Part shown: positions 1 through 64,000 of the stretch, piece after piece
Position numbering within the stretch: the first letter of the stretch is position 1
Layout: each line of letters begins with the position of its first letter
Assembly: GCF_003334385.1 (NCBI RefSeq)
Contig: NZ_QOWN01000024.1
DNA from: Escherichia coli
GTDB lineage: Bacteria; Pseudomonadota; Gammaproteobacteria; Enterobacterales; Enterobacteriaceae
DNA: 64,000 nucleotides
Reading direction: 5' to 3' (one strand)
The notes under the pieces: generated by a model
Database searches by the model: none
Seen by the model: the letters and a program-made list of their open reading frames with translations, nothing else
Told to the model about the DNA's origin: nothing
Program-made: the position numbers and the translations under genes

Positions 1-290
1 TGATAATTCAAATTAGTCAAAGCGGTCGTCTCCGTCAGTCAAAGCTTTGTGGCGATTATACCTGAACCATAATAAAAGGCGGATTTTTCGGCGTGAGCGT
101 TGTAAGTAAAAGCCATACGCTTTGTGAGACATTGCCGATAGTCTTTATGCGAAATAGCAGAGAAAATTCTGCGATGCATGTCAAATAAGCTATATAAATC
201 AGTGAATTGCTTTTATATAAAACTCTGAAAATGTGCAAATACTGATGGCGGTTGATTGTTTGTTTAAAGCAAAGGCGTAAAGTAACACCC

Positions 291-535
291 ATAGAGCGAG
301 GACGCTAACAGGAACAATGACTCAGGATGAGGGTCAGGAGCGCCAGGAGGCGAAGACAGAGGATTGTCAGGAAGACAAACGTCCGGAGACGTAATTAAAC
401 GGAAATGGAATCAACACGGATTGTTCCGGCTAATGGAAAAACAGGGTGTGTTGGCGGCCTGCAAGGATTGTAAGACCCGTTAAGGGTTATGAGTCAGGAA
501 AAAAGGCGACAGAGTAATCTGTCGCCTTTTTTCTT
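291..535 (+). ncRNA. csrC: CsrC small RNA (CsrA-sequestering)
   Basis: About 245 nt upstream of yihI with many GGA/AGGA motifs (caggatga, caggagcg, caggagg, caggaag, ccggaga) and a terminal hairpin ggcgacagagtaatctgtcgcc plus T-run at 505-532. Position between yihA and yihI matches K-12. 5' end approximate. Confidence 0.75.
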
Positions 536-601
536 TGCTTGCTTTCTGTTAGATTCCGCCGCAAATCTATACTGAATAAAACGGCTAAAAGACGAACCAT
601 T

Positions 602-1108
602 ATGAAACCATCTTCACCATCACGCAGCAAAGGTCATGCAAAAGCGCGTCGCAAAACGCGCGAAGAGCTGAATCAGGAAGCTCGTGACCGCAAGCGTCAG
701 AAAAAACGTCGTGGTCATGCGCCGGGCAGCCGCGCAGCGGGCGGTAACACCACGTCAGGCAGCAAAGGCCAGAACGTACCAAAAGATCCACGTATTGGCA
801 GTAAAACCCCTATTCCATTGGGCGTGACTGAAAAAGTCACCAAACAGCACAAACCGAAGAGTGAGAAACCTATGCTTTCACCGCAGGCGGAGTTGGAGTT
901 ACTGGAAACGGATGAGCGTCTGGATGCGCTGCTGGAACGTCTGGAAGCAGGCGAAACCCTGAGTGCCGAAGAGCAATCCTGGGTGGATGCTAAACTGGAT
1001 CGTATTGATGAGTTGATGCAGAAACTCGGCCTCTCTTATGACGATGACGAAGAAGAGGAAGAAGACGAGAAGCAAGAAGACATGATGCGTCTGCTGCGGG
1101 GCAACTAA
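602..1108 (+). CDS. yihI: Der GTPase-activating protein YihI
   Basis: ORF 539..1108 trimmed to internal ATG giving [22 protein letters not shown]; basic N-terminus and acidic C-terminus typical of YihI. Confidence 0.9.
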
Positions 1109-1296
1109 CGGATTGCCGCCGTGGGCCTTCCCGTTCTGCTGATAACCCTTCCGGTTATATGTTATCTGGTGTGGTTATTCGTTAAACTACAGCGGTTGTC
1201 GCGGCGACAAAAGTGGCTGCGCAACCGGCTGATGACCCGAAACGGGCATCCGCCGGTACGCCGTAGCCGCCAGAGACGCCATCGGAAGGAGTGAGC

Positions 1297-2670
1297 ATGT
1301 CTGTACAGCAAATCGACTGGGATCTGGCCCTGATCCAGAAATATAACTATTCCGGGCCACGATACACCTCGTACCCGACCGCGCTGGAGTTTTCAGAAGA
1401 CTTCGGCGAACAGGCGTTTTTACAAGCCGTGGCGCGCTATCCTGAGCGTCCATTATCTCTCTACGTACATATCCCGTTCTGCCATAAGCTTTGTTACTTC
1501 TGCGGTTGCAATAAGATTGTTACTCGCCAGCAGCACAAGGCCGATCAGTATCTGGACGCGCTGGAGCAAGAAATCGTCCATCGTGCACCGCTGTTCGCCG
1601 GGCGTCACGTCAGCCAATTGCACTGGGGCGGCGGAACGCCGACGTATCTGAATAAAGCGCAAATCAGCCGCCTGATGAAGCTGCTGCGCGAAAACTTCCA
1701 GTTCAATGCCGATGCGGAGATTTCGATCGAAGTCGATCCGCGGGAAATCGAACTGGATGTACTCGATCATTTACGCGCCGAAGGCTTTAATCGCCTGAGC
1801 ATGGGCGTGCAGGACTTCAACAAAGAAGTGCAACGTCTGGTTAACCGCGAGCAGGATGAAGAGTTCATCTTTGCACTGCTTAACCATGCGCGTGAGATTG
1901 GTTTTACCTCCACCAACATCGACCTGATTTACGGCCTGCCGAAACAGACGCCGGAGAGTTTCGCCTTTACCCTGAAACGTGTGGCGGAGCTGAACCCCGA
2001 TCGTCTGAGTGTCTTTAACTACGCGCATCTGCCGACCATTTTTGCTGCTCAGCGCAAAATCAAAGATGCTGACCTGCCGAGTCCGCAGCAAAAACTCGAT
2101 ATCCTGCAGGAAACCATCGCCTTCCTGACGCAATCGGGCTATCAGTTTATCGGTATGGATCACTTTGCCCGTCCGGATGACGAGCTGGCGGTGGCCCAGC
2201 GTGAAGGCGTGCTGCATCGTAACTTCCAGGGCTACACCACTCAGGGCGATACCGATCTGCTGGGGATGGGCGTTTCCGCCATCAGCATGATTGGCGACTG
2301 CTACGCGCAGAACCAGAAAGAGTTGAAGCAGTACTATCAGCAAGTGGATGAACAAGGCAATGCGCTGTGGCGTGGTATTGCGCTAACGCGTGATGACTGT
2401 ATTCGCCGCGATGTGATTAAGTCGCTCATCTGCAACTTCCGTCTGGATTACGCCCCTATTGAGAAACAGTGGGATTTGCACTTCGCTGATTACTTTGCGG
2501 AAGATCTCAAGCTGCTCGCCCCGTTAGCAAAAGATGGGCTGGTGGATGTGGATGAGAAGGGAATACAGGTGACGGCGAAAGGTCGCTTGCTGATCCGCAA
2601 CATTTGCATGTGCTTTGATACCTATCTGCGCCAGAAAGCGCGGATGCAGCAGTTCTCTCGGGTGATTTAA
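1297..2670 (+). CDS. hemN: oxygen-independent coproporphyrinogen III oxidase (radical SAM)
   Basis: ORF 1291..2670; from ATG 1297 gives MSVQQIDWDLALIQKYNYSGPRYTSYPTALEF, 457 aa; radical-SAM Cys cluster CHKLCYFCGC present. Confidence 0.95.
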   Translation: MSVQQIDWDLALIQKYNYSGPRYTSYPTALEFSEDFGEQAFLQAVARYPERPLSLYVHIPFCHKLCYFCGCNKIVTRQQHKADQYLDALEQEIVHRAPLFAGRHVSQLHWGGGTPTYLNKAQISRLMKLLRENFQFNADAEISIEVDPREIELDVLDHLRAEGFNRLSMGVQDFNKEVQRLVNREQDEEFIFALLNHAREIGFTSTNIDLIYGLPKQTPESFAFTLKRVAELNPDRLSVFNYAHLPTIFAAQRKIKDADLPSPQQKLDILQETIAFLTQSGYQFIGMDHFARPDDELAVAQREGVLHRNFQGYTTQGDTDLLGMGVSAISMIGDCYAQNQKELKQYYQQVDEQGNALWRGIALTRDDCIRRDVIKSLICNFRLDYAPIEKQWDLHFADYFAEDLKLLAPLAKDGLVDVDEKGIQVTAKGRLLIRNICMCFDTYLRQKARMQQFSRVI

Positions 2671-2737
2671 ATAGTGAATGGCGCTTCGTTTACAAAGTAG
2701 AAAACGAAAGCGCCATCAATGTGCTGAGAACAAGATT

Positions 2738-2866
2738 GCCTGATGCGCTGGGCAACAAAACCTGTTGAAATTATTGCTTTTGTAGGCCGGATAAGGCGTT
2801 TACGCCGCATCAGGCATCTGAGCATGATGCCTGATGCGGCGCTGGTCGCGTCTTATCAGGCCTACG
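2738..2866. repeat. REP/BIME palindromic element cluster
   Basis: gtaggccggataaggcgtttacgccgcatcaggc and inverted copy gcctgatgcggcgctggtcgcgtcttatcaggcctac downstream of hemN. Confidence 0.8.
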
Positions 2867-2898
2867 ACTTTCTCCGCATCCGGCATAAACAACGAGCT

Positions 2899-3009
2899 TC
2901 AGCTAAACAGCCCAATCATCGCGGCACACAGCACGGCAGCAACGGCAGTTTGCGGTGTGTGGCTGTCAACTGCGCCACTCGATACCAGATTAATTATTGA
3001 TTCCAGCAT
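2899..3009 (-). CDS. yshB: small protein YshB (36 aa)
   Basis: Minus-strand ATG at 3009 to TGA at 2899 translates MLESIINLVSSGAVDSHTPQTAVAAVLCAAMIGLFS; below the ORF-track size cutoff; matches remembered K-12 small protein between hemN and glnG. Confidence 0.55.
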   Translation of the reverse strand: MLESIINLVSSGAVDSHTPQTAVAAVLCAAMIGLFS

Positions 3010-3120
3010 AATGACTCTCCCCGTTTTCCGGGCAAGATCATACTGAACTTATCGGAACAGTAAAGCGCAAAATACCAGCAATTTGCGCTCAATAATCAAT
3101 CTTTACACACAAGCCGTGAA

Positions 3121-4530
3121 TCACTCCATCCCCAGCTCTTTTAACTTACGCGTCAGAGTGTTGCGGCCCCAGCCGAGTAGCCGCGCCGCTTCCTGTTTAT
3201 GCCCCTGCGTATGTCGCAACGCGGTCGTCAGTAACGTCCGCTCCAGCTCTGGCTGCGCTTCGGAAAGCAGATTTTGATGACCGGAACGTAGCGCTCTGTC
3301 TGCCCACTGCGCAAGAAGCGTCGCCCAACTGTCCGGTTGCATTTGCGAAGTACTCTCCGCAACCGTTGATTCAAACAGTTCGCCAGGCAAATCCTGAATC
3401 AACACTTCCTGTCCGGCAGCCATTACCGTTAGCCAGCGGCAGGTGTTTTCCAGCTGGCGCACGTTGCCTGGCCACGCCAGACGCGTCAACGCGGCTTCGG
3501 TTTCCGGATGCAGCAACTTCGCTTCTACGCCCAGTTCTCGCGCGGCAACCTGTAAAAAATGGCGCGCCAGGCGGGGAATATCTTCCCGACGCTCACGCAG
3601 CGGCGGCAGATGAACGCGGATAACGTTCAGGCGGTGGAACAGATCCTCACGGAACTTACCTTCCTGCACCCGCTGTTCGAGATTCTGGTGAGTGGCAGCG
3701 ATAATCCGCACATCCACTTTCACCGGCGCATAGCCGCCAACGCGGTAAAACTGGCCGTCTGCCAGCACGCGCAGCAAACGCGTCTGCACATCCAGCGGCA
3801 TATCGCCAATTTCATCGAGAAATAATGTACCGCCATCAGCCTGTTCAAAACGCCCCTGACGAATGGTATTCGCGCCGGTAAACGCGCCTTTCTCGTGACC
3901 AAACAGTTCTGATTCGATCAAATCCTTCGGGATAGCCGCCATATTCAGAGCGATAAATGGCGCTTTGGCTCGCGGACTGTGGCGATGCAGGGCATGAGCG
4001 ACCAGTTCTTTACCGGTGCCGGATTCGCCGTTAATCAGCACGCTAATAGAAGAACGCGAAAGCCGACCGATAATACGGAACACGTCCTGCATGGCTGGCG
4101 CTTCGCCGATGATATCGGTCGTTGGGCCGTTAAGCTGAACATTACGCGGCTGCTGCTGTTCCTGGTAATGACTGATGGCGCGCTCAACCAGCGCCACGGC
4201 TTCGTCGATATCAAACGGTTTGGGCAGATAATCAAACGCCCCTTGTTGATAGGCGCTGACGGCAGCATCCAGATCGGAATGTGCGGTCATAATGATGACC
4301 GGAAGCATCGGATGGCGCTGTTTAATCTGCTTGAGCAGCGCCAGCCCGTCCATTCCCGGCATACGGATATCTGAAAGCAGCACATCCGGCGTTTTGCTCG
4401 CCAGCGCCTCCAGTACCTCCGCGCCGTTCTCAAATGTCGTACAGGTTAAACCCGCTCCAGCGAGCGCACGTTCAAGCACCCAACGGATGGAACTATCGTC
4501 ATCGACTACCCAGACTATCCCTCGTTGCAT
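3121..4530 (-). CDS. glnG: nitrogen regulation response regulator NtrC (sigma54 activator)
   Basis: ORF 3121..4590 trimmed to ATG at 4530 ([23 protein letters not shown]), 469 aa; receiver domain, AAA+ sigma54-interaction motif [11 protein letters not shown]-terminal HTH. Confidence 0.95.
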
Positions 4531-4541
4531 AAACGTCACCT

Positions 4542-5591
4542 TTATTTCCTGATAGGCAGGTAAACCGAGAACTCGGTATGCCCTGGCCAACTGGTAAATT
4601 CAATTTTGCCTGAATGCTGATCAATCAAATTACGAGCGATGGATAAGCCAAGCCCGGTGCCACCTTCGCGGCCGCTGACCATCGGGTAAAACAGCGTATC
4701 CTGCAAATGAGGCGGAATGCCTGGCCCGTTATCTTCCACATCAATCCGCGCCGCCAGCCGGTAGCGTTCGCCGTGTAAGGTCAGTTGAAACGCGGTGCGG
4801 GTACGCAGAATGATTTCACCGCCTTCCGGCCCCAGCGCCTGTAGCGCATTGCGCACAATATTCAGCAAGACCTGTTCAATTTGATCCGGGTCGTGCGCCA
4901 GTTCTGGCAGGCTGGGGTCGTAATCACGAATCAACCGCACGTTGTCCGGCAGTTCCATCGACACCAGCGTTACCACGCGTTCAGCCACTTTGTGAATACT
5001 TTCGGTAACGCGCGTACCGGGCAGCTGCGGCCCCAACAGACGGTCGACCAGATTTCGCAGCCGGTCCGCCTGTTCGATAATCACTTTGGTATATTCGAGT
5101 AGTGATGGGTCAGGTAACGCTTTGCTGAGCAGCTGCGCCGCGCCACGTAAACCGCCAAGCGGATTTTTAATCTCATGTGCCAGGCCGCGCACTAAATCAC
5201 GGGCAGCAACCTGCTGGGCGTGCTGTAGCTGTTCCTGACTTAAGCGGCGCTGGTTATCCATCGGAGCCATCTCCAGCAGGATCATGCCGTCCGGCATACG
5301 CTGGGCCGTCACAGAAAGGATATGCGAGCGCCCGTCGATGACCAGCGTCACTTCGTTATCGGTAAAACCTTGCCCCGCCTCCAGACTTTCTTGCATCAGC
5401 TCGATATTTAATGAGAAGTAGCTCAACAGTTCCGGTAACGGTGTACCAAACAATTTGCGGGAGCTTTGGGCGAGCAGTTGTTGCGCGGCGGGGTTGGCGT
5501 AATGGATCGCCAGGTTGTCATCGATTAACAAAATACTGTTAATCAGCGAGTTGAGGATCTGCCCAGCATCGGGCTGCGTGCCTGTTGCCAT
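4542..5591 (-). CDS. glnL: nitrogen regulation sensor histidine kinase NtrB
   Basis: 349-aa ORF; H-box [12 protein letters not shown]-binding G-boxes (DNGPGI, GTGLGL). Confidence 0.95.
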
Positions 5592-5678
5592 AAAGCAGTC
5601 TCCTGAACAGGTTGCACCATTTTAGTGCATTATAGCTTTTTACGGATAAAAAGCGCGAAGCATCAGAGAATTGACGGA

Positions 5679-5876
5679 GAAAAAAGCCCATGCAGAGATG
5701 GGCTACAGATAGCTGACAAACTTCACGTTGGAGAGCGACTCACCTGCTCCGGCCTACCACATCATCACCGTGTAGGCCGGATAAGACGCATTTGCGTCGC
5801 ATCCGGCGTGATGTGCTTGCCACCGATCCCAGGCCTGCCAGAGACAGGCGAAAAGTTTCCACGGCAACTAAAACAC
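5679..5876 (-). ncRNA. glnA 3'UTR, candidate GlnZ-type 3'UTR-derived sRNA
   Basis: Minus-strand hairpin gcccatctctgcatgggc plus T-run (plus coords 5680-5704) about 195 nt downstream of the glnA stop; the 3'UTR includes a REP-like palindrome. sRNA status inferred from position only. Confidence 0.3.
5751..5838. repeat. REP palindromic element(s) in glnA-glnL intergenic region
   Basis: ggcctaccacatcatcaccgtgtaggccggataagacgcatttgcgtcgcatccggcg with REP core motifs. Confidence 0.7.
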
Positions 5877-7286
5877 TTAGACGCTGTAGTACAGCTCAAA
5901 CTCTACCGGATGCGGAGTCATACGCACGCGGTCATCTTCTTCGCGACGCAGTGCGATGTACGCATCAATTGCTTCGTCAGTGAACACGCCACCGGCTTTC
6001 AGGAACTCGCGGTCCAGATCCAGTTCGTTCAGTGCTTCTTCCAGAGAGCCTGCAACCTGTGGGATCTCTTTCGCTTCTTCTGGCGGCAGGTCATACAGGT
6101 TTTTGTCCATGGCTTCGCCCGGATGGATCTTGTTCTTGATACCATCAAGACCGGCCATCAGCAGGGCAGCAAAGCACAGGTACGGGTTAGCTGCCGGATC
6201 CGGGAAACGTACTTCGATACGACGTGCTTTCGGAGAAGAAACCACCGGAATACGGATAGACGCAGAACGGTTACGCGCAGAGTAAGCCAGCATTACCGGT
6301 GCTTCATAGCCCGGGACCAGACGCTTATAAGAGTTGGTGGTCGGGTTTGCCAGGGCGTTAATCGCTTTAGCGTGTTTGATTACGCCGCCAATGTAGTACA
6401 GCGCCTGCTCAGACAGACCTGCGTATTTGTCGCCTGCGAACAGGTTAACGCCGTTTTTAGACAGAGACATGTGGCAGTGCATACCGGAGCCGTTATCACC
6501 GAACATCGGTTTTGGCATAAAGGTCGCGGTTTTACCGAAGCGGTGCGCTACGTTGTGCACAACATATTTGTAGATCTGAATTTCGTCAGCTTTTTTGGTC
6601 ATGGTATTGAAGCGGGTAGCCACTTCGTTCTGACCAGCAGTCGCTACTTCGTGGTGATGGGCTTCAACCACCAGGCCCATCTGTTCCATCACCAGACACA
6701 TTTCAGAACGAATATCCTGAGCAGAGTCTACCGGCGGAACCGGGAAGTAACCGCCTTTCACTGCCGGACGGTGACCTTTGTTACCACCTTCATATTGGGT
6801 GGAGGAGTTCCATGCGCCTTCGATATCGTCGATAGCAACGTGAGAACCGGAGATAGATGATCCGAAACGGATGTCATCGAACAGGAAGAATTCAGGTTCT
6901 GGCCCGAACAGTACGGTGTCGGCAATGCCAGTGGAACGCAGGTAATCTTCGGCGCGCTTCGCAATGGAGCGCGGGTCACGGTCATAGCCTTGCAGGGTGC
7001 CAGGTTCAAGGATGTCGCAACGGATAATCAGGGTGGAGTCGGCGAAGAACGGGTCAATCACTGCGGTGGATGCGTCTGGCATCAGCACCATGTCGGACTC
7101 GTTAATGCCTTTCCAGCCGCCAATCGAGGAGCCGTCAAACATTTTGCCTTCTTCGAAGAATTCAGCATTCACCTGATGAGCAGGGATAGTGACGTGCTGT
7201 TCTTTACCTTTAGTATCGGTGAAGCGCAAATCAACAAACTTCACTTCGTGCTCGTTCAGCATCGTCAGTACGTGTTCAGCGGACAT
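5877..7286 (-). CDS. glnA: glutamine synthetase
   Basis: 469-aa [38 protein letters not shown]; adenylylation-site region NLYDLP present. Confidence 0.97.
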
Positions 7287-7367
7287 ACTTTAACTCTCCT
7301 GGATTGGTCATGGTCGTCGTGGTAACGAAATCTGCAATTATTTTGGCCGTGTCGCCGTAAAAAAGAT

Positions 7368-7388
7368 AAAGCGAAATCTGTGCCAACT
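7368..7388 (-). promoter_or_regulatory. glnAp2 sigma54 (-24/-12) promoter
   Basis: Minus strand reads TTGGCACAGATTTCGCT (GG-N10-GC spacing) about 75 bp upstream of the glnA start. Confidence 0.8.
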
Positions 7389-7454
7389 TTTAAATTGCCC
7401 CTAAAAGGCGTTATCATGCGCACCATCGTGCAAAAGGGCTGCACCACGATGTGA

Positions 7455-7512
7455 ACGTTGCACCAATATAGTGCTTCAATGGAAACATTAAGCACCATGT
7501 TGGTGCAATGAC
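7455..7512 (-). promoter_or_regulatory. NtrC enhancer binding sites upstream of glnA
   Basis: Palindromic GCACCAtgtTGGTGC at about 7495-7509 and TGCACCAatataGTGC at about 7459-7474, roughly -140 and -108 relative to glnAp2. Confidence 0.7.
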
Positions 7513-7658
7513 CTTTGGATAACCCTTTTTATGCTCCGTGAAAGCGATCACAAAGGGACTCTGCAATACTTGTTTGCGGAGGATGTTTGTGATCCTGTTT
7601 TGTAGTGCGATTAATCCGTGTACAATAACGCGCTATTTCTAATGCCTGAGGCAAAGTT

Positions 7659-9482
7659 GTGATCGAAAAATTGCGTAATATCGCCATCATCGCGCACGTA
7701 GACCATGGTAAAACTACCCTGGTAGACAAGCTGCTCCAACAATCCGGTACGTTCGACTCTCGTGCCGAAACCCAAGAGCGCGTGATGGACTCCAACGATT
7801 TGGAGAAAGAGCGTGGGATTACCATCCTCGCGAAAAACACCGCTATCAAATGGAATGATTACCGTATCAACATCGTTGATACCCCGGGGCACGCCGACTT
7901 CGGTGGTGAAGTTGAACGTGTAATGTCCATGGTAGACTCAGTGCTGCTGGTGGTTGACGCATTTGACGGCCCGATGCCGCAAACGCGCTTCGTAACCAAA
8001 AAAGCGTTTGCTTACGGCCTGAAGCCGATTGTTGTTATCAACAAAGTTGACCGCCCTGGCGCGCGTCCTGATTGGGTTGTGGATCAGGTATTCGATCTGT
8101 TCGTTAACCTCGACGCGACCGACGAGCAGCTGGACTTCCCGATCGTTTACGCTTCTGCGCTGAACGGTATCGCGGGTCTGGACCACGAAGATATGGCGGA
8201 AGACATGACCCCGCTGTACCAGGCGATTGTTGACCACGTTCCTGCGCCGGACGTTGACCTTGACGGTCCGTTCCAGATGCAGATTTCTCAGCTCGATTAC
8301 AACAGCTATGTTGGCGTTATCGGCATTGGCCGCATCAAGCGCGGTAAAGTGAAGCCGAACCAGCAGGTCACTATCATCGATAGCGAAGGCAAAACCCGCA
8401 ACGCGAAAGTCGGTAAAGTGCTGGGCCACCTCGGTCTGGAACGTATCGAAACCGACCTGGCGGAAGCTGGCGATATCGTGGCGATCACGGGCCTGGGCGA
8501 ACTGAACATTTCTGACACCGTTTGCGACACGCAAAACGTTGAAGCGCTGCCGGCACTCTCCGTTGATGAGCCGACCGTTTCTATGTTCTTCTGCGTTAAC
8601 ACCTCGCCGTTCTGCGGTAAAGAAGGTAAGTTCGTAACGTCTCGTCAGATCCTGGATCGTCTGAACAAAGAACTGGTACACAACGTTGCGCTGCGCGTAG
8701 AAGAAACCGAAGACGCCGATGCGTTCCGCGTTTCTGGTCGTGGCGAACTGCACCTGTCTGTTCTGATCGAAAACATGCGTCGTGAAGGTTTCGAACTGGC
8801 GGTATCCCGTCCGAAAGTAATCTTCCGTGAAATCGACGGTCGTAAACAAGAGCCGTATGAAAACGTGACGCTGGACGTTGAAGAACAGCATCAGGGTTCT
8901 GTGATGCAGGCGCTGGGCGAACGTAAAGGCGACCTGAAAAACATGAATCCAGACGGTAAAGGCCGCGTACGTCTCGACTACGTGATCCCAAGCCGTGGTC
9001 TGATTGGCTTCCGTTCTGAGTTCATGACCATGACTTCCGGTACTGGTCTGCTGTACTCCACCTTCAGCCACTACGACGACGTACGTCCGGGTGAAGTGGG
9101 CCAGCGTCAGAACGGCGTACTGATCTCTAACGGTCAGGGTAAAGCGGTCGCGTTCGCGCTGTTCGGTCTGCAGGATCGCGGTAAGCTGTTCCTCGGTCAC
9201 GGTGCAGAAGTTTACGAAGGTCAGATTATCGGTATTCATAGCCGCTCTAACGACCTGACGGTAAACTGCCTGACCGGTAAGAAACTGACCAACATGCGTG
9301 CTTCCGGTACTGACGAAGCCGTTGTTCTGGTTCCGCCTATCCGCATGACTCTGGAACAAGCTCTGGAGTTCATCGATGATGACGAACTGGTAGAAGTGAC
9401 TCCAACCTCTATCCGTATTCGTAAACGTCACCTGACGGAAAACGATCGTCGTCGCGCTAACCGCGCACCGAAAGACGATTAA
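7659..9482 (+). CDS. typA: ribosome-associated translational GTPase BipA/TypA
   Basis: 607-aa ORF with GTG start; [27 protein letters not shown]-domain motifs [18 protein letters not shown]. Confidence 0.97.
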
Positions 9483-9499
9483 TTTCGTTTTTTAGTTAT

Positions 9500-9532
9500 A
9501 AAAAACCTGCCATCGCTGGCAGGTTTTTTTTT
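9500..9532 (+). terminator. rho-independent terminator after typA
   Basis: Hairpin cctgccatcgctggcagg followed by a T9 run. Confidence 0.8.
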
Positions 9533-9698
9533 ACCTGTCGTGAGCGCACACCAATGCGAGTATCTCCCTTATAAGTCTGTGATTACGTCAATAGAGAGCT
9601 TTGTCACAATTATCTGCAAAGTCATACACCGTTAATTGCTTTCTTTTTTGGCGTAAGCGTAAGATGCTTCATCTGGTTTAAACCAAAAGGATTAAACA

Positions 9699-10409
9699 AT
9701 GGCGGAGAATCAATCCACCGTAGAAAATGCAAAAGAGAAACTGGATCGGTGGTTGAAAGATGGCATCACCACGCCGGGTGGAAAACTCCCTTCAGAAAGA
9801 GAGCTGGGAGAACTGCTGGGCATTAAACGTATGACGCTGCGCCAGGCGTTGTTGAACCTCGAGGCAGAATCCAAAATCTTCCGTAAGGATCGTAAGGGGT
9901 GGTTCGTGACCCAGCCGCGATTTAATTACAGTCCGGAGCTGTCAGCGAGCTTTCAGCGGGCCGCAATTGAGCAAGGACGAGAGCCTTCCTGGGGGTTTAC
10001 CGAGAAAAACCGTACCAGCGATATTCCCGAGACGCTCGCGCCACTGATTGCAGTGACACCATCAACTGAACTCTATCGCATCACCGGCTGGGGGGCGCTG
10101 GAAGGACATAAAGTTTTCTATCACGAAACATATATTAATCCTGAAGTTGCTCCGGGTTTTATTGAACAACTTGAAAACCACTCATTTTCTGCAGTCTGGG
10201 AAAAGTGCTACCAAAAAGAGACGGTAGTAAAAAAATTGATTTTCAAACCCGTCAGAATGCCGGGCGATATCAGCAAGTATCTTGGCGGTTCTGCGGGTAT
10301 GCCAGCGATCTTAATTGAAAAGCATCGCGCCGACCAGCAAGGCAATATTGTCCAGATAGATATTGAATATTGGCGATTTGAGGCCGTAGACCTCATCATT
10401 AATCTGTAG
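9699..10409 (+). CDS. yihL: GntR-family transcriptional regulator
   Basis: 236-aa ORF; N-terminal wHTH (LPSERELGELLGIKRMTLRQAL); position after typA as in K-12. Confidence 0.85.
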   Translation: MAENQSTVENAKEKLDRWLKDGITTPGGKLPSERELGELLGIKRMTLRQALLNLEAESKIFRKDRKGWFVTQPRFNYSPELSASFQRAAIEQGREPSWGFTEKNRTSDIPETLAPLIAVTPSTELYRITGWGALEGHKVFYHETYINPEVAPGFIEQLENHSFSAVWEKCYQKETVVKKLIFKPVRMPGDISKYLGGSAGMPAILIEKHRADQQGNIVQIDIEYWRFEAVDLIINL

Positions 10410-10416
10410 GTGTTTT

Positions 10417-11397
10417 ATGATGACAATAAATAACGCAAGAAAGATTCTACAACGTGTCGACACTCTTCCTCTTTATTTACATGCTTATGCCTTTCATTTA
10501 AATATGCGGCTGGAAAGAGTGTTGCCTGCTGATTTACTTGATATCGCAAGTGAAAATAATCTACGTGGCGTCAAAATCCATGTTCTGGATGGCGAGCGTT
10601 TTTCTCTTGGTAATATGGACGATAAAGAACTCTCTGCCTTTGGAGATAAAGCCCGCCGTCTGAACCTTGATATTCATATTGAAACCAGCGCCTCAGATAA
10701 GGCATCTATTGACGAAGCCGTCGCCATCGCGTTGAAAACTGGGGCATCGTCCGTACGTTTTTATCCACGTTATGAAGGTAATTTGCGCGACGTATTATCG
10801 ATTATCGCTAACGACATTGCCTATGTACGGGAAACGTATCAGGACTGCGGCCTGACTTTTACGATTGAGCAGCATGAAGATTTAAAAAGTCATGAGCTGG
10901 TGTCGCTGGTCAAAGAAAGTGAGATGGAGTCTCTTTCCTTACTGTTTGATTTTGCGAACATGATCAATGCAAATGAGCATCCCATCGACGCCTTAAAAAC
11001 GATGGCACCGCATATTACCCAGGTCCATATTAAAGATGCCTTGATCGTTAAAGAACAGGGTGGCCTGGGTCATAAAGCCTGTATTTCAGGTCAGGGTGAT
11101 ATGCCGTTCAAAGCGTTATTAACGCACCTTATCTGCCTTGGTGATGATGAGCCGCAGGTGACGGCATATGGCCTGGAAGAAGAGGTTGATTACTATGCGC
11201 CGGCGTTCCGCTTTGAAGACGAAGATGATAATCCGTGGATCCCTTATCGCCAGATGAGTGAAACACCCCTACCAGAAAATCATTTACTGGATGCGCGGTT
11301 ACGTAAAGAAAAAGAAGATGCAATTAATCAGATAAATCATGTGCGTAACGTACTACAACAAATCAAACAAGAGGCAAACCATCTTCTGAACCACTAA
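10417..11397 (+). CDS. yihM: sugar-phosphate isomerase/epimerase-like TIM-barrel protein
   Basis: 326-aa ORF; conserved position between yihL and yihN. Confidence 0.8.
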   Translation: MMTINNARKILQRVDTLPLYLHAYAFHLNMRLERVLPADLLDIASENNLRGVKIHVLDGERFSLGNMDDKELSAFGDKARRLNLDIHIETSASDKASIDEAVAIALKTGASSVRFYPRYEGNLRDVLSIIANDIAYVRETYQDCGLTFTIEQHEDLKSHELVSLVKESEMESLSLLFDFANMINANEHPIDALKTMAPHITQVHIKDALIVKEQGGLGHKACISGQGDMPFKALLTHLICLGDDEPQVTAYGLEEEVDYYAPAFRFEDEDDNPWIPYRQMSETPLPENHLLDARLRKEKEDAINQINHVRNVLQQIKQEANHLLNH

Positions 11398-11498
11398 TAA
11401 GTTTTAACTCATACGCAGTTAATAAAACCATTCTATATGAATGGTCGGTATCTTATTGCCTTTAAAACAGTGATTTTAAAAATCGCTTAGGGGATGTT

Positions 11499-12764
11499 AT
11501 GCTCACGAAAAAGAAATGGGCGTTATTTAGTCTATTAACACTGTGTGGCGGTACAATTTATAAATTACCGTCGCTGAAAGATGCGTTTTATATCCCGATG
11601 CAGGAATATTTCCATTTGACCAATGGTCAAATTGGTAATGCCATGTCGGTAAACTCATTTGTTACCACAGTGGGCTTTTTTCTGTCTATTTATTTTGCCG
11701 ATAAACTACCGCGCAGATACACCATGTCATTCTCACTCATTGCGACAGGATTACTGGGTGTTTATTTGACGACAATGCCGGGGTATTGGGGCATCCTCTT
11801 TGTCTGGGCGCTATTTGGCGTTACTTGCGACATGATGAACTGGCCGGTCTTGCTCAAGTCGGTAAGTCGATTGGGCAATAGCGAACAACAAGGTCGGTTG
11901 TTTGGCTTCTTCGAAACAGGGCGTGGCATTGTCGATACCGTGGTGGCATTTTCTGCGTTGGCAGTATTTACCTGGTTTGGCAGTGGCTTATTAGGTTTTA
12001 AAGCAGGCATCTGGTTCTATTCCCTTATTGTGATTGCCGTAGGCATTATTATTTTCTTTGTCCTGAATGACAAAGAAGAGGCACCGTCCGTTGAGGTGAA
12101 AAAAGAAGATGGGGCATCGCAACACACCAGTATGACCTCGGTGCTGAAAGACAAAACTATCTGGCTTATCGCTTTCAACGTCTTCTTCGTTTACGCGGTT
12201 TACTGTGGCCTGACATTCTTCATTCCATTCCTGAAAAACATCTATCTATTGCCCGTTGCGCTGGTGGGGGCTTACGGCATCATTAACCAATACTGTCTGA
12301 AAATGATTGGTGGACCGATTGGTGGCATGATTTCAGATAAGATCCTGAAATCGCCGAGTAAATATCTATGCTACACCTTTATCATCAGTACCGCTGCGCT
12401 CGTACTGTTGATTATGCTGCCGCACGAAAGTATGCCGGTCTATTTAGGGATGGCATGTACGCTGGGCTTTGGCGCGATAGTCTTTACACAGCGAGCCGTA
12501 TTTTTTGCACCTATCGGCGAAGCAAAAATTGCTGAAAATAAAACAGGCGCGGCGATGGCGTTGGGTAGCTTTATTGGTTACGCCCCGGCGATGTTCTGCT
12601 TCAGTCTGTATGGCTACATTCTGGATTTAAATCCGGGGATTATTGGCTACAAAATCGTGTTTGGCATTATGGCCTGCTTCGCATTCTGTGGTGCGGTGGT
12701 TTCCGTAATGCTGGTTAAGCGTATTAGCCAACGTAAGAAAGAGATGCTGGCGGCTGAAGCTTAA
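11499..12764 (+). CDS. yihN: MFS-type inner membrane transporter
   Basis: 421-aa ORF, multiple hydrophobic segments; conserved position. Confidence 0.85.
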   Translation: MLTKKKWALFSLLTLCGGTIYKLPSLKDAFYIPMQEYFHLTNGQIGNAMSVNSFVTTVGFFLSIYFADKLPRRYTMSFSLIATGLLGVYLTTMPGYWGILFVWALFGVTCDMMNWPVLLKSVSRLGNSEQQGRLFGFFETGRGIVDTVVAFSALAVFTWFGSGLLGFKAGIWFYSLIVIAVGIIIFFVLNDKEEAPSVEVKKEDGASQHTSMTSVLKDKTIWLIAFNVFFVYAVYCGLTFFIPFLKNIYLLPVALVGAYGIINQYCLKMIGGPIGGMISDKILKSPSKYLCYTFIISTAALVLLIMLPHESMPVYLGMACTLGFGAIVFTQRAVFFAPIGEAKIAENKTGAAMALGSFIGYAPAMFCFSLYGYILDLNPGIIGYKIVFGIMACFAFCGAVVSVMLVKRISQRKKEMLAAEA

Positions 12765-12769
12765 TTAAT

Positions 12770-12848
<79 letters not shown>

Positions 12849-12854
12849 TTCACA

Positions 12855-13547
12855 TCAGAAGAAATACTTCGTCCCGATACGAATCTGGTTTTGCTCGCGG
12901 TGGTACGGTTCGACATTACGATCTAACCAGCGTAATTCGAAATAAGGCAGCCAGTGTTCATTAATGCGATAACGGAAGGTGTTAGTGATTTCCCAGTGAT
13001 GATCTTTTCCATTGCTGCTATTAAAGTCATTTACGCGTATAAAATAATGTGGCTCAAATGTATAGGAGAACTTATCGGTGATTTTAAAATTCCAGTAGGT
13101 ACCAATTTCATAGGTGTCATTATTATCCAGTTCCCCGCTCAAATCTGTTGAACTATAGTTATTATGGTTATAGCGATTTCGTACTGTCAGATTAAACCAT
13201 GGTACAAATTTATAGTTGACGTCCAGATACACTGCACCACCCGAACCGATACTCTTATCATTAATTAAGCCACCGGGCTGGATGGTTAATTTATCGGTTG
13301 GTTTAAATAACGGATACCAACCTTCGATTTCGTTATATCCATGTTTTAGTTCATCTTCTCGCTGAAAGGTGTAGGTATTGGTTAACATAATACCCGCGCC
13401 CATATCGAAGTTATAACCCACACGTAGCATAACCTCGCCCTGATCGGAGGCGAGATTATATGCCTCCCTGTTTTCGACGTATGCGCCAGCGAATACTGAG
13501 GCAGAGGTCAGAGAAGATAATAAAATTATTGCATTAATATTTTTCAT
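12855..13547 (-). CDS. ompL: outer membrane porin L
   Basis: ORF 12855..13613 trimmed to ATG 13547 (MKNINAIILLSSLTSASVFA signal peptide), 230 aa; beta-barrel-like alternation, C-terminal F. Confidence 0.85.
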   Translation of the reverse strand: MKNINAIILLSSLTSASVFAGAYVENREAYNLASDQGEVMLRVGYNFDMGAGIMLTNTYTFQREDELKHGYNEIEGWYPLFKPTDKLTIQPGGLINDKSIGSGGAVYLDVNYKFVPWFNLTVRNRYNHNNYSSTDLSGELDNNDTYEIGTYWNFKITDKFSYTFEPHYFIRVNDFNSSNGKDHHWEITNTFRYRINEHWLPYFELRWLDRNVEPYHREQNQIRIGTKYFF

Positions 13548-13613
13548 AATAAGTCCATTTTTAAACGTAGGGAGGCCGCCACCCACCAGGATGGAAATAG
13601 CGGCTATTGACAT

Positions 13614-15017
13614 TTATAACGTTACGGAAGCCGTTTTTTCTTCTGTCTCAATTTCTTTATTTTTGCGTTGGTTGATTTCCTCAATAATCAACGCAAACCG
13701 TTTTTCATTGAGTGTGTAAAAGAATCCCATCGTCAATGCAGCAATAATTGCCAGTGCACAAGGCCAGATAAAAATGAGCTGACGCAAACCCTGTAATGTC
13801 GCATCACTTTGCGCGATGTTGGGAACATAACCGATTTGCGTCAGCATAATGCCTGGCAAGAAGCCAGCAAGTGCGGCAGAAATTTTACGAAAGAAGGTAT
13901 AACCGGTATAAACAGAACCTTCGGCACGAATACCGGTTTTCCATTCACCGTAATCTACGGTATCTGGTACCAGCGCCCAGTTCAGGCTGTTTACAAAGGC
14001 CGTGCCAAAAAAGGCGACACAAGAGAACATGACGAAAGTGAAAGAGTTACTTCCCCAGAAATAATTCAGGATATCACCAACCGCCCATAGCACCATGCCA
14101 GCTAAATAAACCTGTTTTTTACCAAAACATTTTACAGTTAATGGCACCAGTAATACGCCGACGAGGATGCATCCCATACTGAAGAATCCCATCCACGACA
14201 ATAAATTAATATCATTCAGCACATACTGGGTGTAATAGACCTGAATCGCCAGTTTGATATTAAATGCCGCCAGGGTACACAAGTTAGCAATGCATAAAAC
14301 CAGCAATGGCGGATTCCGAAATATCGCGCAAAAAGATTTGAGAATACTGGCTTTATGTCCGGTTGGTGCTGTGTCCACATAATGCTCTTTGACGCCTCTG
14401 TAGCACAGCATCATAAAAATAAAGCCGCCAATGGAGAACATAAGTGCCGCACAGGCATAACCGACGGTTGAGTCAGAAAAAAGCGACTGCAACGGAATAA
14501 ACGCCACGGTACAAATCAATAGCCCTATGGTTGCACCACCCTGGCGGTAAGCCGCGAGCTGCGCGCGCTCATTCGGGTTTTTGGTAATTGCCGGGATCAT
14601 CGCGCCATACGAGCAGTTCATCAGACTGTATGAAAGCCCAAACATCATAAACAGCGCCGTGGCAATCGTCGTTTTAACCGGCAAACTAAAAGTGGTGGCG
14701 ATAAACTGGAGCGTTGCAATTAACGCCGCCGGAACCGCTGCATATAAAATAAAGGGACGAAATTTGCCTTTAGGCCCAATATTTTTCCGCGAGTCGAGTA
14801 AAAATCCGGTGAGCATATCGGTAAACGCGGTAAAAAACTTCGCCACCAGAAAGATAATCCCGCCATAGTAAGCTGGCATCCCTAATTCATCGGTATAAAA
14901 TTTGAGGAGATACAGAGTACCGATGCTAAGCATTAAATTCGAACCAACGTCGCCCATACCATAGGCGATTTTTTCCCACAGATTCAGTTTTAATGTCAGT
15001 GGATTATGGTCAGACAT
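13614..15017 (-). CDS. yihO: GPH-family sulfoquinovose importer
   Basis: ORF 13614..15023; MSDHNPLTLKLNLWEKIAYGMGD; glycoside-pentoside-hexuronide transporter family; paralog of adjacent yihP. Confidence 0.9.
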   Translation of the reverse strand: MSDHNPLTLKLNLWEKIAYGMGDVGSNLMLSIGTLYLLKFYTDELGMPAYYGGIIFLVAKFFTAFTDMLTGFLLDSRKNIGPKGKFRPFILYAAVPAALIATLQFIATTFSLPVKTTIATALFMMFGLSYSLMNCSYGAMIPAITKNPNERAQLAAYRQGGATIGLLICTVAFIPLQSLFSDSTVGYACAALMFSIGGFIFMMLCYRGVKEHYVDTAPTGHKASILKSFCAIFRNPPLLVLCIANLCTLAAFNIKLAIQVYYTQYVLNDINLLSWMGFFSMGCILVGVLLVPLTVKCFGKKQVYLAGMVLWAVGDILNYFWGSNSFTFVMFSCVAFFGTAFVNSLNWALVPDTVDYGEWKTGIRAEGSVYTGYTFFRKISAALAGFLPGIMLTQIGYVPNIAQSDATLQGLRQLIFIWPCALAIIAALTMGFFYTLNEKRFALIIEEINQRKNKEIETEEKTASVTL

Positions 15018-15056
15018 AATCACTCCTTATAACGCCCCGCAGGGCGTCGTTTATTA

Positions 15057-16442
15057 TTACGCCGTGCGTTTACGGGCTTCTATTTCTTCAACAATGCGGA
15101 CATACATCTTCTCGTTCAGGCTGTAGAAGCAGCCCATCGCTACAATGGTGACTACCGCCAGTGCGCTTGGGTAGATGAAGATCAGCTGGCGCAACCCTTC
15201 AATGGTGTGGTCAGCCTGTGCGACGTTCGGCACATAGCCAATTTGCGTCAGCATCCAGCCGGGGAAGAAACCTGCCAGCGCCTGAGAAACTTTGCGAAAG
15301 AAGGTGAAGCCGGTGTAGACCGTCCCTTCAGAACGGACACCGGTGCGCCACTCGCCGTACTCGACGGTGTCAGAAACCAGCGCCCAGTTCAGGCTGTTAA
15401 CAAACGCCGAACCAAAGAACGCCAGGCAGGAGAAAGCCACAAAGTTGACCGAGCCGCCGCCGAAGAAATAGTTGAGCAGATCGCCCAGCACCCAGATCAG
15501 CAGACCGCCAATATAGACCTTCTTCTTACCAAAACGCCTGACTGCACCAGGCATCAGGAACACGCCGATGAAAATACAGCCCATGCTGAAAAATCCCATA
15601 TATGACAACAGGATGGGATCGTTAAGCACGTACTGGGTGTAATAGACCTGAATGGCGAGCTTGACGTTAAACGCCCCTAAGGTACAGAGGTTGGCAATGC
15701 ACAAAATGAACAGTGGGCGGTTACCGGCAATTGCGCGGAAAGATTGCAACAGGCCTGGCTTTTGCGCCGGATTGGTAGGTTGGGTTTCGACATAACGCTC
15801 TTTCACGCCCGAATAGCAGATCCACATAAACAGCAGGCCAAACAGTGAAAACAGCGTGGCGGCGAAGATATAGCCAAGTTGCTGATTACCCTCGATAAGA
15901 TTCATAACCGGCACGAATCCCACCGTGCACAGCAGCAGGCCCAGCGTAGCGCTGCCCTGACGCCATGCTGCCAGCGAGGCGCGTTCGTTGGGGTTTTTGG
16001 TAATGGCGGGAACCATTGCGCCGTAGGAGCAGTTCATCATGCTGAAAAACAGTCCGTAAAGCATAAACAGAATAGTGGCCATCACCGTTTTACCGGTGAC
16101 ATCGAACGGTGTGCCGATAAAGTTAGCGATTGCCAATAAGGTAACCGGGAATGACGCATACAGAATAAAAGGACGGAATTTACCTTTTGGACCGATCTTG
16201 CGTCGGGAATCCAACATGATGCCGGTTCCCATATCGGTAAAGGCGGTAAAGAATTTCGAGATCAAAAAGATAATGCCGCCATAGGTGCCAGGCAGCCCCA
16301 GAACGTCGGTATAAAACTTCAAAAGATAAAGCGTACCAATATCCAGCAGGATGTTAGAGGCCAGATCGCCGATACCGTAAGAGAGTTTCTCTTTAAAGGG
16401 CAGGCGCAAAGTTGCCGGATCTTCCGTTGTGATGTGACTCAT
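15057..16442 (-). CDS. yihP: GPH-family transporter of the sulfoquinovose cluster
   Basis: ORF 15057..16475 trimmed to MSHITTEDPATL; strong similarity to YihO across the core (LYLLKFYTD..GPKGKFRPFILY). Confidence 0.9.
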   Translation of the reverse strand: MSHITTEDPATLRLPFKEKLSYGIGDLASNILLDIGTLYLLKFYTDVLGLPGTYGGIIFLISKFFTAFTDMGTGIMLDSRRKIGPKGKFRPFILYASFPVTLLAIANFIGTPFDVTGKTVMATILFMLYGLFFSMMNCSYGAMVPAITKNPNERASLAAWRQGSATLGLLLCTVGFVPVMNLIEGNQQLGYIFAATLFSLFGLLFMWICYSGVKERYVETQPTNPAQKPGLLQSFRAIAGNRPLFILCIANLCTLGAFNVKLAIQVYYTQYVLNDPILLSYMGFFSMGCIFIGVFLMPGAVRRFGKKKVYIGGLLIWVLGDLLNYFFGGGSVNFVAFSCLAFFGSAFVNSLNWALVSDTVEYGEWRTGVRSEGTVYTGFTFFRKVSQALAGFFPGWMLTQIGYVPNVAQADHTIEGLRQLIFIYPSALAVVTIVAMGCFYSLNEKMYVRIVEEIEARKRTA

Positions 16443-16487
16443 CGTTATTCTCCATTTGCCCGTGAGTTTCCCCACGGGCGGGCATGA

Positions 16488-18524
16488 TTAGATGTTTTTT
16501 AACGAGGCGAACAGTGCAGCCCATTCGCTGTCGGCGCGATAAAAGACCGGCGGCTTGCCGATGGGCGCTTCAACAGTTATTTCTCCACCGTGGAAGGTTT
16601 CTCCGGTCCAGGCGTGGACCCAGTTATCCTCTGGCAGATAGAGCGTCCAGTCGCTGCGACCTTCTTCGTGTACCGGAGCAACCAGAATGTCGCGACCTAA
16701 CAGGTACTGATATTTCAGGGAATAGGTCTGCGCGTCGTCTTCGTAATGCAGGAACAGCGGGCGCATAACCGGCAGGCCGGACTTCGCATTCAGCGCGACG
16801 GCCTCTTTCAGGTAAGGTTTCAGGGTGGTGAAGACGGTGGTCATACGGGCGAAATGGGCGATGGTTTCCGCGTCGCCGTCAAACTGCCAGTTGTCGCCAG
16901 GACGGTTACCTTCGTGGGTGCGCATCATCGGCGTGAAGGCGCTGAAATCGCACCAGCGCAGCAGCAGCTCTTTGCTGCGCTTCATCTCAAACAGGGTGGT
17001 ATAACCGCCAATGTCGCTGTGATGCAGGCCATGTCCGGTCATTGCCAGAGATAGCGCCGCCGGGACAACCGACGCCAGGCCATCGTCCAGACTCCAGTCC
17101 ACGTTCTGGTCACCCGCCCACATCATGGTGGAGTATTTCTGGCTACCGGTAGAACCGGCGCGCATAAAGAAGAGGATCTCGCCGAGCTTGCCCGTTTCTT
17201 CAAGGGCTTCGTAGTTACATTTCGCCCACAGCGCGGGCCAGGCGTTATGCATAATTTCCGCGCTGATGCCGTTATGCAGGTACGTGTCGGTGGGCAGATA
17301 CTCGCCGAAGTCAGCCATCCAGCCGCCGCAGCCGAGTTCAATCATGTTCTTTTTGATAACTTCCTTGAACCAGGCGTAGGCTTCCGGATTGGTGAGATCG
17401 ACAACGCCGCCGTAGAACTCGCCAAACTCCACCAGATAGTCGCCACCGGCGACATCTTTTGCCAGATAACCGCGCTTTGCCGCCTCTTCGCAGAGATCTT
17501 TATCACTGGCAACATACGGGTTGATATAGGCAAGGAACTGCACGCCCTCTTTGTTCCACTGCTTGATACGCGAATCCAGTTGCGGGTAGTTTTCGCTGTT
17601 CCACTTCCAGTTCCACATCACGCGTTTGCCAAAAGAGGTCATACGAATACCGGACCAGTCCTGCGCCCAGATGCCGTTGACCTTCACGCCCGCGTTACGC
17701 ATGGTGTCCAGTTTCTTCTGGCACACTTCCGTCCCGCCCTGAATGCCGAGCGTTACTCCGTCATAAATCCAGTCGGGCAGTTCTGGCTGGCGTCCCAGCA
17801 GGGCGGTTAATTTTTCCAGCAGGGAGATGTATGTGTCAGCACATTCAAAACGCAGCGTTGCTTTGTCTTCCCACAGCGCCAGTTCATGGTATTCCGGGGC
17901 ACTAAAGTCGAAGTTCATATAGCAACTGTTATCAACATGGCAGTAATACTTCTGCGTGCTGACAAACGTAGGCTGTGGGAAGAAAGTCCAGTAATAGTCG
18001 CCGCCCGCATTTTCTTTGCAGTCGGCCTGCCAGGTGACATAGGTTTGTTTATTGCGACCAACGCCTTGTTCACTGGTCCATAGCGGGAACGGTTTGCCAC
18101 GCAGATCGAAGTAGGAAAACTGTTCGCCGCAGCCGTAGATATGGTCCTCTGGTTGAGCGGCAAGGCGCAGCCAGATACGGTTGTGGTTAAGGTTGTCGTT
18201 TTGTAGTTCCAGCAATAAACGGCCCTGATCGTCGGCAGAGATATTCAGCGTGGCGCTAATGTCAGAACCACGGCTGAAATGGATTAACCAACCATCCGGC
18301 GACTGGCTGACGATGGCGTCGGTAAGCGCAATTTTCTCCTGTAGTTTATCTTTAATGCTGAAATTGCCGCGGAACATATCGATATCCGCAATACCTGAAC
18401 CAATCCATAAACAAGGATTATCTTTGCTATGGGTTAAAATAAGACGCTGTTGAAAATGTAGGGTAAAACTGTCGTTATTCTGATGAAACTGAAAATCTGG
18501 TAATTGTGGGCGTGGCGTATCCAT
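16488..18524 (-). CDS. yihQ: sulfoquinovosidase (GH31 family)
   Basis: 678-aa ORF MDTPRPQLPDFQFHQNNDSF; GH31-like motifs (WMADFGE, HNAWP). Confidence 0.92.
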   Translation of the reverse strand: MDTPRPQLPDFQFHQNNDSFTLHFQQRLILTHSKDNPCLWIGSGIADIDMFRGNFSIKDKLQEKIALTDAIVSQSPDGWLIHFSRGSDISATLNISADDQGRLLLELQNDNLNHNRIWLRLAAQPEDHIYGCGEQFSYFDLRGKPFPLWTSEQGVGRNKQTYVTWQADCKENAGGDYYWTFFPQPTFVSTQKYYCHVDNSCYMNFDFSAPEYHELALWEDKATLRFECADTYISLLEKLTALLGRQPELPDWIYDGVTLGIQGGTEVCQKKLDTMRNAGVKVNGIWAQDWSGIRMTSFGKRVMWNWKWNSENYPQLDSRIKQWNKEGVQFLAYINPYVASDKDLCEEAAKRGYLAKDVAGGDYLVEFGEFYGGVVDLTNPEAYAWFKEVIKKNMIELGCGGWMADFGEYLPTDTYLHNGISAEIMHNAWPALWAKCNYEALEETGKLGEILFFMRAGSTGSQKYSTMMWAGDQNVDWSLDDGLASVVPAALSLAMTGHGLHHSDIGGYTTLFEMKRSKELLLRWCDFSAFTPMMRTHEGNRPGDNWQFDGDAETIAHFARMTTVFTTLKPYLKEAVALNAKSGLPVMRPLFLHYEDDAQTYSLKYQYLLGRDILVAPVHEEGRSDWTLYLPEDNWVHAWTGETFHGGEITVEAPIGKPPVFYRADSEWAALFASLKNI

Positions 18525-18632
18525 AAATAATCTCCATAGAGTATAAAGCTAATATTTCATGCCATCCTGTTGTTACAGGTTTCATTAATTAAAGAATGTG
18601 GTGCTGGTATAAATTAAAACCCGCATAAGTGA

Positions 18633-19508
18633 TTATTTACTTTCTTCAGCCCGGCGGATTGCCGCCACTTTTTTACCAAATGCCAGTTGCAGTATAACTA
18701 ACAAGGTAAAAGGAGGCAGAAGCGCGGCAGCAGCGGGAATTCCCAGCGCGCCTTTTATCAACATAGAACCGGAGGCAATCAGCAACAAAAAGACCATCAC
18801 ACGGAACACTTTGACTGAAATGCGTTTATGCACATATTGTCCAACCAGTGAACCGAGGATCATGGTGGGAATACAAAACAGCACCAGTTTAAAGATAGAA
18901 ACAGTCAAAATTCCGCTGGTCGCCAGCCCGCCGATCACCGCGATGTTGTTTGCGGTGAAGAAAGCGTTCAGAGTGCCACGAAATGCCGCCGGGCCTAAGT
19001 TACGCAGCATACCGTAGATAACCATCGGCGGTCCGTTGGTTGAAAACGCTGCCCCTAACGCTCCTGCCACAGCGCCGATAGGTGCGGCGATCCAGTTGCG
19101 GTCATAAATCGGCAGGCGTGGAATAAACATACTGTAAAAGGAGTACAGGATAAGGAATCCGCCTAAGCCCACTTTCATAAAATGGTCGGGTAAATATGAC
19201 AGCGCATATAAACCGACGGGTATTCCCAGAAACGAGAAAATAATCAGTACCATTGCCGATCGCCAATCCGTTTCTTTACGTGACAGCCAGGTGGCGTACA
19301 AGGCGGTCGCGGTGCCGACAATCACCGAGAGCGGAGTTGCCATTTTTACGGGGAGCATTAACGTGACGAGCGGCATGGTGGTTAAACCACCGCCAAATCC
19401 CGCGCATATCCCCACAAAGGTATAAAGAAACATTAACGCGATAACGATACATACCACGTTTGTTTCCAGCATGACCCCATCCGGTGAAAATAACGTAAAA
19501 AAGTCCAT
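18633..19508 (-). CDS. TSUP (TauE/SafE, DUF81) family membrane permease; candidate sulfonate/sulfite exporter
   Basis: 291-aa hydrophobic ORF with duplicated glycine-rich TSUP motifs (AGFGGGLTTMP; GAVAGALGAAFSTNGPPM); SD AGGAA 6 nt before ATG; co-oriented and tightly spaced between yihQ and yihR. Confidence 0.8.
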   Translation of the reverse strand: MDFFTLFSPDGVMLETNVVCIVIALMFLYTFVGICAGFGGGLTTMPLVTLMLPVKMATPLSVIVGTATALYATWLSRKETDWRSAMVLIIFSFLGIPVGLYALSYLPDHFMKVGLGGFLILYSFYSMFIPRLPIYDRNWIAAPIGAVAGALGAAFSTNGPPMVIYGMLRNLGPAAFRGTLNAFFTANNIAVIGGLATSGILTVSIFKLVLFCIPTMILGSLVGQYVHKRISVKVFRVMVFLLLIASGSMLIKGALGIPAAAALLPPFTLLVILQLAFGKKVAAIRRAEESK

Positions 19509-19568
19509 GATATTTCCTGTTGTGTAAATACAACCCTAAACAATGATCTCGTTCTTTTCTTAATAAAA

Positions 19569-20471
19569 TTAATTGTGCTGCCCGTAAATATTAAAAAACA
19601 GGCGGTGCGTTTTCCCTGGTTCCAGTAATAATAAGTCGAGACCTGAATTAAAGGCGTTAGGTGGGCAACTCATAGGTTCAACTGCCAGTCCCTGACGCTG
19701 TAATTTTTCGCCGCTATAAATCTGCACCCAGGGTTGATCGGAACAAAGGCTTACCGAAAGCGCCTGTTGTGGATGGGTAATGGTTATTTCCCACAGATCA
19801 TTAGCGGTTTTAAAGGTGTGGTCGATTTTTGTCGCGGCTATTTTTTTCGCCTGCGTGAAATTTAAATCCAGCTCATCAACGTGGTGAAGCGTTGTCGGAT
19901 TAGCGTGCTCATCGACGGCATAAACCTGGTTTGCCGGAAGCTGGAACAGATATTCATCAACAGATGTTAAGTTGCAGGTTAAATAAGGATGAATACCCAC
20001 ACCATAGGGTGCGGTCACAGTACCAATATTCTGACTTGCGATCTCAACGGAAAGACCCGTGCGTGCATTGAGCGAATAAACAACCTGCGAAGCCAGCATA
20101 AACGGATAGCCGTAACTGGGTGGCAGAAAAGCTGTCAGGGTAACGCTGGTGGCGGTTAATTCGCTGATTTGCCAGTCACGCCAGGCGAGCAGCCCATGAA
20201 TAGCGGCTTTTGAACCATGTTCATTAATGGGTAACTGATATTCCTGCCCCTGATAGCGATAACAGCCGTTGGCGATCCGGTTCGGCCACGGAATAAGGAC
20301 TTTGCCCAGATGTGCCAGCGGCATCTCTTCGGGTTTATGTGGAATAACTAAATGACAGCCCTGAAAGGTTAATTCAGCCAGACCTGCACCGACGGTCACA
20401 ATGGTCGCGTGATAATCCCCCGCGGCAAGTGAAACGGTCTGTCCACTGCAATGCATGTTGGTGATTTGCAT
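19569..20471 (-). CDS. yihR: aldose 1-epimerase-family mutarotase (sulfoquinovose mutarotase)
   Basis: 300-aa ORF MQITNMHCSGQTVSLAAGDYHATIVTVGAGLAELTF; aldose-epimerase fold signatures. Confidence 0.88.
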   Translation of the reverse strand: MQITNMHCSGQTVSLAAGDYHATIVTVGAGLAELTFQGCHLVIPHKPEEMPLAHLGKVLIPWPNRIANGCYRYQGQEYQLPINEHGSKAAIHGLLAWRDWQISELTATSVTLTAFLPPSYGYPFMLASQVVYSLNARTGLSVEIASQNIGTVTAPYGVGIHPYLTCNLTSVDEYLFQLPANQVYAVDEHANPTTLHHVDELDLNFTQAKKIAATKIDHTFKTANDLWEITITHPQQALSVSLCSDQPWVQIYSGEKLQRQGLAVEPMSCPPNAFNSGLDLLLLEPGKTHRLFFNIYGQHN

Positions 20472-20539
20472 ACGAGGTACCTTTATTGAATAACGACATA
20501 CCCGGCGTGCAGCCTGATATGTCGTTTTTTTTTAGTCAG

Positions 20540-21781
20540 CTATTTCGCGTTAATATCCAGCAGACCCGCCGCAACTGCCGGAGCCAGGCCTGGCGCTAAC
20601 GGGATACGCGGGATCACCAGGCAATGCAGCAGGTGATAAATATCCTGTTTACCGTCCCAGACTTTCGTGGTGACTTTATTGTCCGCATCCAGCTCCTGCC
20701 ACCAGGAACCATTTTCATAGTCCATCAGGTACTTAATGCAGTAGTCCCACCATGTCTGATACCAGGTTTCATACTGGCGATCGCCGGTGACGGTGTAGAG
20801 CGCGTAGGCCGTACCCATCGCTTCGACGATAGGCCAACGCACACGTTCGCGGACCACCGGTTTTCCTTCCCAGTCAACGGTATAAACAATCCCGTCCGCA
20901 CCATCGGGTGCCCAGGCATCACGCACGGTGGCGTTAAACAGACCTTTGGCATCTTCTAGCAGCCATGCTGGCGGTTGTTCGCAACGGGCTTCCAGGGCCG
21001 CGTGGATGTGCAGCATTAAACGGCCCCATTCGATCCAGTGGCCTGGTGTACCTCCGAACGCGCGGAAGCGGTGCGCCGGGTTATCTTTGTTGTAATCCGG
21101 CAGCGGATTCCACTGGGTATCGAAGTGTTCGTTAACGCGATAATGATTATTTCTTGCGACGTCGTGGATAATCACGGAAGCCACGCGAATCGCGCGATCC
21201 AGCCATTTTTTGTCATGCGTTACGTCATAAACAATTAAGAAAGCTTCCACTGCGTGCATATTGGCATTGCCGCCGCGGTACTCTTCGGTTTTGCTGAAGG
21301 CTTCGTCCCAGGACTCCAGGCACATCTGCTCTTCTTCGCTCCAGAAGTATTTCTCGATAATTTCAATGGTGTAATCGAGCAGCTTGCGCGCTTCCGGATG
21401 ACCGGTAGTGACGGCGCTGGCAGCACCCAGCAGAGCAAAGAAATGTTGATAGCCCTGTTTGGAGGCATCCACCACGCCCTCGTCATTCACACAGGCATAC
21501 CAGCCGCCATATTTTTTATCGCGCAGTGCGCCGTTCATGGCTTTAATACCGTGATCAACCAACGAGTAAGCGCCAGGTCGACCCATCGCCGCAGCAACGG
21601 AATAAACGTGCAACATCCGAGCTGTGATCCACAGATGGGTGCCCATCTCTTCTTTGATTTGCCCTTTATTGCCTAACCAGCCAAATCCAGTCGGTACTAC
21701 GGAATTTTTACCAAAATCAAAGATGCGATCGGTTTCCTGTTCCAGCCAACGGTTGTGACTTAAAGTGTTAAACCATTTCAT
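20540..21781 (-). CDS. yihS: sulfoquinovose isomerase (AGE-family)
   Basis: 413-aa [28 protein letters not shown]-acyl-glucosamine 2-epimerase-like. Confidence 0.92.
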
Positions 21782-21796
21782 TTTTGTATCCCCATC

Positions 21797-22675
21797 TTAA
21801 CGGCGTTTAGCCATCATTTCGTCGACGATATCGCCCAGTTGTTGTAATTTCGGTGCACAAACGTCACGCAGCATCAGCTCGTTGTCTGGTAAACCGACGA
21901 CCGATGCCCAGACGGCACGACCAGCCAGGAAGCCCGATGCACCCGCTGTCATTGCCACGCGTACGGCACGCGGGAACAGTTTTTCGTCGACACCGGAAGA
22001 GAGGATCACCCACGGCATATTGATATGGTCATTCAGACGTTGTGAAGCACTGAGAAGCTCTTGTTGCGGACCTTTACCGTAAAGCGGCATTTCAACTTTG
22101 TAGAGGTCAGCGCCACTGTCGCCCAGCTCTTTGGCAGCATCGATGATCGCTTGTTCGCGATCGAATTTATCGCCACGACGTGGTGGGCGGACGACTGGCT
22201 CAATAATGCTTACCAGGCCGTGTGAGTGGCACAGTTCGTTAAACTCTTTCACCATATCCAGGCGTTGCTGCGCATCTTCATCACTACGCCACAGCACCAG
22301 CAGTTTTAAGGCTTTGCCACCGTCTTGTTTGATCTGTAGCGGATTGATTTTGCGGTCAATGACCACGCTATCTACCGGAATACCGTTGCCAGGAATGAAC
22401 TCATCGGCGGCGACAATCATGGCGCAACTTTTGGCAATCGCGTTTTGCTCAACCACCTGGCGGTAACAGAATTGTTGATCTACCAGAATCGCCGAGGCAT
22501 AAGGCGAGAGGGTCTTCGCCGCGTTAACTTTGAAATCAGTTAAAACGCTATCGGCTACCGGAGCGGGTGCCCCAGCCGCGGCAAACATCATGCGCATGGC
22601 TTCGCGCTGATCGACCGCCAGCATGGCAAAACCGCCCGATGCGCGCGTAATGTCGTTGATGGTGTACTTATTCAT
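21797..22675 (-). CDS. yihT: 6-deoxy-6-sulfofructose-1-phosphate aldolase
   Basis: 292-aa [31 protein letters not shown]; class I aldolase-like. Confidence 0.92.
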
Positions 22676-22698
22676 TCATTTATTCCTTTATCCAGTCG

Positions 22699-32795: not shown

Positions 32796-35700
32796 TTACA
32801 CCTTTTCCACATTCACAAGGAAGGACTTAAACTCCGGCGTCTGCGTGTTCGCATCACCAACGAATGGCGTTAAAGTATTGGCAATAAAGCCTTTTTTAGC
32901 TACGCCTTCATAGCCCCAGTGAATCGGAATACCGATGGTATCGATATCTTTGCCGTTCGCTTTCAGCGTGCGAATACGTTTGGTCACCACCGCTTTGGCT
33001 TTGATATAGCCACGGTTGGAGGAGACTTTCACGGTATCGCCCTGGGCAATGCCAAGTTTATTCGCCAGCGACTCCCCGATTTCCACAAACTGCTCTGGCT
33101 GCAAAATCGCGTTCAACAGCGCGTGTTTGGTCCAGTAGTGGAAGTGCTCGGTCAGACGATAGGTGGTTCCGACATACGGGAACTTATCGGCTTTACCCAA
33201 TGCTTCGGCGTCGTCTTTAAAGATACGTGCAGCCGGGTTCGAGATAACGTTTGGATGCAGCGGGTTAGTTCCCAGCGGCGTTTCAAACGGCTCGTAGTGT
33301 TCCGGGAACGGACCTTCCGCCATCTTATCGAGGGCAAACAGACGCCCCATGCCTTCCTGCTGCATGATAAACGGCCCGACGCCGCTACCCGGAGGCGCTG
33401 CGCTGTAGTCCGGAATATCCCAGCCGGTCCACTTAGTGCCGTCCCATTTCAGCAACTGACGCTTCGGATCCCACGGGTTACCCTGCGGATCTGCGGAGGC
33501 GCGGTTATACAGAATGCGGCGGTTAAGCGGCCATGCCCATGCCCAGCCCAGCGTGTTACCGAGGCCAGACGGATCGGCGTTATCACGGCGTGCCATCTGG
33601 TTGCCTTCCGGCGTCCAGCTACCGGCGAAAATCCAGCAGCCACAGGAGGTTGTACCGTCATCGCGCAATTGGGCGAACGAACTAAGTTGTTGGCCTTTCT
33701 TGACGATAACCGCACCGGTTGCCGGATCGGTAATATCGGCCAGCGCCTTACCGTTGCTCTCCATCGCCACTTCTTCTGAAGATGGCTCATGCGGAATGGC
33801 GTAGTTCCATGTCATGTTCAGCACCTGGTCCGGGTTCGCGCCACCCCGTTCGGCATACATCTTGCGCAAGCGCAGGAAGATACCGGAGAGGATCTCGCCG
33901 TCAGTCAGCGCAATCCCCGGGGCGTCCGCACCTTTCCAGTGCCACTGTAACCAGCGACCTGAGTTAACGATAGAACCGTTCTCTTCCGCGAAGCAGGTCG
34001 ATGGCAGACGGAACACTTCGGTCTGGATCTTCGACGAGTCAACTTCGTTCAGCTCACCGTGGTTCTGCCAGAAGTTAGAGGTTTCAGTGTTCAGTGGGTC
34101 GATGGTGACGAGGAACTTCAGTTTCGACAGACAACCGATCACTTTGTTTTTGTTCGGGAATGAGGCAACAGGGTTAAAGCCCTGGCAGATATAGCCATTG
34201 ACCTTGCCCTCTTTCATCATCTCGAAGTATTGCAGGACGTCGTAGCCTTTATCCCACTTCGGCAACCAGTCAAAGCCCCAGCTATTTTCCGCCGTCGCTT
34301 TATCACCAAAGAAGGCCTTCATCATAGAGACGAAGAATTTCGGGTAGTTGCCCCAGTAGTTTACCTGGCCTTCCAGCAGCGGTTTTGGCGTGTTGGCGGT
34401 AAGGTAGGTTTGCAGATCGGTCTGCTTCTCGCTTGGCAGCGTCATGTAACCTGGCAGGCTCTGCGACAGCAGCCCCAGGTCCGTCAGCCCCTGAATATTG
34501 GAGTGACCGCGCAGGGCGTTAACGCCGCCGCCTGCCATCCCCATATTGCCGAGCAGCAGCTGGATCATCGCCATCGTACGAATGTTTTGCGCACCAACGG
34601 AGTGTTGCGTCCAGCCGAGGGCATACAGGAACGAGGCAGTTTTATCGTGAGCACTGGTTTCTGCGATGTATTCGCAGACTTTCAGGAACGCGTCTTTTGG
34701 CGTACCACAGATGTTTTCAACCACATCTGGCGTGTAGCGGGAAACGTGCTGTTTCAGCAAGTTCCACACGCAGCGCGGATGTTGCAGCGTGGTATCGCGT
34801 TTGGCGAAGCCGTTTTCGTCCAGTTCATAAGTCCAGGAGGATTTATCGTACTTGCGTTTTTCCGCGTCGTAGCCGGTGAACAGGCCATCTTCAAAGCCGT
34901 AATCCTCACGCACGATCAGGCTGGCGTTGGTATAGGCTTCGGTGTATTCGCGGTTGAATTTTTCATTGTTCAGCAGGTACAGCAATACGCCTGACAGGAA
35001 AGCAATGTCAGTACCGGAACGAATAGGGGCATAGTAGTCAGCTACCGCCGCCGTACGCGTAAAGCGAGGATCGATCACAATCAGTTTCGCGCCGTTGTGA
35101 ATTTTGGCTTCCATCGCCCAGCGGAACCCGACCGGGTGAGCTTCAGCGGCGTTACCGCCCATCACCACGACGAGGTTGGCGTTCTTGATGTCGACCCAGT
35201 GGTTGGTCATCGCACCGCGACCAAATGTTGGAGCAAGACTTGCTACCGTTGGTCCGTGTCAGACACGCGCCTGGTTGTCGACCGCGAGCATACCCAGCGC
35301 GCGGGAGAATTTTTGCGTTAAATAGCCGGTTTCGTTACTCGACGCGGAAGCACACAGCATCCCGGTGGAGAGCCAGCGGTTAACAGTCACGCCTTCGGCG
35401 TTTTGCGCAATGTAGTTAGCATCGCGGTCTTCTTTCATCAGTTTGGCGATGCGATCAAACGCCTCTTCCCAACTGATTTGCTGCCATTTATCAGAACCTG
35501 GCGCACGGTATTCCGGAAACTTCAGACGGCTTTCGGAGTGGATGAAATCCACCAGGCCAGCGCCTTTCGGACAAAGTGCACCGCGGTTGACCGGGTGATC
35601 CGGATCGCCTTCGATATGGAAGATAGATGCTTTGGCGTTTTTTGCTCCGTCACCGAGGCTGTACATCAACAGCCCACAGCCTACGGAACAATAGGTGCAG

Positions 35701-35846
35701 GTATTACGGGTTTCGCGGGTGCGCAGCAGTTTATACTGCCGGGTTTCCGCGAGTGCTACGCTGGGTGCAAAACCCAGTGCCGCTGCCGTGGTGCCTGCCA
35801 TACCGCCAGCGCAGATCTTAAAGAACTGCCTTCTGCTGACCTGCAT
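32796..35846 (-). CDS. fdoG: formate dehydrogenase-O catalytic subunit (selenocysteine, molybdopterin)
   Basis: ORFs 35259..35846 (Tat signal MQVSRRQFFKICAGGMAGTTAAALGFAPSVALA) and 32796..35210 lie in one frame, joined across in-frame TGA at 35259-35261 (..ARV-U-HGPTVASLAPTFGRGAMTNHW..); 1016 codons total. Confidence 0.93.
35211..35261 (-). other. in-frame UGA selenocysteine codon and adjacent SECIS region of fdoG
   Basis: TGA (plus-strand tca at 35259-35261) within continuous FdoG coding sequence; bacterial SECIS hairpin expected immediately 3' on the mRNA. Confidence 0.7.
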
Positions 35847-36039
35847 GGATTGCTCCTTGTTTCGACATTGTCACGTCCCATTTACATTCGCTTGCTGCGT
35901 GTGCAGGGAGTGGGAGTTATTTTTCTTTGCGGAAGGGGCCGCAAAGGTCCAGAATTGGCTCAATTTCCCTCCATCCAGGAAGGGTTTGTAACAGAATACC
36001 ATAATGTTGGTGTGTGTGTTCTTATCTGGTTAAGAGAAA

Positions 36040-36873
36040 GTGAAAAAAACACAGCGAAAAGAAATCGAAAATGTGACAAATATCACAGGTGTTCGTCAAA
36101 TTGAGTTATGGCGGCGTGATGATTTACAACACCCACGGTTAGATGAGGTCGCGGAAGAAGTTCCCGTTGCGCTGGTCTACAACGGCATTTCGCATGTGGT
36201 GATGATGGCGTCGCCCAAAGACCTTGAGTACTTTGCGCTCGGTTTTTCGCTTTCCGAGGGGATTATCGAAAGTCCGCGCGATATCTTCGGCATGGATGTC
36301 GTTCCTTCCTGTAATGGTCTTGAAGTACAAATTGAGCTTTCCAGCCGCCGCTTTATGGGGTTGAAGGAGCGCCGCCGGGCGCTGGCGGGACGTACGGGCT
36401 GTGGCGTATGCGGCGTGGAGCAACTTAATGACATCGGAAAACCGGTGCAGCCGCTACCGTTCACCCAGACGTTTGATCTCAACAAACTGGATGATGCATT
36501 ACGTCATCTCAACGATTTTCAGCCAGTGGGGCAACTGACTGGTTGTACTCACGCCGCTGCCTGGATGTTGCCATCTGGCGAACTGGTCGGCGGGCATGAA
36601 GACGTGGGTCGCCATGTGGCGCTGGACAAACTGTTAGGCCGCCGGTCACAAGAAGGGGAAAGCTGGCAGCAAGGTGCGGTACTGGTTTCCAGTCGTGCCA
36701 GTTATGAAATGGTGCAAAAGTCGGCGATGTGCGGCGTAGAGATTTTGTTTGCGGTGTCTGCCGCGACCACGCTTGCTGTAGAAGTGGCTGAGCGCTGTAA
36801 TCTGACACTGGTAGGTTTTTGTAAACCGGGTCGGGCAACGGTTTATACCCATCCGCAGCGTTTGAGCAATTAA
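36040..36873 (+). CDS. fdhD: sulfurtransferase FdhD (formate dehydrogenase maturation)
   Basis: 277-aa ORF with GTG start [26 protein letters not shown]; divergent from fdoG. Confidence 0.93.
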
Positions 36874-37025
36874 TTAAAATAAGTCCTGCGAAATATATTA
36901 AATTGCAGGACTTATTCATTTCGTGAATTTTATTATTTTATTTATAAACAAAATGCGTGTAGTGGCGTTTTCTTTTTTCATTTATTATGTTCACTCTCTT
37001 ATCTATATATTTATAAGGCAATTAA

Positions 37026-38081
37026 ATGAAAAGGAATTTATTATCTTCCGCTATTATAGTCGCCATCATGTCCCTCGGTCTGACGGGTTGTGATGATAAA
37101 AAAGCCGAAACAGAAACGCTCCCGCCTGCCAATAGTCAACCTGCCGCACCAGCTCCTGAAGCGAAACCTACTGAAGCTCCCGTTGCAAAAGCAGAAGCTA
37201 AACCTGAAACACCTGCGCAACCGGTGGTCGATGAACAAGCGGTTTTCGACGAAAAAATGGATGTCTATATCAAGTGCTACAACAAGTTACAGATCCCGGT
37301 ACAGCGCAGTCTGGCGCGTTATGCTGACTGGCTGAAAGATTTTAAACAGGGGCCTACCGGTGAAGAGCGTACTGTTTATGGCATCTACGGCATTAGTGAA
37401 TCCAACCTCGCTGAGTGTGAAAAAGGCGTAAAAAGTGCTGTGGCGTTAACGCCTGCGCTGCAACCAATTGATGGCGTGGCGGTGAGTTATATCGATGCTG
37501 CCGTGGCGTTGGGTAATACCATTAACGAAATGGATAAATATTACACCCAGGAAAATTATAAAGACGATGCGTTTGCGAAAGGGAAAACGCTGCACCAGAC
37601 ATTCTTAAAAAATCTGGAAGCCTTTGAACCTGTAGCCGAATCTTATCATGCGGCGATTCAGGAAATTAATGATAAGCGTCAGCTTGCGGAACTGAAAAAT
37701 ATTGAAGAAAGAGAAGGGAAAACATTCCACTACTACTCTCTGGCAGTCATGATTTCAGCGAAACAAATTAATAACCTGATATCGCAAGATAAGTTTGATG
37801 CAGAAGCGGCAATGAAGAAAGTGTCTGAACTGGAAACGCTGGTGGCGCAGGCCAAAGAAGCGGATAAAGGCGGCATGAATTTCTCGTTTATTAATTCGGC
37901 AGGCCAGTATCAACTCGAGGCTAAAAAATACGTTCGCCGCATCAGAGATAAAGTCCCGTACTCTGACTGGGATAAAGAGCAACTTCAGGACGCAAACTCA
38001 AGCTGGATGGTCGAAGACTCTTTCCCGAGAGCATTACGCGAGTACAACGAAATGGTTGATGACTATAATAGCCTGCGTTAA
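37026..38081 (+). CDS. yiiG: putative lipoprotein YiiG (DUF3829)
   Basis: 351-aa ORF; lipobox LTGC after signal peptide MKRNLLSSAIIVAIMSLGLTGC; Pro/Ala-rich linker. Confidence 0.88.
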   Translation: MKRNLLSSAIIVAIMSLGLTGCDDKKAETETLPPANSQPAAPAPEAKPTEAPVAKAEAKPETPAQPVVDEQAVFDEKMDVYIKCYNKLQIPVQRSLARYADWLKDFKQGPTGEERTVYGIYGISESNLAECEKGVKSAVALTPALQPIDGVAVSYIDAAVALGNTINEMDKYYTQENYKDDAFAKGKTLHQTFLKNLEAFEPVAESYHAAIQEINDKRQLAELKNIEEREGKTFHYYSLAVMISAKQINNLISQDKFDAEAAMKKVSELETLVAQAKEADKGGMNFSFINSAGQYQLEAKKYVRRIRDKVPYSDWDKEQLQDANSSWMVEDSFPRALREYNEMVDDYNSLR

Positions 38082-38102
38082 ACGTTTTTGATGATAAATG
38101 CA

Positions 38103-38127
38103 GTGTCGGATGCGGCGCATCCGACAC
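38103..38127. terminator. bidirectional hairpin between convergent yiiG and the frvR-derived ORF
   Basis: Perfect palindrome gtgtcggatgcggcgcatccgacac. Confidence 0.6.
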
Positions 38128-38130
38128 AGT

Positions 38131-39636
38131 TCACCCCTTGTGAAGTAACTCCATAAATGCCTCATATCCTGTTAACCCGGCAATAACCTCTGCCGGATGC
38201 TGACACAATACGCTTGCCAGATAGCTGAATATTTTCAACTCGTGACGCGCATCGGCGGCGGCGCAGGCGATCAAGACATGGTTAATGACTTCGTTATTCA
38301 CCTCAACTGGTTGGGCGAGGGTAATAAAAAATCCACGAAAACGTCGCTCCTGTTCGCTCCAGCAATGTGGGATGGCGAGGCGATTAACAATCAGGTTTTC
38401 ACCTTCGCCTTCGCGGGCGATGATCCGTTGCGCTTCATCGGCGGTAATATGGTGTTGTGCCACTAATTGCGCACAAATTTGCCGGGTAATATGTTGCCAG
38501 CTTTCACCGCGTACATTCGAATAATGAAAACTTCCGGGGGCAGAGAAAAAACGCTCCGGTTGCTGGCGAATAAATGCCGTCGCCAGAAAATGTTTTATTT
38601 GTTCGATACCGGCAGCCGTAATGATATTTTTTACGGTGATGTAATTATTGACCGCGTCATCCAGTAAATAATGGCTGTTGTTAATGATCAATAACGGCTC
38701 AATCTCTTCGCGAATGGCAACAAGTTCGCTTAAGCTACGGGCAATAATCACCCGACAATGTAAAACATCGCGCTCAATGGCGAGCTGATTAATGGTGGCA
38801 ATCGCGTTCTGGTCCGAGAGCAAAATGATCGGCTGGCGTTCGTTTTGATGCCGCTCCAGCGCACAGGCAAAATACAAACCGATCAGATCGCTGTCGAAAA
38901 GGGGAATATCGAGCTGTTCACGCAGTAGCGTAATAAAGTGCAGACTCATATCAAAGGCCGCAGGCCAGGCGGCTTTCAGGTTATTCATGCTGCTCTGGCG
39001 GTGCTCAGCAATCCACACTGGTGCGGCAAGGCAACGTAATAAATGCCCGGTAATATTCTCAACCAGCTGCGCATCAATAATATTCAATGACGCGATGCCC
39101 GGCACCCTTTGCAGCAACCCCTGCACATTATCGGCTGAAATTACCTGCGCTTGCTGATGCTGTTTCTCTATCAAACCCGTCAGGGTTCTTACAGCGTTAT
39201 CACCAAGAAACAGACCGCTATGTTCAACGATTTGTTTTATCTCGTCACCGGGATATTGCGGCCACTCATCGGTCAGTTGATTACGCAGGGCGTAAATCGC
39301 CAGAATCAGGCTGGAGAGATAATCACCCTGCATGAGCGGCCAGCGGTGTTGGTTGTCGCAGGCCGTGGATAAATGCTGAAGGTTGTCTCGTGTTATGCCC
39401 GCCAGCGGAATTAAAAACGGATCTTTGCGCAGCAAGTTCGCCAGCAAGATAACGCGTTTCTCTTCTTCTACCATGGCAAACAGCAGATTACGCGCTTTGT
39501 CGAGATAGATGGCGTAGTTATGCGCACCGTGAGATTTCAGCACTGCTTCCAGTTCTGGCCAGATGGGATTATGCCGACGCTGATACTCTTCGTGGGCGTC
39601 GGGGTTTACCTGCATGACAAAGGCTTTGCGGATCAT
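38131..39636 (-). CDS. chimeric ORF: RhaM (L-rhamnose mutarotase) N-terminal ~57 aa fused in frame to the C-terminal ~444 aa of an FrvR-like regulator
   Basis: Starts [57 protein letters not shown] (RhaM N-terminus, SD GGAG overlapping rhaD stop); continues [17 protein letters not shown]... to a stop convergent with yiiG, where frvR ends in K-12. Confidence 0.7.
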
Positions 39637-39645
39637 GTTTGCTCC

Positions 39646-40471
39646 TTACAGCGCCAGCGCACTGGCGAGTGGCGTAACGCCGAAACGCTTGCCGAGCGCT
39701 ATCAACTCTTCACGGCTGATGGTCTGTTTCATGCCGCCCATCGAATAAACCTTCACTAATACTTGTGCTGATTTTTCTGCGGTGTCGATTAAACCGAAGA
39801 TTTCATCCAGCGTCGGTCCGCTGCCGAAGACGCCGTGGAAGGGCCACAACACCAGCGAATGTTTTTGCATCTCTTGTGCGGTCGCCTGGCCGATTTCGTC
39901 CGTGCCGGGCACCATCCACGGCAAAATGCCAACGCCATCCGGGAATACCACCAGACACTCGGTGCTGCCTTCCCACAGTTGGCGAGTGAAGACCGCGGTG
40001 TCGTTTTCAAGTACATAGGTGAGGGCGGATCAGGTTGGTGGCGTGGCAGTGCATGATCACCCGATCTTTGCCGTTGGTGGCTTTAATGCGCTCGCAGTGG
40101 GAAAGGAAGTGAGCCGGAAGTTCGGAAGTGGGGACGGCTTCGTTGGTTAACCCCCAAAGAATGTGGTAGCCCGCGCCGTCGCTGTCGACTTTTACGATGC
40201 CTAAGTTAGCCGCAGGATCAAGCTGGACGTTACGGAAGAATTTGCCCGAGCCGGTGACAATAAACGGTGTATTTGCCAGTAAAGGCATGGGCTGGCTGAG
40301 CGGGATATAGCGCGGTTGTTGGTGGAAATTGTCGTGATATGGTGCGATATCGGCGTCATCCAGGCGTAGCGTCAGGTTGCCGCCGTTGCGCTCATCCCAG
40401 CCTTTCAGCCAGGCGTCGGTGGTGGCTTTGATCATTCCCTGGACAAACCAGGACTGAGTAATGTTTTGCAT
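39646..40471 (-). pseudogene. rhaD: rhamnulose-1-phosphate aldolase, disrupted by +1 frameshift
   Basis: N-terminal frame from ATG 40471 ([32 protein letters not shown]...HCHATNLI) runs into RPHLCT-stop at 40007; the C-terminal 101 aa (..[21 protein letters not shown]...[11 protein letters not shown]) are in another frame (39646..39951). Span is 826 nt versus the 825 expected. Confidence 0.8.
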
Positions 40472-40510
40472 GTTCTGTGTTCCTGTAAATTCGGTGTTGT
40501 CGGATGCACG

Positions 40511-40735
40511 ACCCGTAGGCCGGATAAGGCGCTCGCGCCGCATCCGGCAATCAATGCCTGATGCGACGCTGTCGCGTCTTATCAGGCCTACAACTATTGC
40601 CGACCTGTAGGCCGGATAAGGCACTTGTGCCGCATCCGGCAATCAATGCCTGATGCGACGCTGTCGCGTCTTATCAGGCCTACAACTGTTGCCGACCCGT
40701 AGGCCGGATAAGGCGCTCGCGCCGCATCCGGCAGT
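40511..40735. repeat. BIME array: about 2.5 tandem copies of a ~100-bp REP-containing unit
   Basis: Unit gtaggccggataaggcgctcgcgccgcatccggcaatcaatgcctgatgcgacgctgtcgcgtcttatcaggcctacaac(t/a)(a/g)ttgccgac repeated between rhaA stop and rhaD start. Confidence 0.9.
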
Positions 40736-40737
40736 GT

Positions 40738-43750
<3,013 letters not shown>

Positions 43751-44587
43751 ATGACCGTATTACATAGTGTGGATTTTTTTCCGTCTGGTAACGCGTCCGT
43801 GGCGATAGAACCCCGGCTCCCGCAGGCGGATTTTCCTGAACATCATCATGATTTTCATGAAATTGTGATTGTCGAACATGGCACGGGTATTCATGTGTTT
43901 AATGGGCAGCCCTATACCATCACCGGTGGCACGGTCTGTTTCGTACGCGATCATGATCGGCATCTGTATGAACATACCGATAATCTGTGTCTGACCAATG
44001 TGCTGTATCGCTCGCCGGATCGATTTCAGTTTCTCGCCGGGCTGAATCAGTTGCTGCCACAAGAGCTGGATGGGCAGTATCCGTCTCACTGGCGCGTTAA
44101 CCACAGCGTATTGCAGCAGGTGCGACAGCTGGTTGCACAGATGGAACAGCAGGAAGGGGAAAATGATTTACCCTCGACCGCCAGTCGCGAGATCTTGTTT
44201 ATGCAATTACTGCTCTTGCTGCGTAAAAGCAGTTTGCAGGAGAACCTGGAAAACAGCGCATCACGTCTCAACTTGCTTCTGGCCTGGCTGGAGGACCATT
44301 TTGCCGATGAGGTGAATTGGGATGCCGTGGCGGATCAATTTTCTCTTTCACTGCGTACGCTACATCGGCAGCTTAAGCAGCAAACGGGACTGACGCCTCA
44401 GCGATACCTGAACCGCCTGCGACTGATGAAAGCCCGACATCTGCTACGCCACAGCGAGGCCAGCGTTACTGACATCGCCTATCGCTGTGGATTCAGCGAC
44501 AGTAACCACTTTTCGACGCTTTTTCGCCGAGAGTTTAACTGGTCACCGCGTGATATTCGCCAGGGACGGGATGGCTTTCTGCAATAA
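43751..44587 (+). CDS. rhaS: AraC-family activator of rhaBAD and rhaT
   Basis: 278-aa [48 protein letters not shown]-terminal AraC HTH. Confidence 0.95.
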
Positions 44588-44660
44588 CGCGAATCTTCTC
44601 AACGTATTTGTACGCCATATTGCGAATAATCAACTTCGTTCTCTGGCCGAGGTAGCCACG

Positions 44661-45509
44661 GTGGCGCATCAGTTAAAACTTCTCAAAGATGATTTTTTTG
44701 CCAGCGACCAGCAGGCAGTCGCTGTGGCTGACCGTTATCCGCAAGATGTCTTTGCTGAACATACACATGATTTTTGTGAGCTGGTGATTGTCTGGCGCGG
44801 TAATGGCCTGCATGTACTCAACGATCGCCCTTATCGCATTACCCGTGGCGATCTCTTTTACATTCATGCTGACGATAAACACTCCTACGCTTCCGTTAAC
44901 GATCTGGTTTTGCAGAATATTATTTATTGCCCGGAGCGTCTGAAGCTGAATCTTGACTGGCAGGGGGCGATTCCGGGATTTAACGCCAGCGCAGGGCAAC
45001 CACACTGGCGCTTAGGTAGCATGGGGATGGCGCAGGCGCGGCAGGTTATCGGTCAGCTTGAGCATGAAAGTAGTCAGCATGTGCCGTTTGCTAACGAAAT
45101 GGCTGAGTTGCTGTTCGGGCAGTTGGTGATGTTGCTGAATCGCCATCGTTACACCAGTGATTCGTTGCCGCCAACATCCAGCGAAACGTTGCTGGATAAG
45201 CTGATTACCCGGCTGGCGGCTAGCCTGAAAAGTCCCTTTGCGCTGGATAAATTTTGTGATGAGGCATCGTGCAGTGAGCGCGTTTTGCGTCAGCAATTTC
45301 GCCAGCAGACTGGAATGACCATCAATCAATATCTGCGACAGGTCAGAGTGTGTCATGCGCAATATCTTCTCCAGCATAGCCGCCTGTTAATCAGTGATAT
45401 TTCGACCGAATGTGGCTTTGAAGATAGTAACTATTTTTCGGTGGTGTTTACCCGGGAAACCGGGATGACGCCCAGCCAGTGGCGTCATCTCAATTCGCAG
45501 AAAGATTAA
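44661..45509 (+). CDS. rhaR: AraC-family activator of rhaSR
   Basis: ORF 44487..45509; GTG at 44661 gives a 282-aa product ([18 protein letters not shown]); an upstream ATG at 44571 ([10 protein letters not shown], 312 aa) overlapping the rhaS stop is an alternative start. Confidence 0.85.
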
Positions 45510-46540
45510 TTCGCCATGCCGATGCCGACGATGTTAGCGGCGACAATAATCACCACACAACCGAGGCTCAACACCGTTACCGGACGGCGTCCTGCATTGT
45601 TCCACTCTTTCAGCACCAGCCCGACGATACCGCCGCACAATACATAGAAACTCATATGCAGCATCCAACTGATGTAGTCATACTGCGCCGGAATGCGGGC
45701 GTGGCCCCAGGCATAGAAAAAGAATTGCAGATACCACATCAACCCGCCCAGTGTCGAGAGTAACACATTGTGAATGATCAGCGATTTTGCCAGCGAGAAG
45801 TCGGCTTTTAGCGACAAATCCTTCACTTTTGCCAGACGAATAAAACAGAAACCGAGGTTAATGATCGCGCCGCCGCCCATGATGACAACATAGCTTGGCA
45901 GAGCGACATACAGTGGATCGACGCCAAGTGCGGCAGCGGCTTCATGCATCGGTTTTGCGGCGTTCATCGCAAAGGACATCCCGGCAGAGAAAATGCCGCA
46001 CATCACCGCCAGCACCAGCCCTTTTTTCAGATTGAACTCTTCGGCTTTAATGCCCATCTTGCGCTCTTTCAACTGCCCGGCGCGAGTTACAATCCCTACG
46101 CCAATCAGCGCCACCAGAACGCCGAGCAACGTCATGCGTCCGCCTTCGGTGCTAATCAACACATCGAAATTGCCGTTGATAATTGGCGTCATCAGCGTAC
46201 CGACAATCAACGTAATGCCAATGGCGATGCCAATTCCCATCGACATGCCGAGATAACGCATGGTCAGGCCGTAGTTGATATTACCGATCCCCCACATAGC
46301 GCCGAACAGAAAAACAGGCAGTAGCGTAGAGAGACTAAACGAGCTGTAATACGCCCAGAAATTCGGTAGTAACAGGGCGCTGATGGCCCACGGCAGAATA
46401 ATCCACGAAACAATCCCACCGACTGACCACATGGTTTCCCATGACCATTTTTTTACTTTTTTGAACGGAGCGTAAAAACAGGCTGCACTGGCCGCGCCGA
46501 TCAAATGCCAAAATATCCCCATCGTAATCGCGTTACTCAT
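45506..46540 (-). CDS. rhaT: L-rhamnose-proton symporter
   Basis: 344-aa polytopic [41 protein letters not shown]. Confidence 0.95.
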
Positions 46541-46824
46541 CTTCTTATCCTCATCATTTTTCGTCGCGTCACATCTCCGACGAGATGAGTGTAAAAATCG
46601 TGCTGTCGATTAACCTTTCGCCTGTTGCCGCTGTTGTCGATTTACTGGCAATCACGGCATTAAGTGGGTGATTTGCTTCACATCTCGGGCATTTTCCTGC
46701 AAAACCATACCCTTACGAAAAGTACGGCATTGATAATCATTTTCAATATCATTTAATTAACTATAATGAACCAACTGCTTACGCGGCATTAACAATCGGC
46801 CGCCCGACAATACTGGAGATGAAT

Positions 46825-47445
46825 ATGAGCTATACCCTGCCATCCCTGCCGTATGCTTACGATGCCCTGGAACCGCACTTCGATAAGCAGACCATGGAAA
46901 TCCACCACACCAAACACCATCAGACCTACGTAAACAACGCCAACGCGGCGCTGGAAAGCCTGCCAGAATTTGCCAACCTGCCGGTTGAAGAGCTGATCAC
47001 CAAACTGGACCAGCTGCCAGCAGACAAGAAAACCGTACTGCGCAACAACGCTGGCGGTCACGCTAACCACAGCCTGTTCTGGAAAGGTCTGAAAAAAGGC
47101 ACCACCCTGCAGGGTGACCTGAAAGCGGCTATCGAACGTGACTTCGGCTCCGTTGATAACTTCAAAGCAGAATTTGAAAAAGCGGCAGCTTCCCGCTTTG
47201 GTTCCGGCTGGGCATGGCTGGTGCTGAAAGGCGATAAACTGGCGGTGGTTTCTACTGCTAACCAGGATTCTCCGCTGATGGGTGAAGCTATTTCTGGCGC
47301 TTCCGGCTTCCCGATTATGGGCCTGGATGTGTGGGAACATGCTTACTACCTGAAATTCCAGAACCGCCGTCCGGACTACATTAAAGAGTTCTGGAACGTG
47401 GTGAACTGGGACGAAGCAGCGGCACGTTTTGCGGCGAAAAAATAA
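46825..47445 (+). CDS. sodA: manganese superoxide dismutase
   Basis: ORF 46819..47445 trimmed to [38 protein letters not shown], 206 aa; SD GGAG upstream. Confidence 0.97.
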
Positions 47446-47704
47446 TCATTTGCCGCCTGCTGCAATGAGGCGTATAGGCCGCATATCAGCTTAAAAAATG
47501 AACCATCGCCAACGGCGGTGGTTTTTTTGTGAACAATTTCAAAATAAAAACAATGATCCGATAAAAATAAAACAGCGTTTCAATTGATGTGGTTTTGATC
47601 ACTTTTATTGATTAAATGAATGTCTATCTTCGTTTCCATCAACACTGATGCTCCATTGAGGAATTACGCATCAGCCCTTAAAAATATGCCGACAGGTGAT
47701 GGAA

Positions 47705-48688
47705 ATGCAGATAAAACGCTCGATTGAGAAAATCCCGGGGGGGATGATGCTCGTCCCGCTATTCCTTGGCGCACTGTGCCACACCTTCTCGCCGGGGGCG
47801 GGGAAATATTTTGGATCATTCACCAACGGGATGATTACCGGTACGGTGCCCATTCTGGCGGTGTGGTTTTTTTGCATGGGGGCGTCAATAAAATTAAGCG
47901 CGACGGGAACGGTACTGCGTAAATCCGGTACGCTGGTGGTAACTAAAATTGCCGTCGCGTGGGTGGTTGCGGCAATTGCCTCGCGTATTATTCCGGAACA
48001 TGGTGTTGAAGTTGGATTCTTTGCCGGACTTTCAACGCTGGCGCTGGTGGCGGCGATGGATATGACCAATGGCGGACTTTACGCTTCCATCATGCAGCAG
48101 TACGGCACAAAAGAAGAAGCTGGGGCATTTGTGTTGATGTCGTTGGAGTCCGGGCCGCTCATGACGATGATTATTCTGGGCACTGCCGGGATTGCCTCGT
48201 TTGAACCGCATGTTTTCGTCGGCGCAGTATTACCGTTCCTGGTGGGCTTTGCCCTGGGGAACCTTGACCCTGAATTGCGAGAATTTTTCAGCAAAGCGGT
48301 GCAAACGCTGATTCCATTCTTTGCCTTCGCGCTGGGCAATACCATTGATTTGACTGTGATTGCCCAGACTGGTTTGCTGGGGATCCTGTTGGGTGTGGCA
48401 GTAATTATCGTGACCGGTATTCCGTTGATTATCGCCGATAAATTGATTGGCGGTGGCGATGGCACTGCCGGAATTGCCGCTTCCAGTTCCGCAGGGGCCG
48501 CGGTAGCGACACCTGTGCTGATTGCAGAAATGGTGCCTGCGTTTAAACCGATGGCTCCGGCAGCAACTTCGCTGGTAGCGACGGCGGTCATTGTGACTTC
48601 GATTCTGGTGCCAATTCTTACCTCTATCTGGTCACGTAAAGTCAAAGCCAGAGCAGCGAAAATCGAAATTTTAGGTACGGTGAAATAA
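47705..48688 (+). CDS. kdgT: 2-keto-3-deoxygluconate permease
   Basis: ORF 47696..48688 trimmed to [23 protein letters not shown], 327 aa membrane protein. Confidence 0.93.
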
Positions 48689-48836
48689 ACCTGCTTCCTT
48701 AATCCCCACAGCCGGATGAACTAACGTTCGTCCGGTTTGCTATTGAGTTCCTGCCTGGATACTTACCGCGAAAACAGCACGCCTGACATAAAATAAATAT
48801 GGTCTAATGGGGAAATTTCTCGTGGAGAGGGAACAG

Positions 48837-49511
48837 ATGCGATATCCGGTTGATGTATACACAGGCAAGATTCAGGCTTATCCCGAAGGCAAACCCAGCG
48901 CAATTGCTAAAATCCAGGTTGATGGTGAGTTGATGCTGACGGAGCTGGGGCTGGAAGGTGACGAGCAGGCGGAGAAAAAGGTTCACGGCGGGCCAGACAG
49001 AGCGCTGTGTCATTATCCTCGTGAGCATTATCTCTACTGGGCGCGGGAATTTCCGGAACAGGCGGAGTTGTTTGTTGCGCCTGCGTTTGGTGAAAACCTC
49101 TCAACCGACGGCCTGACGGAAAGTAATGTTTATATGGGCGATATTTTCCGCTGGGGAGAGGCATTAATTCAGGTCAGCCAGCCGCGCTCGCCTTGCTATA
49201 AACTCAATTACCATTTTGATATCAGCGATATAGCGCAGTTGATGCAAAACACAGGTAAGGTGGGGTGGTTGTATAGCGTGATAGCGCCAGGGAAAGTGTC
49301 TGCGGACGCGCCGCTGGAGTTGGTTTCCCGTGTCAGCGATGTGACCGTGCAGGAGGCTGCCGCCATCGCATGGCATATGCCGTTTGATGACGATCAATAT
49401 CACCGTTTACTCTCCGCTGCCGGGTTATCGAAAAGCTGGACGCGGACGATGCAAAAGCGCCGACTGAGCGGCAAGATCGAAGATTTTTCCCGCCGGTTGT
49501 GGGGAAAATAA
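48837..49511 (+). CDS. yiiM: MOSC-domain protein (N-hydroxylated base analog detoxification)
   Basis: ORF 48807..49511 trimmed to MRYPVDVYTGKIQAYPEGKPSAIAK, 224 aa. Confidence 0.88.
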   Translation: MRYPVDVYTGKIQAYPEGKPSAIAKIQVDGELMLTELGLEGDEQAEKKVHGGPDRALCHYPREHYLYWAREFPEQAELFVAPAFGENLSTDGLTESNVYMGDIFRWGEALIQVSQPRSPCYKLNYHFDISDIAQLMQNTGKVGWLYSVIAPGKVSADAPLELVSRVSDVTVQEAAAIAWHMPFDDDQYHRLLSAAGLSKSWTRTMQKRRLSGKIEDFSRRLWGK

Positions 49512-49520
49512 CCCCCGGAG

Positions 49521-49606
49521 TGTAGGCCTGATAAGACGCTATCAGCGTCGCATCAGGCATCCTGCTCAAATGCCTGATGCGGCGTAAACGCCTTATCCTG
49601 CCTGCA
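49521..49606. repeat. REP palindromic elements
   Basis: gtaggcctgataagacgctatcagcgtcgcatcaggc and gcctgatgcggcgtaaacgccttatcc between convergent yiiM and cpxA. Confidence 0.8.
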
Positions 49607-49616
49607 AATGCGAAGT

Positions 49617-50990
49617 TTAACTCCGCTTATACAGCGGCAACCAAATCACCAGCCGTAAACCGCCCAGCGGGCTGTCTTCTGCCTTCACCCAGCCACGATG
49701 CTGCTGAATGGCGGTTTCAACAATCGCCAGCCCCAAACCTGTACCGCCAGATTCACGATCGCGTGCTTCATCGGTACGATAGAACGGACGGAAAATCTGT
49801 TCGCGATCTTCCGGGCTAACGCCAGGACCATCGTCGTCCACCGTAATGGTGATACCGTCTTTATCTACCGCAAAGCCCACTTCAATCTTCGTATGGGAAT
49901 AACGCAGAGCATTACGAACAATGTTTTCCAGCGCACTTTCCAGGGCGTTCGGATTGCCGTACAGCGGCCACGGCCCAGGCGGGAAGTTAACTGTCAACGA
50001 CTTGCCCATTTGCTCGGCTTCGAACGCCGCGTTATCCAGCACTTCACTCCACAACTGGTTGGCTTTGATGGTTTCGCTAACCAGCGCGTTTTTTTGCTGA
50101 TTACGTGACATCACCAACAGATCGTTGATCATGCTGTCCAGACGTTGCGCTTCGGTTTCAATACGCTCCAGTTCCTTGCTTTCACCGCTACGACGGCGCA
50201 GTAACGCCGTACCCAGTTGCAGACGCGTCAGCGGGGTGCGCAGCTCGTGAGAGATATCAGAAAGCAGACGCTGCTGAGAGGTCATCATGCGCTCCAGCGC
50301 GGTGACCATCTGGTTAAAACTGGCACCTGCGGCAAGGAATTCCTGTGGCCCCGCTTCCAGTTCCGGGTGCTGGCGTAAGTTTCCCTGGGCAACTTCATCG
50401 GCAGCGTTTTTCAGCTTACGCGCCGGTTTTGCCAGACTCCAGGCCAACCACAACAGCAGCGGCGTACTGACCAACATGGTGACAATCAGCAGTAATAGCG
50501 GGCGGTCAAACAGTAAGTTAATGAAATCGGATTGAGAACTGCTGGCCGGACGAATCAGATAAAGTTGGTAATTATCTTCGCCATCACGCACGGAGAACGG
50601 ACCGACCAGTTCCACGCGGCCATACTTTTTCTTCTGCGGATGATCGGCGTTATCGGCCTGACCAATAAAGTTACGAATGATCTGCATTTCGCTGCGTTCA
50701 GCGCCGATCACGCGGCCTTCGGTGGTCACCAATAACAAACGCTGTCCTGGCGGTGCCCACTTATCAATCGCCCGGAACAGACGCCGCCACCACATTAAAT
50801 CGTTGGGCGGATCGTTCGCCAGCTCCGCTTCGACATGCTGCTCAATCATCAGCCCCTGACGCTGTTCGCTATCCAGAAGCTCGGTCATCTGGCGTGAATC
50901 GAGCTTGGGTAACATCAAAACCAACATCAACACCAGCGCCAGCGTCAGCCAGAAGATGGCGAAGATGCGCGCGGTTAAGCTGCCTATCAT
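49617..50990 (-). CDS. cpxA: envelope stress sensor histidine kinase CpxA
   Basis: 457-aa ORF MIGSLTARIFAIFWLTLALVLMLVLML; HAMP, H-box HELRTPLTRL, ATPase G-boxes. Confidence 0.95.
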   Translation of the reverse strand: MIGSLTARIFAIFWLTLALVLMLVLMLPKLDSRQMTELLDSEQRQGLMIEQHVEAELANDPPNDLMWWRRLFRAIDKWAPPGQRLLLVTTEGRVIGAERSEMQIIRNFIGQADNADHPQKKKYGRVELVGPFSVRDGEDNYQLYLIRPASSSQSDFINLLFDRPLLLLIVTMLVSTPLLLWLAWSLAKPARKLKNAADEVAQGNLRQHPELEAGPQEFLAAGASFNQMVTALERMMTSQQRLLSDISHELRTPLTRLQLGTALLRRRSGESKELERIETEAQRLDSMINDLLVMSRNQQKNALVSETIKANQLWSEVLDNAAFEAEQMGKSLTVNFPPGPWPLYGNPNALESALENIVRNALRYSHTKIEVGFAVDKDGITITVDDDGPGVSPEDREQIFRPFYRTDEARDRESGGTGLGLAIVETAIQQHRGWVKAEDSPLGGLRLVIWLPLYKRS

Positions 50991-51685
50991 GAAGCAGAAA
51001 CCATCAGATAGCCGCGACCACGCAAGGTTTTAAACCACGGGTGACCATCTTTACGATCCGGCAGTTTACGACGCAGGTTGGAAATGTGCATATCAATAGC
51101 GCGGTCGAAAGGCGTCAGGCGTTTGCCCAACACTTCCTGGCTTAAATGTTCACGGGAAACCACCTGACCCAGATGCTGTGCCAGCAAATAGAGCAGGGTA
51201 AACTCAGTACCGGTTAACTCCAGCGTTTGCCCGTCGAAGCTGGCTTCCTGACGGCCTGGATTCAGCACTAAGGCATCAACTTCCAGTGTCGGTGAACCGT
51301 TGTCGTTGTTTTGCTGTTGCTCGCTCCAGTGCGAACGGCGCAGGATCGCGCGAATACGTGCCACCAGCTCACGATCATTAAACGGTTTCGGGAGATAGTC
51401 ATCTGCGCCCAGCTCAAGGCCGAGAACGCGATCAAGTTCACTGCCGCGCGCCGTCAACATAATGACAGGCGTCTGGTGTGTCTGGCGAAGTGCTTTTAAT
51501 GTGTCGATACCATTTTTCTTCGGCATCATTACGTCAAGCAAAAGTAAATCAATGCTGTCGTCCAGAAGATCAAGCGCCTGTTCCCCATCGTGGGCAACAA
51601 TCACGTTGAAGCCTTCCATCTCGAGCAGCTCCTTTAATAGGGAAGTCAGCTCTCGGTCATCATCAACTAACAGGATTTTATTCAT
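50987..51685 (-). CDS. cpxR: envelope stress response regulator CpxR (OmpR family)
   Basis: 232-aa ORF MNKILLVDDDRELTSLLKELLEMEGF; overlaps cpxA start by 4 nt. Confidence 0.96.
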   Translation of the reverse strand: MNKILLVDDDRELTSLLKELLEMEGFNVIVAHDGEQALDLLDDSIDLLLLDVMMPKKNGIDTLKALRQTHQTPVIMLTARGSELDRVLGLELGADDYLPKPFNDRELVARIRAILRRSHWSEQQQNNDNGSPTLEVDALVLNPGRQEASFDGQTLELTGTEFTLLYLLAQHLGQVVSREHLSQEVLGKRLTPFDRAIDMHISNLRRKLPDRKDGHPWFKTLRGRGYLMVSAS

Positions 51686-51740
51686 TGTTTAAATACCTCC
51701 GAGGCAGAAATTACGTCATCAGACGTCGCTAATCCATGAC

Positions 51741-51800
51741 TTTACGTTGTTTTACACCCCCTGACGCATGTTTGCAGCCTGAATCGTAAACTCTCTATCG
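51741..51800 (-). promoter_or_regulatory. CpxR-P binding boxes in the cpxR-cpxP divergent promoter region
   Basis: Minus strand GTAAAacaacGTAAA at 51741-51755 (CpxR consensus GTAAA-N5-GTAAA) and a further GTAAA half-site near 51786. Confidence 0.7.
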
Positions 51801-51834
51801 TTGAATCGCGACAGAAAGATTTTGGGAGCAAATG

Positions 51835-52335
51835 ATGCGCATAGTTACCGCTGCCGTCATGGCCTCAACGCTGGCAGTCAGTTCATTAAGCCACGCTGCT
51901 GAAGTCGGTTCAGGCGATAACTGGCATCCGGGTGAAGAACTTACGCAGCGCAGTACGCAGAGCCATATGTTCGACGGCATAAGTTTAACCGAACATCAGC
52001 GTCAGCAGATGCGAGATCTTATGCAACAGGCCCGGCACGAACAGCCTCCTGTTAATGTTAGCGAACTGGAGACAATGCATCGCCTTGTCACCGCAGAAAA
52101 TTTTGATGAAAACGCTGTGCGCGCACAGGCAGAAAAAATGGCGAATGAGCAAATTGCTCGTCAGGTTGAGATGGCAAAAGTCCGCAACCAAATGTATCGC
52201 CTGTTAACGCCGGAGCAGCAAGCGGTTTTAAACGAGAAACATCAACAACGAATGGAGCAGTTGCGTGACGTGACGCAATGGCAAAAAAGTTCATCGTTGA
52301 AGCTATTGAGTAGTAGCAACTCACGTTCCCAGTAG
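51835..52335 (+). CDS. cpxP: periplasmic Cpx pathway inhibitor/adaptor CpxP
   Basis: ORF 51832..52335; [21 protein letters not shown] signal peptide; LTxxQ motifs ([18 protein letters not shown]). Confidence 0.93.
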
Positions 52336-52344
52336 TAAACCCTG

Positions 52345-52402
52345 TTTTCCTTGCCATAGACACCATCCCTGTCTTCCCCCACATGCTGTGGGGGTTTTTT
52401 TT
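52345..52402 (+). ncRNA. cpxQ: cpxP 3'UTR-derived sRNA (CpxQ-like) ending at the cpxP terminator
   Basis: Sequence ttccttgccatagacaccatccctgtcttcccccacatgctgtgggggtttttttt immediately after the cpxP stop; hairpin cccccacatgctgtggggg plus T8. 5' end approximate. Confidence 0.5.
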
Positions 52403-52483
52403 ATCCTCAATTTGCCTGCTGCTTAATGCATTGCAGATGATTTGCTTCCGTTATACTAGCGTCAGTTGATAGCGGGAGTATTT

Positions 52484-53386
52484 ATGAATCAATCTTATGG
52501 ACGGCTGGTCAGTCGGGCGGCGATTGCTGCGACGGCGATGGCTTCGCTGCTATTGCTGATTAAAATTTTTGCATGGTGGTATACCGGGTCGGTGAGTATT
52601 CTCGCCGCGCTGGTGGATTCGCTGGTGGATATCGGCGCGTCGTTGACGAATTTATTGGTGGTGCGATATTCCCTGCAACCTGCCGACGATAATCACTCGT
52701 TTGGTCACGGTAAAGCTGAGTCCCTCGCGGCGCTGGCGCAAAGTATGTTTATCTCCGGTTCGGCACTATTCCTGTTTTTGACGGGTATTCAACATCTGAT
52801 ATCTCCAACACCGATGACAGATCCAGGCGTCGGGGTTATCGTGACAATTGTGGCGCTAATTTGTACGATTATCCTTGTCTCGTTTCAGCGTTGGGTGGTG
52901 CGGCGGACGCAAAGCCAGGCGGTGCGGGCTGATATGCTACATTACCAGTCTGATGTTATGATGAACGGCGCAATTCTGCTGGCGCTGGGGTTGTCCTGGT
53001 ACGGCTGGCATCGCGCCGATGCTCTGTTTGCATTGGGAATCGGCATCTATATTTTATATAGCGCGTTACGCATGGGATATGAGGCGGTACAGTCATTACT
53101 GGATCGCGCATTGCCTGATGAGGAACGGCAAGAAATTATTGATATCGTGACTTCCTGGCCGGGTGTTAGCGGCGCTCACGATCTTCGCACGCGGCAGTCA
53201 GGGCCGACCCGCTTTATTCAGATTCATTTGGAAATGGAAGACTCTCTGCCTTTGGTTCAGGCACATATGGTGGCGGATCAGGTAGAGCAGGCTATTTTAC
53301 GGCGTTTTCCGGGATCGGATGTAATTATCCATCAGGACCCCTGTTCCGTCGTACCCAGGGAGGGTAAACGGTCTATGCTTTCATAA
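52484..53386 (+). CDS. fieF: cation diffusion facilitator (Fe/Zn efflux) FieF/YiiP
   Basis: ORF 52466..53386 trimmed to [49 protein letters not shown], 300 aa. Confidence 0.93.
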
Positions 53387-53566
53387 TCAGTATAAAAGAG
53401 AGCCAGACCCGCATTTTGTGTATAAAATACCGCCATTTGGCCTGACCTGAATCAATTCAGCAGGAAGTGATTGTTATACTATTTGCACATTCGTTGGATC
53501 ACTTCGATGTGCAAGAAGACTTCCGGCAACAGATTTCATTTTGCATTCCAAAGTTCAGAGGTAGTC

Positions 53567-54529
53567 ATGATTAAGAAAATCGGTGTGTTGACAAGCGGCG
53601 GTGATGCGCCAGGCATGAACGCCGCAATTCGCGGGGTTGTTCGTTCTGCGCTGACAGAAGGTCTGGAAGTAATGGGTATTTATGACGGCTATCTGGGTCT
53701 GTATGAAGACCGTATGGTACAGCTAGACCGTTACAGCGTGTCTGACATGATCAACCGTGGCGGTACGTTCCTCGGTTCTGCGCGTTTCCCGGAATTCCGC
53801 GACGAGAACATCCGCGCCGTGGCTATCGAAAACCTGAAAAAACGTGGTATCGACGCGCTGGTGGTTATCGGCGGTGACGGTTCCTACATGGGTGCAATGC
53901 GTCTGACCGAAATGGGCTTCCCGTGCATCGGTCTGCCGGGCACTATCGACAACGACATCAAAGGCACTGACTACACTATCGGTTTCTTCACTGCGCTGAG
54001 CACCGTTGTAGAAGCGATCGACCGTCTGCGTGACACCTCTTCTTCTCACCAGCGTATTTCCGTGGTGGAAGTGATGGGCCGTTATTGTGGAGATCTGACG
54101 TTGGCTGCGGCCATTGCCGGTGGCTGTGAATTCGTTGTGGTTCCGGAAGTTGAATTCAGCCGTGAAGACCTGGTAAACGAAATCAAAGCGGGTATCGCGA
54201 AAGGTAAAAAACACGCGATCGTGGCGATTACCGAACATATGTGTGATGTTGACGAACTGGCGCATTTCATCGAGAAAGAAACCGGTCGTGAAACCCGCGC
54301 AACTGTGCTGGGCCACATCCAGCGCGGTGGTTCTCCGGTGCCTTACGACCGTATTCTGGCTTCCCGTATGGGCGCTTACGCTATCGATCTGCTGCTGGCA
54401 GGTTACGGCGGTCGTTGTGTAGGTATCCAGAACGAACAGCTGGTTCACCACGACATCATCGACGCTATCGAAAACATGAAGCGTCCGTTCAAAGGTGACT
54501 GGCTGGACTGCGCGAAAAAACTGTATTAA
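53567..54529 (+). CDS. pfkA: 6-phosphofructokinase I
   Basis: ORF 53471..54529 trimmed to [26 protein letters not shown] with SD GAGG upstream, 320 aa. Confidence 0.97.
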
Positions 54530-54584
54530 TGATTTCGGAAAAAGGCAGATTCCTTTACCCTGAAACCGATGACAGAAGCAAAAA

Positions 54585-54692
54585 TGCCTGATGCGCTTCG
54601 CTTATCAGGCCTACATGAATTCTGCAATTTATTGAATTTGCAAACTTTTGTAGGCCGGATAAGGCGTTCGCGCCGCATCCGGCATGGACAAA
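54585..54692. repeat. REP palindromic elements
   Basis: atgcctgatgcgcttcgcttatcaggcctac ... gtaggccggataaggcgttcgcgccgcatccggc between pfkA and sbp. Confidence 0.8.
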
Positions 54693-54848
54693 GCGCACTT
54701 TGTCAGCAATATGAGGCGGATTTCTTCCGCCTTTTTAATCCCTCAACATATACCCGCAAGTTATAGCCAATCTTTTTTTATTCTTTAATGTTTGGTTAAC
54801 CTTCTGGCACGCTTTGCTCATCACAACACAACATAAGAGAGTCGGGCG

Positions 54849-55838
54849 ATGAACAAGTGGGGCGTAGGGTTAACATTTTTGCTGGCGGCAACCAGCGTTA
54901 TGGCAAAGGATATTCAGCTTCTTAACGTTTCATATGATCCAACGCGCGAATTGTACGAACAGTACAACAAGGCATTCAGCGCCCACTGGAAACAGCAAAC
55001 TGGTGATAACGTGGTGATTCGTCAGTCACACGGTGGCTCAGGTAAACAAGCGACGTCGGTAATCAACGGTATTGAAGCTGATGTTGTCACGCTGGCTCTG
55101 GCCTATGACGTGGACGCAATTGCGGAACGCGGGCGGATTGATAAAGAGTGGATCAAACGTCTGCCGGATAACTCCGCACCGTACACTTCCACCATTGTTT
55201 TCCTGGTACGTAAGGGAAATCCGAAGCAGATCCATGACTGGAACGATCTGATTAAACCGGGTGTTTCGGTGATCACGCCTAATCCGAAAAGCTCTGGTGG
55301 CGCGCGCTGGAACTACCTGGCAGCCTGGGGCTACGCGCTGCATCACAACAACAACGATCAGGCAAAAGCACAGGATTTTGTTCGGGCACTGTATAAAAAC
55401 GTCGAAGTTCTGGATTCTGGCGCGCGTGGCTCCACTAACACTTTTGTCGAGCGCGGAATTGGCGATGTACTGATTGCCTGGGAAAACGAAGCTCTGCTGG
55501 CAGCGAATGAACTGGGGAAAGATAAATTCGAAATCGTCACGCCGAGTGAGTCTATCCTCGCAGAGCCAACCGTGTCGGTGGTCGATAAAGTGGTCGAGAA
55601 AAAAGGTACTAAAGAGGTGGCGGAAGCCTACCTGAAATATCTCTACTCGCCAGAAGGTCAGGAAATTGCCGCGAAAAACTACTACCGTCCGCGCGACGCT
55701 GAGGTGGCGAAAAAGTACGAAAATGCGTTTCCAAAGCTGAAGTTATTCACCATTGATGAAGAGTTCGGCGGCTGGACGAAAGCGCAAAAAGAGCATTTTG
55801 CTAACGGCGGTACGTTCGATCAGATCAGCAAACGCTGA
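54849..55838 (+). CDS. sbp: periplasmic sulfate-binding protein
   Basis: 329-aa [39 protein letters not shown]. Confidence 0.95.
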
Positions 55839-55860
55839 TTTCCCCAGGATAATTATCAAA

Positions 55861-55890
55861 CCCGGTGGTTTCTCGCGACCGGGTTTTTTA
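55861..55890 (+). terminator. rho-independent terminator after sbp
   Basis: Hairpin cccggtggtttctcgcgaccggg followed by a T-run. Confidence 0.75.
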
Positions 55891-55944
55891 TTTGTCACGA
55901 TTTTGCGTTACCCTTGCATCTCTTTGAGGTACAGGGAAAAAAAG

Positions 55945-56700
55945 ATGAAAAAAGCGGGTCTTCTTTTTTTGGTGATGATAGTTATCGCCGTTGTGGCTGC
56001 CGGTATTGGTTACTGGAAATTAACCGGTGAAGAGTCGGATACATTACGTAAGATTGTCCTTGAGGAATGTTTGCCCAATCAGCAGCAAAATCAAAATCCT
56101 TCGCCATGTGCGGAAGTCAAACCCAATGCCGGATACGTGGTTTTAAAAGATCTTAATGGCCCACTGCAATATCTGTTGATGCCAACGTATCGTATTAACG
56201 GTACTGAAAGTCCTTTGTTGACCGATCCTTCAACGCCGAACTTCTTTTGGTTGGCTTGGCAGGCGCGTGATTTTATGAGCAAAAAATACGGCCAGCCGGT
56301 TCCCGATCGCGCGGTTTCTTTGGCGATCAACTCCCGCACCGGGCGTACGCAAAACCATTTTCATATTCATATCTCTTGTATTCGTCCTGATGTGCGCAAA
56401 CAGCTGGATAACAATCTGGCGAACATCAGCAGCCGCTGGTTGCCACTGCCAGGTGGTTTGCGCGGGCATGAATACCTGGCGCGTCGGGTAACGGAAAGCG
56501 AACTGGTACAACGCAGCCCATTTATGATGCTGGCAGAAGAAGTACCTGAGGCGCGGGAACATATGGGACGCTACGGGCTGGCGATGGTACGGCAGAGTGA
56601 TAACTCATTTGTATTGCTGGCGACACAACGAAATCTACTGACGCTTAACCGTGCTTCAGCCGAGGAAATTCAGGATCATCAGTGTGAGATTTTGCGTTAA
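55945..56700 (+). CDS. cdh: CDP-diacylglycerol pyrophosphatase
   Basis: ORF 55753..56700 trimmed to [26 protein letters not shown], 251 aa; HxHxH motif (NHFHIHISC). Confidence 0.92.
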
Positions 56701-56721
56701 GGCGAAGAGTTAAGGAAAGTA

Positions 56722-56746
56722 AGTGCCGGATATGAAATCCGGCACC
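56722..56746. terminator. bidirectional hairpin between convergent cdh and tpiA
   Basis: gtgccggatatgaaatccggcac palindrome. Confidence 0.6.
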
Positions 56747-56754
56747 TGTCAGAC

Positions 56755-57522
56755 TTAAGCCTGTTTAGCCGCTTCTGCAGCTTTAACGATTACTGCGAAG
56801 GCGTCAGCTTTCAGAGAAGCACCACCAACCAGCGCGCCGTCGATATCCGGCTGAGCAAACAGTTCTGCAGCGTTAGACGCGTTTACAGAGCCGCCGTACT
56901 GAATGATCACTTGTTCAGCGATGTTAGCGTCAACTTTAGCGATGTGGTCACGGATGAATTTGTGAACAGCCTGTGCCTGAGCCGGAGTTGCAGATTTGCC
57001 AGTACCGATTGCCCATACAGGTTCGTAAGCGATAACCGCACCTTCGAATGCCGCAGCACCCTGAGTTTTCAGTACCGCGTCGATCTGACGTGCGCAAACT
57101 TCTTCAGTTTTGCCCGCTTCATTTTCAGCTTCGGTTTCACCGATGCACAGAACCGGAGTCAGGCCCTGCTCTTTCAGCACCGCGAATTTTTTCGCGATCA
57201 GTTCGTCAGATTCTTTGTGGTAAGTACGACGTTCAGAGTGACCGATGATGATGTACTGTGCGCCGATGTCTTTCAGCATAGCAGCAGAGGTTTCACCGGT
57301 GAATGCGCCGGACAGGTTCAGGTCCACGTTTTGCGCACCCAGCATGATGTGGCTGCCTTCAGCTTCGCGCTTCGCCATATCGATATACATTTCCGGTGGT
57401 GCGATTGCAACCGCACAGCCAGCAACACCTGCCAGCTCTTTACGCAGGTTAGAAACCAGCTCGTGAACCATGTGGCGGCTGCCGTTCAGTTTCCAGTTAC
57501 CCATCACTAAAGGATGTCGCAT
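56755..57522 (-). CDS. tpiA: triosephosphate isomerase
   Basis: 255-aa [29 protein letters not shown]; catalytic IGHSERR and [11 protein letters not shown] motifs. Confidence 0.97.
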
Positions 57523-57629
57523 TTTAATTCTCCACGCTTATAAGCGAATAAAGGAAGATGGCCGCCCCGCAGGGCAGCAGGTCTGTGAAACAGTATAGAG
57601 ATTCATCGGCACAAAGGCTTTGCTTTTTG

Positions 57630-58229
57630 TCATTTATTCAAACCTTCAAGCGATTCAGATAGCGCCAGCTTAATCGGTTCAACAGCGAAGGTCAGCCCCT
57701 TTTCGCCGTTGTCCGCGACAACATAACGCAGTGCACCTTCTGTCTCGGTGTAATAACGTTTGTTTTTCCCCGCCGTTAGTAGCGACTGCAGTTTTTTCTG
57801 GCTTTGTGTTTTGGTCATTAATGGGGTGAGTGTGCGGATCACCGCTGCCATGTATTCCTGAGCTTTCGCTTTCGCGGCTTTTTGCTCTGGCCCCTGGATG
57901 GGTAGCCAGGTCATTTGAATGCTTTTGATTTTTAAGGTACCGCGCTCCAGCGCTGTAGAAGCATACAAGTTCTCATTAATTTTACTTGCAGCACGAGTGA
58001 GATTGGCTTTGTCGGGACTGCTGTCGATGGCACGAAATTCGTTCAGTGGCAGGCTGGGATTCTGGCTGTTAAAGTCTTCTCGAAACTGGCTGATGGAGAG
58101 ATCGAAAGTAGGGGCTCCAGCCAGCAGATAAGGCGCGGTCGTTGCCGTATCTGGTGTTTGTGCATGCGCCGCTGTTGTAACGGTTAATGCAGAACATAAG
58201 AGAAAAAACAGCGTACACCCTGGCTTCAT
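57630..58229 (-). CDS. yiiQ: periplasmic protein YiiQ (DUF1454)
   Basis: 199-aa ORF with signal peptide MKPGCTLFFLLCSALTVTTAAHAQ. Confidence 0.85.
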   Translation of the reverse strand: MKPGCTLFFLLCSALTVTTAAHAQTPDTATTAPYLLAGAPTFDLSISQFREDFNSQNPSLPLNEFRAIDSSPDKANLTRAASKINENLYASTALERGTLKIKSIQMTWLPIQGPEQKAAKAKAQEYMAAVIRTLTPLMTKTQSQKKLQSLLTAGKNKRYYTETEGALRYVVADNGEKGLTFAVEPIKLALSESLEGLNK

Positions 58230-58329
58230 TGACAGTACCTTTTGTTATGACTGGCTCCGATTAAAACGATATCTGTCGCCCTTGTCAAAAGGGTAGAATC
58301 CTGGAAAAGACAACCATCAAGGAACTTAC

Positions 58330-58770
58330 ATGACCATACAGCAATGGTTATTCTCATTTAAAGGGCGTATTGGACGCCGTGATTTCTGGATTTGGATAGG
58401 CCTGTGGTTCGCAGGCATGCTGGTGCTTTTCTCACTGGCGGGTAAGAATCTACTCGATATTCAGACCGCGGCGTTTTGCCTTGTGTGCTTGCTCTGGCCA
58501 ACAGCGGCAGTAACTGTTAAGCGCTTGCATGATCGCGGGCGTTCCGGCGCATGGGCATTTCTGATGATTGTGGCGTGGATGCTGCTGGCGGGTAACTGGG
58601 CGATTTTACCGGGTGTCTGGCAATGGGCGGTGGGGCGTTTTGTCCCGACGTTGATTCTGGTGATGATGCTTATCGATCTTGGTGCGTTTGTTGGCACACA
58701 AGGCGAAAATAAATATGGTAAAGATACTCAGGATGTGAAGTATAAAGCCGACAATAAATCAAGTAATTAA
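58330..58770 (+). CDS. yiiR: inner membrane protein YiiR (DUF805)
   Basis: 146-aa ORF MTIQQWLFSFKGRIGRRDFWIW typical of DUF805. Confidence 0.85.
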   Translation: MTIQQWLFSFKGRIGRRDFWIWIGLWFAGMLVLFSLAGKNLLDIQTAAFCLVCLLWPTAAVTVKRLHDRGRSGAWAFLMIVAWMLLAGNWAILPGVWQWAVGRFVPTLILVMMLIDLGAFVGTQGENKYGKDTQDVKYKADNKSSN

Positions 58771-58981
58771 CCTTTAATATATCTCTTACTGCTATTTTTT
58801 TCCGGGATTGTTATTTCCACGATGCAAATGACAATACCCGGAAAATCCTTCTGAACTCTTCACCTTAAGCAATATCAAAAAAAATGGTAATCCATAAGAT
58901 CATTACTTGTTTGTTCTTCCCTTAACGGCGCATTATTCTTAAGTCGTAATCGACAGAGAGGCGAATATACAGAGGTGCCCT

Positions 58982-59281
58982 ATGAAAGATGTCGTAGATA
59001 AATGCAGTACTAAAGGATGTGCGATTGATATCGGTACGGTGATTGATAACGACAACTGTACCAGTAAGTTTTCGCGCTTTTTTGCCACCCGCGAAGAAGC
59101 AGAGTCTTTTATGACCAAACTGAAAGAGCTTGCCGCCGCTACATCCTCTGCAGATGAAGGGGCCAGCGTGGCCTATAAGATTAAGGATCTGGAGGGGCAA
59201 GTTGAGCTTGATGCGGCCTTCACTTTCTCATGCCAGGCCGAGATGATTATTTTTGAGTTATCACTGCGTTCGTTAGCTTGA
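58982..59281 (+). CDS. yiiS: UPF0381 family protein YiiS
   Basis: 99-aa ORF; conserved position before uspD. Confidence 0.8.
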
Positions 59282-59307
59282 TGGAGTTGCTTTAGAAGGA
59301 GTTAAAC

Positions 59308-64000: not shown

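Follow-up and report, generated by a model that had tools for sequence, protein, structure and literature searches.

A 36-codon frame between glnG and hemN of Escherichia coli is identified as yshB, a conserved gene for a predicted small membrane protein

Identity of the gene

The open reading frame on the minus strand at 2899-3009 of the DNA analysed here is almost certainly the known gene yshB. The DNA, called the window below, is a stretch of 64,000 nt of Escherichia coli (assembly GCF_003334385.1, contig NZ_QOWN01000024.1). The gene and its two neighbours are arranged as follows:

2899-3009, minus strand: yshB coding sequence, 36 codons plus TGA, with an ATG start
3121-4530, minus strand: glnG, the neighbour on the 5' side of yshB
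1297-2670, plus strand: hemN, convergent with yshB

Translation of the minus strand at 2899-3009 gives MLESIINLVSSGAVDSHTPQTAVAAVLCAAMIGLFS, followed by the stop. A preliminary description of the window, made from the letters alone, had given this translation with the same ATG and TGA ends, and all were reproduced exactly. It had also likened the peptide to YshB of strain K-12, and the databases bear this out. The product annotated in BW25113 (a K-12 derivative) is identical to the peptide, and so is the cluster sequence named 'Uncharacterized protein YshB ... RepID=YSHB_ECOLI' in the protein collection. The peptide is likewise 100% identical to RefSeq WP_000893994.1, "YshB family small membrane protein". 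The NCBIfam equivalog NF033841 (small_YshB) matches it with 72.1 bits (E = 2.4e-20) against a cut-off of 34 bits, residues 1-36 being aligned with profile positions 1-40 of 40. The EcoCyc identifier of the gene is G0-10657. A Pfam search returned no family for YshB, and a search of PDB sequences returned no relative, even at E = 10.

The genomic context is consistent with this identification. The annotation of BW25113 has yshB in the corresponding place, flanked by hemN and glnG (L001 3300-3410, minus strand). Strain 203740 (NZ_CP025913.1 from 1330327) is collinear with the window, with 20 mismatches over the first 39 kb, and its yshB, with the product WP_000893994.1, is annotated at the position that maps to 2899-3009. 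The 601-nt region around the gene is 99.3% identical between the window and BW25113, and 100% identical between the window and strain 203740. Set against K-12, the gene shows no differences: 36/36 residues, the position between hemN and glnG, the orientation, the promoter and the Shine-Dalgarno sequence are all alike. As a query, the 601-nt region was matched in 5426 of 5426 complete E. coli genomes of the collection, at least 80% of it in one place in 5404 of them; yshB, glnG and hemN were annotated under the match in 24/24 records among the matches listed. In some E. coli genomes, for example UTI89, only 87% of the region was matched, in two pieces. The gene is thus already annotated by RefSeq in E. 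coli and has been detected experimentally, and there is nothing biologically new in the gene itself.

The preliminary description had further remarked that genes of fewer than 60 codons are invisible to a six-frame track with a 60-codon minimum, which is true by construction. An ORF listing with a 20-aa minimum does show '2899..3009 - 36aa ATG'. In a near-identical strain, RefSeq annotates no intact coding sequence of less than 60 aa across these 64 kb other than yshB. It serves as a positive control for such a scan, a reader without tools having recognised a real 36-codon gene that the 60-codon track could not show.

Evolution of the coding frame

Across genera, yshB evolves as a protein-coding frame under purifying selection. 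Orthologues were collected with the peptide pattern HTPQTA..A[VI][LM]CA, back-translated to a DNA pattern and run against one genome per species. All of the 64 loci found (64/64) are true yshB orthologues. Within the Enterobacteriaceae they come from Escherichia, Salmonella, Citrobacter, Enterobacter, the Klebsiella oxytoca group, Kosakonia, Pluralibacter, Siccibacter, Leclercia, Trabulsiella and Phytobacter, and among other Enterobacterales from Erwinia, Izhakiella, Brenneria and Affinibrenneria. Frame and stop are kept in 64/64 loci, the stop coming directly after the hydrophobic helix. The start M-[LF]-[ED]-[ST] is present in all 63 loci with an intact end; the remaining locus is cut by the locus end. 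Length variants are in-frame only, namely 35 aa (a one-codon deletion) and 40 aa (a four-codon insertion).

In the 40-aa form, the insertion (e.g. G-V-E-A) lies between the N-terminal helix and the HTPQTA motif. This form was seen in Kosakonia, Siccibacter, Leclercia, Brenneria and Affinibrenneria (loci L004, L008, L011, L031, L035-L038, L045, L050, L052, L053, L055 and L065). Therefore, the linker of YshB is variable in length, and the motif and the membrane helix are fixed.

The variation is concentrated at third codon positions. In 49 distinct 36-codon sequences, the mean column entropy at codon positions 1, 2 and 3 is 0.36, 0.12 and 1.08, respectively. The pooled pN/pS of yshB is 0.18; as the search pattern imposes conservation of codons 17-29, the ratio was recomputed without these codons and came to 0.30. 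Alternative and antisense frames are open in just 1-14 of the 49 sequences. A pattern-free phmmer search of 1.84 billion representative proteins gave 15 hits, 14 of them YshB-like, and nearly all of these 14 keep the HTPQT core, two having a one-residue change there. The fifteenth hit is a protein of 1,691 residues with no matched stretch.

The order of the genes is also constant. Every locus with flanks has glnG on the same strand, then yshB, then convergent hemN. The spacer between glnG and yshB is 104-119 nt in nearly all loci (111 nt in the window, from stop codon to ATG). The gap between yshB and hemN varies from 33 to 611 nt across loci. Two soil metagenome bins labelled 'Proteobacteria bacterium' (L008 and L015) also carry glnG-yshB-hemN. 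The YshB sequences of these bins match the Kosakonia type exactly and the Enterobacter type almost exactly, and the two bins are therefore probably Enterobacteriaceae.

The protein and published work on it

The preliminary description had called the product a small hydrophobic protein, and its composition agrees: the GRAVY value is 1.12, and there are zero Lys/Arg, two acidic residues and one His. AlphaFold2, run with a 42-sequence alignment, predicts helices at residues 2-12 and 17-35 with a mean pLDDT of 74.9. The C-terminal helix, with pLDDT of about 80-86, is 19 residues long and ends one residue before the C-terminus. By hydrophobic moment, the N-terminal helix is amphipathic (0.5) and the C-terminal helix uniformly hydrophobic (0.05); the hydrophobic core proper spans only ~15-16 residues. 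YshB of the window has the family length (~36-40 residues), the M-L-E-S start and the core HTPQTA..A..C. In 42 distinct orthologues, the residues H17, T18, P19, Q20, T21, A22, A25, C28 and A29 are invariant, which is partly imposed by the search pattern; the HTPQT core is kept also by the pattern-free phmmer hits. The model supports the prediction that YshB is a tail-anchored, single-span small protein of the inner membrane. There is no Lys or Arg, and therefore the positive-inside rule gives no topology for it.

The discovery of YshB is credited to Hemm et al. 2008 in PMC9731577. Intact YshB has been detected by top-down mass spectrometry, and bottom-up methods miss it because it has no tryptic sites (PMC12529367). 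A prediction of more than 11,000 copies from ribosome profiling (Li et al. 2014) is quoted in PMC7549839. Thus, the translation of the frame is documented in the literature by two approaches. Plasmid-borne His-tagged YshB was not detectable (PMC7549839). Tagged YshB was classified as a 'class I' substrate of RseP, scored '+' in four of four assays; it was cut in cells with RseP encoded on the chromosome or on a plasmid, purified RseP cut it in vitro, and it was additionally clipped by an unidentified periplasmic protease (PMC10470546). RseP cleavage of tagged YshB implies membrane insertion, with the authors' own caution that the constructs were N-terminally tagged and that tags may impose topology (PMC10470546).

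In Salmonella, YshB is reported to promote virulence and replication inside cells (Bomjan et al. 2019, cited by PMC10470546 and PMC9731577). The Salmonella enterica protein is identical to that of E. coli at 33/36 residues, the differences being V23L, M31L and I32V, and it shares the synteny and the promoter of yshB. Salmonella enterica differs in having no large REP cluster downstream, the gap being 54-64 nt against 228 nt in the window. The virulence phenotype is that of Salmonella; none is reported for E. coli YshB in the papers cited here. A molecular mechanism of YshB is not reported in PMC12529367, PMC7549839, PMC10470546 or PMC9731577.

Promoter, leader and flanking elements

A consensus scan and RNA folding outline the following elements on both sides of the gene:

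3037-3064, minus strand: sigma-70-type promoter of yshB, with -35 TTTACT (3064-3059), a 16-nt spacer and -10 TATGAT (3042-3037); from the consensus scan
3017-3022, minus strand: Shine-Dalgarno sequence GGGGAG, its GGAG ending 7 nt before the ATG
3020-3032, minus strand: leader hairpin CCCG-GAAAA-CGGG, its 3' arm overlapping the Shine-Dalgarno sequence; seen in the fold
3065-3088, minus strand: hairpin GCGCAAA-N10-UUUGCGC downstream of glnG, followed by UUUACUGUU; seen in the fold
2677-2717, no strand assigned: hairpin lying 7 nt away from the hemN stop; fold energies of -20.0 and -18.8 kcal/mol for the two strands
2740-2892, no strand assigned: REP/BIME cluster of nested palindromes between the yshB stop and the hemN-proximal hairpin; found as inverted repeats

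In an alignment of 62 loci (Enterobacteriaceae, Erwinia and Brenneria), CTTTAC is invariant and GTATGATC is invariant or at least 90% conserved. The most conserved non-coding columns across the 62 loci are CTTTACTG and GTATGATC. A sigma-54 promoter in the conserved CTGGTATTTTGCGC block was considered and rejected by eye, the GG-to-GC spacing there being 8 nt as against 12 nt. The literature agrees with a promoter of its own, and reports that yshB is not induced by nitrogen limitation (PMC9731577). The G-rich Shine-Dalgarno block is likewise conserved in the 62 loci. As to the leader hairpin, 88% of cells are paired and two of its four pairs are changed on both sides in the same alignment, and it may have a function.

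The hairpin at 3065-3088 is a candidate terminator of the glnALG operon. Its pairing is kept at 83-95% across loci, with many broken cells in Klebsiella and Salmonella. The -35 of yshB (TTTACT) coincides with the U-rich 3' tail of this hairpin, and therefore the candidate glnALG terminator and the yshB promoter overlap. The hairpin at 2677-2717 is a candidate terminator shared by the convergent hemN and yshB transcripts. In REP-free genera, or those with short spacers, a single GC-rich hairpin lies between the stop codons of yshB and hemN. A terminator scan called no canonical intrinsic terminator in 2600-3300, so we only infer the terminator roles of 3065-3088 and 2677-2717. The stretch that overlaps the glnG stop and continues just beyond it (window ~3106-3125, minus strand) varies from genus to genus and often forms a short perfect palindrome; Citrobacter has, for instance, GTGACGATTCGTCAC, and Leclercia and Pluralibacter have GCCCGGGC or GGCCCGGGGC.

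The REP/BIME cluster has a fold energy of -77.7 kcal/mol (z = -7.6) and is matched at 2785-2862 by the REP-derived Rfam family naRNA4 with 75 bits. The corresponding part of the 601-nt query is found at 17 places in the median E. coli genome. A REP cluster downstream of yshB is specific to Escherichia. The gap between yshB and hemN is 228 nt in the window and 611 nt in one Escherichia sp., and 33-100 nt in most other genera. Further REP/BIME clusters of the window, at 40518-40680 and 49525-49602, likewise score as naRNA4.

Complementarity between the glnG spacer and the yshB codons

An inverted-repeat search found a complementarity of 14 nt, consisting of 13 Watson-Crick pairs and one G-U, between the spacer after glnG and the beginning of yshB:

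3089-3102, minus strand: upstream arm AGAUUGAUUAUUGA, 18 nt past the glnG stop; carried solely by read-through RNA from glnG
2987-3000, minus strand: downstream arm UCAAUAAUUAAUCU, yshB codons 4-8 (S-I-I-N-L)

The long-range helix is present in the minimum-free-energy fold of the read-through RNA (z = -3.1), where the AUG region is also paired, with the transcribed copy of the -10 region. The duplex energy, computed on short windows, is -15.4 kcal/mol in Escherichia (p ~0.003 against shuffles) and also in some Citrobacter, -11 kcal/mol in Salmonella and -16.2 kcal/mol in Enterobacter hormaechei. The two arms of E. hormaechei each differ from those of E. coli at 4-5 positions. Against shuffled upstream arms, p is 0.02 or less in Escherichia, some Citrobacter, Salmonella and E. 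hormaechei. Klebsiella, Kosakonia, Pluralibacter, Erwinia and Brenneria lack the pairing.

As a structure conserved throughout the family, the long-range helix was rejected by three kinds of test. RNAalifold on 62 loci gave essentially no consensus structure (-1.68 kcal/mol). Column-wise, the long-range helix is paired at 70.6%, and the four helices together at 78.4% against 76.6% after column shuffling. Permutation within genera gave p = 0.35 for Citrobacter and p = 0.26 for Enterobacter, hence no co-variation, and for Escherichia plus Salmonella a signal that is only marginal (p = 0.047); the permutation over all taxa (p = 0 of 5000) is confounded by phylogeny. The complementarity is real in E. 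coli, and selection for it is unproven.

It is conceivable that glnALG read-through RNA folds so as to close the ribosome-binding site of yshB, 3102-3089 pairing with 3000-2987 and the -10 copy with the AUG region, or, alternatively, that the helix marks a processing site which defines the 3' end of glnALG. We consider this unlikely, and its scope would be Escherichia and, less perfectly, Salmonella, Citrobacter and some Enterobacter. If it were true, YshB would be made only from the transcript of its own promoter, in which neither upstream partner is present, and the induction of glnALG by nitrogen starvation would leave YshB synthesis unaffected.

Alternative explanations

Three other readings of the locus were considered, and all of them fit the data poorly. 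The simplest is that the frame arose by chance and is untranslated, the region between hemN and glnG being merely 3' UTR, terminator and REP. Short frames are indeed plentiful: ORFs of 36 codons or more number 504 in the window (301 with an ATG start), against ~60 annotated genes, and a length of 36 codons is by itself not beyond chance. Moreover, two longer ORFs on the opposite strand, 2743-3000 (plus, 85 aa) and 2834-3046 (plus, 70 aa), overlap yshB. These cross the REP cluster, are long enough for the 60-codon six-frame track and are unannotated, and the antisense frames are not maintained in other species; they are likely spurious. What sets the yshB frame apart from a chance one is that it is identical to a gene already annotated and that it has been conserved as coding sequence in many genera. 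A chance frame would not be expected to keep its stop and frame in all 64 loci and its start in 63, in many genera, with variation dominated by third positions, indels in frame only and a conserved promoter and Shine-Dalgarno sequence upstream; nor would its product be detected by mass spectrometry (PMC12529367). The comparative pattern together with the published detection of the protein has effectively refuted this reading already, and we give it a negligible probability.

It could also be argued that the locus acts mainly through a regulatory RNA (an sRNA or one with a dual function) and that the peptide is secondary. The short transcript carries a structured leader and a REP-rich tail, and a study of Salmonella reportedly met YshB in the course of work on sRNAs. 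In Pseudomonas, the sRNA NrsZ lies at the equivalent position downstream of ntrBC (PMC9731577). Against an RNA role, Rfam gives no hit in the region besides the REP-derived naRNA4, RNAalifold shows no conserved structure, and conservation follows the codons, third positions having an entropy of 1.08 and second positions one of 0.12; the block that does not vary is the HTPQTA motif of the peptide. An RNA as the main product is therefore very improbable. A hydrophobic peptide akin to the type I toxins of the Hok, Ldr and Ibs families, damaging to membranes and normally repressed, would agree with the small size and hydrophobicity of YshB, and HokB and HokE share with it class I of the RseP substrates (PMC10470546). 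Such a toxin is hard to reconcile with a protein reported as abundant in normal growing or stationary cells (PMC7549839, PMC12529367), or with the strong, conserved promoter of constitutive type and the Shine-Dalgarno sequence. The consensus scan found no promoter-like site on the opposite strand, and Rfam found no RNA gene besides REP. In addition, yshB is a single-copy core gene with fixed synteny, unlike mobile multi-copy toxin loci, and YshB lacks the charged residues typical of Hok/Ldr/Ibs toxins. We regard the toxin reading as extremely improbable, and the frame as the conserved protein-coding gene yshB.

Other features of the window

Several RNA elements elsewhere in the window score above the Rfam gathering score:

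291-544, plus strand: CsrC sRNA (Rfam, 277.9 bits), between yihA and yihI
7470-7577, plus strand: ES222 sRNA, between glnA and typA; above the gathering score
9467-9535, plus strand: STnc370, at the 3' end of typA; above the gathering score
54607-54648, minus strand: ES036 (CssrF); above the gathering score
35206-35264, minus strand: SECIS element inside the formate dehydrogenase alpha-subunit gene; above the gathering score

In strains 203740 and BW25113, RefSeq places a pseudogene ('hypothetical protein, frameshifted; internal stop') inside CsrC (L067 317-483), which looks like an artefact of annotation over an RNA gene. The gene for the alpha subunit of formate dehydrogenase bears the RefSeq label fdnG, yet it is located in the fdo operon.

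Possible mode of action of YshB

Comparison with other small membrane proteins of enterobacteria may provide some clues regarding the role of YshB. MgrB, AcrZ, MgtS and CydX resemble it in size class, in having one hydrophobic helix and in coming from the same kind of small-protein searches, and MgrB and CydX, as YshB, were scored as candidate substrates of RseP (PMC10470546). They share no sequence similarity with YshB, the phmmer search of 1.84 billion proteins having returned only YshB-like sequences and the one unmatched hit of 1,691 residues. YshB also differs from the four in having no known partner, no Lys or Arg, and a helix that ends at the C-terminus.

The gene is transcribed constitutively from its own conserved sigma-70-type promoter in the 111-nt glnG spacer, independently of NtrC, and is efficiently translated from the GGGGAG Shine-Dalgarno sequence into the 36-residue YshB. 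The only hydrophobic span is C-terminal, and hence the protein is probably inserted into the membrane post-translationally, by analogy with YohP (PMC7549839). RseP turns YshB over. By analogy with MgrB, AcrZ, MgtS and CydX, YshB could use the interfacial HTPQTA motif, which is invariant, and the Cys-bearing face of the membrane helix to bind and modulate a larger membrane protein, its level being limited by RseP; this is a tentative proposal, which we place somewhat short of an even chance. For functional experiments on YshB, the HTPQTA motif and the membrane Cys, the near-invariant promoter and the fixed synteny with glnG and hemN could all be of help.

Follow-up and report, generated by a model that had tools for sequence, protein, structure and literature searches.

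What does the long 3' untranslated region (3'UTR) that follows glnA in the 64,000-nucleotide stretch of Escherichia coli DNA analysed here (the window) do? Does it act only on the mRNA of which it forms the end, or is it also the source of a regulatory RNA? The first-pass annotation had described a long glnA 3'UTR that contains a REP element and ends in an intrinsic terminator. All three elements were found on the minus strand, and the description is confirmed because the REP, the hairpin and the T-run are all located after the glnA stop. The bounds proposed for the segment, 5679-5876, enclose the UTR with the lower bound placed 1 nt off, 5679 being the C just past the U-run. The features of the locus are as follows.

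5877..7286, minus strand: glnA coding sequence (glutamine synthetase, 469 aa), from the list of open reading frames (ORFs) and named glnA in K-12 records
5879..5877, minus strand: glnA stop codon TAA, read from the sequence
5876..5680, minus strand: complete glnA 3'UTR of 197 nt, of the 'K-12 type' or class III architecture, read from the sequence
5680..5873, minus strand: 194-nt form of the small RNA (sRNA) GlnZ (glnZ, b4836), the MG1655 ncRNA at 4056428-4056621
4542..5591, minus strand: glnL, the next gene after glnA, with glnG also on the minus strand
Plus strand, divergent from glnA: typA/bipA

Identity and biogenesis of the RNA

The coordinates of glnA and glnL in the RefSeq record give a constant offset of 4,050,748 between the window and MG1655, and window positions 5600-5950 are 100% identical to E. 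coli K-12 strains. The curated MG1655 record carries an ncRNA here, glnZ (b4836), described as 'small regulatory RNA GlnZ'. The earlier proposal that the glnA 3'UTR encodes an sRNA is therefore correct, as the segment is the annotated glnZ and does not differ from that of K-12. The glnA mRNA is the parent of GlnZ, and the UTR lies 3' of glnA, on the same strand and upstream of glnL. In genomes annotated by PGAP the UTR is without any feature. GlnZ is not among the families of Rfam 15, and in a search of 5300-7600 (E <= 1) none of those families reached its gathering score in the UTR. The only Rfam match within the UTR, naRNA4 (RF02564, a REP-derived nucleoid-associated RNA; 30.4 bits at 5775-5835, against a gathering score of 59.5), covers nothing but the REP hairpin and is explained by similarity to REPs alone.

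We consider it practically certain that the stretch is the reference GlnZ gene of K-12, an sRNA that is induced by NtrC, released by RNase E and repressive toward its targets. This assignment follows from the complete identity with K-12, the mapping onto b4836, and an anatomy that matches the published description. The computable features that define GlnZ (position, identity, seed, terminator, target complementarity and class III layout) were all found, and nothing in the sequence contradicts the assignment. Compared with E. coli K-12 GlnZ, the sequence, coordinates, seed, REP stem and terminator are the same, with no difference. The feature is already known, and the main finding adds nothing new, as GlnZ has been published since 2022 and its gene is present in the reference annotation.

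The flanking regions contain further recognizable elements. The ES222 sRNA (RF02755) has a strong Rfam match at 7470-7577 on the plus strand (135.3 bits, gathering score 62, E 8e-28). This match falls between glnA and typA/bipA and has the orientation of typA; on the other strand, the same DNA includes part of the regulatory region upstream of glnA. The sequence TGGCACAGATTTCGC upstream of glnA (7371-7385, minus strand) has the form of a sigma-54 promoter and is presumably glnAp2. Several half-sites of the TGCACC/GGTGCA type farther upstream (7400-7500) are likewise candidates, read from the sequence, and we take them to be of the kind bound by NtrC. Downstream of the GlnZ terminator, a TATAAT (5634..5629, minus strand) overlaps the palindrome TGCACTAAAATGGTGCA (5629..5613) and looks like what we assume to be the NtrC-repressed glnL promoter. 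This putative promoter at 5634..5629 was not picked up by the consensus promoter scan. The block AAAAGCTATAATGCACTAAAATGGTGCAAC is identical in all four E. coli alleles, in E. albertii and in Salmonella diarizonae, and has one substitution in Citrobacter FP75.

K-12 GlnZ had earlier been detected as a fragment of the glnA 3'UTR. Walling et al. 2022 (bioRxiv 10.1101/2022.04.01.486790) described forms of 213, 194 and 174 nt that end at a Term-seq 3' end past the terminator; these lengths, counted from a 3' end at 5680, place the 5' ends at 5892, 5873 and 5853, respectively. In the same study the RNA was induced upon nitrogen starvation through NtrC, was mainly processed from the glnA mRNA, and co-purified with Hfq. 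According to Miyakoshi et al. 2022 (eLife, PMC9731577), release requires Hfq and two cuts by RNase E, one on each side of the stop codon, and sucA repression requires that GlnZ be released from the mRNA. The NtrC induction, RNase E processing, Hfq dependence and target repression referred to here are taken solely from these two papers, whereas the identity with the annotated gene, the anatomy, the conservation of seed and terminator and the seed-target complementarity were computed in this analysis.

Independent transcription of GlnZ from a promoter inside the end of glnA would account for the 213-nt form with a start near 5892. Differential RNA-seq does hint that a primary transcript starts 213 nt away from the terminator (Walling et al. 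2022), and a weak -10-like TAGAGT is present at 5905..5900. Nevertheless, the promoter scan of 5400-6100 found no sigma-70-like site, a PglnZ-lacZ fusion had no detectable activity, and deletion of the glnA promoter lowered GlnZ (Walling et al. 2022). In addition, pBAD-glnA without arabinose gave no GlnZ, and RNase E inactivation or mutation of the cleavage sites abolished it (PMC9731577). An internal promoter as the source of GlnZ is thus very unlikely, and processing from the glnA mRNA is the preferred reading.

Seed, REP stem and terminator

The class III layout was defined by Walling et al. 2022 by a seed close to the stop codon and by an insertion with a REP that parts this seed from the terminator. 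Within the UTR, both the sequence and the predicted fold give the order of a U-rich single-stranded start, hairpin 1, a long paired region and the terminator. The individual elements, all on the minus strand, are the following.

5854..5873: seed region UUUUAGUUGCCGUGGAAACU, between nt 194 and 174 from the 3' end
5868..5856: seed core GTTGCCGTGGAAA, 13 nt, an exact match
5865 and 5862: positions of the published mutations G12 and G15
5833..5849: hairpin 1 (GCCUGUC-UCU-GGCAGGC), directly 3' of the seed, in the MFE and centroid folds
5707..5829: extended stem around the REP, paired over most of its length (UTR nt 48-170 of the fold), a spacer between seed and terminator
5772..5807: REP element GCCGGATGCGACGCAAATGCGTCTTATCCGGCCTAC, an inverted repeat with an exact tail motif
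5744..5757: degenerate second REP arm, inverted, GTAGGCCGGAGCAG, which pairs with the tail of the first REP; its motif matches with 2 mismatches on the plus strand
5680..5704: Rho-independent terminator of the glnA mRNA and GlnZ, from the terminator scan (stem 5704..5685, U-run 5685..5680)

The seed, published as nt 194 to 174 counted from the 3' end (Walling et al. 2022), begins 3-4 nt past the glnA stop in the K-12 form. The allele alignment showed that a 19-nt seed stretch, TTTAGTTGCCGTGGAAACT, is identical in O157-type alleles, and that 16 nt, TTTAGTTGCCGTGGAA, are common to all four alleles, the O111 type being without one base thereafter. The sequence TTTAGTTGCCGTGGAAA is the same in all alleles, located 3 nt past the stop in K-12 and directly before the terminator in the others.

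Target complementarity was examined with RNAduplex, by pairing the first 23 nt of the UTR with the MG1655 sdhB-sucA, glnH-glnP and pdhR-aceE leaders and comparing the energies with those of 500 dinucleotide-shuffled seeds. The duplex with the sucA leader had an energy of -25.5 kcal/mol, equalled by 1 of the 500 shuffled seeds; those with the glnP leader (-22.0 kcal/mol) and the aceE leader (-20.9 kcal/mol) were each equalled by 6 of 500. Experimentally, repression of glnP and sucA is direct, as established by compensatory mutations, and aceE is also repressed (Walling et al. 2022). GlnZ G12C is compensated by aceE C-99G, and repression of sucA is relieved by G15C and not by G12C (PMC9731577). 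In the predicted aceE duplex, nt 12 of the UTR (G12) pairs with C-99, which is the published compensatory pair. G15 is central in the predicted sucA duplex, a position compatible with the G15C effect that does not prove the exact pairing.

The middle of the UTR contains two inverted repeats, one of 15 nt with 87% complementarity (5776-5790/5793-5807) and one of 10 nt with 100% complementarity (5748-5757/5772-5781). The REP tail motif CTTATCCGGCCTAC is exact at 5772-5785 on the minus strand, and the element has the form that defines a REP, a ~35-nt palindrome of imperfect symmetry between conserved GCCGGATG...CTTATCCGGCCTAC ends. When up to 2 mismatches are allowed, the 64-kb window contains 16 matches to the motif against 0.24 expected, a number that none of 100 shuffles reached. 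The exact tail motif and this excess identify the palindrome as a true member of the REP family. REP copies are dispersed through the window, several of them clustered. The other copies are located at 2782-2865, 12812-12825, 30064-30126, 40515-40712, 49522-49605 and 54601-54663, mostly as inverted pairs resembling BIMEs, and the cluster at 40515-40712 comprises five motif matches.

Folding of the 198-nt stretch yielded -81 kcal/mol, compared with -65.4 +/- 4.0 kcal/mol for dinucleotide-shuffled sequences (z = -3.9), none of which, out of 200, folded as stably. Probing with RNase T1 and RNase III indicated that the internal REP forms a long stem, which RNase III cuts in vitro (Walling et al. 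2022). In an rnc mutant there is less GlnZ and not more, an effect shared with other sRNAs (Walling et al. 2022). No REP-deletion experiment was found in the parts of the GlnZ literature covered (Walling et al. 2022; PMC9731577).

The terminator consists of the hairpin AGCCCATCTCTGCATGGGCT followed by TTTTTC, the last T of the hairpin being the first of six consecutive T. Positions 5705..5677 also match a covariance model of the glnA terminator of enterobacteria (28.3 bits, E ~8e-6). Hfq is expected to bind the 3' U-tail module of the terminator; both the 3' end seen by Term-seq and the role of the terminator as Hfq ligand have been described (Walling et al. 2022; PMC9731577).

Together with the published data, these elements are consistent with the following mechanism. 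Upon nitrogen limitation NtrC would activate glnA transcription, as published, which would stop at the intrinsic terminator (5704..5680). RNase E, with Hfq, would cut on both sides of the stop codon, also as published, to produce an RNA of ~194 nt (5873..5680). The single-stranded 5' seed of this RNA (core GUUGCCGUGGAAA, 5868..5856) would pair with the sucA, glnP and aceE leaders and repress them, and 2-oxoglutarate would be diverted to the synthesis of glutamate and glutamine. The REP and its partial inverted copy would form the long stem, which may keep the seed free and spatially near the terminator/Hfq module despite the ~150 nt between them.

REP stem-loops at the 3' ends of transcripts are known stabilisers of mRNA. 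The UTR could accordingly have a function only in cis, the REP stem and the terminator protecting the glnA mRNA or tuning read-through into glnLG, with no RNA acting in trans. The very stable fold is in keeping with such a function, as is the slightly lowered GlnA level after deletion of the terminator (PMC9731577). However, the strongest conservation resides in the single-stranded seed of 13 to 20 nt and not in the REP, and 71% of E. coli genomes, like almost all of the other species among the matches listed, have no REP here. Moreover, GlnA and NtrC levels remain unchanged when the 3'UTR is partially deleted or when the three UTR types, including O157 and O111, are swapped (PMC9731577), and regulation in trans has been demonstrated by compensatory mutations (Walling et al. 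2022; PMC9731577). A function confined to cis is therefore extremely unlikely; a stabilising role of the terminator in cis can coexist with the sRNA function and does not replace it. That the segment encodes a small protein, either the 40-codon GTG ORF (5740..5862, minus strand) or the 44-codon TTG ORF (5765..5899, minus strand) of the mechanical ORF list, is so improbable that it can be dismissed: both ORFs cross the REP palindrome and the paired stem, neither survives in the O157-type or O111-type alleles or in the Citrobacter form without a REP, the GTG lacks a Shine-Dalgarno sequence and lies inside the conserved seed, and MG1655 annotates no protein there. These small UTR ORFs were rejected as unconserved between alleles and as running through paired REP sequence.

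Alleles and relatives of GlnZ

Three UTR types have been reported for E. coli, the 'K-12 type' of 197 nt, the 'O157 type' of 85 nt and the 'O111 type' of 230 nt (Miyakoshi et al. 2022). The first-pass annotation had suggested that the REP alters the length or the stability of the RNA. The difference in length is borne out by 197 nt against the 85 nt of the O157-type allele; an effect on stability is hypothetical. Among 5426 complete E. coli genomes, the K-12-type UTR is present in 1571 (29%), with at least 99% identity in 1570 of those, and the O111-type UTR in 993. By subtraction, ~2860 genomes have the O157-type length, a number consistent with the 239-nt matches.

The O157-type GlnZ (class I, known as EsrF in EHEC) and the O111-type GlnZ originate from the same host gene, have an identical terminator, and share the induction and targets of the K-12 type (Walling et al. 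2022; PMC9731577). In these two types the seed is located 4-5 nt before the terminator, after a leader of ~40 nt with a CCCGGCG/CGCCGGG hairpin, whereas in the K-12 type ~150 nt, including the REP, separate seed and terminator.

The extra segment of the O111 type (L003 412-560) is bounded by GGTTCAAA direct repeats at UTR positions 38 and 145. A copy of it, ~86% identical, is present between nfi and hemE in another E. coli genome (L130 1201-1332), and some E. coli genomes have up to 3 places that match the O111 query. Because of this copy and these multiple matches, the segment is apparently not unique DNA but a small repeat dispersed over intergenic regions. It showed no convincing match to an Rfam family. 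In one further genome, E. coli AMSHJX01 (NZ_CP030939.1 4845538-4850641; L005), glnA is apparently missing between typA and glnL; frameshifted fragments of ybhQ, of a gene of the endonuclease/exonuclease/phosphatase family and of clsB are in its place, and glnL is frameshifted. This locus (H30; only 30% of the query matched), in a record with many frameshifted pseudogenes, was not counted as a real allele, since it probably represents a poor assembly or a rearranged strain.

Other species were scanned with degenerate DNA for the C-terminus of GlnA (EFELYYSV plus stop) in species-representative genomes, which returned at least 120 loci; the resulting taxonomic distribution is a sample and not a census, with typical S. 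enterica and E. fergusonii not among the matches listed. Within 400 nt of the stop, the seed core was found with up to 2 mismatches in 70 of the 120 loci among the matches listed, and exactly in 52. The seed lies at most 6 nt before a terminator hairpin in 64 of the 70 seed-positive loci, and 9 to 320 nt lie between the stop and the seed, both among the matches listed. The named seed-positive loci among these matches all belong to Enterobacterales. The seed is absent from loci of Rheinheimera, Marinomonas, Cellvibrio, Alkalimonas and the like, again among the matches listed, which have the same GlnA C-terminus.

Alignment of 56 distinct modules of the adjacent type, drawn from the matches listed and with four further distinct modules left out, revealed a uniform GTTGCCGTGGAAAC-TTTnAGCCCATC-loop-GATGGGCTTTTTTCTC organization with 26 invariant columns. 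Across these Enterobacterales modules the stem arms of the terminator (CCCAT/ATGGG) are invariant, without covariation, and the variation is restricted to the loop, the outermost (two) stem pairs and the innermost one. The sequence conservation of the terminator stem exceeds what hairpin formation alone requires.

The GlnZ of Salmonella enterica (class II), which occurs as a 185-nt GlnZ1 and a GlnZ2 of ~50 nt, shares with K-12 GlnZ the origin in the glnA 3'UTR, the release by RNase E, the seed core and the repression of sucA and glnP (PMC9731577). It differs in that the seed adjoins the terminator, after a long leader, and it does not repress aceE because a G replaces the U at the position equivalent to U6 of K-12 (PMC9731577).

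A relative may also be present in Rfam under another name. The 3' 45 nt of the consensus of RF02766, Ysr49 (Yersinia sRNA 49), GCCGuGGAAACUUUUgGCCCauCUuaGGauGGGCuUUUUU, correspond to the seed-plus-terminator module of GlnZ. Ysr49 matched only on glnA 3' ends, as listed below, all below its gathering score of 95 bits.

L087 3117-3267, minus strand, and L107 1916-2013, minus strand: two Yersinia loci (43.9 and 32.6 bits)
L002 355-459, plus strand: O157-type allele (34.1 bits)

Ysr49 gave no match in the K-12 window and none at the gathering threshold in the two Yersinia loci, and Rfam makes no link between Ysr49 and GlnZ. Ysr49 is probably the Yersinia ortholog of GlnZ; the equivalence is probable and not proven because all matches are below threshold.

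Beyond GlnZ itself, CpxQ (from cpxP) follows the same logic of biogenesis, with a shared terminator, RNase E and Hfq. SroC (from gltI) also resembles GlnZ, sharing its terminator with the mRNA, being cut by RNase E near the stop codon and binding Hfq (PMC9731577). Both differ from GlnZ in parent genes, seeds and regulons, and neither has a REP inside the RNA. The MgrR of E. fergusonii, cited by Walling et al. 2022, is similar to GlnZ in having a REP between functional modules; there the REP insertion is reported to abolish regulation of a known target, whereas GlnZ retains regulation.

Origin of the split K-12 architecture

A covariance model built from the aligned seed-terminator modules recognizes the O157 and O111 alleles as one unit with 68-69 bits. 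In the K-12 window the same model splits into two matches, one to the seed and hairpin 1 (5876..5831; 31 bits, E 1.5e-6) and the other to the terminator (28.3 bits); the next best match in the window has E = 0.56. The model aligns hairpin 1 to terminator-stem positions.

Several similarities connect hairpin 1 to the terminator. The two have the same UUU(U)-(A/C)GCC lead-in, the same offset from the seed and a 7-bp stem, the U-tail being lost in hairpin 1. Hairpin 1 is identical to the terminator at 13 of 20 positions. Of 234 placements of a GC-rich 7-bp hairpin across the window, none comes closer, and one ties with it in the comparison against the K-12 terminator. Two of its stem pairs are changed on both sides and still pair (C-G to U-A and A-U to G-C). 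Furthermore, a 35-nt blastn match joins the seed and the 5' half of the terminator of the O111 allele to K-12 positions 5873..5839. These observations hint, short of proof, that hairpin 1 derives from a copy of the terminator that has since decayed. The published 174-nt processing site (5853) is located in the U-rich stretch just before hairpin 1, and Walling et al. 2022 considered the first stem-loop a possible RNase E determinant.

The split architecture extends beyond K-12. It is found with a REP in E. albertii (L015), and in S. enterica subsp. diarizonae (L123 313-520, plus strand) with a different, Salmonella-type REP-like palindrome (GGGCCTAC...GTAGGCCC), so that the latter is K-12-like and unlike the class II GlnZ of Salmonella. 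Citrobacter sp. FP75 (L022 725-868, minus strand) has the split backbone without a REP, in the order seed, hairpin 1, TGAGATCGATGGC, GTTTGCCAG..ATCTGT and terminator. Hairpin 1 is kept in all three, with a G-C to G-U change. The first-pass annotation had pictured a REP insertion; a REP is indeed present, but the REP-less Citrobacter backbone indicates that the K-12 form is not simply the short form plus a REP. Judged from this comparison of sequences, the ~80-nt extension appears to be older than the REP, since Citrobacter FP75 has the backbone without it, and the REP would fill the variable middle of the extension.

If K-12 class III had arisen by tandem duplication, a decayed copy of the seed would be predicted before the true terminator. 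This prediction was not supported in K-12, which matches model positions 26-54 only, nor in S. diarizonae, where full-length alignment gains only a few bits. Neither Walling et al. 2022 nor PMC9731577 was found to mention a duplicated or fossil terminator, and the word 'duplication' occurs 0 times in the Walling preprint. We tentatively propose, as a possible but rather doubtful history, that K-12 class III is an old separate allele lineage in which the ancestral module was split. In this history hairpin 1 would be the fossil of a terminator, the transcript would have been lengthened up to a second, orthologous terminator, and the REP would have come into that extension afterwards. The distribution of the split form over 29% of E. 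coli genomes, E. albertii, diarizonae and Citrobacter implies either a long-lived trans-species polymorphism or intergenus recombination at the glnA-glnL spacer.

As GlnZ itself is known, the residual value of the analysis lies in the exact mapping of its published features to window coordinates, the frequencies of the three alleles across 5426 complete E. coli genomes, the REP-less K-12 backbone in Citrobacter, the hint of a relation between hairpin 1 and the terminator, and the probable missing cross-reference in Rfam (Ysr49 as Yersinia GlnZ). A derivation of hairpin 1 from the terminator, if true, would constitute a small case study of the remodelling of a 3'UTR-derived sRNA. For the biology of E. 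coli, the locus means that one mRNA yields both the enzyme that assimilates nitrogen and an sRNA that restrains 2-oxoglutarate dehydrogenase as well as the import of glutamine, so that the fluxes of carbon and nitrogen are coupled.

Follow-up and report, generated by a model that had tools for sequence, protein, structure and literature searches.

The window analysed here, a stretch of 64,000 nucleotides of Escherichia coli DNA, contains in its minus strand an intact gene of 291 codons, starting with ATG and encoding a TSUP (TauE/SafE-type) permease, which lies between yihQ and yihR and is co-oriented with both (Table 1). The genes around it make up a complete sulfo-EMP cluster, ompL-yihOPQ-(TSUP)-yihRSTU / yihV-csqR, as established from the open reading frames of the window and from the annotation of strain NCTC9699, 100% identical to the window over the 1301 bp searched (window 18400-19700). 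The Pfam MFS_2 model is matched by the Salmonella orthologues of yihO and yihP.

An earlier sequence-only reading had located the gene inside a sulfoquinovose (SQ) cluster, in the orientation of its neighbours, at 108 bp from yihQ and 60 bp from yihR, and with a Shine-Dalgarno sequence of its own. Both distances turned out to be exact, the full sulfo-EMP gene set surrounds the gene in the NCTC9699 annotation, and the motif AGGA is found 6 nt before the ATG. The choice of this start codon is supported by the N-terminal sequence MDFFxLxTPDG, kept in all orthologues. RefSeq lists the protein as WP_000345434.1, under the product name "sulfite exporter TauE/SafE family protein".

Table 1. Features of the TSUP locus and of the surrounding sulfoquinovose cluster, in window coordinates.
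Feature	Position	Strand	Basis or remark
ompL, porin, last gene of the cluster	12855-13547	-	annotation
yihO, GPH/MFS_2-type permease	13614-15017	-	coordinates transferred from NCTC9699
yihP, GPH/MFS_2-type permease, exporter assumed in the literature	15057-16442	-	coordinates transferred from NCTC9699
yihQ, sulfoquinovosidase, downstream neighbour	16488-18524	-	ORF and annotation
TSUP-yihQ spacer, 108 bp	18525-18632	-	about 55 bp beside yihQ (18525-18579) common to K-12
Haplotype-specific segment, about 990 bp	18580-19568		alignment; K-12-type counterpart is an unrelated 143-bp AT-rich filler
TSUP (TauE/SafE-type) permease gene, 291 aa, intact	18633-19508	-	ORF, Pfam PF01925, AlphaFold, RefSeq WP_000345434.1
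yihR-TSUP spacer, 60 bp	19509-19568	-	without promoter or terminator consensus
Shine-Dalgarno AGGA, 6 nt 5' of the TSUP ATG	19515-19518	-	direct sequence reading
yihR, sulfoquinovose mutarotase, upstream neighbour	19569-20471	-	ORF and annotation
yihS, isomerase	20540-21781	-	ORF and annotation
yihT, aldolase	21797-22675	-	ORF and annotation
yihU, sulfolactaldehyde reductase, DHPS-forming	22699-23595	-	ORF and annotation
yihV, sulfofructose kinase	23763-24659	+	annotation
csqR, repressor	24693-25478	+	annotation

Family and predicted fold of the protein

Membership in the TSUP family, previously claimed from the sequence, was borne out by a profile search: the Pfam TauE model (PF01925; TC 2.A.102) is matched with E=4.7e-35, residues 23-248 being aligned to positions 2-235 of 237, nearly the full model. 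No NCBIfam model, equivalog models included, matches the protein.

A structural model was predicted with confidence by AlphaFold from 48 sequences (pLDDT 92.8, pTM 0.88). It contains a first set of helices at residues 16-36, 40-49, 54-75, 82-105 and 108-128, mirrored by a second one at residues 138-155, 159-169, 173-198, 203-227 and 232-255. In each modelled repeat, a transmembrane helix is followed by a short helix and then by three further transmembrane helices, according to a 4+4 plan; hydropathy analysis gives 8-9 hydrophobic spans. Self-alignment of the sequence did not detect the internal repeat (score 39; mean of shuffled sequences 39.5), and the 4+4 organization is visible only in the predicted model. 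In the family alignment, no columns are better conserved than the glycine-rich motifs with which the repeats begin: G37, F38 and G39 are invariant across the 48 family members, distant ones included, and G145, G149, G159, P160 and P161 vary little or not at all. The description of the product as a polytopic protein of 291 aa with duplicated glycine-rich TSUP signatures is upheld by the conserved motifs and by the 4+4 helices of the model.

The protein is longer than is typical of the family (about 240-260 aa), and all distant homologues end at about residue 250-254 of the query. The extra length is a variation and no ground for excluding the protein from the TSUP family. None of the distant TSUP relatives has the C-terminal extension of about 40 residues (residues 252-291, window 18633-18755); in the model it forms a ninth helix at residues 259-290, and within the orthogroup it ends in the conserved tail GKK(V/I)AAIR...DE. 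A sequence search of the PDB returned no homologue. The nearest solved fold retrieved by fold search, a weak match, is that of the undecaprenyl-pyrophosphate phosphatase BacA/UppP (TM about 0.45, E=0.01). To our knowledge, neither a solved structure nor a mechanistically proven transport direction is available for any member of the TSUP family.

Distribution in E. coli and age of the gene

In K-12 MG1655, yihQ and yihR are adjacent and separated by a 198-bp spacer devoid of genes, in agreement with the earlier statement that K-12 has no gene at this position. Of 5426 complete E. coli genomes, 1296, about a quarter, carry the TSUP gene, always on the chromosome and almost always in single copy; it is full-length in 1288 of the carriers, which include O157:H7, and its alleles are 96-100% identical. 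Being already annotated by RefSeq in more than 1000 genomes, the gene is neither rare nor an oddity of a single strain. The K-12-type filler is found in 2634 of the 5426 genomes, and of the 3958 genomes with a yihQ/yihR junction, 3930 have one or the other of the two haplotypes.

About 1470 of the 5426 genomes have no match to the junction, and probably correspond to the "short" yihTUVW cassette of Kaznadzey et al. 2025. The yih cassettes of 413 strains were divided by these authors into "long" and "short" types only; the TSUP gene is unmentioned, and the words TauE, exporter and permease are absent from their text. Since the gene is common in E. coli and absent from that scheme, the long cassette carrying it constitutes a common third variant, unreported by these authors.

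A clean deletion does not account for the difference between the two haplotypes. After about 55 shared bp beside yihQ, about 990 bp of the TSUP haplotype face 143 bp of unrelated, AT-rich sequence. No remnant of the gene was detected above chance in the K-12 spacer by blastn-short, tblastn or local alignment compared with shuffled sequences, and the indel carries no scar showing its direction. The same filler occupies every TSUP-less allele sampled, with 2361 genomes at 99% identity or more, a near-uniformity which fits a single derived event.

Insertion sequences were occasionally observed at the locus. In E. coli AF206 an IS1 replaces the region from ompL through yihQ and truncates yihR (L018 5248-6809); in strains PK8277 and PSS-08-2 an IS1A lies inside the TSUP gene or adjoins it.

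The comparison with other E. coli and Salmonella genomes, suggested in the sequence-only reading, revealed that Salmonella enterica has an orthologue in the corresponding place, with the order yihR, TSUP, yihQ of carrier E. coli; the Salmonella protein is very common, being listed in 23,831 index blocks. In E. whittamii, too, the gene lies between yihR and yihQ. Between E. coli and Salmonella the TSUP gene shows a dN of 0.087 and 87% amino-acid identity, synonymous sites being saturated; the corresponding dN values are 0.085 for yihU, 0.076 for yihQ and 0.073 for yihT, with identities of 87-88%. The low dN marks the gene as being under purifying selection, and a divergence equal to that of the neighbours fits co-inheritance with the cluster rather than recent insertion. 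The gene was thus probably already part of the yih cluster in the common ancestor of Escherichia and Salmonella. From the same position and the same divergence in Salmonella we infer the polarity of the indel: the K-12 arrangement appears to have arisen by secondary loss, 143 bp of unrelated sequence having taken the place of about 990 bp that comprised the gene and its flanks.

It might be objected that in E. coli the gene is a decaying passenger with no current role, since two thirds of the genomes with the long cassette are devoid of it and IS1 elements occasionally interrupt or flank it. This appears extremely unlikely, given the full-length gene in 1288 genomes, a dN as low as that of functional neighbours, and the 77-87% identity kept across genera, from Vibrio to Salmonella.

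Two observations concern the cluster at large. The mutarotase gene yihR evolves much faster than the others, its product sharing 69% amino-acid identity with that of Salmonella (87-97% for the other genes); it is 90% identical to its E. whittamii counterpart (97-99% for the other cluster genes). The whole cluster shows 91-99% nucleotide identity to K-12, except for one identical 300-bp window.

Cluster context in other genera

The orthogroup to which the protein belongs is tight and isolated. Only one full-length cluster, at 80% identity, was retrieved from 1.84 billion representatives at 50% identity; full-length relatives beyond it share at most 38% identity, measure about 240 aa and stop where the ninth helix starts. 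Internal identity ranges between 77 and 99%, and two of the nearest outsiders lie in unrelated contexts. A search at the 90%-identity level listed members at 80-87% from Salmonella, Kluyvera, Enterobacter, Klebsiella, Hafnia, Mixta, Morganella, Pantoea, Raoultella, Lelliottia and others; a genome scan based on exact peptide words had reached only 5 species, many fewer than the protein search.

All 13 orthogroup members sampled lie inside sulfoquinovose clusters and are co-oriented with them; two cluster types and three insertion positions are represented. Five of the contexts are of the sulfo-EMP type, with two insertion points: in Escherichia and Salmonella the TSUP gene lies between yihR and yihQ, in Enterobacteriaceae RIT691 and in Klebsiella quasipneumoniae between yihQ and the permease gene(s). 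The remaining eight are sulfo-ED-like and belong to Leminorella, Edwardsiella, Vibrio owensii, Hafnia, Enterobacter kobei, Mixta, Morganella and Kluyvera. In those clusters whose upstream end could be recovered, the genes run as follows: LacI-type regulator, sodium:solute symporter, IlvD/Edd dehydratase, HpcH aldolase, aldose epimerase, SMP-30-type lactonase, reductase of the beta-hydroxyacid-dehydrogenase family, short-chain dehydrogenase (SDR) and, last, the TSUP gene. The SDR matches PDB entry 9gwu, "Sulfoquinovose 1-dehydrogenase", with E=4.9e-99 (next match 3e-60), which identifies this second type of cluster as sulfo-ED-type.

In place of the sulfolactaldehyde dehydrogenase of Pseudomonas, these clusters encode a reductase. 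The enzyme is 28-30% identical to YihU, and of the residues of the YihU sulfonate pocket K171 and N175 are kept, while N174 is replaced by H and S178 by V; 2,3-dihydroxypropanesulfonate (DHPS) is accordingly only the putative product of the ED-like clusters. In a neighbour-joining tree, drawn without support values, the EMP-linked TSUPs form two small groups among the ED-linked ones. This suggests that the gene may have moved between modules, in line with the two insertion points in sulfo-EMP clusters.

Neither a minus-strand promoter consensus nor a terminator-like site was found in the two spacers flanking the TSUP gene. A search for a CsqR-type operator yielded no 12-mers common to the CsqR-bound yihU/V spacer and three neighbouring gaps above shuffle expectation. 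The gene follows yihQ at 17 bp in Klebsiella and the SDR gene at 9 bp in the six ED-like clusters with called genes, against gaps of 60 and 108 bp here; in RIT691 its reading frame overlaps the start of a tblastn match to yihP. The TSUP gene, thus closely spaced from its neighbours in relatives, is probably co-transcribed with yihR and yihQ, and would be part of an SQ-induced leftward transcript.

Other features of the spacers were recorded. A palindrome, CCTGTTGTTACAGG, is located at 18566-18579, about 45 bp 5' of the yihQ start; it is kept in the K-12-type spacer as CCTGTTATTACAGG, is partly duplicated in strain DG351-2, and could be a regulatory site for yihQ. A second indel affects the yihS-yihR spacer, which is 68 bp long here (20472-20539) and 137 bp in K-12 (L001 7227-7363); in the window this spacer contains a plus-strand hairpin followed by a T-run, at 20503-20524.

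Candidate role in C3-sulfonate export

The E. coli sulfo-EMP pathway ends in DHPS, without desulfonation, and K-12 grows on SQ and excretes DHPS. Export of this compound has been credited to YihP by inference from K-12, as "most likely" only, so that the exporter is indeed not firmly assigned, as the sequence-only reading had it. That reading also proposed the TSUP protein as a candidate DHPS exporter, a proposal strengthened by the occurrence of the orthogroup in the yih clusters of Salmonella, Klebsiella and RIT691 as well as in ED-like clusters. The core steps of the two pathways do not share enzyme families; common to both are SQ as input, a mutarotase, sulfolactaldehyde as output, a reductase and the TSUP permease. 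A reductase, YihU-type or otherwise of the beta-hydroxyacid-dehydrogenase family, is present in every cluster. The ED-like clusters encode exactly two transporters, the sodium:solute symporter, of importer type, and the TSUP protein. As each cluster already has a canonical importer and the TSUP protein is the only other transporter of the ED-like ones, the role left for it is export.

On these comparative grounds, we consider it reasonably likely that the TSUP protein exports DHPS, the C3-sulfonate end product. It would be a dedicated inner-membrane component of enterobacterial sulfoquinovose catabolism, releasing the DHPS made by YihU and possibly sulfolactate too.

The main alternative is that the permease imports SQ or an SQ glycoside, supplementing YihO/YihP. 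The TSUP family was named for the uptake of 4-toluenesulfonate, SQ is common to both types of cluster, and Snow et al. 2022 state in passing that TauE/TSUP proteins of sulfo-EMP and sulfo-ED clusters import SQ and its glycosides. We regard this as rather unlikely: every cluster already includes an importer, either the GPH-type YihO/YihP or the sodium:solute symporter; deletion of yihO alone has been reported to abolish growth of K-12 on SQ; and the ED-like clusters would be left with two importers and no exporter. Glycoside import would moreover be pointless in the latter, where no sulfoquinovosidase is encoded within +/-8 kb.

Sulfite export, as in the RefSeq product name, is a very unlikely function. 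It is the activity mentioned in the Pfam and RefSeq family names, and sulfite export has been ascribed to the TauE protein of Cupriavidus necator. The Pfam lists of sulfo-EMP and ED-like clusters, however, contain no C-S-cleaving enzyme (sulfolyase, Xsc, monooxygenase or glycyl-radical enzyme), and a sulfite-releasing desulfonation enzyme is encoded in none of the 13 contexts. Since the E. coli pathway moreover stops at DHPS, "sulfite exporter" is best taken as a family label, unaccompanied by any NCBIfam equivalog match, and as a functional name it is probably wrong.

The permease might, alternatively, act as a relief valve or exchanger, for sulfolactaldehyde, for sulfolactate under aerobic conditions, or as an SQ/DHPS antiporter. 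The Hafnia cluster has an aldehyde dehydrogenase gene beside the regulator, so that sulfolactate may be made there too. Nothing specific speaks against this possibility, a variant of DHPS export differing in substrate or coupling; we hold it to be unlikely.

K-12 grows on SQ and excretes DHPS without the TSUP gene, which must consequently be inessential, another exporter being available. YihP, whose gene lies in the same cluster and to which DHPS export has been ascribed, belongs to a family unrelated to the TSUP one, that of the glycoside:cation symporters, normally importers. It is absent from the TSUP-bearing cluster of Klebsiella quasipneumoniae, whose single GPH permease resembles YihO (73% identity) more than YihP (68%); this weakly suggests that YihP may be dispensable where the TSUP protein is present. 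A wider proposal can be advanced tentatively, as one that may well prove wrong: that the TSUP orthogroup, and not YihP, provides the dedicated DHPS exporter, as a part interchangeable between ED-like and EMP clusters, and that K-12 would have lost it, YihO and YihP both being importers and DHPS leaving K-12 by a non-dedicated route.

Proteins of comparable type are known from other systems. SftE is a TauE-type protein predicted to export sulfolactate (SL)/DHPS, encoded in the sulfo-TAL (transaldolase) clusters of Bacillus aryabhattai, Clostridium symbiosum and Eubacterium rectale (PMC7491151); TauE-type proteins are likewise predicted SL/DHPS exporters in Arthrobacter sulfo-EMP clusters. As with SftE, a TSUP/TauE permease is found here inside an SQ cluster, and export of a C3-sulfonate is predicted from the context. 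The two systems differ in pathway and phylum, and the protein described here belongs to an isolated gammaproteobacterial orthogroup with an extra C-terminal helix and at most 38% identity to outsiders. TauE of C. necator H16 and the SafE-type TSUP proteins, linked to the export of sulfite, sulfoacetate or sulfolactate, belong to the same Pfam family, PF01925, their roles having been assigned mainly from genetic context. The family length is typically about 240 aa, compared with 291 aa here, and the genes of those proteins accompany sulfite-releasing desulfonation, whereas no desulfonation enzyme is encoded near the present gene. Within K-12 itself, the TSUP paralogue YfcA belongs to the same family, but shares only 26% identity over 117 residues and lies in an unrelated housekeeping context; the gene is not a recent duplicate of yfcA.

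In the literature searched, no paper describes the TSUP gene. The family, the annotation and the idea of TauE-type exporters in sulfoglycolysis clusters were known beforehand. Three points appear to be unreported there: that a TSUP gene is a common, and probably ancestral, component of the enterobacterial sulfo-EMP cluster; that the same orthogroup closes the ED-like clusters of many Enterobacterales; and that K-12, on which the YihP assignment is based, is a variant lacking the gene. Enterobacterial DHPS feeds sulfite- and H2S-producing bacteria of gut and soil, and export is the step linking SQ breakdown to that metabolism. If a dedicated TSUP permease is ancestral to the cluster and also serves ED-like ones, a concrete candidate exporter becomes available and the K-12 pathway model would be incomplete; a TSUP protein with a defined physiological substrate could then be examined, in a family without a solved structure.

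Additional observations concern the chromosomal surroundings of the clusters. In E. coli and Salmonella the slot between yihX/yihY and typA/glnA holds the sulfo-EMP yih cluster (window 9699-27042); in Kluyvera ascorbata the same slot holds the ED-like cluster with its TSUP gene (L026 1-12768), and alternative sulfoquinovose modules seem to be exchanged at this site. In some Salmonella genomes (L009/L010 16845-20876) the yih cluster is followed by a gene for an uncharacterised protein of 282 aa, a YheCD-type ATP-grasp gene, a sulfatase gene and a radical-SAM gene; these four genes are missing after the cluster in another Salmonella (L008). In Enterobacter kobei (L014 1095-20876) an ED-like cluster with the TSUP gene lies beside a sulfo-EMP cluster without TSUP and yihR, the two being parted only by a T6SS Hcp/Tlde1 pair and a small ORF. 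The paired pathways might have a single mutarotase and a single exporter in common, or else their substrates might be different sulfosugars.

Follow-up and report, generated by a model that had tools for sequence, protein, structure and literature searches.

Three genes for selenopolypeptides, fdnG, fdoG and fdhF, are described in Escherichia coli (PMC4009273). In bacteria, the SECIS element adjoins the UGA codon on its downstream side, and the distance between the UGA and the apical loop ranges from 16 to 37 nt (PMC10778597). The SECIS of E. coli fdhF is the experimentally dissected prototype, a hairpin that directly follows the UGA as it does in fdoG. Bulge and loop bases of the U17, G23 and U24 type are said to be the SelB contacts in this prototype, as reportedly established by the Böck and Engelberg-Kulka laboratories. 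The paralogue fdnG resides at another locus (fdnGHI), is nitrate-inducible and comprises 1015 codons, whereas fdoG is neighbored by fdoH, fdoI, fdhE and fdhD. It is textbook biology that FdoG belongs to the three selenoproteins of E. coli, and Rfam contains a curated family for its SECIS; fdoG, its selenocysteine codon and its SECIS family are thus already known and already annotated.

Here, fdoG was analyzed within a stretch of 64,000 nt of E. coli DNA, in the following referred to as the window. The results leave us close to certain that the UGA at codon 196 of fdoG is decoded as selenocysteine, directed by a SECIS hairpin which is located just 3' of the codon and inside the reading frame.

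The fdo locus and the reading frame of fdoG

The gene under study is fdoG, which encodes the catalytic alpha subunit of the respiratory formate dehydrogenase-O, a Mo-bis-MGD enzyme with selenocysteine. The first-pass annotation had already assigned the gene to formate dehydrogenase-O, and this assignment was borne out by direct comparison, as the CDS differs by only 2 nt and 1 aa from fdoG of E. coli K-12 MG1655 (b3894, NP_418330.1, 4082772..4085822). The distance of 2 nt from b3894 and the gene order, in which fdoH, fdoI and fdhE follow fdoG and fdhD is divergent, identify the locus as fdo and not fdn. The genes of the locus and the features of fdoG outside the SECIS are as follows:

32796..35846, minus strand: fdoG, complete CDS of 1016 codons plus TAA (translation, K-12 b3894, TIGR01553, 1kqf, RefSeq)
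35817..35837, minus strand: Tat signal motif SRRQFFK, residues 4-10 (regular expression on the translation; N-terminus near-identical to that of FdnG 1kqf)
35571..35699, minus strand: N-terminal 4Fe-4S motif C50-x2-C53-x3-C57…C92 (aligned with the same motif in FdnG and FdhF)
35259..35261, minus strand: UGA codon 196, read as a recoded selenocysteine codon (aligned with Sec196, deposited as X, of FdnG 1kqf and with Sec140 of FdhF)
31881..32783, minus strand: fdoH, Fe-S beta subunit (NCBIfam TIGR01582, 478.7 bits; RefSeq concurs)
31249..31884, minus strand: fdoI, cytochrome b556 gamma subunit, overlapping fdoH by 4 nt (NCBIfam NF007924, 453.3 bits; RefSeq)
30323..31252, minus strand: fdhE, formate dehydrogenase accessory protein, overlapping fdoI by 4 nt (NCBIfam NF002925, 604.5 bits; RefSeq)
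36040..36873, plus strand: fdhD, accessory sulfurtransferase, divergent (NCBIfam TIGR00129, 340 bits; RefSeq)

All NCBIfam models for the genes of the locus scored above their own cutoffs, and the gamma subunit scored higher with the FdoI model NF007924 (453 bits) than with the FdnI model (244 bits). MG1655 fdoG corresponds to the gene in the window in its length of 3051 nt, its 1016 codons, the UGA at codon 196, the SECIS, the operon and the neighboring genes; residue 667 is R in the window and Q in MG1655 FdoG. The fdoG region (3155 nt) was found in every one of the 5426 complete E. coli genomes and was 100% identical to many of those chromosomes. Two side observations were made at this locus. 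The name 'fdnG' is given by PGAP to both fdoG and fdnG, and a match to the Rfam family FdoG1_thermometer occurred in the fdoG 5' UTR with 36.4 bits, below the gathering score of 50.

In the mechanical ORF list, the gene appears as two minus-strand ORFs, one of 195 aa (35259..35846) and one of 804 aa (32796..35210). As the first-pass annotation had proposed, the two ORFs share one frame ((35846-35261)%3 = 0 and (35846-35210)%3 = 0) and are split only by the TGA at 35259-35261: the translation of 32796..35846 on the minus strand contained this TGA, codon 196, as its single internal stop and ended at the terminal TAA. The codons add up accordingly, with 195 codons, the UGA, 16 codons at 35211..35258 and 804 codons giving 1016, followed by the TAA. 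The presumed start codon of the 804-aa ORF, the ATG at 35208-35210, corresponds to the internal residue Met213, and the split is therefore an artefact of mechanical ORF calling. The two ORFs are one gene, fdoG, merged across the UGA. Annotation as one CDS of 1016 codons, which the earlier reading had called for, is already in place, as both the K-12 record and the PGAP-annotated RefSeq record of strain 203740 hold a single 3051-nt CDS across the TGA. With a naive ORF track, a selenoprotein gene is thus cut in two at the UGA codon, and scans should join both parts, so that neither a pseudogene nor a pair of genes is reported.

The peptide across the junction, LAVDNQARV-U-HGPTVASLAPTFGRGAMTNHW, is continuous across the TGA, with His197 following residue 196. 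For the searches against NCBIfam and the PDB, full-length FdoG was used with Cys in place of residue 196. The NCBIfam model TIGR01553 for the formate dehydrogenase-N/O alpha subunit matched FdoG in one stretch covering residues 2-1015 (1574.1 bits; cutoff, 814.2), and FdoG aligned over residues 1-1015 with the FdnG chain 1kqf_A, in which residue 196 is opposite the X by which the depositors denote selenocysteine. By BLASTP against FdhF (E 2e-50), the same residue was opposite Sec140, within the shared ARV-U-HGP(S/T)VA. These alignments with FdnG and FdhF had been suggested along with the initial reading of the TGA as the known selenocysteine site within a continuous formate dehydrogenase peptide; both parts of that reading hold, as the homology is unbroken and the two selenocysteines are placed opposite residue 196.

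SECIS match and hairpin geometry

Immediately downstream of the UGA codon, a bacterial SECIS was identified by the Rfam covariance model SECIS_3 (RF01989). In the following, bases of the element are numbered from the U of the UGA.

35206..35264, minus strand: bacterial SECIS, Rfam SECIS_3 (RF01989), inside the CDS (covariance model and MFE fold)
35230..35247, minus strand: apical stem-loop, the putative SelB-binding part (columns 18-35 of the alignment described below; RNAalifold)

When positions 30000..38000 were searched against Rfam with a permissive threshold, the match, which extended over all of model positions 1-59, reached 84.3 bits (E 1.8e-19; gathering score, 63), and it was recovered in a scan of the whole window at the gathering threshold. 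The first-pass annotation had placed a SECIS directly 3' of the UGA; this is supported by the model score and, for the apical stem, by cross-species covariation. The interval it had marked, 35211..35261, consists of the UGA and the 48 nt downstream, which together account for 51 of the 59 nt in the match. The model SECIS_2 was rejected as the family of the fdoG element (28.1 bits; gathering score, 70).

The structure provided by Rfam was the same as the MFE structure calculated by ViennaRNA, consisting of a lower stem, an apical stem from which one U bulges out and a 3-nt loop. The bulged base is U17 (35245), and the loop is formed by G23-U24-C25 (35237..35239). The loop starts 19 nt past the A of the UGA, a distance that fits the range of 16-37 nt given for bacterial SECIS elements (PMC10778597). 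Folding of the region downstream of the UGA, which had been proposed at the outset as a check, hence yielded a SECIS-like hairpin, although its energy was unremarkable: the 59-nt stretch folded with -17.4 kcal/mol (z = -0.77), and 39 of 200 shuffled sequences folded at least as well. As the z-score was only -0.77, the folding energy was left out of the evidence, and the weight was placed on the covariance model, the covariation and the frozen synonymous sites.

Conservation of the hairpin across genomes and between paralogues

An 80-nt stretch around the TGA was present in all of the complete E. coli genomes (5426/5426). Other species were scanned, at one genome per species, with the pattern CARGCNCGNGTNTGACAYGGNCC, which returned at least 120 loci from Gamma-, Beta- and Alphaproteobacteria, Acidobacteriota, Desulfovibrionales and one actinomycete MAG. 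All of the 120 loci listed continued in frame past the UGA with a homologous peptide, the QARV-UGA-HGP context itself having been required by the pattern. From the matches listed, 81 distinct 60-mers of other genomes were aligned without gaps. When the Rfam structure was laid onto this alignment, 89.5% of the cells were paired, compared to 28-49% when the 3' partners were slid by 1-3 columns, and 63 cells were changed on both sides, compared to 21 ± 4 in shuffles.

The apical helix (columns 18-25 with 29-35) was paired in 95.6% of the cells, and four of its seven pairs displayed compensatory double changes. Pair 21:33, joining the third position of a Val codon to that of an Ala codon, occurred as GC in 59, AU in 10, CG in 5 and GU in 3 sequences; pair 24:30, which joins the third positions of an Ala and a Leu codon, occurred as AU in 43, CG in 30 and GC in 4 sequences. 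Since both pairs link synonymous sites, their covariation is beyond the reach of selection on the protein. The same apical stem of 5 bp with its 3-nt loop was returned by RNAalifold in a run without a supplied structure. The lower SECIS helix was paired in 84.8% of the cells with zero compensatory double changes, and support for this helix as a conserved structure appears, as judged from the alignment, weaker than that for the apical helix. Within the loop, U24 (column 27) was a T in all 81 distinct sequences listed even though it is the third base of a codon that specifies different residues (Ser in 48, Gly in 29, Ala in 4). Across 82 sequences, U17 and U24 were invariant and G23 was conserved to at least 90%. 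At the level of the aligned genomes, selection on the RNA was shown to act on the SECIS apical stem-loop. As a modest addition to what is known, the 81 sequences illustrate how the apical SECIS stem is kept by covariation of synonymous third positions, and part of the same addition is the loop U, which stays fixed at a wobble position in spite of the changing amino acid.

The region around the UGA was also exceptionally similar between the two E. coli paralogues. Overall, fdoG and fdnG have a nucleotide identity of 74.9% and use the same codon at 58% of the codons for identical amino acids, and their longest exact run is located at the UGA:

35194..35264, minus strand: block of 71 nt, 100% identical in fdoG and fdnG (longest exact run; the next is 36 nt)

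This block corresponds to CDS nt 583-653; its first nucleotide precedes the UGA by 3 nt, and the whole SECIS model falls within it. In a window of 20 codons from the UGA, 19 of the 19 codons capable of synonymous change were identical in the two genes against the background of 58%; the chance of 19/19 at a pre-specified place is 0.582^19, or approximately 3e-5. The E. coli 60-mer was identical in at least 22 loci from at least eight genera of Enterobacterales, and the titles listed comprised Photorhabdus, Providencia, Citrobacter, Yersinia, Escherichia albertii, Enterobacter, Superficieibacter and Klebsiella. In several genomes two loci carried the identical 60-mer, and these presumably represent the two paralogues.

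An exact identity of 71 nt in genes that are otherwise much less alike, together with the identical 60-mer in what are presumably both paralogues of several Enterobacterales, might be taken to reflect a recent gene conversion between fdoG and fdnG and not selection on an RNA element. We consider this unlikely, as the block begins 3 nt ahead of the UGA and includes the full SECIS model, as conversion within a genome does not explain a 60-mer that is identical in at least eight genera, and as more distant species display compensatory changes that keep the stem. Gene conversion could nevertheless contribute alongside the SECIS, as the two are compatible. The extreme conservation of the block might also have an additional cause beyond coding and SelB, either recurrent conversion between fdoG and fdnG or a second function of the RNA, which might, for instance, couple the fdoG and fdnG mRNAs to a limited SelB pool. 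The data do not call for such an extra cause, and we give it little credence.

Decoding of the UGA codon and comparison with fdnG and fdhF

The inserted amino acid is not given by the sequence itself and the energy of the hairpin is unremarkable, so that another tRNA, a near-cognate one for Trp or Cys, might in principle read the UGA, or the hairpin might have a role other than SelB recruitment, for instance in ribosome pausing or mRNA stability. Such a reading is very improbable in view of the bulged U and the GU loop, which have the same spacing as in the fdhF SECIS, and of the match to a model that was built from selenoprotein genes. In addition, the loop U, frozen at a synonymous site across phyla, points to base-specific recognition and not to a generic structure, and FdoG has been reported as a selenopolypeptide (PMC4009273). 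That fdoG is a pseudogene, with the TGA arising from sequencing error or from a true nonsense mutation, as the frame-splitting stop in mechanical ORF calling might suggest, is hardly conceivable given the TGA in every complete E. coli genome, the in-frame homologous peptide past the UGA at the loci of other species (at least 120, in a context set by the pattern), the TGA at the homologous codon of the paralogues fdnG and fdhF and the match to the curated SECIS model above its threshold.

An ATG is present 16 codons past the UGA, and two genes could accordingly be drawn, one for a 195-aa Fe-S protein with a Tat signal that ends at the UGA and one for an 804-aa protein starting from the ATG at 35208-35210. 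Termination by RF2 at the UGA competes with selenocysteine insertion, and some truncated 195-aa by-product is plausible. The likelihood of two separate genes is negligible, however, as the 16 codons between UGA and ATG are conserved coding sequence (HGPTVASLAPTFGRGA) aligning without gaps to FdnG and FdhF, the model TIGR01553 spans the junction in one stretch, the FdnG chain is continuous in the solved structure 1kqf, and Met213 is retained inside the chain (GAMTNHW) in each of the 81 distinct sequences from other genomes among the matches listed.

For the decoding of the UGA as selenocysteine, the following course of events is proposed. The SECIS hairpin would form in the mRNA 3' of the UGA, within the reading frame, and its apical stem-loop would bind SelB·GTP·Sec-tRNA(Sec) as the ribosome nears. 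The tethered SelB would then deliver selenocysteine to the UGA and thereby outcompete release factor 2, whereupon the hairpin would be unwound and translated as residues 197-212. In the resulting protein, Sec196 would coordinate the molybdenum of the bis-MGD cofactor in the active site, as it does in the paralogue FdnG, whose structure has been solved. For the fdoG UGA, we infer SelB binding, selenocysteine insertion and the competition with RF2 by analogy to the established E. coli sel system. A tRNA search of the 64-kb window returned no tRNA gene and hence no tRNA-Sec (selC); selA, selB, selC and selD were absent from the window, and the surroundings of the fdoG locus likewise showed no sel gene. 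As the window is E. coli DNA, selA, selB, selC and selD are assumed to be present elsewhere in the genome.

Among the described systems, E. coli fdnG (b1474; PDB 1kqf) is a close counterpart of fdoG. The two proteins are 77% identical in amino acids and have the same Tat and Fe-S motifs, the UGA is likewise codon 196, and the SECIS elements are identical in sequence, both scoring 84.3 bits on SECIS_3. The gene fdhF resembles fdoG in the vicinity of the UGA, where the local peptide ARV-U-HGP(S/T)VA is common to FdhF and FdoG, and where, in the fdhF element folded by the same procedure, the bulged U17 and the loop bases G23/U24 are positioned at the same distance from the UGA as in fdoG. In contrast, the stem of the fdhF SECIS differs in sequence and its loop comprises 4 nt (GGUC) instead of the 3 nt in fdoG; it belongs to the Rfam family SECIS_2 (RF01988), with 87.1 bits on that model and only 35.8 bits on SECIS_3. 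FdhF itself is a cytoplasmic protein of 715 aa without a Tat signal and is 26% identical to FdoG.

Conservation around the UGA codon and naming of the gene

The 60-mer around the UGA codon of fdoG (within 35194..35264, minus strand) was found base for base in at least 22 loci from at least eight genera of Enterobacterales, and this identity extends to all synonymous sites. Several of the genomes carrying the identical 60-mer contributed two loci each, presumably the pair of paralogues fdoG and fdnG. The identity of this stretch among the Enterobacterales exceeds what covariation of the SECIS, the hairpin 3' of the UGA, in more distant taxa would demand.

In all PGAP-annotated E. coli RefSeq records listed, the gene at 32796..35846 (minus strand) is named 'fdnG: formate dehydrogenase-N subunit alpha', and the gene so named is adjoined by fdoH, fdoI, fdhE and fdhD. 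The K-12 record names the same gene fdoG. The PGAP name is used because the NCBIfam equivalog TIGR01553 is common to both paralogues, which are therefore conflated in gene-name searches.

The fdo operon and its flanks

The Rfam scan also returned a sub-threshold match to FdoG1_thermometer (RF02778), an RNA thermometer of the fdoG 5' UTR. It scored 36.4 bits (E 2.7e-6) against a gathering score of 50 and covers the fdoG 5' UTR and first codons; the region may be a diverged homologue of that thermometer. In the ORF list, two junctions of the operon are 4-nt stop-start overlaps (ATGA), the usual arrangement for translational coupling, and yiiG is intact.

35817..36053, minus: candidate FdoG1_thermometer homologue, sub-threshold
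31881..31884, minus: fdoH/fdoI overlap
31249..31252, minus: fdoI/fdhE overlap
37026..38081, plus: yiiG, 351 aa

Small RNAs and repeats elsewhere in the window

Scanning of the whole window with Rfam identified three small RNA matches above the gathering score, STnc370 barely so (threshold 54), and REP-type repeats, which Rfam scored as naRNA4 and ES036.

291..544, plus: CsrC sRNA, 277.9 bits
7470..7577, plus: ES222 sRNA, 135.3 bits
9467..9535, plus: STnc370, 54.9 bits
2785..2862, plus: REP-type repeat
40518..40588, plus: REP-type repeat, in tandem with the next
40610..40680, plus: REP-type repeat, in tandem with the preceding
49525..49602, minus: REP-type repeat
54607..54648, minus: REP-type repeat
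30038..30177, immediately downstream of fdhE: weaker, sub-threshold REP-type matches, from the permissive Rfam scan of 30000..38000

Comparison with strain 203740 and K-12

The fdoG region of E. coli strain 203740 is 100% identical to that of the window. The annotation of that strain lists yiiG as a pseudogene interrupted by an internal stop, whereas yiiG is intact in the window. Compared to K-12 MG1655, the fdoG CDS carries a single synonymous difference, at nt 762, and G instead of A at nt 2000, by which codon 667 (window 33847, minus strand) encodes Arg here but Gln in K-12 MG1655.

Follow-up and report, generated by a model that had tools for sequence, protein, structure and literature searches.

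The window (the whole stretch of 64,000 nucleotides of Escherichia coli DNA analysed here) carries a fused rhaM'-'frvR open reading frame on its minus strand, at positions 38131-39636, which begins with ATG and runs for 501 codons according to both the program's list of open reading frames and direct reading. Nucleotide comparison with an intact strain, 210221272, resolves this frame into nucleotides 1-170 of rhaM (39467..39636, minus strand), contributing codons 1-56 and two bases of codon 57, joined straight to nucleotides 414-1749 of frvR with its stop (38131..39466, minus strand), that is, the 3' 1,336 nt of frvR, entering at the third base of codon 57. Neither part shows a single mismatch to strain 210221272. 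The two are joined without any inserted base between 39466 and 39467 (junction sequence CTGTTTGCCATGGTAGAAGAAGAGAAACGCGTTATC), where 3,826 bp are missing in comparison with intact strains. Both endpoints lie in the middle of a codon, in rhaM as well as in frvR, and the hybrid codon 57, GA-A (GA from rhaM, A from frvR), retains the glutamate. In the 501-residue product, residues 1-57 of RhaM are continued by FrvR residues 139-582, and as the reading frames match across the junction, gene callers report one frame of 501 codons.

An earlier note on this DNA had described a chimeric frame of about 57 RhaM codons followed by some 444 codons unrelated to RhaM, with a junction near 39463-39468 and an end convergent with yiiG, at the point where frvR ends in K-12. 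NCBIfam profiles and the nucleotide comparison agree with this make-up, the base-level junction (39467/39466) falls inside the proposed range, and the 3' end is indeed that of frvR. In the profile search, residues 3-60 match the L-rhamnose mutarotase family TIGR02625 (positions 1-58 of 102, 94.0 bits) and residues 54-501 match NF007366, 'putative frv operon regulatory protein' (positions 136-586 of 586, 788.9 bits), while Pfam places rhaM at residues 3-58 and PTS_EIIA_2 at residues 374-479. Residues 58-501 are therefore the C-terminal part of FrvR by profile score as well as by exact identity from frvR nucleotide 414 to the end.

The RhaM part sits where rhaM is expected, its ATG lying 9 nt after the rhaD stop as in K-12. 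The native rhaM ribosome-binding site AAGGAG, read directly at 39642-39647 (minus strand) and identical in intact strains, overlaps the rhaD stop TAA (39646-39648), an arrangement that the earlier note had likened to that of the rhaBADM operon. The enzyme itself is represented only by its beginning. The E. coli mutarotase is a single domain of 104 residues (PDB 1x8d), of which the fusion keeps 57, the C-terminal 47 being gone, in keeping with the proposed loss of the C-terminal half; Pfam rhaM (PF05336) is covered over positions 1-55 of 105, and the TIGR02625 score, reached over 58 of the 102 model positions, stays below the family cut-off (94.0 vs 99.6 bits). Since nearly half of a single-domain fold is missing and the family cut-off is not reached, we infer that mutarotase activity has been lost.

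The FrvR part, by comparison, scores well above the cut-off of its family (788.9 vs 426 bits), though only positions 136-586 of NF007366 are covered, intact FrvR giving 1023 bits over positions 1-586. Pfam recognises HTH_11 (residues 5-60) and EIIA_2 (455-560) in intact FrvR. Searched directly against PDB sequences, FrvR returned no match, and a family profile was needed, for which 85 full-length relatives were collected and also scanned one by one. These relatives contain HTH_11 (80/85), a Mga HTH (40), PRD (43), PTS_IIB (13) and PTS_EIIA_2 (77). The profile matches AtxA (E = 1e-25, profile positions 5-449) as well as AcpB and Mga, and further along the PRDs of LicT/GlcT (positions 243-360), EIIB-Gat (367-452) and the EIIA domains of PtsN/MtlA (450-596). 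An AlphaFold model of intact FrvR (pLDDT 92.9, pTM 0.85) finds MgaSpn, AtxA and an Enterococcus faecalis Mga-like protein as its best Foldseek matches, with PtsN matching the C-terminal domain. Taken together, the profile matches, the domains of the relatives, the model and its structural matches identify FrvR, as modelled, as a Mga/AtxA-like PRD regulator with a C-terminal EIIA domain, in the layout of MtlR/LicR-type activators. A PROSITE-like EIIA pattern did not match FrvR; only its AIPH core was found.

On this map the deletion takes away exactly the part of FrvR that would contact DNA. In the model, strands 125-128 and 132-135 close the second winged helix, and residue 139 opens the helix that comes next, so that the endpoint (T138/E139) falls in the gap between wing and helix, just after a conserved G132-x4-G137 motif; according to the model, FrvR is thus cut exactly at a domain boundary. 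Lacking FrvR residues 1-138, the fusion has lost both HTH_11 and the second winged helix (to about residue 135), as expected from the earlier suggestion that the chimera lacks the N-terminal domain of the regulator. The PRD-like, EIIB-like and EIIA module is kept entire, including two histidines, the invariant H279 of the PRD (H198 of the chimera) and H505 of the EIIA domain (H424 of the chimera), which is conserved in 84 of the 85 relatives. The chimera thereby shares the PRD-like and EIIB-like domains and the conserved histidines with Mga/AtxA and MtlR/LicR regulators, and the C-terminal EIIA domain with the MtlR/LicR-type activators. It differs from all of them in carrying a 57-residue fragment of an unrelated enzyme instead of the HTHs, and in having no target operon. 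The architecture HTH-HTH-PRD-PRD-EIIB-like(-EIIA) accordingly fits the parent FrvR, not the chimera, which has no HTH; nor does the chimera stand at the end of a frvABXR operon, frvA, frvB and frvX being absent from the 64-kb window.

In K-12 and in four other intact strains, the order rhaM-frvA-frvB-frvX-frvR is found at this position. This is the gene order that the earlier note gave for K-12, and the contiguous fused arrangement is not that of K-12. The window and the K-12-type locus (rhaBADM-frvABXR-yiiG) have the same flanking genes, the same rhaM start and ribosome-binding site and the same frvR 3' end convergent with yiiG, with 99.8-100% identity outside the deletion; the fusion allele differs in lacking 3,826 bp and in having rhaM and frvR truncated and joined in frame. 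The missing segment, of the same length relative to K-12 and to the closest intact strain (14468-18293 in the compared sequence of strain 210221272), takes in 145 nt at the 3' end of rhaM, the rhaM-frvA spacer (300 bp), frvA, frvB, frvX and 413 nt at the 5' end of frvR. All three losses proposed relative to K-12 (the 3' part of rhaM, frvABX and the 5' part of frvR) are therefore confirmed. In intact strains the spacer holds, as read by eye, a hairpin and T-run directly after the rhaM stop, which are deleted here; a consensus scan of the intact-strain spacer for promoters and terminators gave fewer matches than shuffled sequence and was uninformative.

Base-by-base comparison with the parental genes reveals no IS end, FRT, lox, cassette or primer-derived sequence at the junction, and the statement that neither IS end nor FRT scar nor cassette remnant is visible there holds to the last base, none being foreign. 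The microhomology (GAAGAA) that had been thought plausible fares differently. The parental sequences share 0 nt of perfect homology abutting the breakpoints, a result also given by 57% of breakpoint pairs placed at random in these genes. A 3-nt overlap reported by BLAST at the junction was rejected as microhomology, as it requires a 1-nt gap; with an overlap obtained only in this way and no perfectly matching base, the GAAGAA proposal is unsupported, and a microhomology-mediated (slippage-type) deletion fails for want of shared breakpoint bases. It thus appears that one spontaneous deletion of 3,826 bp, involving neither IS elements nor sequence homology, would have joined rhaM nucleotide 170 to frvR nucleotide 414 in the ancestor of a minor E. 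coli lineage whose locus is very near K-12 in sequence, the match of reading frames being a matter of chance (one in three). Spontaneous deletions with endpoints in two co-oriented genes are the classical origin of protein and operon fusions, and leave the distal gene to be expressed from the promoter and start codon of the proximal gene. The present case would differ from the classical ones in that no selection for a fusion phenotype was involved, the fusion being a by-product of gene loss.

A transposable element could also have made the deletion, through an IS adjacent deletion or IS-IS recombination whose trace was later lost. Other losses at the yiiG-rhaM locus are bounded by IS1 (in strains ET650 and QL57EC), and the carrier lineage has been IS-active here, with an IS10 in yiiG and IS421 copies nearby. 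As a rule such events leave a single IS copy behind at the junction, as they did in ET650 and QL57EC, whereas no carrier of the fusion has any IS sequence there; this failure to find an IS copy or end led us to set aside an IS-mediated deletion, and a transposon origin seems quite improbable.

Elsewhere in the species the same interval has been lost in other ways. The frvABX genes are present in 4,209 of 5,426 complete E. coli genomes, frv being absent from 22%. ET650 has lost the stretch from yiiG to frvA and QL57EC everything from the 3' end of yiiG to rhaR, with IS1 at the junction in both, and the B2 strain NC101 has no frv, a complete rhaM adjoining a carbohydrate porin gene and a truncated yiiG. 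These alleles concern the same variable locus as that of the window and have the same outcome (no frv PTS), but they differ in having IS1 or other genes at the junction, in keeping rhaM whole or losing the entire rha cluster, and in forming no fused reading frame. Judged by these sequences, the yiiG-rhaM interval is one that has been eroded repeatedly.

The earlier note had left undecided whether the window shows a derived deletion or a lineage that never carried frv. Frv is clearly accessory in E. coli (missing from 1,217/5,426 complete genomes), and B2 strains such as NC101 have other content between yiiG and rhaM, both of which would suit an ancestral arrangement into which frv was inserted in the K-12 line. 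An insertion of frvABX, however, is unable to create the missing halves of two genes: rhaM is cut at nucleotide 170 of 315 and frvR at nucleotide 414 of 1,749, both within conserved coding sequence. The retained part of frvR is moreover identical to that of frv-positive neighbours, and truly frv-less genomes have a full-length rhaM. An ancestral arrangement is hardly credible against this, and since both flanking genes are truncated inside their coding sequences, the deletion is derived.

Among the 5,426 complete RefSeq E. coli genomes, the contiguous arrangement occurs in one, SCU-104, obtained from the rectal swab of a healthy student, in which PGAP annotates two partial pseudogenes at the fusion. 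Looked up by exact sequence in public assemblies, the 501-residue protein turns up on at least 59 contigs (149 blocks), with the reading frame intact in every carrier found, broken versions being invisible to a search of this kind. The carriers include E. coli KTE14, surveillance assemblies, a record labelled Shigella boydii and ENA metagenome assemblies. A 36-nt probe spanning the junction had 0 matches in JGI metagenome contigs, which fits a rare lineage.

All carriers have an identical junction. The closest intact genome, that of strain 210221272, matches the window at 99.93-99.98% identity across the approximately 26 kb aligned either side of the deletion. Within about 15 kb of flanking sequence, window position 35085 is T in 9/9 carriers compared and C in the 4/4 nearest intact strains. 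The carriers differ from one another by few SNPs per 15 kb, some of them marking sub-clades, as well as in IS insertions and in the length of the REP array between rhaA and rhaD. In SCU-104, for instance, unlike the window, yiiG contains an IS10 (ISVsa5) whose 9-bp target duplication corresponds to window positions 37670-37678, an IS421 separates glpK from glpX, and rhaD is intact. A copy of IS421 begins at position 63925 of the window. The identical homology-free junction and the carrier-specific SNP, a single position set against only four intact comparators, suggest that the allele probably goes back to a single ancestral deletion, followed by vertical inheritance and diversification.

A clean, scarless junction that is absent from 5,425 of the 5,426 complete genomes could raise the suspicion of an assembly artefact or of a laboratory deletion made by recombineering. 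The same junction was nevertheless recovered from independent isolates and from metagenome assemblies of different projects, and the carriers vary in SNPs, IS insertions and REP copy number, one of them coming from the rectal swab mentioned above. The junction also shows no sign of design, being mid-codon in both genes and devoid of FRT, lox or primer-derived sequence. An engineered deletion, scarred or scarless, was rejected on these grounds (no foreign sequence, mid-codon endpoints, occurrence in natural isolates and metagenomes). One event with later diversification across carriers speaks against artefact and construct alike, and we give either next to no credence.

The fusion is placed so that it could be expressed with the rhamnose genes. 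Expression of rhaBADM depends on RhaS and starts from the rha promoter (PMC10132054, PMC3870299). In the window, the divergent intergenic region between rhaB and rhaS (43464..43750) holds this RhaS/CRP-dependent rhaBAD(M) promoter, as located from the open reading frames and the colinear annotation of SCU-104. No other promoter is evident upstream of the fusion in this sequence: between this region and the fusion no sigma-70-like site was found on the minus strand other than one weak match inside 'frvR, and a promoter and terminator consensus scan of 37900-43800 yielded fewer matches than shuffled sequence, hence nothing informative. No terminator-like element was seen between rhaD and the fusion. 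Beyond it, a hairpin with a perfect 11-bp stem (38103..38127; -22.4 kcal/mol, z = -4.0) separates the stop codons of the converging genes 'frvR (38131) and yiiG (38081). This hairpin is likely to mark the end of the fusion transcript, a terminator role suggested by its position and stability, although a simple terminator scan did not call it. The fusion would then be the last cistron of a rhamnose-inducible rhaBAD(M) transcript, translated from the rhaM signals wherever rhaD is intact, and in such carriers its product is probably made in the presence of rhamnose.

We consider it very probable that a single deletion, free of homology and of IS elements, took place in a minor lineage and that the fusion it left behind is most likely an inert remnant, a pseudogene. 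The reasoning is that the DNA-binding domains are gone, that the presumed target, the frv promoter and frvABX, is gone with them, and that what remains is not a mutarotase; the product would thus be unable to bind DNA, would have no frv operon to regulate and would lack mutarotase activity. The frame would be that of a pseudogene which happens to stay open, in a lineage that has not existed long enough to show more decay. The loss itself was probably near-neutral, as frv is missing from more than a fifth of complete genomes and mutarotation also proceeds spontaneously, the enzyme merely speeding the reaction.

The fusion could instead be a functional new gene, a rhamnose-induced PRD-EIIB-EIIA regulator without a DNA-binding domain that is kept by selection. 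Such a protein would receive phosphoryl groups from HPr/EI or bind a PTS partner, linking the presence of rhamnose to PTS signalling. The break lies exactly at a domain boundary, the family-invariant His279 and His505 are retained, the fusion is preceded by the rha promoter and by the ribosome-binding site native to rhaM, and many assemblies have an uninterrupted frame. The product could fold and be phosphorylated, given the clean boundary in the model and the retained PRD and EIIA histidines. Against selection, an in-frame joining has a prior of one in three, and carriers that differ by only few SNPs per 15 kb have had too little time for an unselected frame to break; the search for carriers could moreover find exact copies only. 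One sub-clade has already lost the translation of rhaD upstream of the fusion, PGAP treats both parts as pseudogenes, and FrvR itself has no known function, in a system lacking from 22% of genomes. A functional gene of this kind therefore seems very unlikely. The more specific version, in which the fusion is made under rhamnose, folds, and drains or senses HPr~P as a PTS sensor without a DNA-binding domain under the protection of selection, is a shade less likely still. If it were true, the lineage would possess a new rhamnose-dependent input into PTS signalling, and a stable and active fusion protein would be a natural case of a regulatory input created by deletion, though nothing here indicates that. 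The inert remnant is the reading that we retain.

Seen as a remnant, the allele belongs to a familiar category. A spontaneous deletion fusing two co-oriented genes is a well-known kind of mutation and an ordinary form of gene decay, and the yiiG-rhaM interval is already known as a variable spot, to whose recurrent erosion the allele adds an example. Our literature search found no paper describing a rhaM'-'frvR allele, and FrvR was encountered only in listings as a hypothetical transcription factor or among putative PTS genes; the domain map presented above (a Mga/AtxA-like PRD regulator with EIIA) is a small by-product of the present comparison. The allele itself is already in public records, either as two pseudogenes or as a 501-residue product named 'L-rhamnose mutarotase', a label that is wrong. 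The main value of the finding thus lies in the correction of annotation and in strain typing, the junction sequence being a clean, apparently single-origin marker of one minor E. coli lineage.

Decay is further along in the window strain. Its rhaD (39646..40471, minus strand) is split into two open reading frames by an extra C at about 40027/40028 (ATCGCC becoming ATCCGCC), with a stop at codon 155 of 274, and also carries T233I (window position 39800). Among the carriers compared, the frameshift is shared only by GCA_012504395.1, which is identical to the window over 15 kb, frameshift included; rhaD is intact in the remaining carriers. A further match to the window, at 100% identity across both the rhaD frameshift and the chimera, is a Logan contig found in 7 samples. 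This recurrence of the allele in a second assembly and in the 7-sample contig shows that the frameshift is real and marks a sub-clade. It should abolish rhamnose use, so that the window strain is predicted to be unable to grow on this sugar, and it should weaken expression of the fusion: ribosomes would stop some 370 nt before the chimera start, translational coupling would be lost, and Rho-dependent polarity on the fusion is possible in this strain. The earlier note's suggestion that the chimera may be transcribed from the rhamnose promoter hence stays plausible for the lineage, but for the window itself it is weakened by a frameshift upstream that removes the coupling. The same truncated RhaD, lacking T233I, is also encoded on a 7-kb metagenome scaffold with intact rhaM, frvA and frvB, which could reflect a recurrent insertion, recombination or a chimeric scaffold.

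The interval between yiiG and rhaM, occupied by frvABXR in the K-12-type gene order, is a variable locus. The frvABX genes are missing in 1,217 of 5,426 complete genomes, a carbohydrate porin gene replaces frv in B2 strains such as NC101, where yiiG is truncated, and in two strains, ET650 and QL57EC, the interval carries deletions bounded by IS1. Annotation of the 501-aa RhaM-FrvR chimera (38131-39636, minus strand) is inconsistent: some public records (EOU55586.1 among them) name it "L-rhamnose mutarotase", these being from E. coli KTE14 and from one entry labelled Shigella boydii, while PGAP renders the SCU-104 copy as two partial pseudogenes.

The lineage carrying the deletion is IS-active near it, as is seen in the window and in its sister strain SCU-104. 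The final 76 bases of the window (63925-64000) match the first 76 bases of IS421, an IS4-like element, and in all other genomes the match to the window ends at 63924. This copy sits about 181 nt into glpF, which it would disrupt, and it would probably be polar on glpK. SCU-104 has two insertions of its own that are missing from the window: an IS10/ISVsa5 element in yiiG (window-equivalent 37670-37678, with a 9-bp duplication) and an IS421 copy in the glpK-glpX spacer (window-equivalent 61665-61675, with an 11-bp overlap).

The rhaD gene of the window (39646-40471) is a pseudogene. An extra C at about 40027/40028 ends translation at codon 155 of 274, and the allele also bears T233I (39800); a rhamnose-negative phenotype is predicted for the strain. 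The same allele occurs in GCA_012504395.1 and in a Logan contig from seven samples, and is absent from SCU-104, KTE14 and the remaining carriers of the deletion. The 154-aa truncated RhaD is also encoded on a metagenome scaffold (ERZ28647534 scaffold_1301, 3001-4150) on which rhaM, frvA and frvB are intact and T233I is absent. There, the truncation could reflect a same-site C insertion arising again, recombination or a chimeric scaffold.

Upstream of rhaD in the window, the rhaA-rhaD spacer holds a tandem REP/BIME array of 2.4 copies of a 92-bp unit (40509-40733), with two Rfam naRNA4 matches (40518-40588 and 40610-40680). Across carriers with an identical chimera protein, the spacer measures 83, 175, 267 or 441 bp, a spread reflecting either fast change in REP copy number or collapse of the array in short-read assemblies.

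In about 600 bp of 3' frvR sequence (38187-38794), 17 sites set K-12 apart from the window and every close relative, with very few K-12 differences in the rest of the compared blocks; the pattern suggests a K-12 recombination tract. We found no characterisation of FrvR in the literature. Its confident AlphaFold model is that of a Mga/AtxA-like regulator with two HTH domains, a PRD-like region and an EIIB-like domain, to which a C-terminal EIIA domain is added. His279 is invariant in an alignment of 85 FrvR relatives and His505 is kept in 84 of them. FrvR belongs to a small family, with 201 cluster representatives in 1.84 billion at E<=1e-3.

Elsewhere in the window, an Rfam SECIS_3 match (35206-35264) lies where fdoG is split into two ORFs (32796-35210 and 35259-35846); a pseudogene reading was rejected, the split being the selenocysteine TGA that formate dehydrogenase-O normally has. 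In cpxP (51961), SCU-104 has a 12-bp in-frame insertion relative to the window.

Follow-up and report, generated by a model that had tools for sequence, protein, structure and literature searches.

The rha locus analysed here lies in a stretch of 64,000 nucleotides from an Escherichia coli contig (NZ_QOWN01000024.1), referred to below as the window, which is syntenic with E. coli K-12 through hemN, glnALG, the yih (sulfoquinovose) cluster, fdo, rha, sodA, cpx, pfkA and tpiA, up to glpK. Within it, rhaD occupies its usual position as the third gene of the rhaBAD operon, beside the divergent rhaSR and rhaT. The features on which our analysis is based are as follows.

38131..39636, minus strand: in-frame chimeric ORF of 501 aa, joining RhaM residues 1 to about 57 to FrvR residues 139-582
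39646..40471, minus strand: rhaD pseudogene (L-rhamnulose-1-phosphate aldolase), 826 nt against 825 nt in K-12
39646..40026, minus strand: C-terminal part of rhaD, residues 149-274, in the adjacent frame and out of register with the start codon
39800 (plus-strand G>A), minus strand: second change in rhaD, T224I (ACC>ATC), 3' of the frameshift and 228 bp from the inserted C
40007..40471, minus strand: N-terminal rhaD frame of 154 aa, from the ATG at 40471 through RhaD residues 1-148 (MQNITQSW......HCHATNLI) and RPHLCT to a TGA (40007-40009)
40027..40028, minus strand: site of the inserted base, coding CC against a single C in the reference (G on the plus strand), where either position may be the extra base
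40518..40680, plus strand: two REP/naRNA4 elements in the rhaA-rhaD spacer (40472-40737)
40738..41997, minus strand: rhaA (L-rhamnose isomerase), intact, 419/419 residues and the DNA identical to K-12
41994..43463, minus strand: rhaB (rhamnulokinase), intact, 489/489 residues identical to K-12
43464..43750, no strand assigned: divergent rhaBAD/rhaSR promoter region, identical to K-12
43751..44587, plus strand: rhaS (activator), intact, 278/278 residues identical to K-12
44661..45509, plus strand: rhaR (activator), intact, 282/282 residues identical to K-12
45506..46540, minus strand: rhaT (rhamnose/H+ symporter), intact and full length, 343/344 residues identical to K-12

Compared base by base with rhaD of K-12 MG1655, the gene in the window shows two differences only, a C inserted after nucleotide 444 and 671C>T. 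The insertion falls after codon 148, where the coding strand reads ATC-C-GCC instead of the ATC-GCC found in both K-12 MG1655 and E. coli SCU-104. A tblastn search with K-12 RhaD aligns residues 1-148 to 40471..40028 and residues 149-274 to 40026..39649, and the adjacent frame, translated from 40029, reads through ALTYVLEND... to the normal C-terminus ...TPLASALAL, with a TAA at 39646-39648. The original prediction, made from the sequence alone, had described rhaD as split by a single-base insertion, and this is borne out by translation, by tblastn and by comparison with K-12 and SCU-104. Translation also reproduced its reading of the RhaD N-terminus from the ATG at 40471 to HCHATNLI and then RPHLCT-stop, its figure of 826 nt against 825 agrees with the K-12 comparison, and its placing of the extra base near 40026 was right to within 1-2 nt. 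It was correct in assigning the C-terminal part to the adjacent frame, but not in giving the complete C-terminal part as 101 aa, as 126 residues are readable there and 101 aa is the length of the ORF that begins at the first GTG (39951). Comparison with the reference rhaD confirmed one extra base and revealed T224I in addition, a change that was absent from the earlier account, as was the rhaM-frvR deletion described below. Residue 224 is Ala in E. marmotae, so that this position is not invariant. A repeat or quasi-palindrome able to template the extra C was sought at the insertion site, and none was found.

Between 40734 and 46322 the window shows zero DNA differences from K-12, and the earlier claim that rhaB, rhaA, rhaS, rhaR and rhaT look intact holds, each being full-length and 100% identical to its K-12 protein save for the single residue in RhaT. 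The transporter, activators, isomerase, kinase and promoters are all intact, which is the genotype expected of an aldolase-null strain with an active kinase. Apart from rhaD, the rha operon has a further defect, a truncated mutarotase RhaM. A 3,822-bp deletion has removed frvA, frvB and frvX entirely, together with the 3' portion of rhaM and the 5' portion of frvR, and its junction, at about 39465-39469, shows a microhomology of 3-4 nt (AGA/AGAG). Only SCU-104 has the same junction among 5,426 complete E. coli genomes, while 59 contigs encode exactly this RhaM-FrvR chimera, E. coli KTE14 and one sequence under the label Shigella boydii among them. On the other side of rhaD, the rhaA-rhaD spacer measures 266 bp in the window. 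The K-12 spacer is longer, at 450 bp, and that of an ENA metagenome contig discussed below (ERZ28647534 scaffold_1301) has 366 bp, indicating that the REP copy number varies between strains.

The window is 99.98% identical to SCU-104 (NZ_CP053284.1), and over 63.6 kb the two differ by 14 SNPs, one 12-bp cpxP repeat unit, two IS insertions (both in SCU-104) and one 1-bp indel. Using K-12 to polarise these differences over about 60 kb, we assign five events to the window's branch: YihP G175S (15953), YihU V91L (23325), RhaD T224I (39800), the rhaD insertion, and an intergenic T>A (47533). T224I is therefore derived on this branch, and two of the five events fall within the 826 bp of rhaD. All three coding SNPs of the branch are non-synonymous, and the SNP at 47533 lies between sodA and kdgT, just past a T-run resembling the sodA terminator. 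Three changes are found in SCU-104 only and are absent from the window: the 12-bp tandem duplication in cpxP (8829-8840 of the compared SCU-104 stretch), an IS10-like element (ISVsa5) that splits yiiG (23238-24446 of the same stretch), and IS421 between glpK and glpX (2113-3225 of a second compared stretch). No IS element was found in the 64-kb window. A Shigella origin, to which the Shigella boydii label on the chimeric protein might point, was set aside in view of this and of the 99.98% identity to SCU-104.

SCU-104, KTE14 (GCA_000407805.1) and other carriers share the deletion and the 501-aa chimera with the window, whereas their rhaD is wild type. Neither rhaD change is present in five other members of the deletion lineage, namely SCU-104, KTE14 and three further loci (L018, L019 and L023), and the context of an intact rhaD together with the deletion was found in 17 further similar places, against one for the broken rhaD. 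The allele with the extra C was found in none of the 5,426 complete E. coli genomes in RefSeq, where the best identity was 99.8%, and neither rhaD change occurs on the deletion background among these genomes. Nor did the mutant allele give an exact 31-mer match in JGI metagenome contigs or in GTDB species-representative genomes. Given their absence from the deletion-lineage relatives and from the 5,426 complete genomes, both changes are recent and limited to a sub-clone.

The two changes are also found apart from each other. The haplotype of ERZ28647534 scaffold_1301 carries the extra C without T224I, together with an intact rhaM and frvA and five SNPs in rhaB, and a K-12-like haplotype (Logan SRR31654802_103, 68-892) has a full-length rhaD with T224I and no extra C. 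All four combinations of the two changes thus exist, which implies either recurrence or recombination within 230 bp. Beyond these, at least eight other independent lesions that disrupt rhaD were found in public assemblies when looked up via the K-12-type 101-aa C-terminal ORF: Y152*, W166*, delta-431C, delta-500A, delta-317G with delta-491A, delta-464A, a 148-bp deletion and a substitution pair. Broken rhaD alleles are therefore not rare curiosities, and the count, which lacks a baseline for other genes, shows only that.

If rhaD is a repeated target of mutation in natural E. coli that retain an active kinase, has its loss been selected rather than arisen by accident? The clustering of two of the five branch changes in one gene, the presence of the same inserted C on another haplotype and of T224I by itself on a third, and the further lesions just listed would all fit such a hypothesis. 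However, rhaD was chosen for analysis because of its frameshift, and once this is allowed for, there is a chance of about 5% that one or more of the four other SNPs would fall in rhaD, a figure that is no more than suggestive. The lesions come from a collection with reads from millions of runs, again without a baseline from other genes, and members of the lineage mostly keep a wild-type rhaD. Moreover, wherever rhamnose is available, lacking the aldolase while having an active kinase should do harm (PMC11784389). We therefore regard selected loss as improbable. Were it true, a block at the final step of rhamnose catabolism would be tolerated, or even be of use, in certain gut niches, possibly through avoidance of lactaldehyde and 1,2-propanediol production or, alternatively, through rhamnulose-1-phosphate held as a signal, and either benefit would run contrary to the expectation of sugar-phosphate toxicity.

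A different explanation would be that the extra base is a sequencing or assembly error and that the true genome carries an intact rhaD of 274 codons. Single-base indels are the commonest assembly errors, and the insertion adjoins a GATC site, the Dam motif, which is a known trouble spot for nanopore base-callers. The fallback offered with the original prediction, a homopolymer sequencing error, finds no support, since the change is from C to CC, a run of one base becoming two, and the same allele occurs in several other public assemblies and runs. Two recorded contigs, one of them the Logan contig described next, encode exactly the truncated protein of 154 aa. An NCBI contig, DABAMG010000011.1 (draft assembly GCA_012504395.1), matches the window over 6,506 nt at 100% identity and has both the extra C and T224I, and a Logan contig from ERR1948963, common to seven runs, matches over 3,532 nt at 100% identity and has both changes along with the rhaM-frvR fusion. 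The identical insertion is found on a different haplotype in ERZ28647534 scaffold_1301 (rhaD at 3001-3826). The draft assembly and ERR1948963, which is possibly its read set, are not certainly independent of the window, whereas the seven runs and the metagenome contig are. In addition, the inserted C is the sole 1-bp indel in the 63.6 kb compared with SCU-104, so that the assembly is not riddled with indel errors, and it occurs together with a SNP specific to the clone, 228 bp away. Taken together, these observations make an artefact highly improbable, and the insertion is very probably a genuine and recent loss-of-function allele of an E. coli clone.

E. coli RhaD is a zinc-dependent class II aldolase, which converts L-rhamnulose-1-phosphate to DHAP and L-lactaldehyde. 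Its zinc ligands are His141, His143 and His212, and Glu117 is catalytic (PMC3870299). The 154-aa fragment keeps Glu117, His141 and His143 and lacks His212 along with everything beyond residue 148, and with His212 beyond the frameshift, no single polypeptide encoded in the window carries the three ligands together with Glu117. Residues 149-156 (ALTYVLEN), which begin directly after the insertion, are the same in all six RhaD sequences compared, which come from Escherichia, Salmonella and Klebsiella. As a test of family membership we used the NCBIfam model TIGR02624 (family also PRK03634; Pfam PF00596), which has an equivalog cut-off of 400.95 bits. Once the frame is corrected, the translation reaches 468 bits, against 236 bits for the N-terminal fragment and 169.5 bits for the 101-aa C-terminal fragment; thus, none of the encoded products gives a full-length RhaD match above the curated cut-off, and the C-terminal fragment falls below both curated cut-offs. 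By descent, the DNA of the locus is rhaD, and none of its predicted products qualifies as RhaD.

Could the split gene still work, either through +1 ribosomal frameshifting near the TGA or through assembly of the two fragments? Low-level +1 slippage can happen at sites of this kind, with a stop in frame seven codons past the shift, but the sequence CGC CCT CAC CTA TGT ACT TGA has neither a slippery codon of the CUU-U type nor a Shine-Dalgarno-like element upstream, and the frameshifted product would carry RPHLCT in place of ALTYVL (149-154), within the stretch that is invariant in the six RhaD sequences. The extra base is absent from the best 30 of 5,363 alignments to rhaD in complete genomes (coverage of at least 80%), all 30 of which span 825 nt, and from rhaD of the closest relatives, so that the frameshift is not conserved among orthologues. 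Conservation, a slippery codon and a Shine-Dalgarno-like stimulator, as seen in programmed +1 frameshifts of the prfB type, are thus all lacking here. As for assembly, residues 149-173 are missing from both callable fragments (1-148 and 174-274), the second is without a ribosome-binding site, and both score under the family cut-off. The chance of a working product by either route is negligible. With His212 and 126 C-terminal residues lost, residues 149-156 invariant in the six RhaD sequences, both fragments below the cut-off and no recoding signal, we conclude from the sequence that the allele is null and that active rhamnulose-1-phosphate aldolase cannot be made.

The proposed course of events is as follows. 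The C inserted after codon 148 would lead the ribosome through six wrong codons to a stop, leaving a fragment of 154 residues. Uptake of rhamnose, induction of the operon, the isomerase and the kinase would be unchanged, so that rhamnose would be converted to L-rhamnulose-1-phosphate without an exit. To our knowledge, E. coli has neither a non-phosphorylated route for rhamnose nor another aldolase for L-rhamnulose-1-phosphate. We strongly infer that the strain is rhamnose-negative. Growth inhibition by rhamnose through the build-up of the sugar phosphate is plausible by analogy: a Salmonella rhaD mutant given rhamnose was severely attenuated in the mouse gut (PMC11784389), and inhibition of S. 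typhosa by rhamnose is attributed to Englesberg 1960, as cited in PMC11784389. The rhamnose-negative and rhamnose-sensitive phenotype of the original prediction agrees with this work on Salmonella, the only genus in which a precedent was found. Sensitivity would depend on flux, catabolite repression and phosphatases; the latter two could soften the effect, as could the truncation of RhaM, which may lower the flux. The persistence of the rhaD-null clone across several sequenced isolates suggests that any toxicity is mild or rarely met and that its cost is bearable.

Among known systems, the closest is rhaD of E. coli K-12 itself (RhuA; solved structures including PDB 1GT7 and 1OJR; TIGR02624), which is the same gene in the same place in rhaBAD, with the same DNA but for the inserted C and one SNP. 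Unlike K-12 RhaD, the frame in the window is broken after codon 148, leaving His212 and the 126 C-terminal residues unjoined to the rest, and T224I is present too. The genotype also resembles the classic sugar-phosphate toxicity mutants, null for an aldolase or epimerase, of Salmonella rhaD and E. coli araD, in which uptake, induction and the kinase are kept but the enzyme that acts last, on a phosphorylated intermediate, is missing (PMC11784389). It differs from them in that it is a natural E. coli allele, known from sequence, in a strain that is also missing full-length RhaM.

Our literature searches for a described rhaD pseudogene or allele in E. coli returned nothing relevant. The allele is already in public assemblies and is an ordinary frameshift in a textbook operon, with nothing new in kind; it brings no new gene, mechanism or system. 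It is mildly unusual only in the pattern of recurrence or recombination of the inserted C and T224I and in the occurrence of two changes in one gene on a short branch. Its practical value is small: it predicts a rhamnose-negative biochemical profile that is usable for typing, and such a strain would leave the inducer of rhamnose-inducible expression systems unconsumed. As a natural genotype combining a null aldolase with an active kinase, it could also serve as a model for how much rhamnulose-1-phosphate toxicity weighs on gut E. coli, which has until now been studied with engineered Salmonella mutants.

Along the window, identity to K-12 changes in steps, from 94.5-98.1% in the yih/gln part (1-23591) to 99.5% in the fdo/yii part (23472-39469) and 99.95% from rhaA to fpr (40505-60287), which suggests a recombination mosaic. 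Between yihR and yihQ lies an ORF of 291 aa (18633-19508, minus strand), for whose counterpart the SCU-104 annotation gives a sulfite exporter of the TauE/SafE family; in K-12 MG1655 this site is without a gene, and the alignment of the window with K-12 breaks there. Finally, the gene for the alpha subunit of formate dehydrogenase-O (fdnG in reference records) appears to be broken by a TGA in frame between the ORFs at 32796-35210 and 35259-35846. A SECIS element (Rfam RF01989, 84 bits) is present at the TGA (35206-35264, minus strand), marking it as a normal selenocysteine codon, so that the gene is no pseudogene.

Follow-up and report, generated by a model that had tools for sequence, protein, structure and literature searches.

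What is the repeated DNA that separates rhaA from rhaD in this Escherichia coli genome, and does it do anything for the rhamnose genes on either side of it? The window, by which we mean the whole 64-kb stretch of DNA that was analyzed, carries rhaB (41994-43463, from its ORF translation), rhaA, and rhaD, all on the minus strand, and the two genes flanking the repeat were identified as rhaA and rhaD from their ORF translations and the RefSeq annotation of matching genomes. An 801-nt query found matches in all 5,426 complete E. coli RefSeq genomes, at a median of 9 places per genome, with the region itself matching annotated rhaD/rhaA; strain H2 was 100% identical to the window over the full 801 nt. 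The rhaA-rhaD intergenic gap measures 266 nt (40472-40737). Tandem Repeats Finder reported one array at 40509-40733, with a period of 92, 2.4 copies, 93% matches, 0 indels, and a score of 415, and a gap-free repeat search resolved two full copies (40509-40600 and 40601-40692, 95% identical) followed by a partial third copy of the 92-bp unit, the match of which was confined to its first ~41 nt. The first-pass annotation had recognized a REP/BIME array at 40511-40735, with ~2.5 copies of a ~100-bp unit filling the entire gap. Its location was correct to within a few bases, its copy number agreed with the 2.4 copies reported here, the tandem periodicity that it proposed to check by self-comparison was present (period 92), and its recognition of the element was confirmed by REP dissection and Y/Z2 typing. 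Two details required correction: the real unit is 92 bp, and the REP array proper (40515-40732) does not occupy the whole gap, leaving out the unique 43-nt rhaD leader (40472-40514) and the 5 nt that follow the rhaA stop.

On the minus strand, in the order in which the mRNA is read, the gap consists of TAA, ACACT, Y, 15 nt, Z2, ATTGATT, Y, 15 nt, Z2, ATTGATT, Y, leader, and ATG. The rhaA stop codon (TAA, 40738-40740, minus strand) closes the rhaA ORF at 40738-42003, as given by the ORF list and the RefSeq annotation of strain H2. REP 1, numbered in mRNA order, is a Y-type unit of 34 nt (40699-40732, plus strand) that matches the Y reference at 31/35 positions and reads 5'-GTAG... on the plus strand and ...CTAC on the mRNA. 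The stem of REP 1 begins 5 nt past the rhaA TAA (4 nt with the conserved leading T included); its loop is of the 'edge' variant (GCGCGAGCGC), and its RNA hairpin, with a single-base mismatch in the stem, has a predicted energy of -21.3 kcal/mol. A 15-nt linker (40684-40698; GGGTCGGCAACAGTT on the mRNA), placed on the GTAG/CTAC side of the REPs, leads to REP 2, a Z2-type unit of 36 nt (40648-40683, minus strand) that matches the Z2 reference at 35/37 positions, carries its 5'-GTAG... on the minus (mRNA) strand, and is predicted to fold at -21.9 kcal/mol (z = -5.5). On the REP side opposite GTAG, a 7-nt short linker (40641-40647; ATTGATT on the mRNA, AATCAAT on the plus strand) joins REP 2 to REP 3, a 34-nt Y-type unit (40607-40640, plus strand) with the 'internal' loop variant GCACAAGTGC and a predicted hairpin energy of -20.0 kcal/mol. 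The same dissection and typing then placed a second 15-nt linker (40592-40606; AGGTCGGCAATAGTT on the mRNA), REP 4 (Z2 type, 36 nt, 40556-40591, minus strand, identical to REP 2), a second 7-nt linker (40549-40555; ATTGATT on the mRNA), and REP 5 (Y type, 34 nt, 40515-40548, plus strand, 'edge' variant, identical to REP 1). Of the Y REPs, the outer pair has one loop variant in common and the inner one has the other, and linkers of the same kind are either constant or show differences at two positions. Beyond REP 5 lies the unique 43-nt rhaD leader (40472-40514, minus strand; GGGTCGTGCATCCGACAACACCGAATTTACAGGAACACAGAAC on the mRNA), which is outside the repeat, contains an AGGA Shine-Dalgarno-like motif, and has a tail common to the 1-, 5-, and 9-REP alleles; it is followed by the rhaD start codon (ATG, 40469-40471, minus strand; ORF list and RefSeq annotation).

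The rhaA-rhaD repeat is a BIME-2 of five REPs, Y-Z2-Y-Z2-Y, built from the unit [Y + 15 nt + Z2 + 7 nt]. The five REPs alternate in orientation (Y> <Z2 Y> <Z2 Y> on the mRNA strand), all of them carry GTAG/CTAC, and their hairpins show the single- or double-base internal mismatch that the definition of a REP requires. Typing against the reference REPs quoted in PMC11208160 gave 30-31/35 matches for the Y units and 35/37 for the Z2 units. With 14 occurrences of the 14-nt REP head GTAGGCCKGATAAG in the 64-kb window where 0.02 would be expected, an excess far greater than chance allows, the units are members of a dispersed family, and the array is wholly extragenic, lying between the rhaA stop and the rhaD start. 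A BIME-2 is described as y + z2 REPs in tandem copies with a short linker and a copy number that varies among strains (PMC3333891); here the 92-nt unit is present 2.4 times, its linkers measure 7 and 15 nt, and the REPs number 1, 3, 5, 7, or 9 across strains, a variability typical of the BIME-2 family.

Two related identities were considered and set aside. A BIME-1 element is a single-copy Y + Z1 pair, and IHF binds to its long conserved L linker (PMC3333891). Like the window array, BIME-1 elements (RIP/RIB) are formed by inverted REPs outside genes, but they differ in having Z1 REPs, a long IHF-binding linker, and a single copy, whereas the window has Z2 REPs, linkers of 7/15 nt, and tandem repetition. 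The 35/37 match to Z2 over the full 36 nt, the linker lengths, the tandem repetition, and the lack of any match to the IHF consensus WATCAANNNNTTR (zero in a consensus scan of 40472-40737) ruled out a BIME-1, and the IHF binding that had been suggested for the array, a trait conferred on BIME-1 by its long L linker, is not supported. A CRISPR array, which the earlier reading had already rejected for want of unique spacers, was likewise ruled out: every inter-unit sequence is itself repeated, with no difference between Z2 REPs 2 and 4 and with near-constant linkers. The likeness extends to regularly spaced palindromic repeats in an intergenic region; the window array differs in having no leader or cas genes, in being flanked by rha genes, and in a unit that belongs to the dispersed REP family.

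How variable the element is within the species was assessed from gap lengths, measured from the match span of a query made of 300 nt of rhaD and 300 nt of rhaA. These were taken for 59 of the 5,426 complete E. coli genomes, chosen at even steps down the BLAST ranking, so that the percentages are rough. Single-REP gaps of 82/92 nt accounted for 25% of the 59 genomes and 3-REP gaps of 174-184 nt for 19%, while 5-REP gaps of the window type (266/276 nt) made up 15%, 7-REP gaps (358 nt) 3%, and 9-REP gaps of the K-12 type (448-460 nt) 22%. The remaining class, a 241-nt gap also seen in 15% of the sample, has a single Y REP and, after it, an unrelated 169-nt insert that matched no family in an Rfam scan. 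Gaps of 82, 174, 266, 358, and 450 nt form exact 92-nt steps; dissection of those of 82, 174, 266, and 450 nt gave 1 (Y), 3, 5, and 9 REPs, respectively, and some alleles have a leader 10 nt longer. The 450-nt K-12 gap contains nine REPs with the same linkers and unique leader as the window, and deleting from it one contiguous 184-nt block (two units) reproduces the window gap exactly; owing to the repetition, the deletion can be placed at 78 equivalent positions. The expectation that copy number varies by strain was thereby upheld at this very locus.

The tempo of this variation is evident from genomes in which the 600-nt flanks are 100% identical to those of the window and gaps of 82, 266, 358, 448, and 450 nt nevertheless all occur, indicating that copy number changes faster than point substitutions accumulate. 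The exact 92-nt steps and the 184-nt block difference point to unequal recombination or replication slippage between the repeats as the route by which units would be gained and lost; recombination mediated by TnpA(REP)/RAYT is a published alternative (PMC3333891). Because ~25% of the sampled E. coli carry a single REP and ~15% a REP plus an insert, a multi-REP array is dispensable. The repeat is a VNTR-like marker, varying in length among strains, and its units may be miscounted during assembly.

The array is also a documented site of gyrase action in another strain. Table DS3 of the Topo-seq study (PMC6379681) lists, for a W3110 (K-12) derivative, the entry 'BIMEs2 3543085-3543486, 401 bp, rhaA>-rhaD>', with in vivo gyrase sites numbering 4 under Cfx (ciprofloxacin), 2 under Rif+Cfx (Rif, rifampicin), 1 with microcin B17, and 0 with oxolinic acid. 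Among the BIME-2 entries examined in that table, most have no cleavage sites, and the study describes cleavage sites as over-represented in a subset of BIME-2, y REPs as cut far more often than z2 REPs, and the cleavage signal as persisting or rising when transcription is blocked (PMC6379681). The gyrase association raised in the first-pass annotation is, accordingly, on record for the 9-REP W3110 (K-12) allele of rhaA-rhaD (PMC6379681, table DS3). By analogy with other REPs, gyrase likely also binds the DNA of the 5-REP allele in the window.

The effects of the array on the mRNA were approached through site scans, predicted folds, and comparison with better-studied REPs. A scan of 40000-41200 found no sigma-70-like promoter and no intrinsic terminator on either strand, and the array should therefore be transcribed within the rhaBAD mRNA. 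Its transcript is predicted to be highly structured: the 301-nt intergenic transcript folded at -144 kcal/mol (z = -7.4), single REPs at -20 to -22 kcal/mol, and a Y+Z2 pair into a long hairpin of -54.6 kcal/mol. The most suitable experimental analogue is REP325, which was described in a 2026 preprint as limiting downstream transcription ~8-10-fold, partly in a Rho-dependent manner, and as stabilizing the upstream mRNA (10.64898/2026.03.23.713779). Tandem gene pairs separated by REPs had raised upstream/downstream ratios genome-wide, with wide scatter, and the same preprint, in which the rha genes are not mentioned, described REP effects as context-dependent and terminal REPs as generally not lengthening mRNA half-lives (10.64898/2026.03.23.713779).

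By likeness to REP325 and other REPs, the array likely protects the upstream part of the rhaBAD mRNA and partly attenuates transcription into rhaD. REP hairpins, or the long Y:Z2 hairpins, would block 3'->5' exonucleases and so protect the rhaBA segment, and the REPs may in addition partly attenuate transcription into rhaD in a manner that we propose to be Rho-dependent, since the hairpins have no U-tract; the outcome would be an expression skewed toward the upstream genes, rhaBA over rhaD. The earlier statement that BIME arrays can stabilize upstream mRNA corresponds to a documented property of REPs elsewhere, and its extension to rhaBA versus rhaD is by analogy. A further effect is suggested by position. 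According to Liang et al. (2015), as summarized in PMC12306157, a REP that lies <16 nt from a stop codon causes ribosomes to stall at termination and reduces the expression of the upstream gene. The 4-5 nt spacing falls within this range, and the first REP past the rhaA stop would thus be expected to stall ribosomes and lower rhaA expression.

Collectively, our favored explanation is a resident BIME-2 of the rhaBAD operon, the units of which are gained and lost, which is associated with gyrase, and which probably affects the mRNA in the ways proposed by analogy; we assign this explanation as a whole a probability of about 0.85. The alternative that fares best shares the identity of the element and differs only on selection, and so it partly overlaps with the favored explanation: a selfish or neutral REP/REPIN cluster without a selected function, seeded once and then expanding and contracting through slippage, unequal crossing-over, or RAYT activity, with the gyrase and mRNA effects being incidental. 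The spread of 1-9 REPs even among genomes with identical 600-nt flanks is what such a cluster would produce, as is the persistence of strains (~25% of the sampled genomes) that keep one REP and of others (~15%) with a different insert. TnpA(REP) recombines BIMEs in vitro, linker and copy variation is general for BIME-2 (PMC3333891), and in one strain an IS621 copy has settled inside the array, with the flanking genes not destroyed. Against a purely neutral cluster, every dissected allele keeps at least one Y REP 4-5 nt past the rhaA stop, gyrase cleaves the W3110 (K-12) array in vivo (PMC6379681), and REP-separated tandem gene pairs show biased expression genome-wide (10.64898/2026.03.23.713779). 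We regard the absence of any selected function as a real possibility, though one that we lean against.

At the other extreme, the copy number of the REPs (1-9) might itself be the adaptive feature, serving as a heritable and fast-evolving dial on the RhaB/RhaA-to-RhaD ratio and possibly, via gyrase, on local supercoiling, with the invariant Y REP acting as a brake on RhaA translation. Such a dial is compatible with our data, as alleles differ between identical flanks and REP325 exerts effects of an order of magnitude, and, if true, it would mean that flux is tuned at the rhamnulose-1-phosphate and lactaldehyde steps with promoters and coding sequence left untouched. This proposal is, on balance, unlikely. 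The natural series of 1-9 REPs in an inducible operon would, in any case, be a handy test bed for the ongoing debate over whether REPs are stabilizers, attenuators, or translation brakes.

Returning to the resident BIME-2, its units attract a further reading, namely that the array is a naRNA4-like cluster of nucleoid-associated RNAs that binds HU and condenses the chromosome, as proposed for REP325. The Rfam family RF02564 (naRNA4) matched the array at 40518-40588 and 40610-40680 scoring 77 and 76.6 bits where the family's gathering score is 59.5, and REP325 follows the same plan, with 77-nt Y-linker-Z2 units plus a spacer (PMC4550694). These matches are on the plus strand only; those on the transcribed minus strand (56.5 and 53.2 bits) remained under the gathering score. 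Direct comparison with REP325 explained this bias: relative to transcription the array is inverted, so that the mRNA reading of REP325 falls on the antisense strand of the rha array, and the modeled orientation of naRNA4 is antisense to rhaBAD, where the scan of 40000-41200 found no promoter-like site. The family also matched unrelated BIME pairs elsewhere in the window (2785-2862 and 49525-49602), showing that RF02564 matches flag generic Y/Z2 pairs and are not evidence for an RNA gene. Moreover, REP325/naRNA4 had no measurable effect on nucleoid compaction in the recent preprint (10.64898/2026.03.23.713779); Adhya is an author of both this preprint and the 2015 naRNA4 paper. On the basis of strand orientation, the generic matches elsewhere, and these recent negative data, a naRNA4 gene at rhaA-rhaD was rejected as very improbable.

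It is still less probable that the hairpins act as an intrinsic, Rho-independent terminator or insulator that leaves rhaD as a separate unit with its own promoter. Strong GC-rich hairpins do lie directly 3' of rhaA, but none is accompanied by a U-tract, and this arrangement was rejected because the scan of 40000-41200 was empty, with 0 terminator-like and 0 sigma-70-like sites. Promoter activity is said to have been found by Moralejo et al. in 1993 upstream of rhaB only. Equally remote is an assembly artefact in which the tandem repeat was collapsed or expanded, for although tandem 92-bp repeats can mis-assemble from short reads and the adjacent single-base frameshift in rhaD could be a sequencing error, complete genomes carry the 266-nt 5-REP allele, either without a difference over 801 nt (strain H2) or with one mismatch (SCU-104), and ~15% of the 59-genome sample falls in the 266/276-nt length class.

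The setting of this resident BIME-2 in the window has peculiarities of its own. The frameshift in rhaD noted in the first-pass annotation was verified by alignment to strain H2 together with the sequence itself: one extra C at 40027 (minus strand; ATC-C-GCC), outside the repeat, splits rhaD into ORFs at 40007-40471 and 39646-39951. Further downstream, collinearity with H2 and K-12 ends below ~39466, and a truncated rhaM continues in frame into an frvR-like ORF (38131-39636). This rhaM/frvR-like junction is shared with only one of the 5,426 complete E. coli genomes, that of SCU-104, in which rhaD is intact and the 5-REP gap differs from that of the window by one mismatch. Judged from the sequence, the rhamnose pathway looks to be decaying in the lineage of the window, and with rhaD frameshifted and rhaM truncated, any regulatory effect of the array on rhaD is probably moot here.

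A separate observation concerns the IS621 copy mentioned above. In strain WP2-W18-ESBL-08, IS621 lies inside the rhaA-rhaD BIME, where its junctions map to ATCAGGCCT^AC within a Z2 REP tail and the inserted segment measures 1,279 nt by junction arithmetic. The bridge-RNA recombinase of IS621 naturally targets ATCAGGCCTAC (PMC11208160), a sequence that both Z2 REPs of the window carry on the plus strand, at 40581-40591 (REP 4) and 40673-40683 (REP 2).

Descriptions of REP and BIME-2 elements go back to the 1980s and 1990s, and the window array is a shorter allele of the rhaA-rhaD BIME-2 already catalogued in K-12, so the discovery value at rhaA-rhaD is small. The practical value lies in annotation, where the repeat should be called neither a CRISPR array nor, despite its naRNA4 matches, an sRNA gene. 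The K-12 record NC_000913.3 gives only CDS features over the rhaA-rhaD stretch, and a full-text literature search found no paper joining rhaA and rhaD with 'repetitive extragenic palindromic'.

The closest known system is the K-12/W3110 BIME-2 at the same locus, which has the same Y/Z2 types, linkers, and 92-nt unit as the window; K-12 differs in having 9 REPs in a 450-nt gap compared with 5 REPs in 266 nt, and the window differs in its frameshifted rhaD. With REPINs, the substrates of RAYTs, the inverted Y/Z2 pairs share the doublet form, the GTAG, and the stem mismatch, and TnpA(REP) requires both the GTAG tetranucleotide and a stem mismatch for binding and cleavage (PMC3333891); unlike a REPtron, the array has no tnpA(REP) gene adjoining it. 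REP325, the BIME-2 between yjdM and yjdN (naRNA1-6), resembles the rha array in being composed of tandem Y/Z2 pairs between co-transcribed genes. It differs in dimensions, with a period of 100, a 13-nt linker, a 17-nt spacer, and 12 REPs, compared with a period of 92, 7/15-nt linkers, and 5 REPs at rha. Counted from the sequence, its first REP lies ~16 nt past the yjdM stop, versus 4-5 nt past that of rhaA. The orientation is opposite as well, the GTAG-Y...Z2-CTAC reading being on the mRNA in REP325 and on the antisense strand in rha, and quantitative extrapolation from REP325 to rha is consequently uncertain. REP325, as a reported attenuator and stabilizer of upstream mRNA, is the best functional model available for the rha array.

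The rhaD gene, encoded on the minus strand, was frameshifted by one additional C at position 40027 of the window (ATC-C-GCC), after the residues ...HCHATNLI, leaving two open reading frames at 40007-40471 and 39646-39951. In two E. coli strains carrying the same BIME allele as the window, H2 and SCU-104, rhaD was unbroken (825 nt). Judged from the sequence, the extra C may equally be genuine or have arisen through an error in sequencing. At 38131-39636, an open reading frame was also observed in which rhaM breaks off after approximately 57 codons and continues in frame into an frvR-like sequence, with the junction near 39466. This in-frame fusion implies a deletion spanning the rhaM 3′ end to the frvR 5′ end, by which the rhaM 3′ end, frvA, frvB, frvX, and the frvR 5′ end would have been lost. 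When 5,426 complete E. coli genomes were compared, SCU-104 (NZ_CP053284.1) alone shared the junction, and its annotation lists both junction fragments (rhaM and frvR) as pseudogenes.

Further REP/BIME sites in the window were located at 2782-2865, 5772-5785, 12812-12825, 30064-30126, 49522-49602, and 54601-54663. The Rfam model naRNA4 matched above its gathering score at 2785-2862 (plus strand) and 49525-49602 (minus strand), and ES036 (CssrF) matched at 54607-54648. Other Rfam matches above the gathering score were the CsrC sRNA (291-544; 277.9 bits), ES222 (7470-7577), STnc370 (9467-9535), and, on the minus strand, the selenocysteine insertion element SECIS_3 (35206-35264), consistent with the gene neighborhood expected of a K-12-like genome.

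An alternative rhaD-rhaA gap of 241 nt, found in about 15% of sampled E. coli, consists of a single Y REP and, after it, a 169-nt insert of unrelated sequence (600-768 in the locus extracted from NZ_CP128931.1). The insert contains many palindromes of the GGGTGAGGG/CCCTCACCC type, and no Rfam family was found for it; we presume that it resembles a "box C"-type element. At full length, it was detected in 787 of the 5,426 genomes, and its palindromic module of ~55 nt is a low-copy dispersed repeat, with a median of two places per genome.

The rhaD/rhaA flank query had no match in 63 of the 5,426 genomes, some of which may be laboratory strains deleted for rhaBAD. In approximately 23 genomes, the two flanks were split beyond the joining distance, and the one such genome that was inspected carried an IS621 insertion. 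IS621 is an IS110-family element with a bridge-RNA recombinase. In the inspected genome, that of strain WP2-W18-ESBL-08 (NZ_AP021933.1), IS621 lies within the rhaD-rhaA BIME, at about 4521-5799 of the extracted locus, and its insertion point in a Z2 REP is precisely ATCAGGCCT^AC. The 11-mer target is present, at 40581-40591 and 40673-40683, in both Z2 REPs of the window, and the insertion site in WP2-W18-ESBL-08 matches the published natural target of IS621 (PMC11208160).

Follow-up and report, generated by a model that had tools for sequence, protein, structure and literature searches.

The 67 nt that follow cpxP in the stretch of DNA analyzed here (the window, 64,000 nt) raise the question of whether they simply end the cpxP transcript or also encode a small RNA (sRNA) and, if so, whether that RNA resembles CpxQ or is CpxQ. 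CpxQ, characterized since 2016 as the noncoding arm of the Cpx response to inner-membrane stress, is a textbook example of an sRNA derived from a 3′ untranslated region (3′UTR). The Salmonella CpxQ was reportedly described by Chao and Vogel in 2016, and CpxQ was reportedly also described by Grabowicz et al. in the same year. A preliminary description of the window had assigned positions 52336 to 52402 to a cpxP 3′UTR that ends in a strong terminator and contains a candidate CpxQ-like sRNA.

The gene order around the locus, taken from the table of open reading frames (ORFs) and the RefSeq annotation, is cpxA and cpxR on the minus strand, followed by cpxP, fieF, and pfkA on the plus strand. The 3′UTR of cpxP spans 67 nt (52336-52402, plus strand), and fieF starts 3′ of CpxQ at position 52484, also on the plus strand. 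Over the 801 nt between 51700 and 52500, the window shares 100% identity with E. coli K-12 MG1655 and with several other strains, and this segment was found in 5426/5426 complete E. coli genomes. Judging from this match, the window is E. coli K-12 itself, the organism in which CpxQ was studied, and the wording "CpxQ-like candidate" is too weak for this locus. The CpxR box consensus (GTAAANNNNNGTAAA), taken from established knowledge of the Cpx regulon, has one perfect match in the 64-kb window, against a chance expectation of 0.08, and the match is located in the intergenic region between cpxR and cpxP. This site would fit the role of transcriptional input to the cpxP-CpxQ transcript, and the transcription of both cpxP and CpxQ is known to be CpxR-dependent (PMC9438474).

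The native cpxQ sequence reported in Table S3 of PMC9753035 (TTTTCCTTGCCATAGACACCATCCCTGTCTTCCCCCACATGCTGTGGGGGTTTTTTTT, 58 nt) was aligned with the window. In total, 58/58 nt match positions 52345 to 52402 on the plus strand with zero mismatches, and the sequence occurs only once in the window. In the curated K-12 record NC_000913.3, the ncRNA gene cpxQ (b4716, "small regulatory RNA CpxQ") is annotated at 4106330-4106387, which corresponds to the same window positions; cpxP ends there at 4106320, and cpxQ begins 10 nt later. The Northern probe of Bianco et al. (PMC6755755) matches positions 52355 to 52376 on the opposite strand, as expected for an antisense probe, and an amplification oligonucleotide from the same study also matches the locus. 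The mature 5′ end was placed at U52345 on the basis of the 58-mer and the b4716 coordinates, and independent published constraints fit only this end: the first nucleotide of CpxQ is a U and its U7 pairs with nhaB (PMC10250213), and the CpxQ-M2 mutant is altered at C11 (PMC6755755). Northern blots of E. coli RNA detect a 58-nt CpxQ species (PMC6755755), and CpxQ has been described as an Hfq-dependent sRNA of approximately 60 nt that RNase E cuts out of the cpxP mRNA and that spans nearly the whole 3′UTR (PMC9438474). The features of the locus are collected in Table 1.

Table 1. Positions in the window of the features of the cpxP-CpxQ locus
Feature	Position	Strand	Basis
Putative CpxR box, GTAAA-N5-GTAAA, cpxR-cpxP intergenic region	51741-51755	-	Sole perfect match to GTAAANNNNNGTAAA in 64 kb
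cpxP coding sequence, parental mRNA of CpxQ	51835-52335	+	ORF list; annotation of the MG1655 record and NC_000913.3
AGUA-rich tract, 4 AGUA in 60 nt	52285-52344	+	Sequence; spans the end of the coding sequence, the stop codons, and the spacer UAAACCCUG
cpxP stop codon TAG	52333-52335	+	Sequence
Second in-frame stop codon TAA	52336-52338	+	Sequence
Predicted RNase E site, CCCUG / UUUUCC	52344-52345	+	Deduced from the published 58-mer and the b4716 coordinates
Mature CpxQ sRNA, 58 nt	52345-52402	+	Match to published sequence; b4716; Northern species
5′ seed, single-stranded, nt 1-13, UUUUCCUUGCCAU	52345-52357	+	Unpaired in the minimum free energy (MFE) and centroid folds
Hairpin 1, stem AGACA/UGUCU (5 bp), 7-nt loop CCAUCCC (nt 19-25)	52358-52374	+	Predicted fold
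Rho-independent terminator hairpin, 8 bp, loop UGC	52376-52394	+	Terminator scan and fold
Polymorphic terminator-loop nucleotide, CpxQ nt 42 (last loop nt); C in K-12, A in others	52386	+
U8 tail	52395-52402	+	Terminator scan

Considering these matches together, positions 52345 to 52402 on the plus strand are almost certainly the CpxQ gene of E. coli K-12, which encodes a 58-nt Hfq-dependent trans-acting sRNA. No evidence contradicts this assignment. The 58-nt sequence, the reference coordinates, the strand, and the position 10 nt past the cpxP stop are those of b4716, and the locus also shares with the known system its architecture of seed, hairpin, and terminator and its target sites in cfa, nhaB, and skp. 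Accordingly, the earlier proposal that the cpxP 3′UTR encodes this sRNA is borne out by the identity to the published 58-mer and by the coordinates of b4716, and it can be sharpened in two respects. "CpxQ" was the right name, but "candidate" and "like" can be dropped, since the sequence is identical to that of K-12 CpxQ. The 3′ end of the interval 52336-52402 is accurate, but its 5′ boundary is not, because the mature RNA starts at 52345, 9 nt inside the interval.

The same description had noted that the 3′UTR ends in a GC-rich hairpin followed by T8, and both elements were recovered. The consensus terminator scan, which covered positions 51600 to 52600 and listed two terminator-like sites, with that of cpxP among them, identified an 8-bp stem (6 G-C pairs) at 52376-52394. 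It is composed of CCCCCACA (52376-52383), the loop TGC (52384-52386), and TGTGGGGG (52387-52394) and is directly followed by the T8 run TTTTTTTT (52395-52402). A Rho-independent terminator with a poly-U stretch, the Hfq-binding module of CpxQ, is thus present at 52376-52402, and the U8 tail would be expected to act both as the termination signal and as the 3′ poly-U bound by the proximal face of Hfq. The interval 52336-52402 folds to -17.4 kcal/mol, compared with -11.55 +/- 2.41 kcal/mol for dinucleotide shuffles (z = -2.43; 2/200 shuffles were as good). The 58-mer also folds to -17.4 kcal/mol (z = -2.8; 1/200 shuffles as good).

Upstream of the terminator, the predicted fold leaves the seed single stranded and places a second hairpin between the two. 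Among the matches listed in the comparison of orthologues described below, the seed (nt 1-13) is unchanged in 30/30 distinct sequences, and hairpin 1 is predicted in the MFE fold of 30/30 variants. The hairpin-1 stem never varies among the orthologues, so it offers covariation evidence neither for nor against the pairing. The hairpin-1 loop would be a second conserved pairing region of the RNA.

The first nucleotide of mature CpxQ is separated from the end of the cpxP coding sequence by the 9-nt spacer UAAACCCUG (52336-52344), the part of the 3′UTR that is absent from the mature RNA. The predicted cut falls between G52344 and U52345, with UUU following on its 3′ side. Processing of CpxQ by RNase E has been demonstrated in Salmonella both in vivo and in vitro; Hfq has a dual role there, in precise cutting by RNase E and then in protection of the product (PMC9438474). 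In E. coli, Northern blots of the rne-3071 mutant and of cells depleted of RNase E show that CpxQ is RNase E-dependent, and precursors supplied on plasmids are processed to the 58-nt CpxQ (PMC6755755). The native RNA is unusually stable, with a half-life of >16 min, and carries a 5′ monophosphate (PMC6755755, PMC10250213). An Hfq CLIP peak marks the orthologue of Yersinia pestis.

These data also bear on an alternative origin, in which CpxQ would not be a processing product but would be transcribed directly from a dedicated promoter within the 3′ end of cpxP, as "type I" 3′UTR sRNAs such as MicL are. Some 3′UTR sRNAs do arise in this way. No sigma-70-like promoter was found upstream of 52345 or elsewhere in the scan of 51600-52600, which is weak evidence against such an origin since the scan was insensitive and also missed the real promoters of cpxP and fieF. 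The native 5′ end is monophosphorylated, and mutation of the cleavage site abolishes CpxQ (PMC9438474). Moreover, U is a poor initiator, and transcription from a plasmid designed to start at this U begins a few nucleotides upstream (PMC10250213). A 52345 end that is unenriched in TEX/dRNA-seq and the loss of CpxQ upon RNase E inactivation have both been reported. We therefore consider an origin from a dedicated promoter vanishingly unlikely.

The route that is consistent with release by RNase E would be as follows. Phosphorylated CpxR would activate the cpxP promoter, and transcription would pass through cpxP and end at the intrinsic terminator (52376-52402). With Hfq first guiding and later blocking it, RNase E would cut between G52344 and U52345, and the cut would free the last 58 nt with a 5′-monophosphorylated U1. 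This places CpxQ beside the "type II" 3′UTR sRNAs SdhX, SroC, NarS, and GlnZ, which are likewise released by RNase E, end in the terminator of their parental transcript, bind Hfq, and carry a 5′ monophosphate. All of them, CpxQ included, regulate genes related to the function of the parental operon, although the parental genes, the seeds, and the regulons differ. Unlike these four RNAs, CpxQ derives from a monocistronic mRNA and spans nearly the whole 3′UTR (PMC9438474).

The conservation of the locus was assessed by scanning species-representative genomes for the pattern CCTTGCCA-N(7-10)-TCCCTGTC, in which 16 bases of the CpxQ core are required; lineages in which CpxQ has diverged or is missing are invisible to such a scan. 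At least 120 stretches matched. Approximately 80 matches in unrelated phyla were set aside as chance occurrences by means of a tblastn filter for CpxP, as they have neither cpxP nor a terminator. Among the matches listed, 39 loci carry the match just 3′ of a cpxP gene detectable by tblastn and on the same strand, and two further, truncated loci (L027 and L099) carry the same sequence. The orthologues were found in Escherichia albertii and in Citrobacter, Enterobacter, Klebsiella, Kluyvera, Pluralibacter, Siccibacter, Shimwellia, Mangrovibacter, Superficieibacter, Pseudescherichia, Pantoea, Erwinia, Rosenbergiella, Serratia, Yersinia, Dickeya, Brenneria, Acerihabitans, Edwardsiella, Morganella, Providencia, Photorhabdus, and Xenorhabdus. 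In established taxonomy, these genera fall into six families of the Enterobacterales: Enterobacteriaceae, Erwiniaceae, Yersiniaceae, Pectobacteriaceae, Hafniaceae, and Morganellaceae.

Across the 39 loci among the matches listed, mean identity to E. coli is 99.8% over CpxQ nt 1-31 (16 of these bases being fixed by the pattern), 82.6% over the terminator, 70.7% over the last 150 nt of cpxP, and 60.7% over the 60 nt downstream. The identity of the CpxP protein itself falls from 98% to 36% over the same loci. At the 15 core positions outside the pattern, 555/555 cells are identical in the 37 loci among the matches listed that have a 31-nt core; in the remaining two, those of Pantoea stewartii and Erwinia persicina, the hairpin-1 loop lacks one C. 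These values agree with the published observation that the CpxQ region is conserved above every other part of the cpxP gene (PMC9438474). Because MAFFT lost the structural register in the variable terminator stems, each variant was folded separately. All 30 distinct variants among the matches listed (30/30) form a hairpin of 5 to 8 bp followed by at least 7 U, and they do so with 25 different hairpin sequences. This pattern is characteristic of a terminator constrained in shape that is joined to a pairing module constrained in sequence.

The pattern of constraint is relevant to a more modest reading of the interval, according to which it is only the intrinsic terminator of cpxP and the short RNA is a functionless decay intermediate. 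The terminator is present, and stable 3′ fragments protected by a terminator are common. A terminator alone, however, needs no 31 invariant nt upstream of its hairpin, and here 25 versions of the hairpin stand against a fixed nt 1-31 across six families, over a range in which CpxP identity falls to 36%. The remaining evidence on this reading comes from the targets, below.

Within E. coli, the 67-mer at 52336-52402 is present in 5,425/5,426 genomes; relative to K-12, it is identical in 899, has one difference in 4,518, and has more differences in 8. In the two one-mismatch strains that were examined, the change is C to A at 52386. That all 4,518 genomes carry this C/A change is an extrapolation from these two strains. 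The nucleotide, CpxQ nt 42, lies outside the seeds and the stems and is the sole variation with respect to the known CpxQ. An A is also found at this position in E. albertii, Citrobacter, and Enterobacter, and the C of K-12 therefore looks like a derived minority allele.

Pairing with the published targets was examined using the nhaB, cfa, and skp sequences of NC_000913.3. RNAduplex energies were compared with those of 300 shuffled seeds, and a scan for contiguous helices followed, which was used to locate the sites since RNAduplex of the 31-nt core against full-length targets gave long-loop artifacts. In cfa, CpxQ nt 4-11 (UCCUUGCC) pair with positions -135 to -128 of the long 5′UTR, and this register sets C11 against G-135, exactly the residues of the C11G/G135C compensatory pair published by Bianco et al. 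(PMC6755755). The cfa duplex (-25.7 kcal/mol) was equaled by just 2/300 shuffled seeds. A 12-bp helix with 4 G-U pairs, one of them at U7, joins nt 7-18 to positions +299 to +310 of nhaB. This site agrees, with a numbering offset of 2, with the statement that the A312:U7 pair of Salmonella nhaB is G:U in E. coli (PMC10250213). In skp, nt 3-13 pair with positions -17 to -7 (11 bp, 2 G-U pairs) and cover the Shine-Dalgarno sequence; alternatively, nt 18-25, in the region of the hairpin-1 loop, pair with positions -20 to -13 beside the Shine-Dalgarno sequence (8 bp, no G-U pairs). In the whole-region RNAduplex comparison, shuffled seeds were as good in 160/300 cases for nhaB and 187/300 for skp, and these energies are not significant. 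Only the cfa result is statistically distinctive. The published nhaB and skp sites are present, but neither target is established by computation on its own.

A further helix was observed in nhaB of NC_000913.3, where CpxQ nt 1-11 (UUUUCCUUGCC) and GGUAAGGGAAA form 11 bp (2 G-U pairs) across the Shine-Dalgarno region, at positions -16 to -6 relative to the start codon. The site in the translation initiation region of nhaB has been reported as not conserved in E. coli (PMC10250213). The helix may be generic, the seed being anti-Shine-Dalgarno-like.

Returning to the suggestion that the RNA is a decay intermediate, the nhaB and skp duplex energies, no better than those of shuffled seeds, are compatible with it. 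Against it stand the published compensatory mutants of C11 and G135 in cfa, the phenotypes of delta-cpxQ strains, Hfq CLIP, and the repression of nhaB and skp; together with the constraint on nt 1-31, these leave it next to no credence. For CpxQ as a trans-acting regulator, the published record is that it represses CpxP in addition to nhaB, skp, and cfa (PMC9438474, PMC6755755, PMC10250213). In the most likely mechanism, the unstructured seed (nt 1-13) and the hairpin-1 loop (nt 19-25) would provide two pairing surfaces, and the terminator and U8 tail would anchor Hfq. CpxQ would pair with mRNAs of envelope proteins (nhaB, skp, cfa, agp, ydjN, and fimA), and pairing would block translation or promote decay by RNase E, thereby lowering the load on the stressed inner membrane. 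The same transcript would thus supply two effectors, the protein CpxP and the RNA CpxQ.

An additional feature lies directly upstream of the CpxQ 5′ end, where the E. coli sequence (UUGAGUAGUAGCAAC...CCAGUAGUAAACCCUG) is rich in AGUA. At 40 loci among the matches listed, the 60 nt upstream of CpxQ contain a mean of 3.35 AGUA, versus 0.13 in background windows taken from these loci, and such a tract precedes the cleavage site in every lineage sampled. In E. coli, the stretch encodes the tail of CpxP together with its two stop codons, whereas it is wholly untranslated in Morganellaceae and Pectobacteriaceae, where 38 to 102 nt separate the stop codon from CpxQ. In-register runs of A-R-N triplets are enriched approximately 2-fold over background, and in most loci they are not significant relative to dinucleotide shuffles. 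A literature search returned no description of the AGUA tract. It might help Hfq or RNase E to find the site, although we offer this as inference only. Since the constraint on the core exceeds what seed pairing of 8 to 12 bp needs, the invariant 31 nt and the AGUA tract could be parts of a single dedicated recognition module (such as one that is A-R-N-like, is bound by the distal face of Hfq, and positions RNase E) or could reflect an additional partner or function of CpxQ; we regard this proposal as unlikely, an outside chance.

The identity of the locus contrasts with how it fares in automated annotation. A search of Rfam 15 at the gathering threshold returned no family at the CpxQ locus. 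Under permissive settings, the best match, on the minus strand, was RF02628 ("Hrs1") at 52330-52402 (41.4 bits, E = 5.7e-7); with a gathering score of 56.4 bits, and given its strand, this match does not make the locus a member of the family. Other permissive matches (NsiR1, anti-hemB, and others; E >= 0.04) were dismissed as terminator look-alikes.

Elsewhere in the window, the search at the gathering threshold returned matches at 291-544, 7470-7577, 9467-9535, 35206-35264, and 54607-54648, which include the CsrC sRNA (277.9 bits) and ES222. Among the window matches, STnc370 scored 54.9 bits, barely over its threshold of 54, SECIS_3, a selenocysteine insertion element, was matched on the minus strand, and ES036 was matched just 3′ of pfkA. 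The REP-derived, nucleoid-associated RNA naRNA4 had four matches (2785-2862, 40518-40588, 40610-40680, and 49525-49602), of which the second and third form a tandem pair spanning 40518-40680 and the last lies on the minus strand directly downstream of cpxA. CsrC, ES222, the naRNA4 REP elements, and ES036 are also typical of E. coli.

Hrs1 of Erwinia amylovora is an abundant Hfq-dependent RNA of 74 nt between cpxP and fieF, and the defining paper places it on the strand of these two genes ("> > >") with a Rho-independent terminator (Zeng & Sundin 2014). Given this position, strand, and terminator, Hrs1 is the Erwinia orthologue of CpxQ. The Erwinia and Pantoea loci share the 5′ core of E. coli CpxQ, and in 2/4 of them the hairpin-1 loop is one C shorter; as defined, Hrs1 is 16 nt longer than CpxQ, the extra nucleotides lying upstream of the CpxQ 5′ end. 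At the Erwinia persicina locus and at three Pantoea loci, the minus strand carries cpxP and its terminator, and RF02628 scores 61 to 83 bits on the plus strand, that is, antisense to cpxP (5697-5771 in L058, 9464-9537 in L086, 3725-3799 in L040, and 360-430 in L037). The RF02628 consensus starts with AAAAAAA followed by a GC hairpin, which corresponds to a reverse-complemented terminator. The family thus appears to represent the real RNA in reverse complement, with a seed too narrow for E. coli, and its score below threshold in E. coli results from this reversed, narrowly seeded model rather than from a difference in the RNA.

Taken at face value, the same matches could instead indicate a functional RNA on the minus strand: the best regional Rfam match is on that strand, and in Erwinia and Pantoea the family scores well above its E. 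coli value, again antisense to cpxP. Read in this direction, however, the sequence begins with A8 followed by the hairpin and, lacking a U tail, does not form a terminator. The Hrs1 paper places the RNA on the strand of cpxP and fieF, the published probes and sequences have the sense of the plus strand, and strand-specific probe data show a plus-strand RNA. We give a functional minus-strand RNA practically no chance. The minus-strand ORFs at 52088-52384 (98 amino acids) and 52242-52382 (46 amino acids) were set aside as mechanical ORFs antisense to cpxP.

CpxQ, encoded on the plus strand, is already known and fully characterized, and its presence at this locus is an ordinary finding; the value of the result lies in annotation, not discovery. 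Rfam 15 has no correctly oriented CpxQ family. The RefSeq records of E. coli annotated by PGAP have no feature under the 67-mer that contains CpxQ, and the curated NC_000913.3 alone names cpxQ. Pipelines based on Rfam therefore miss CpxQ, and a reading of the sequence alone can still list it as a candidate. With its strand corrected and its seed widened, RF02628 would allow CpxQ to be annotated across the Enterobacterales.
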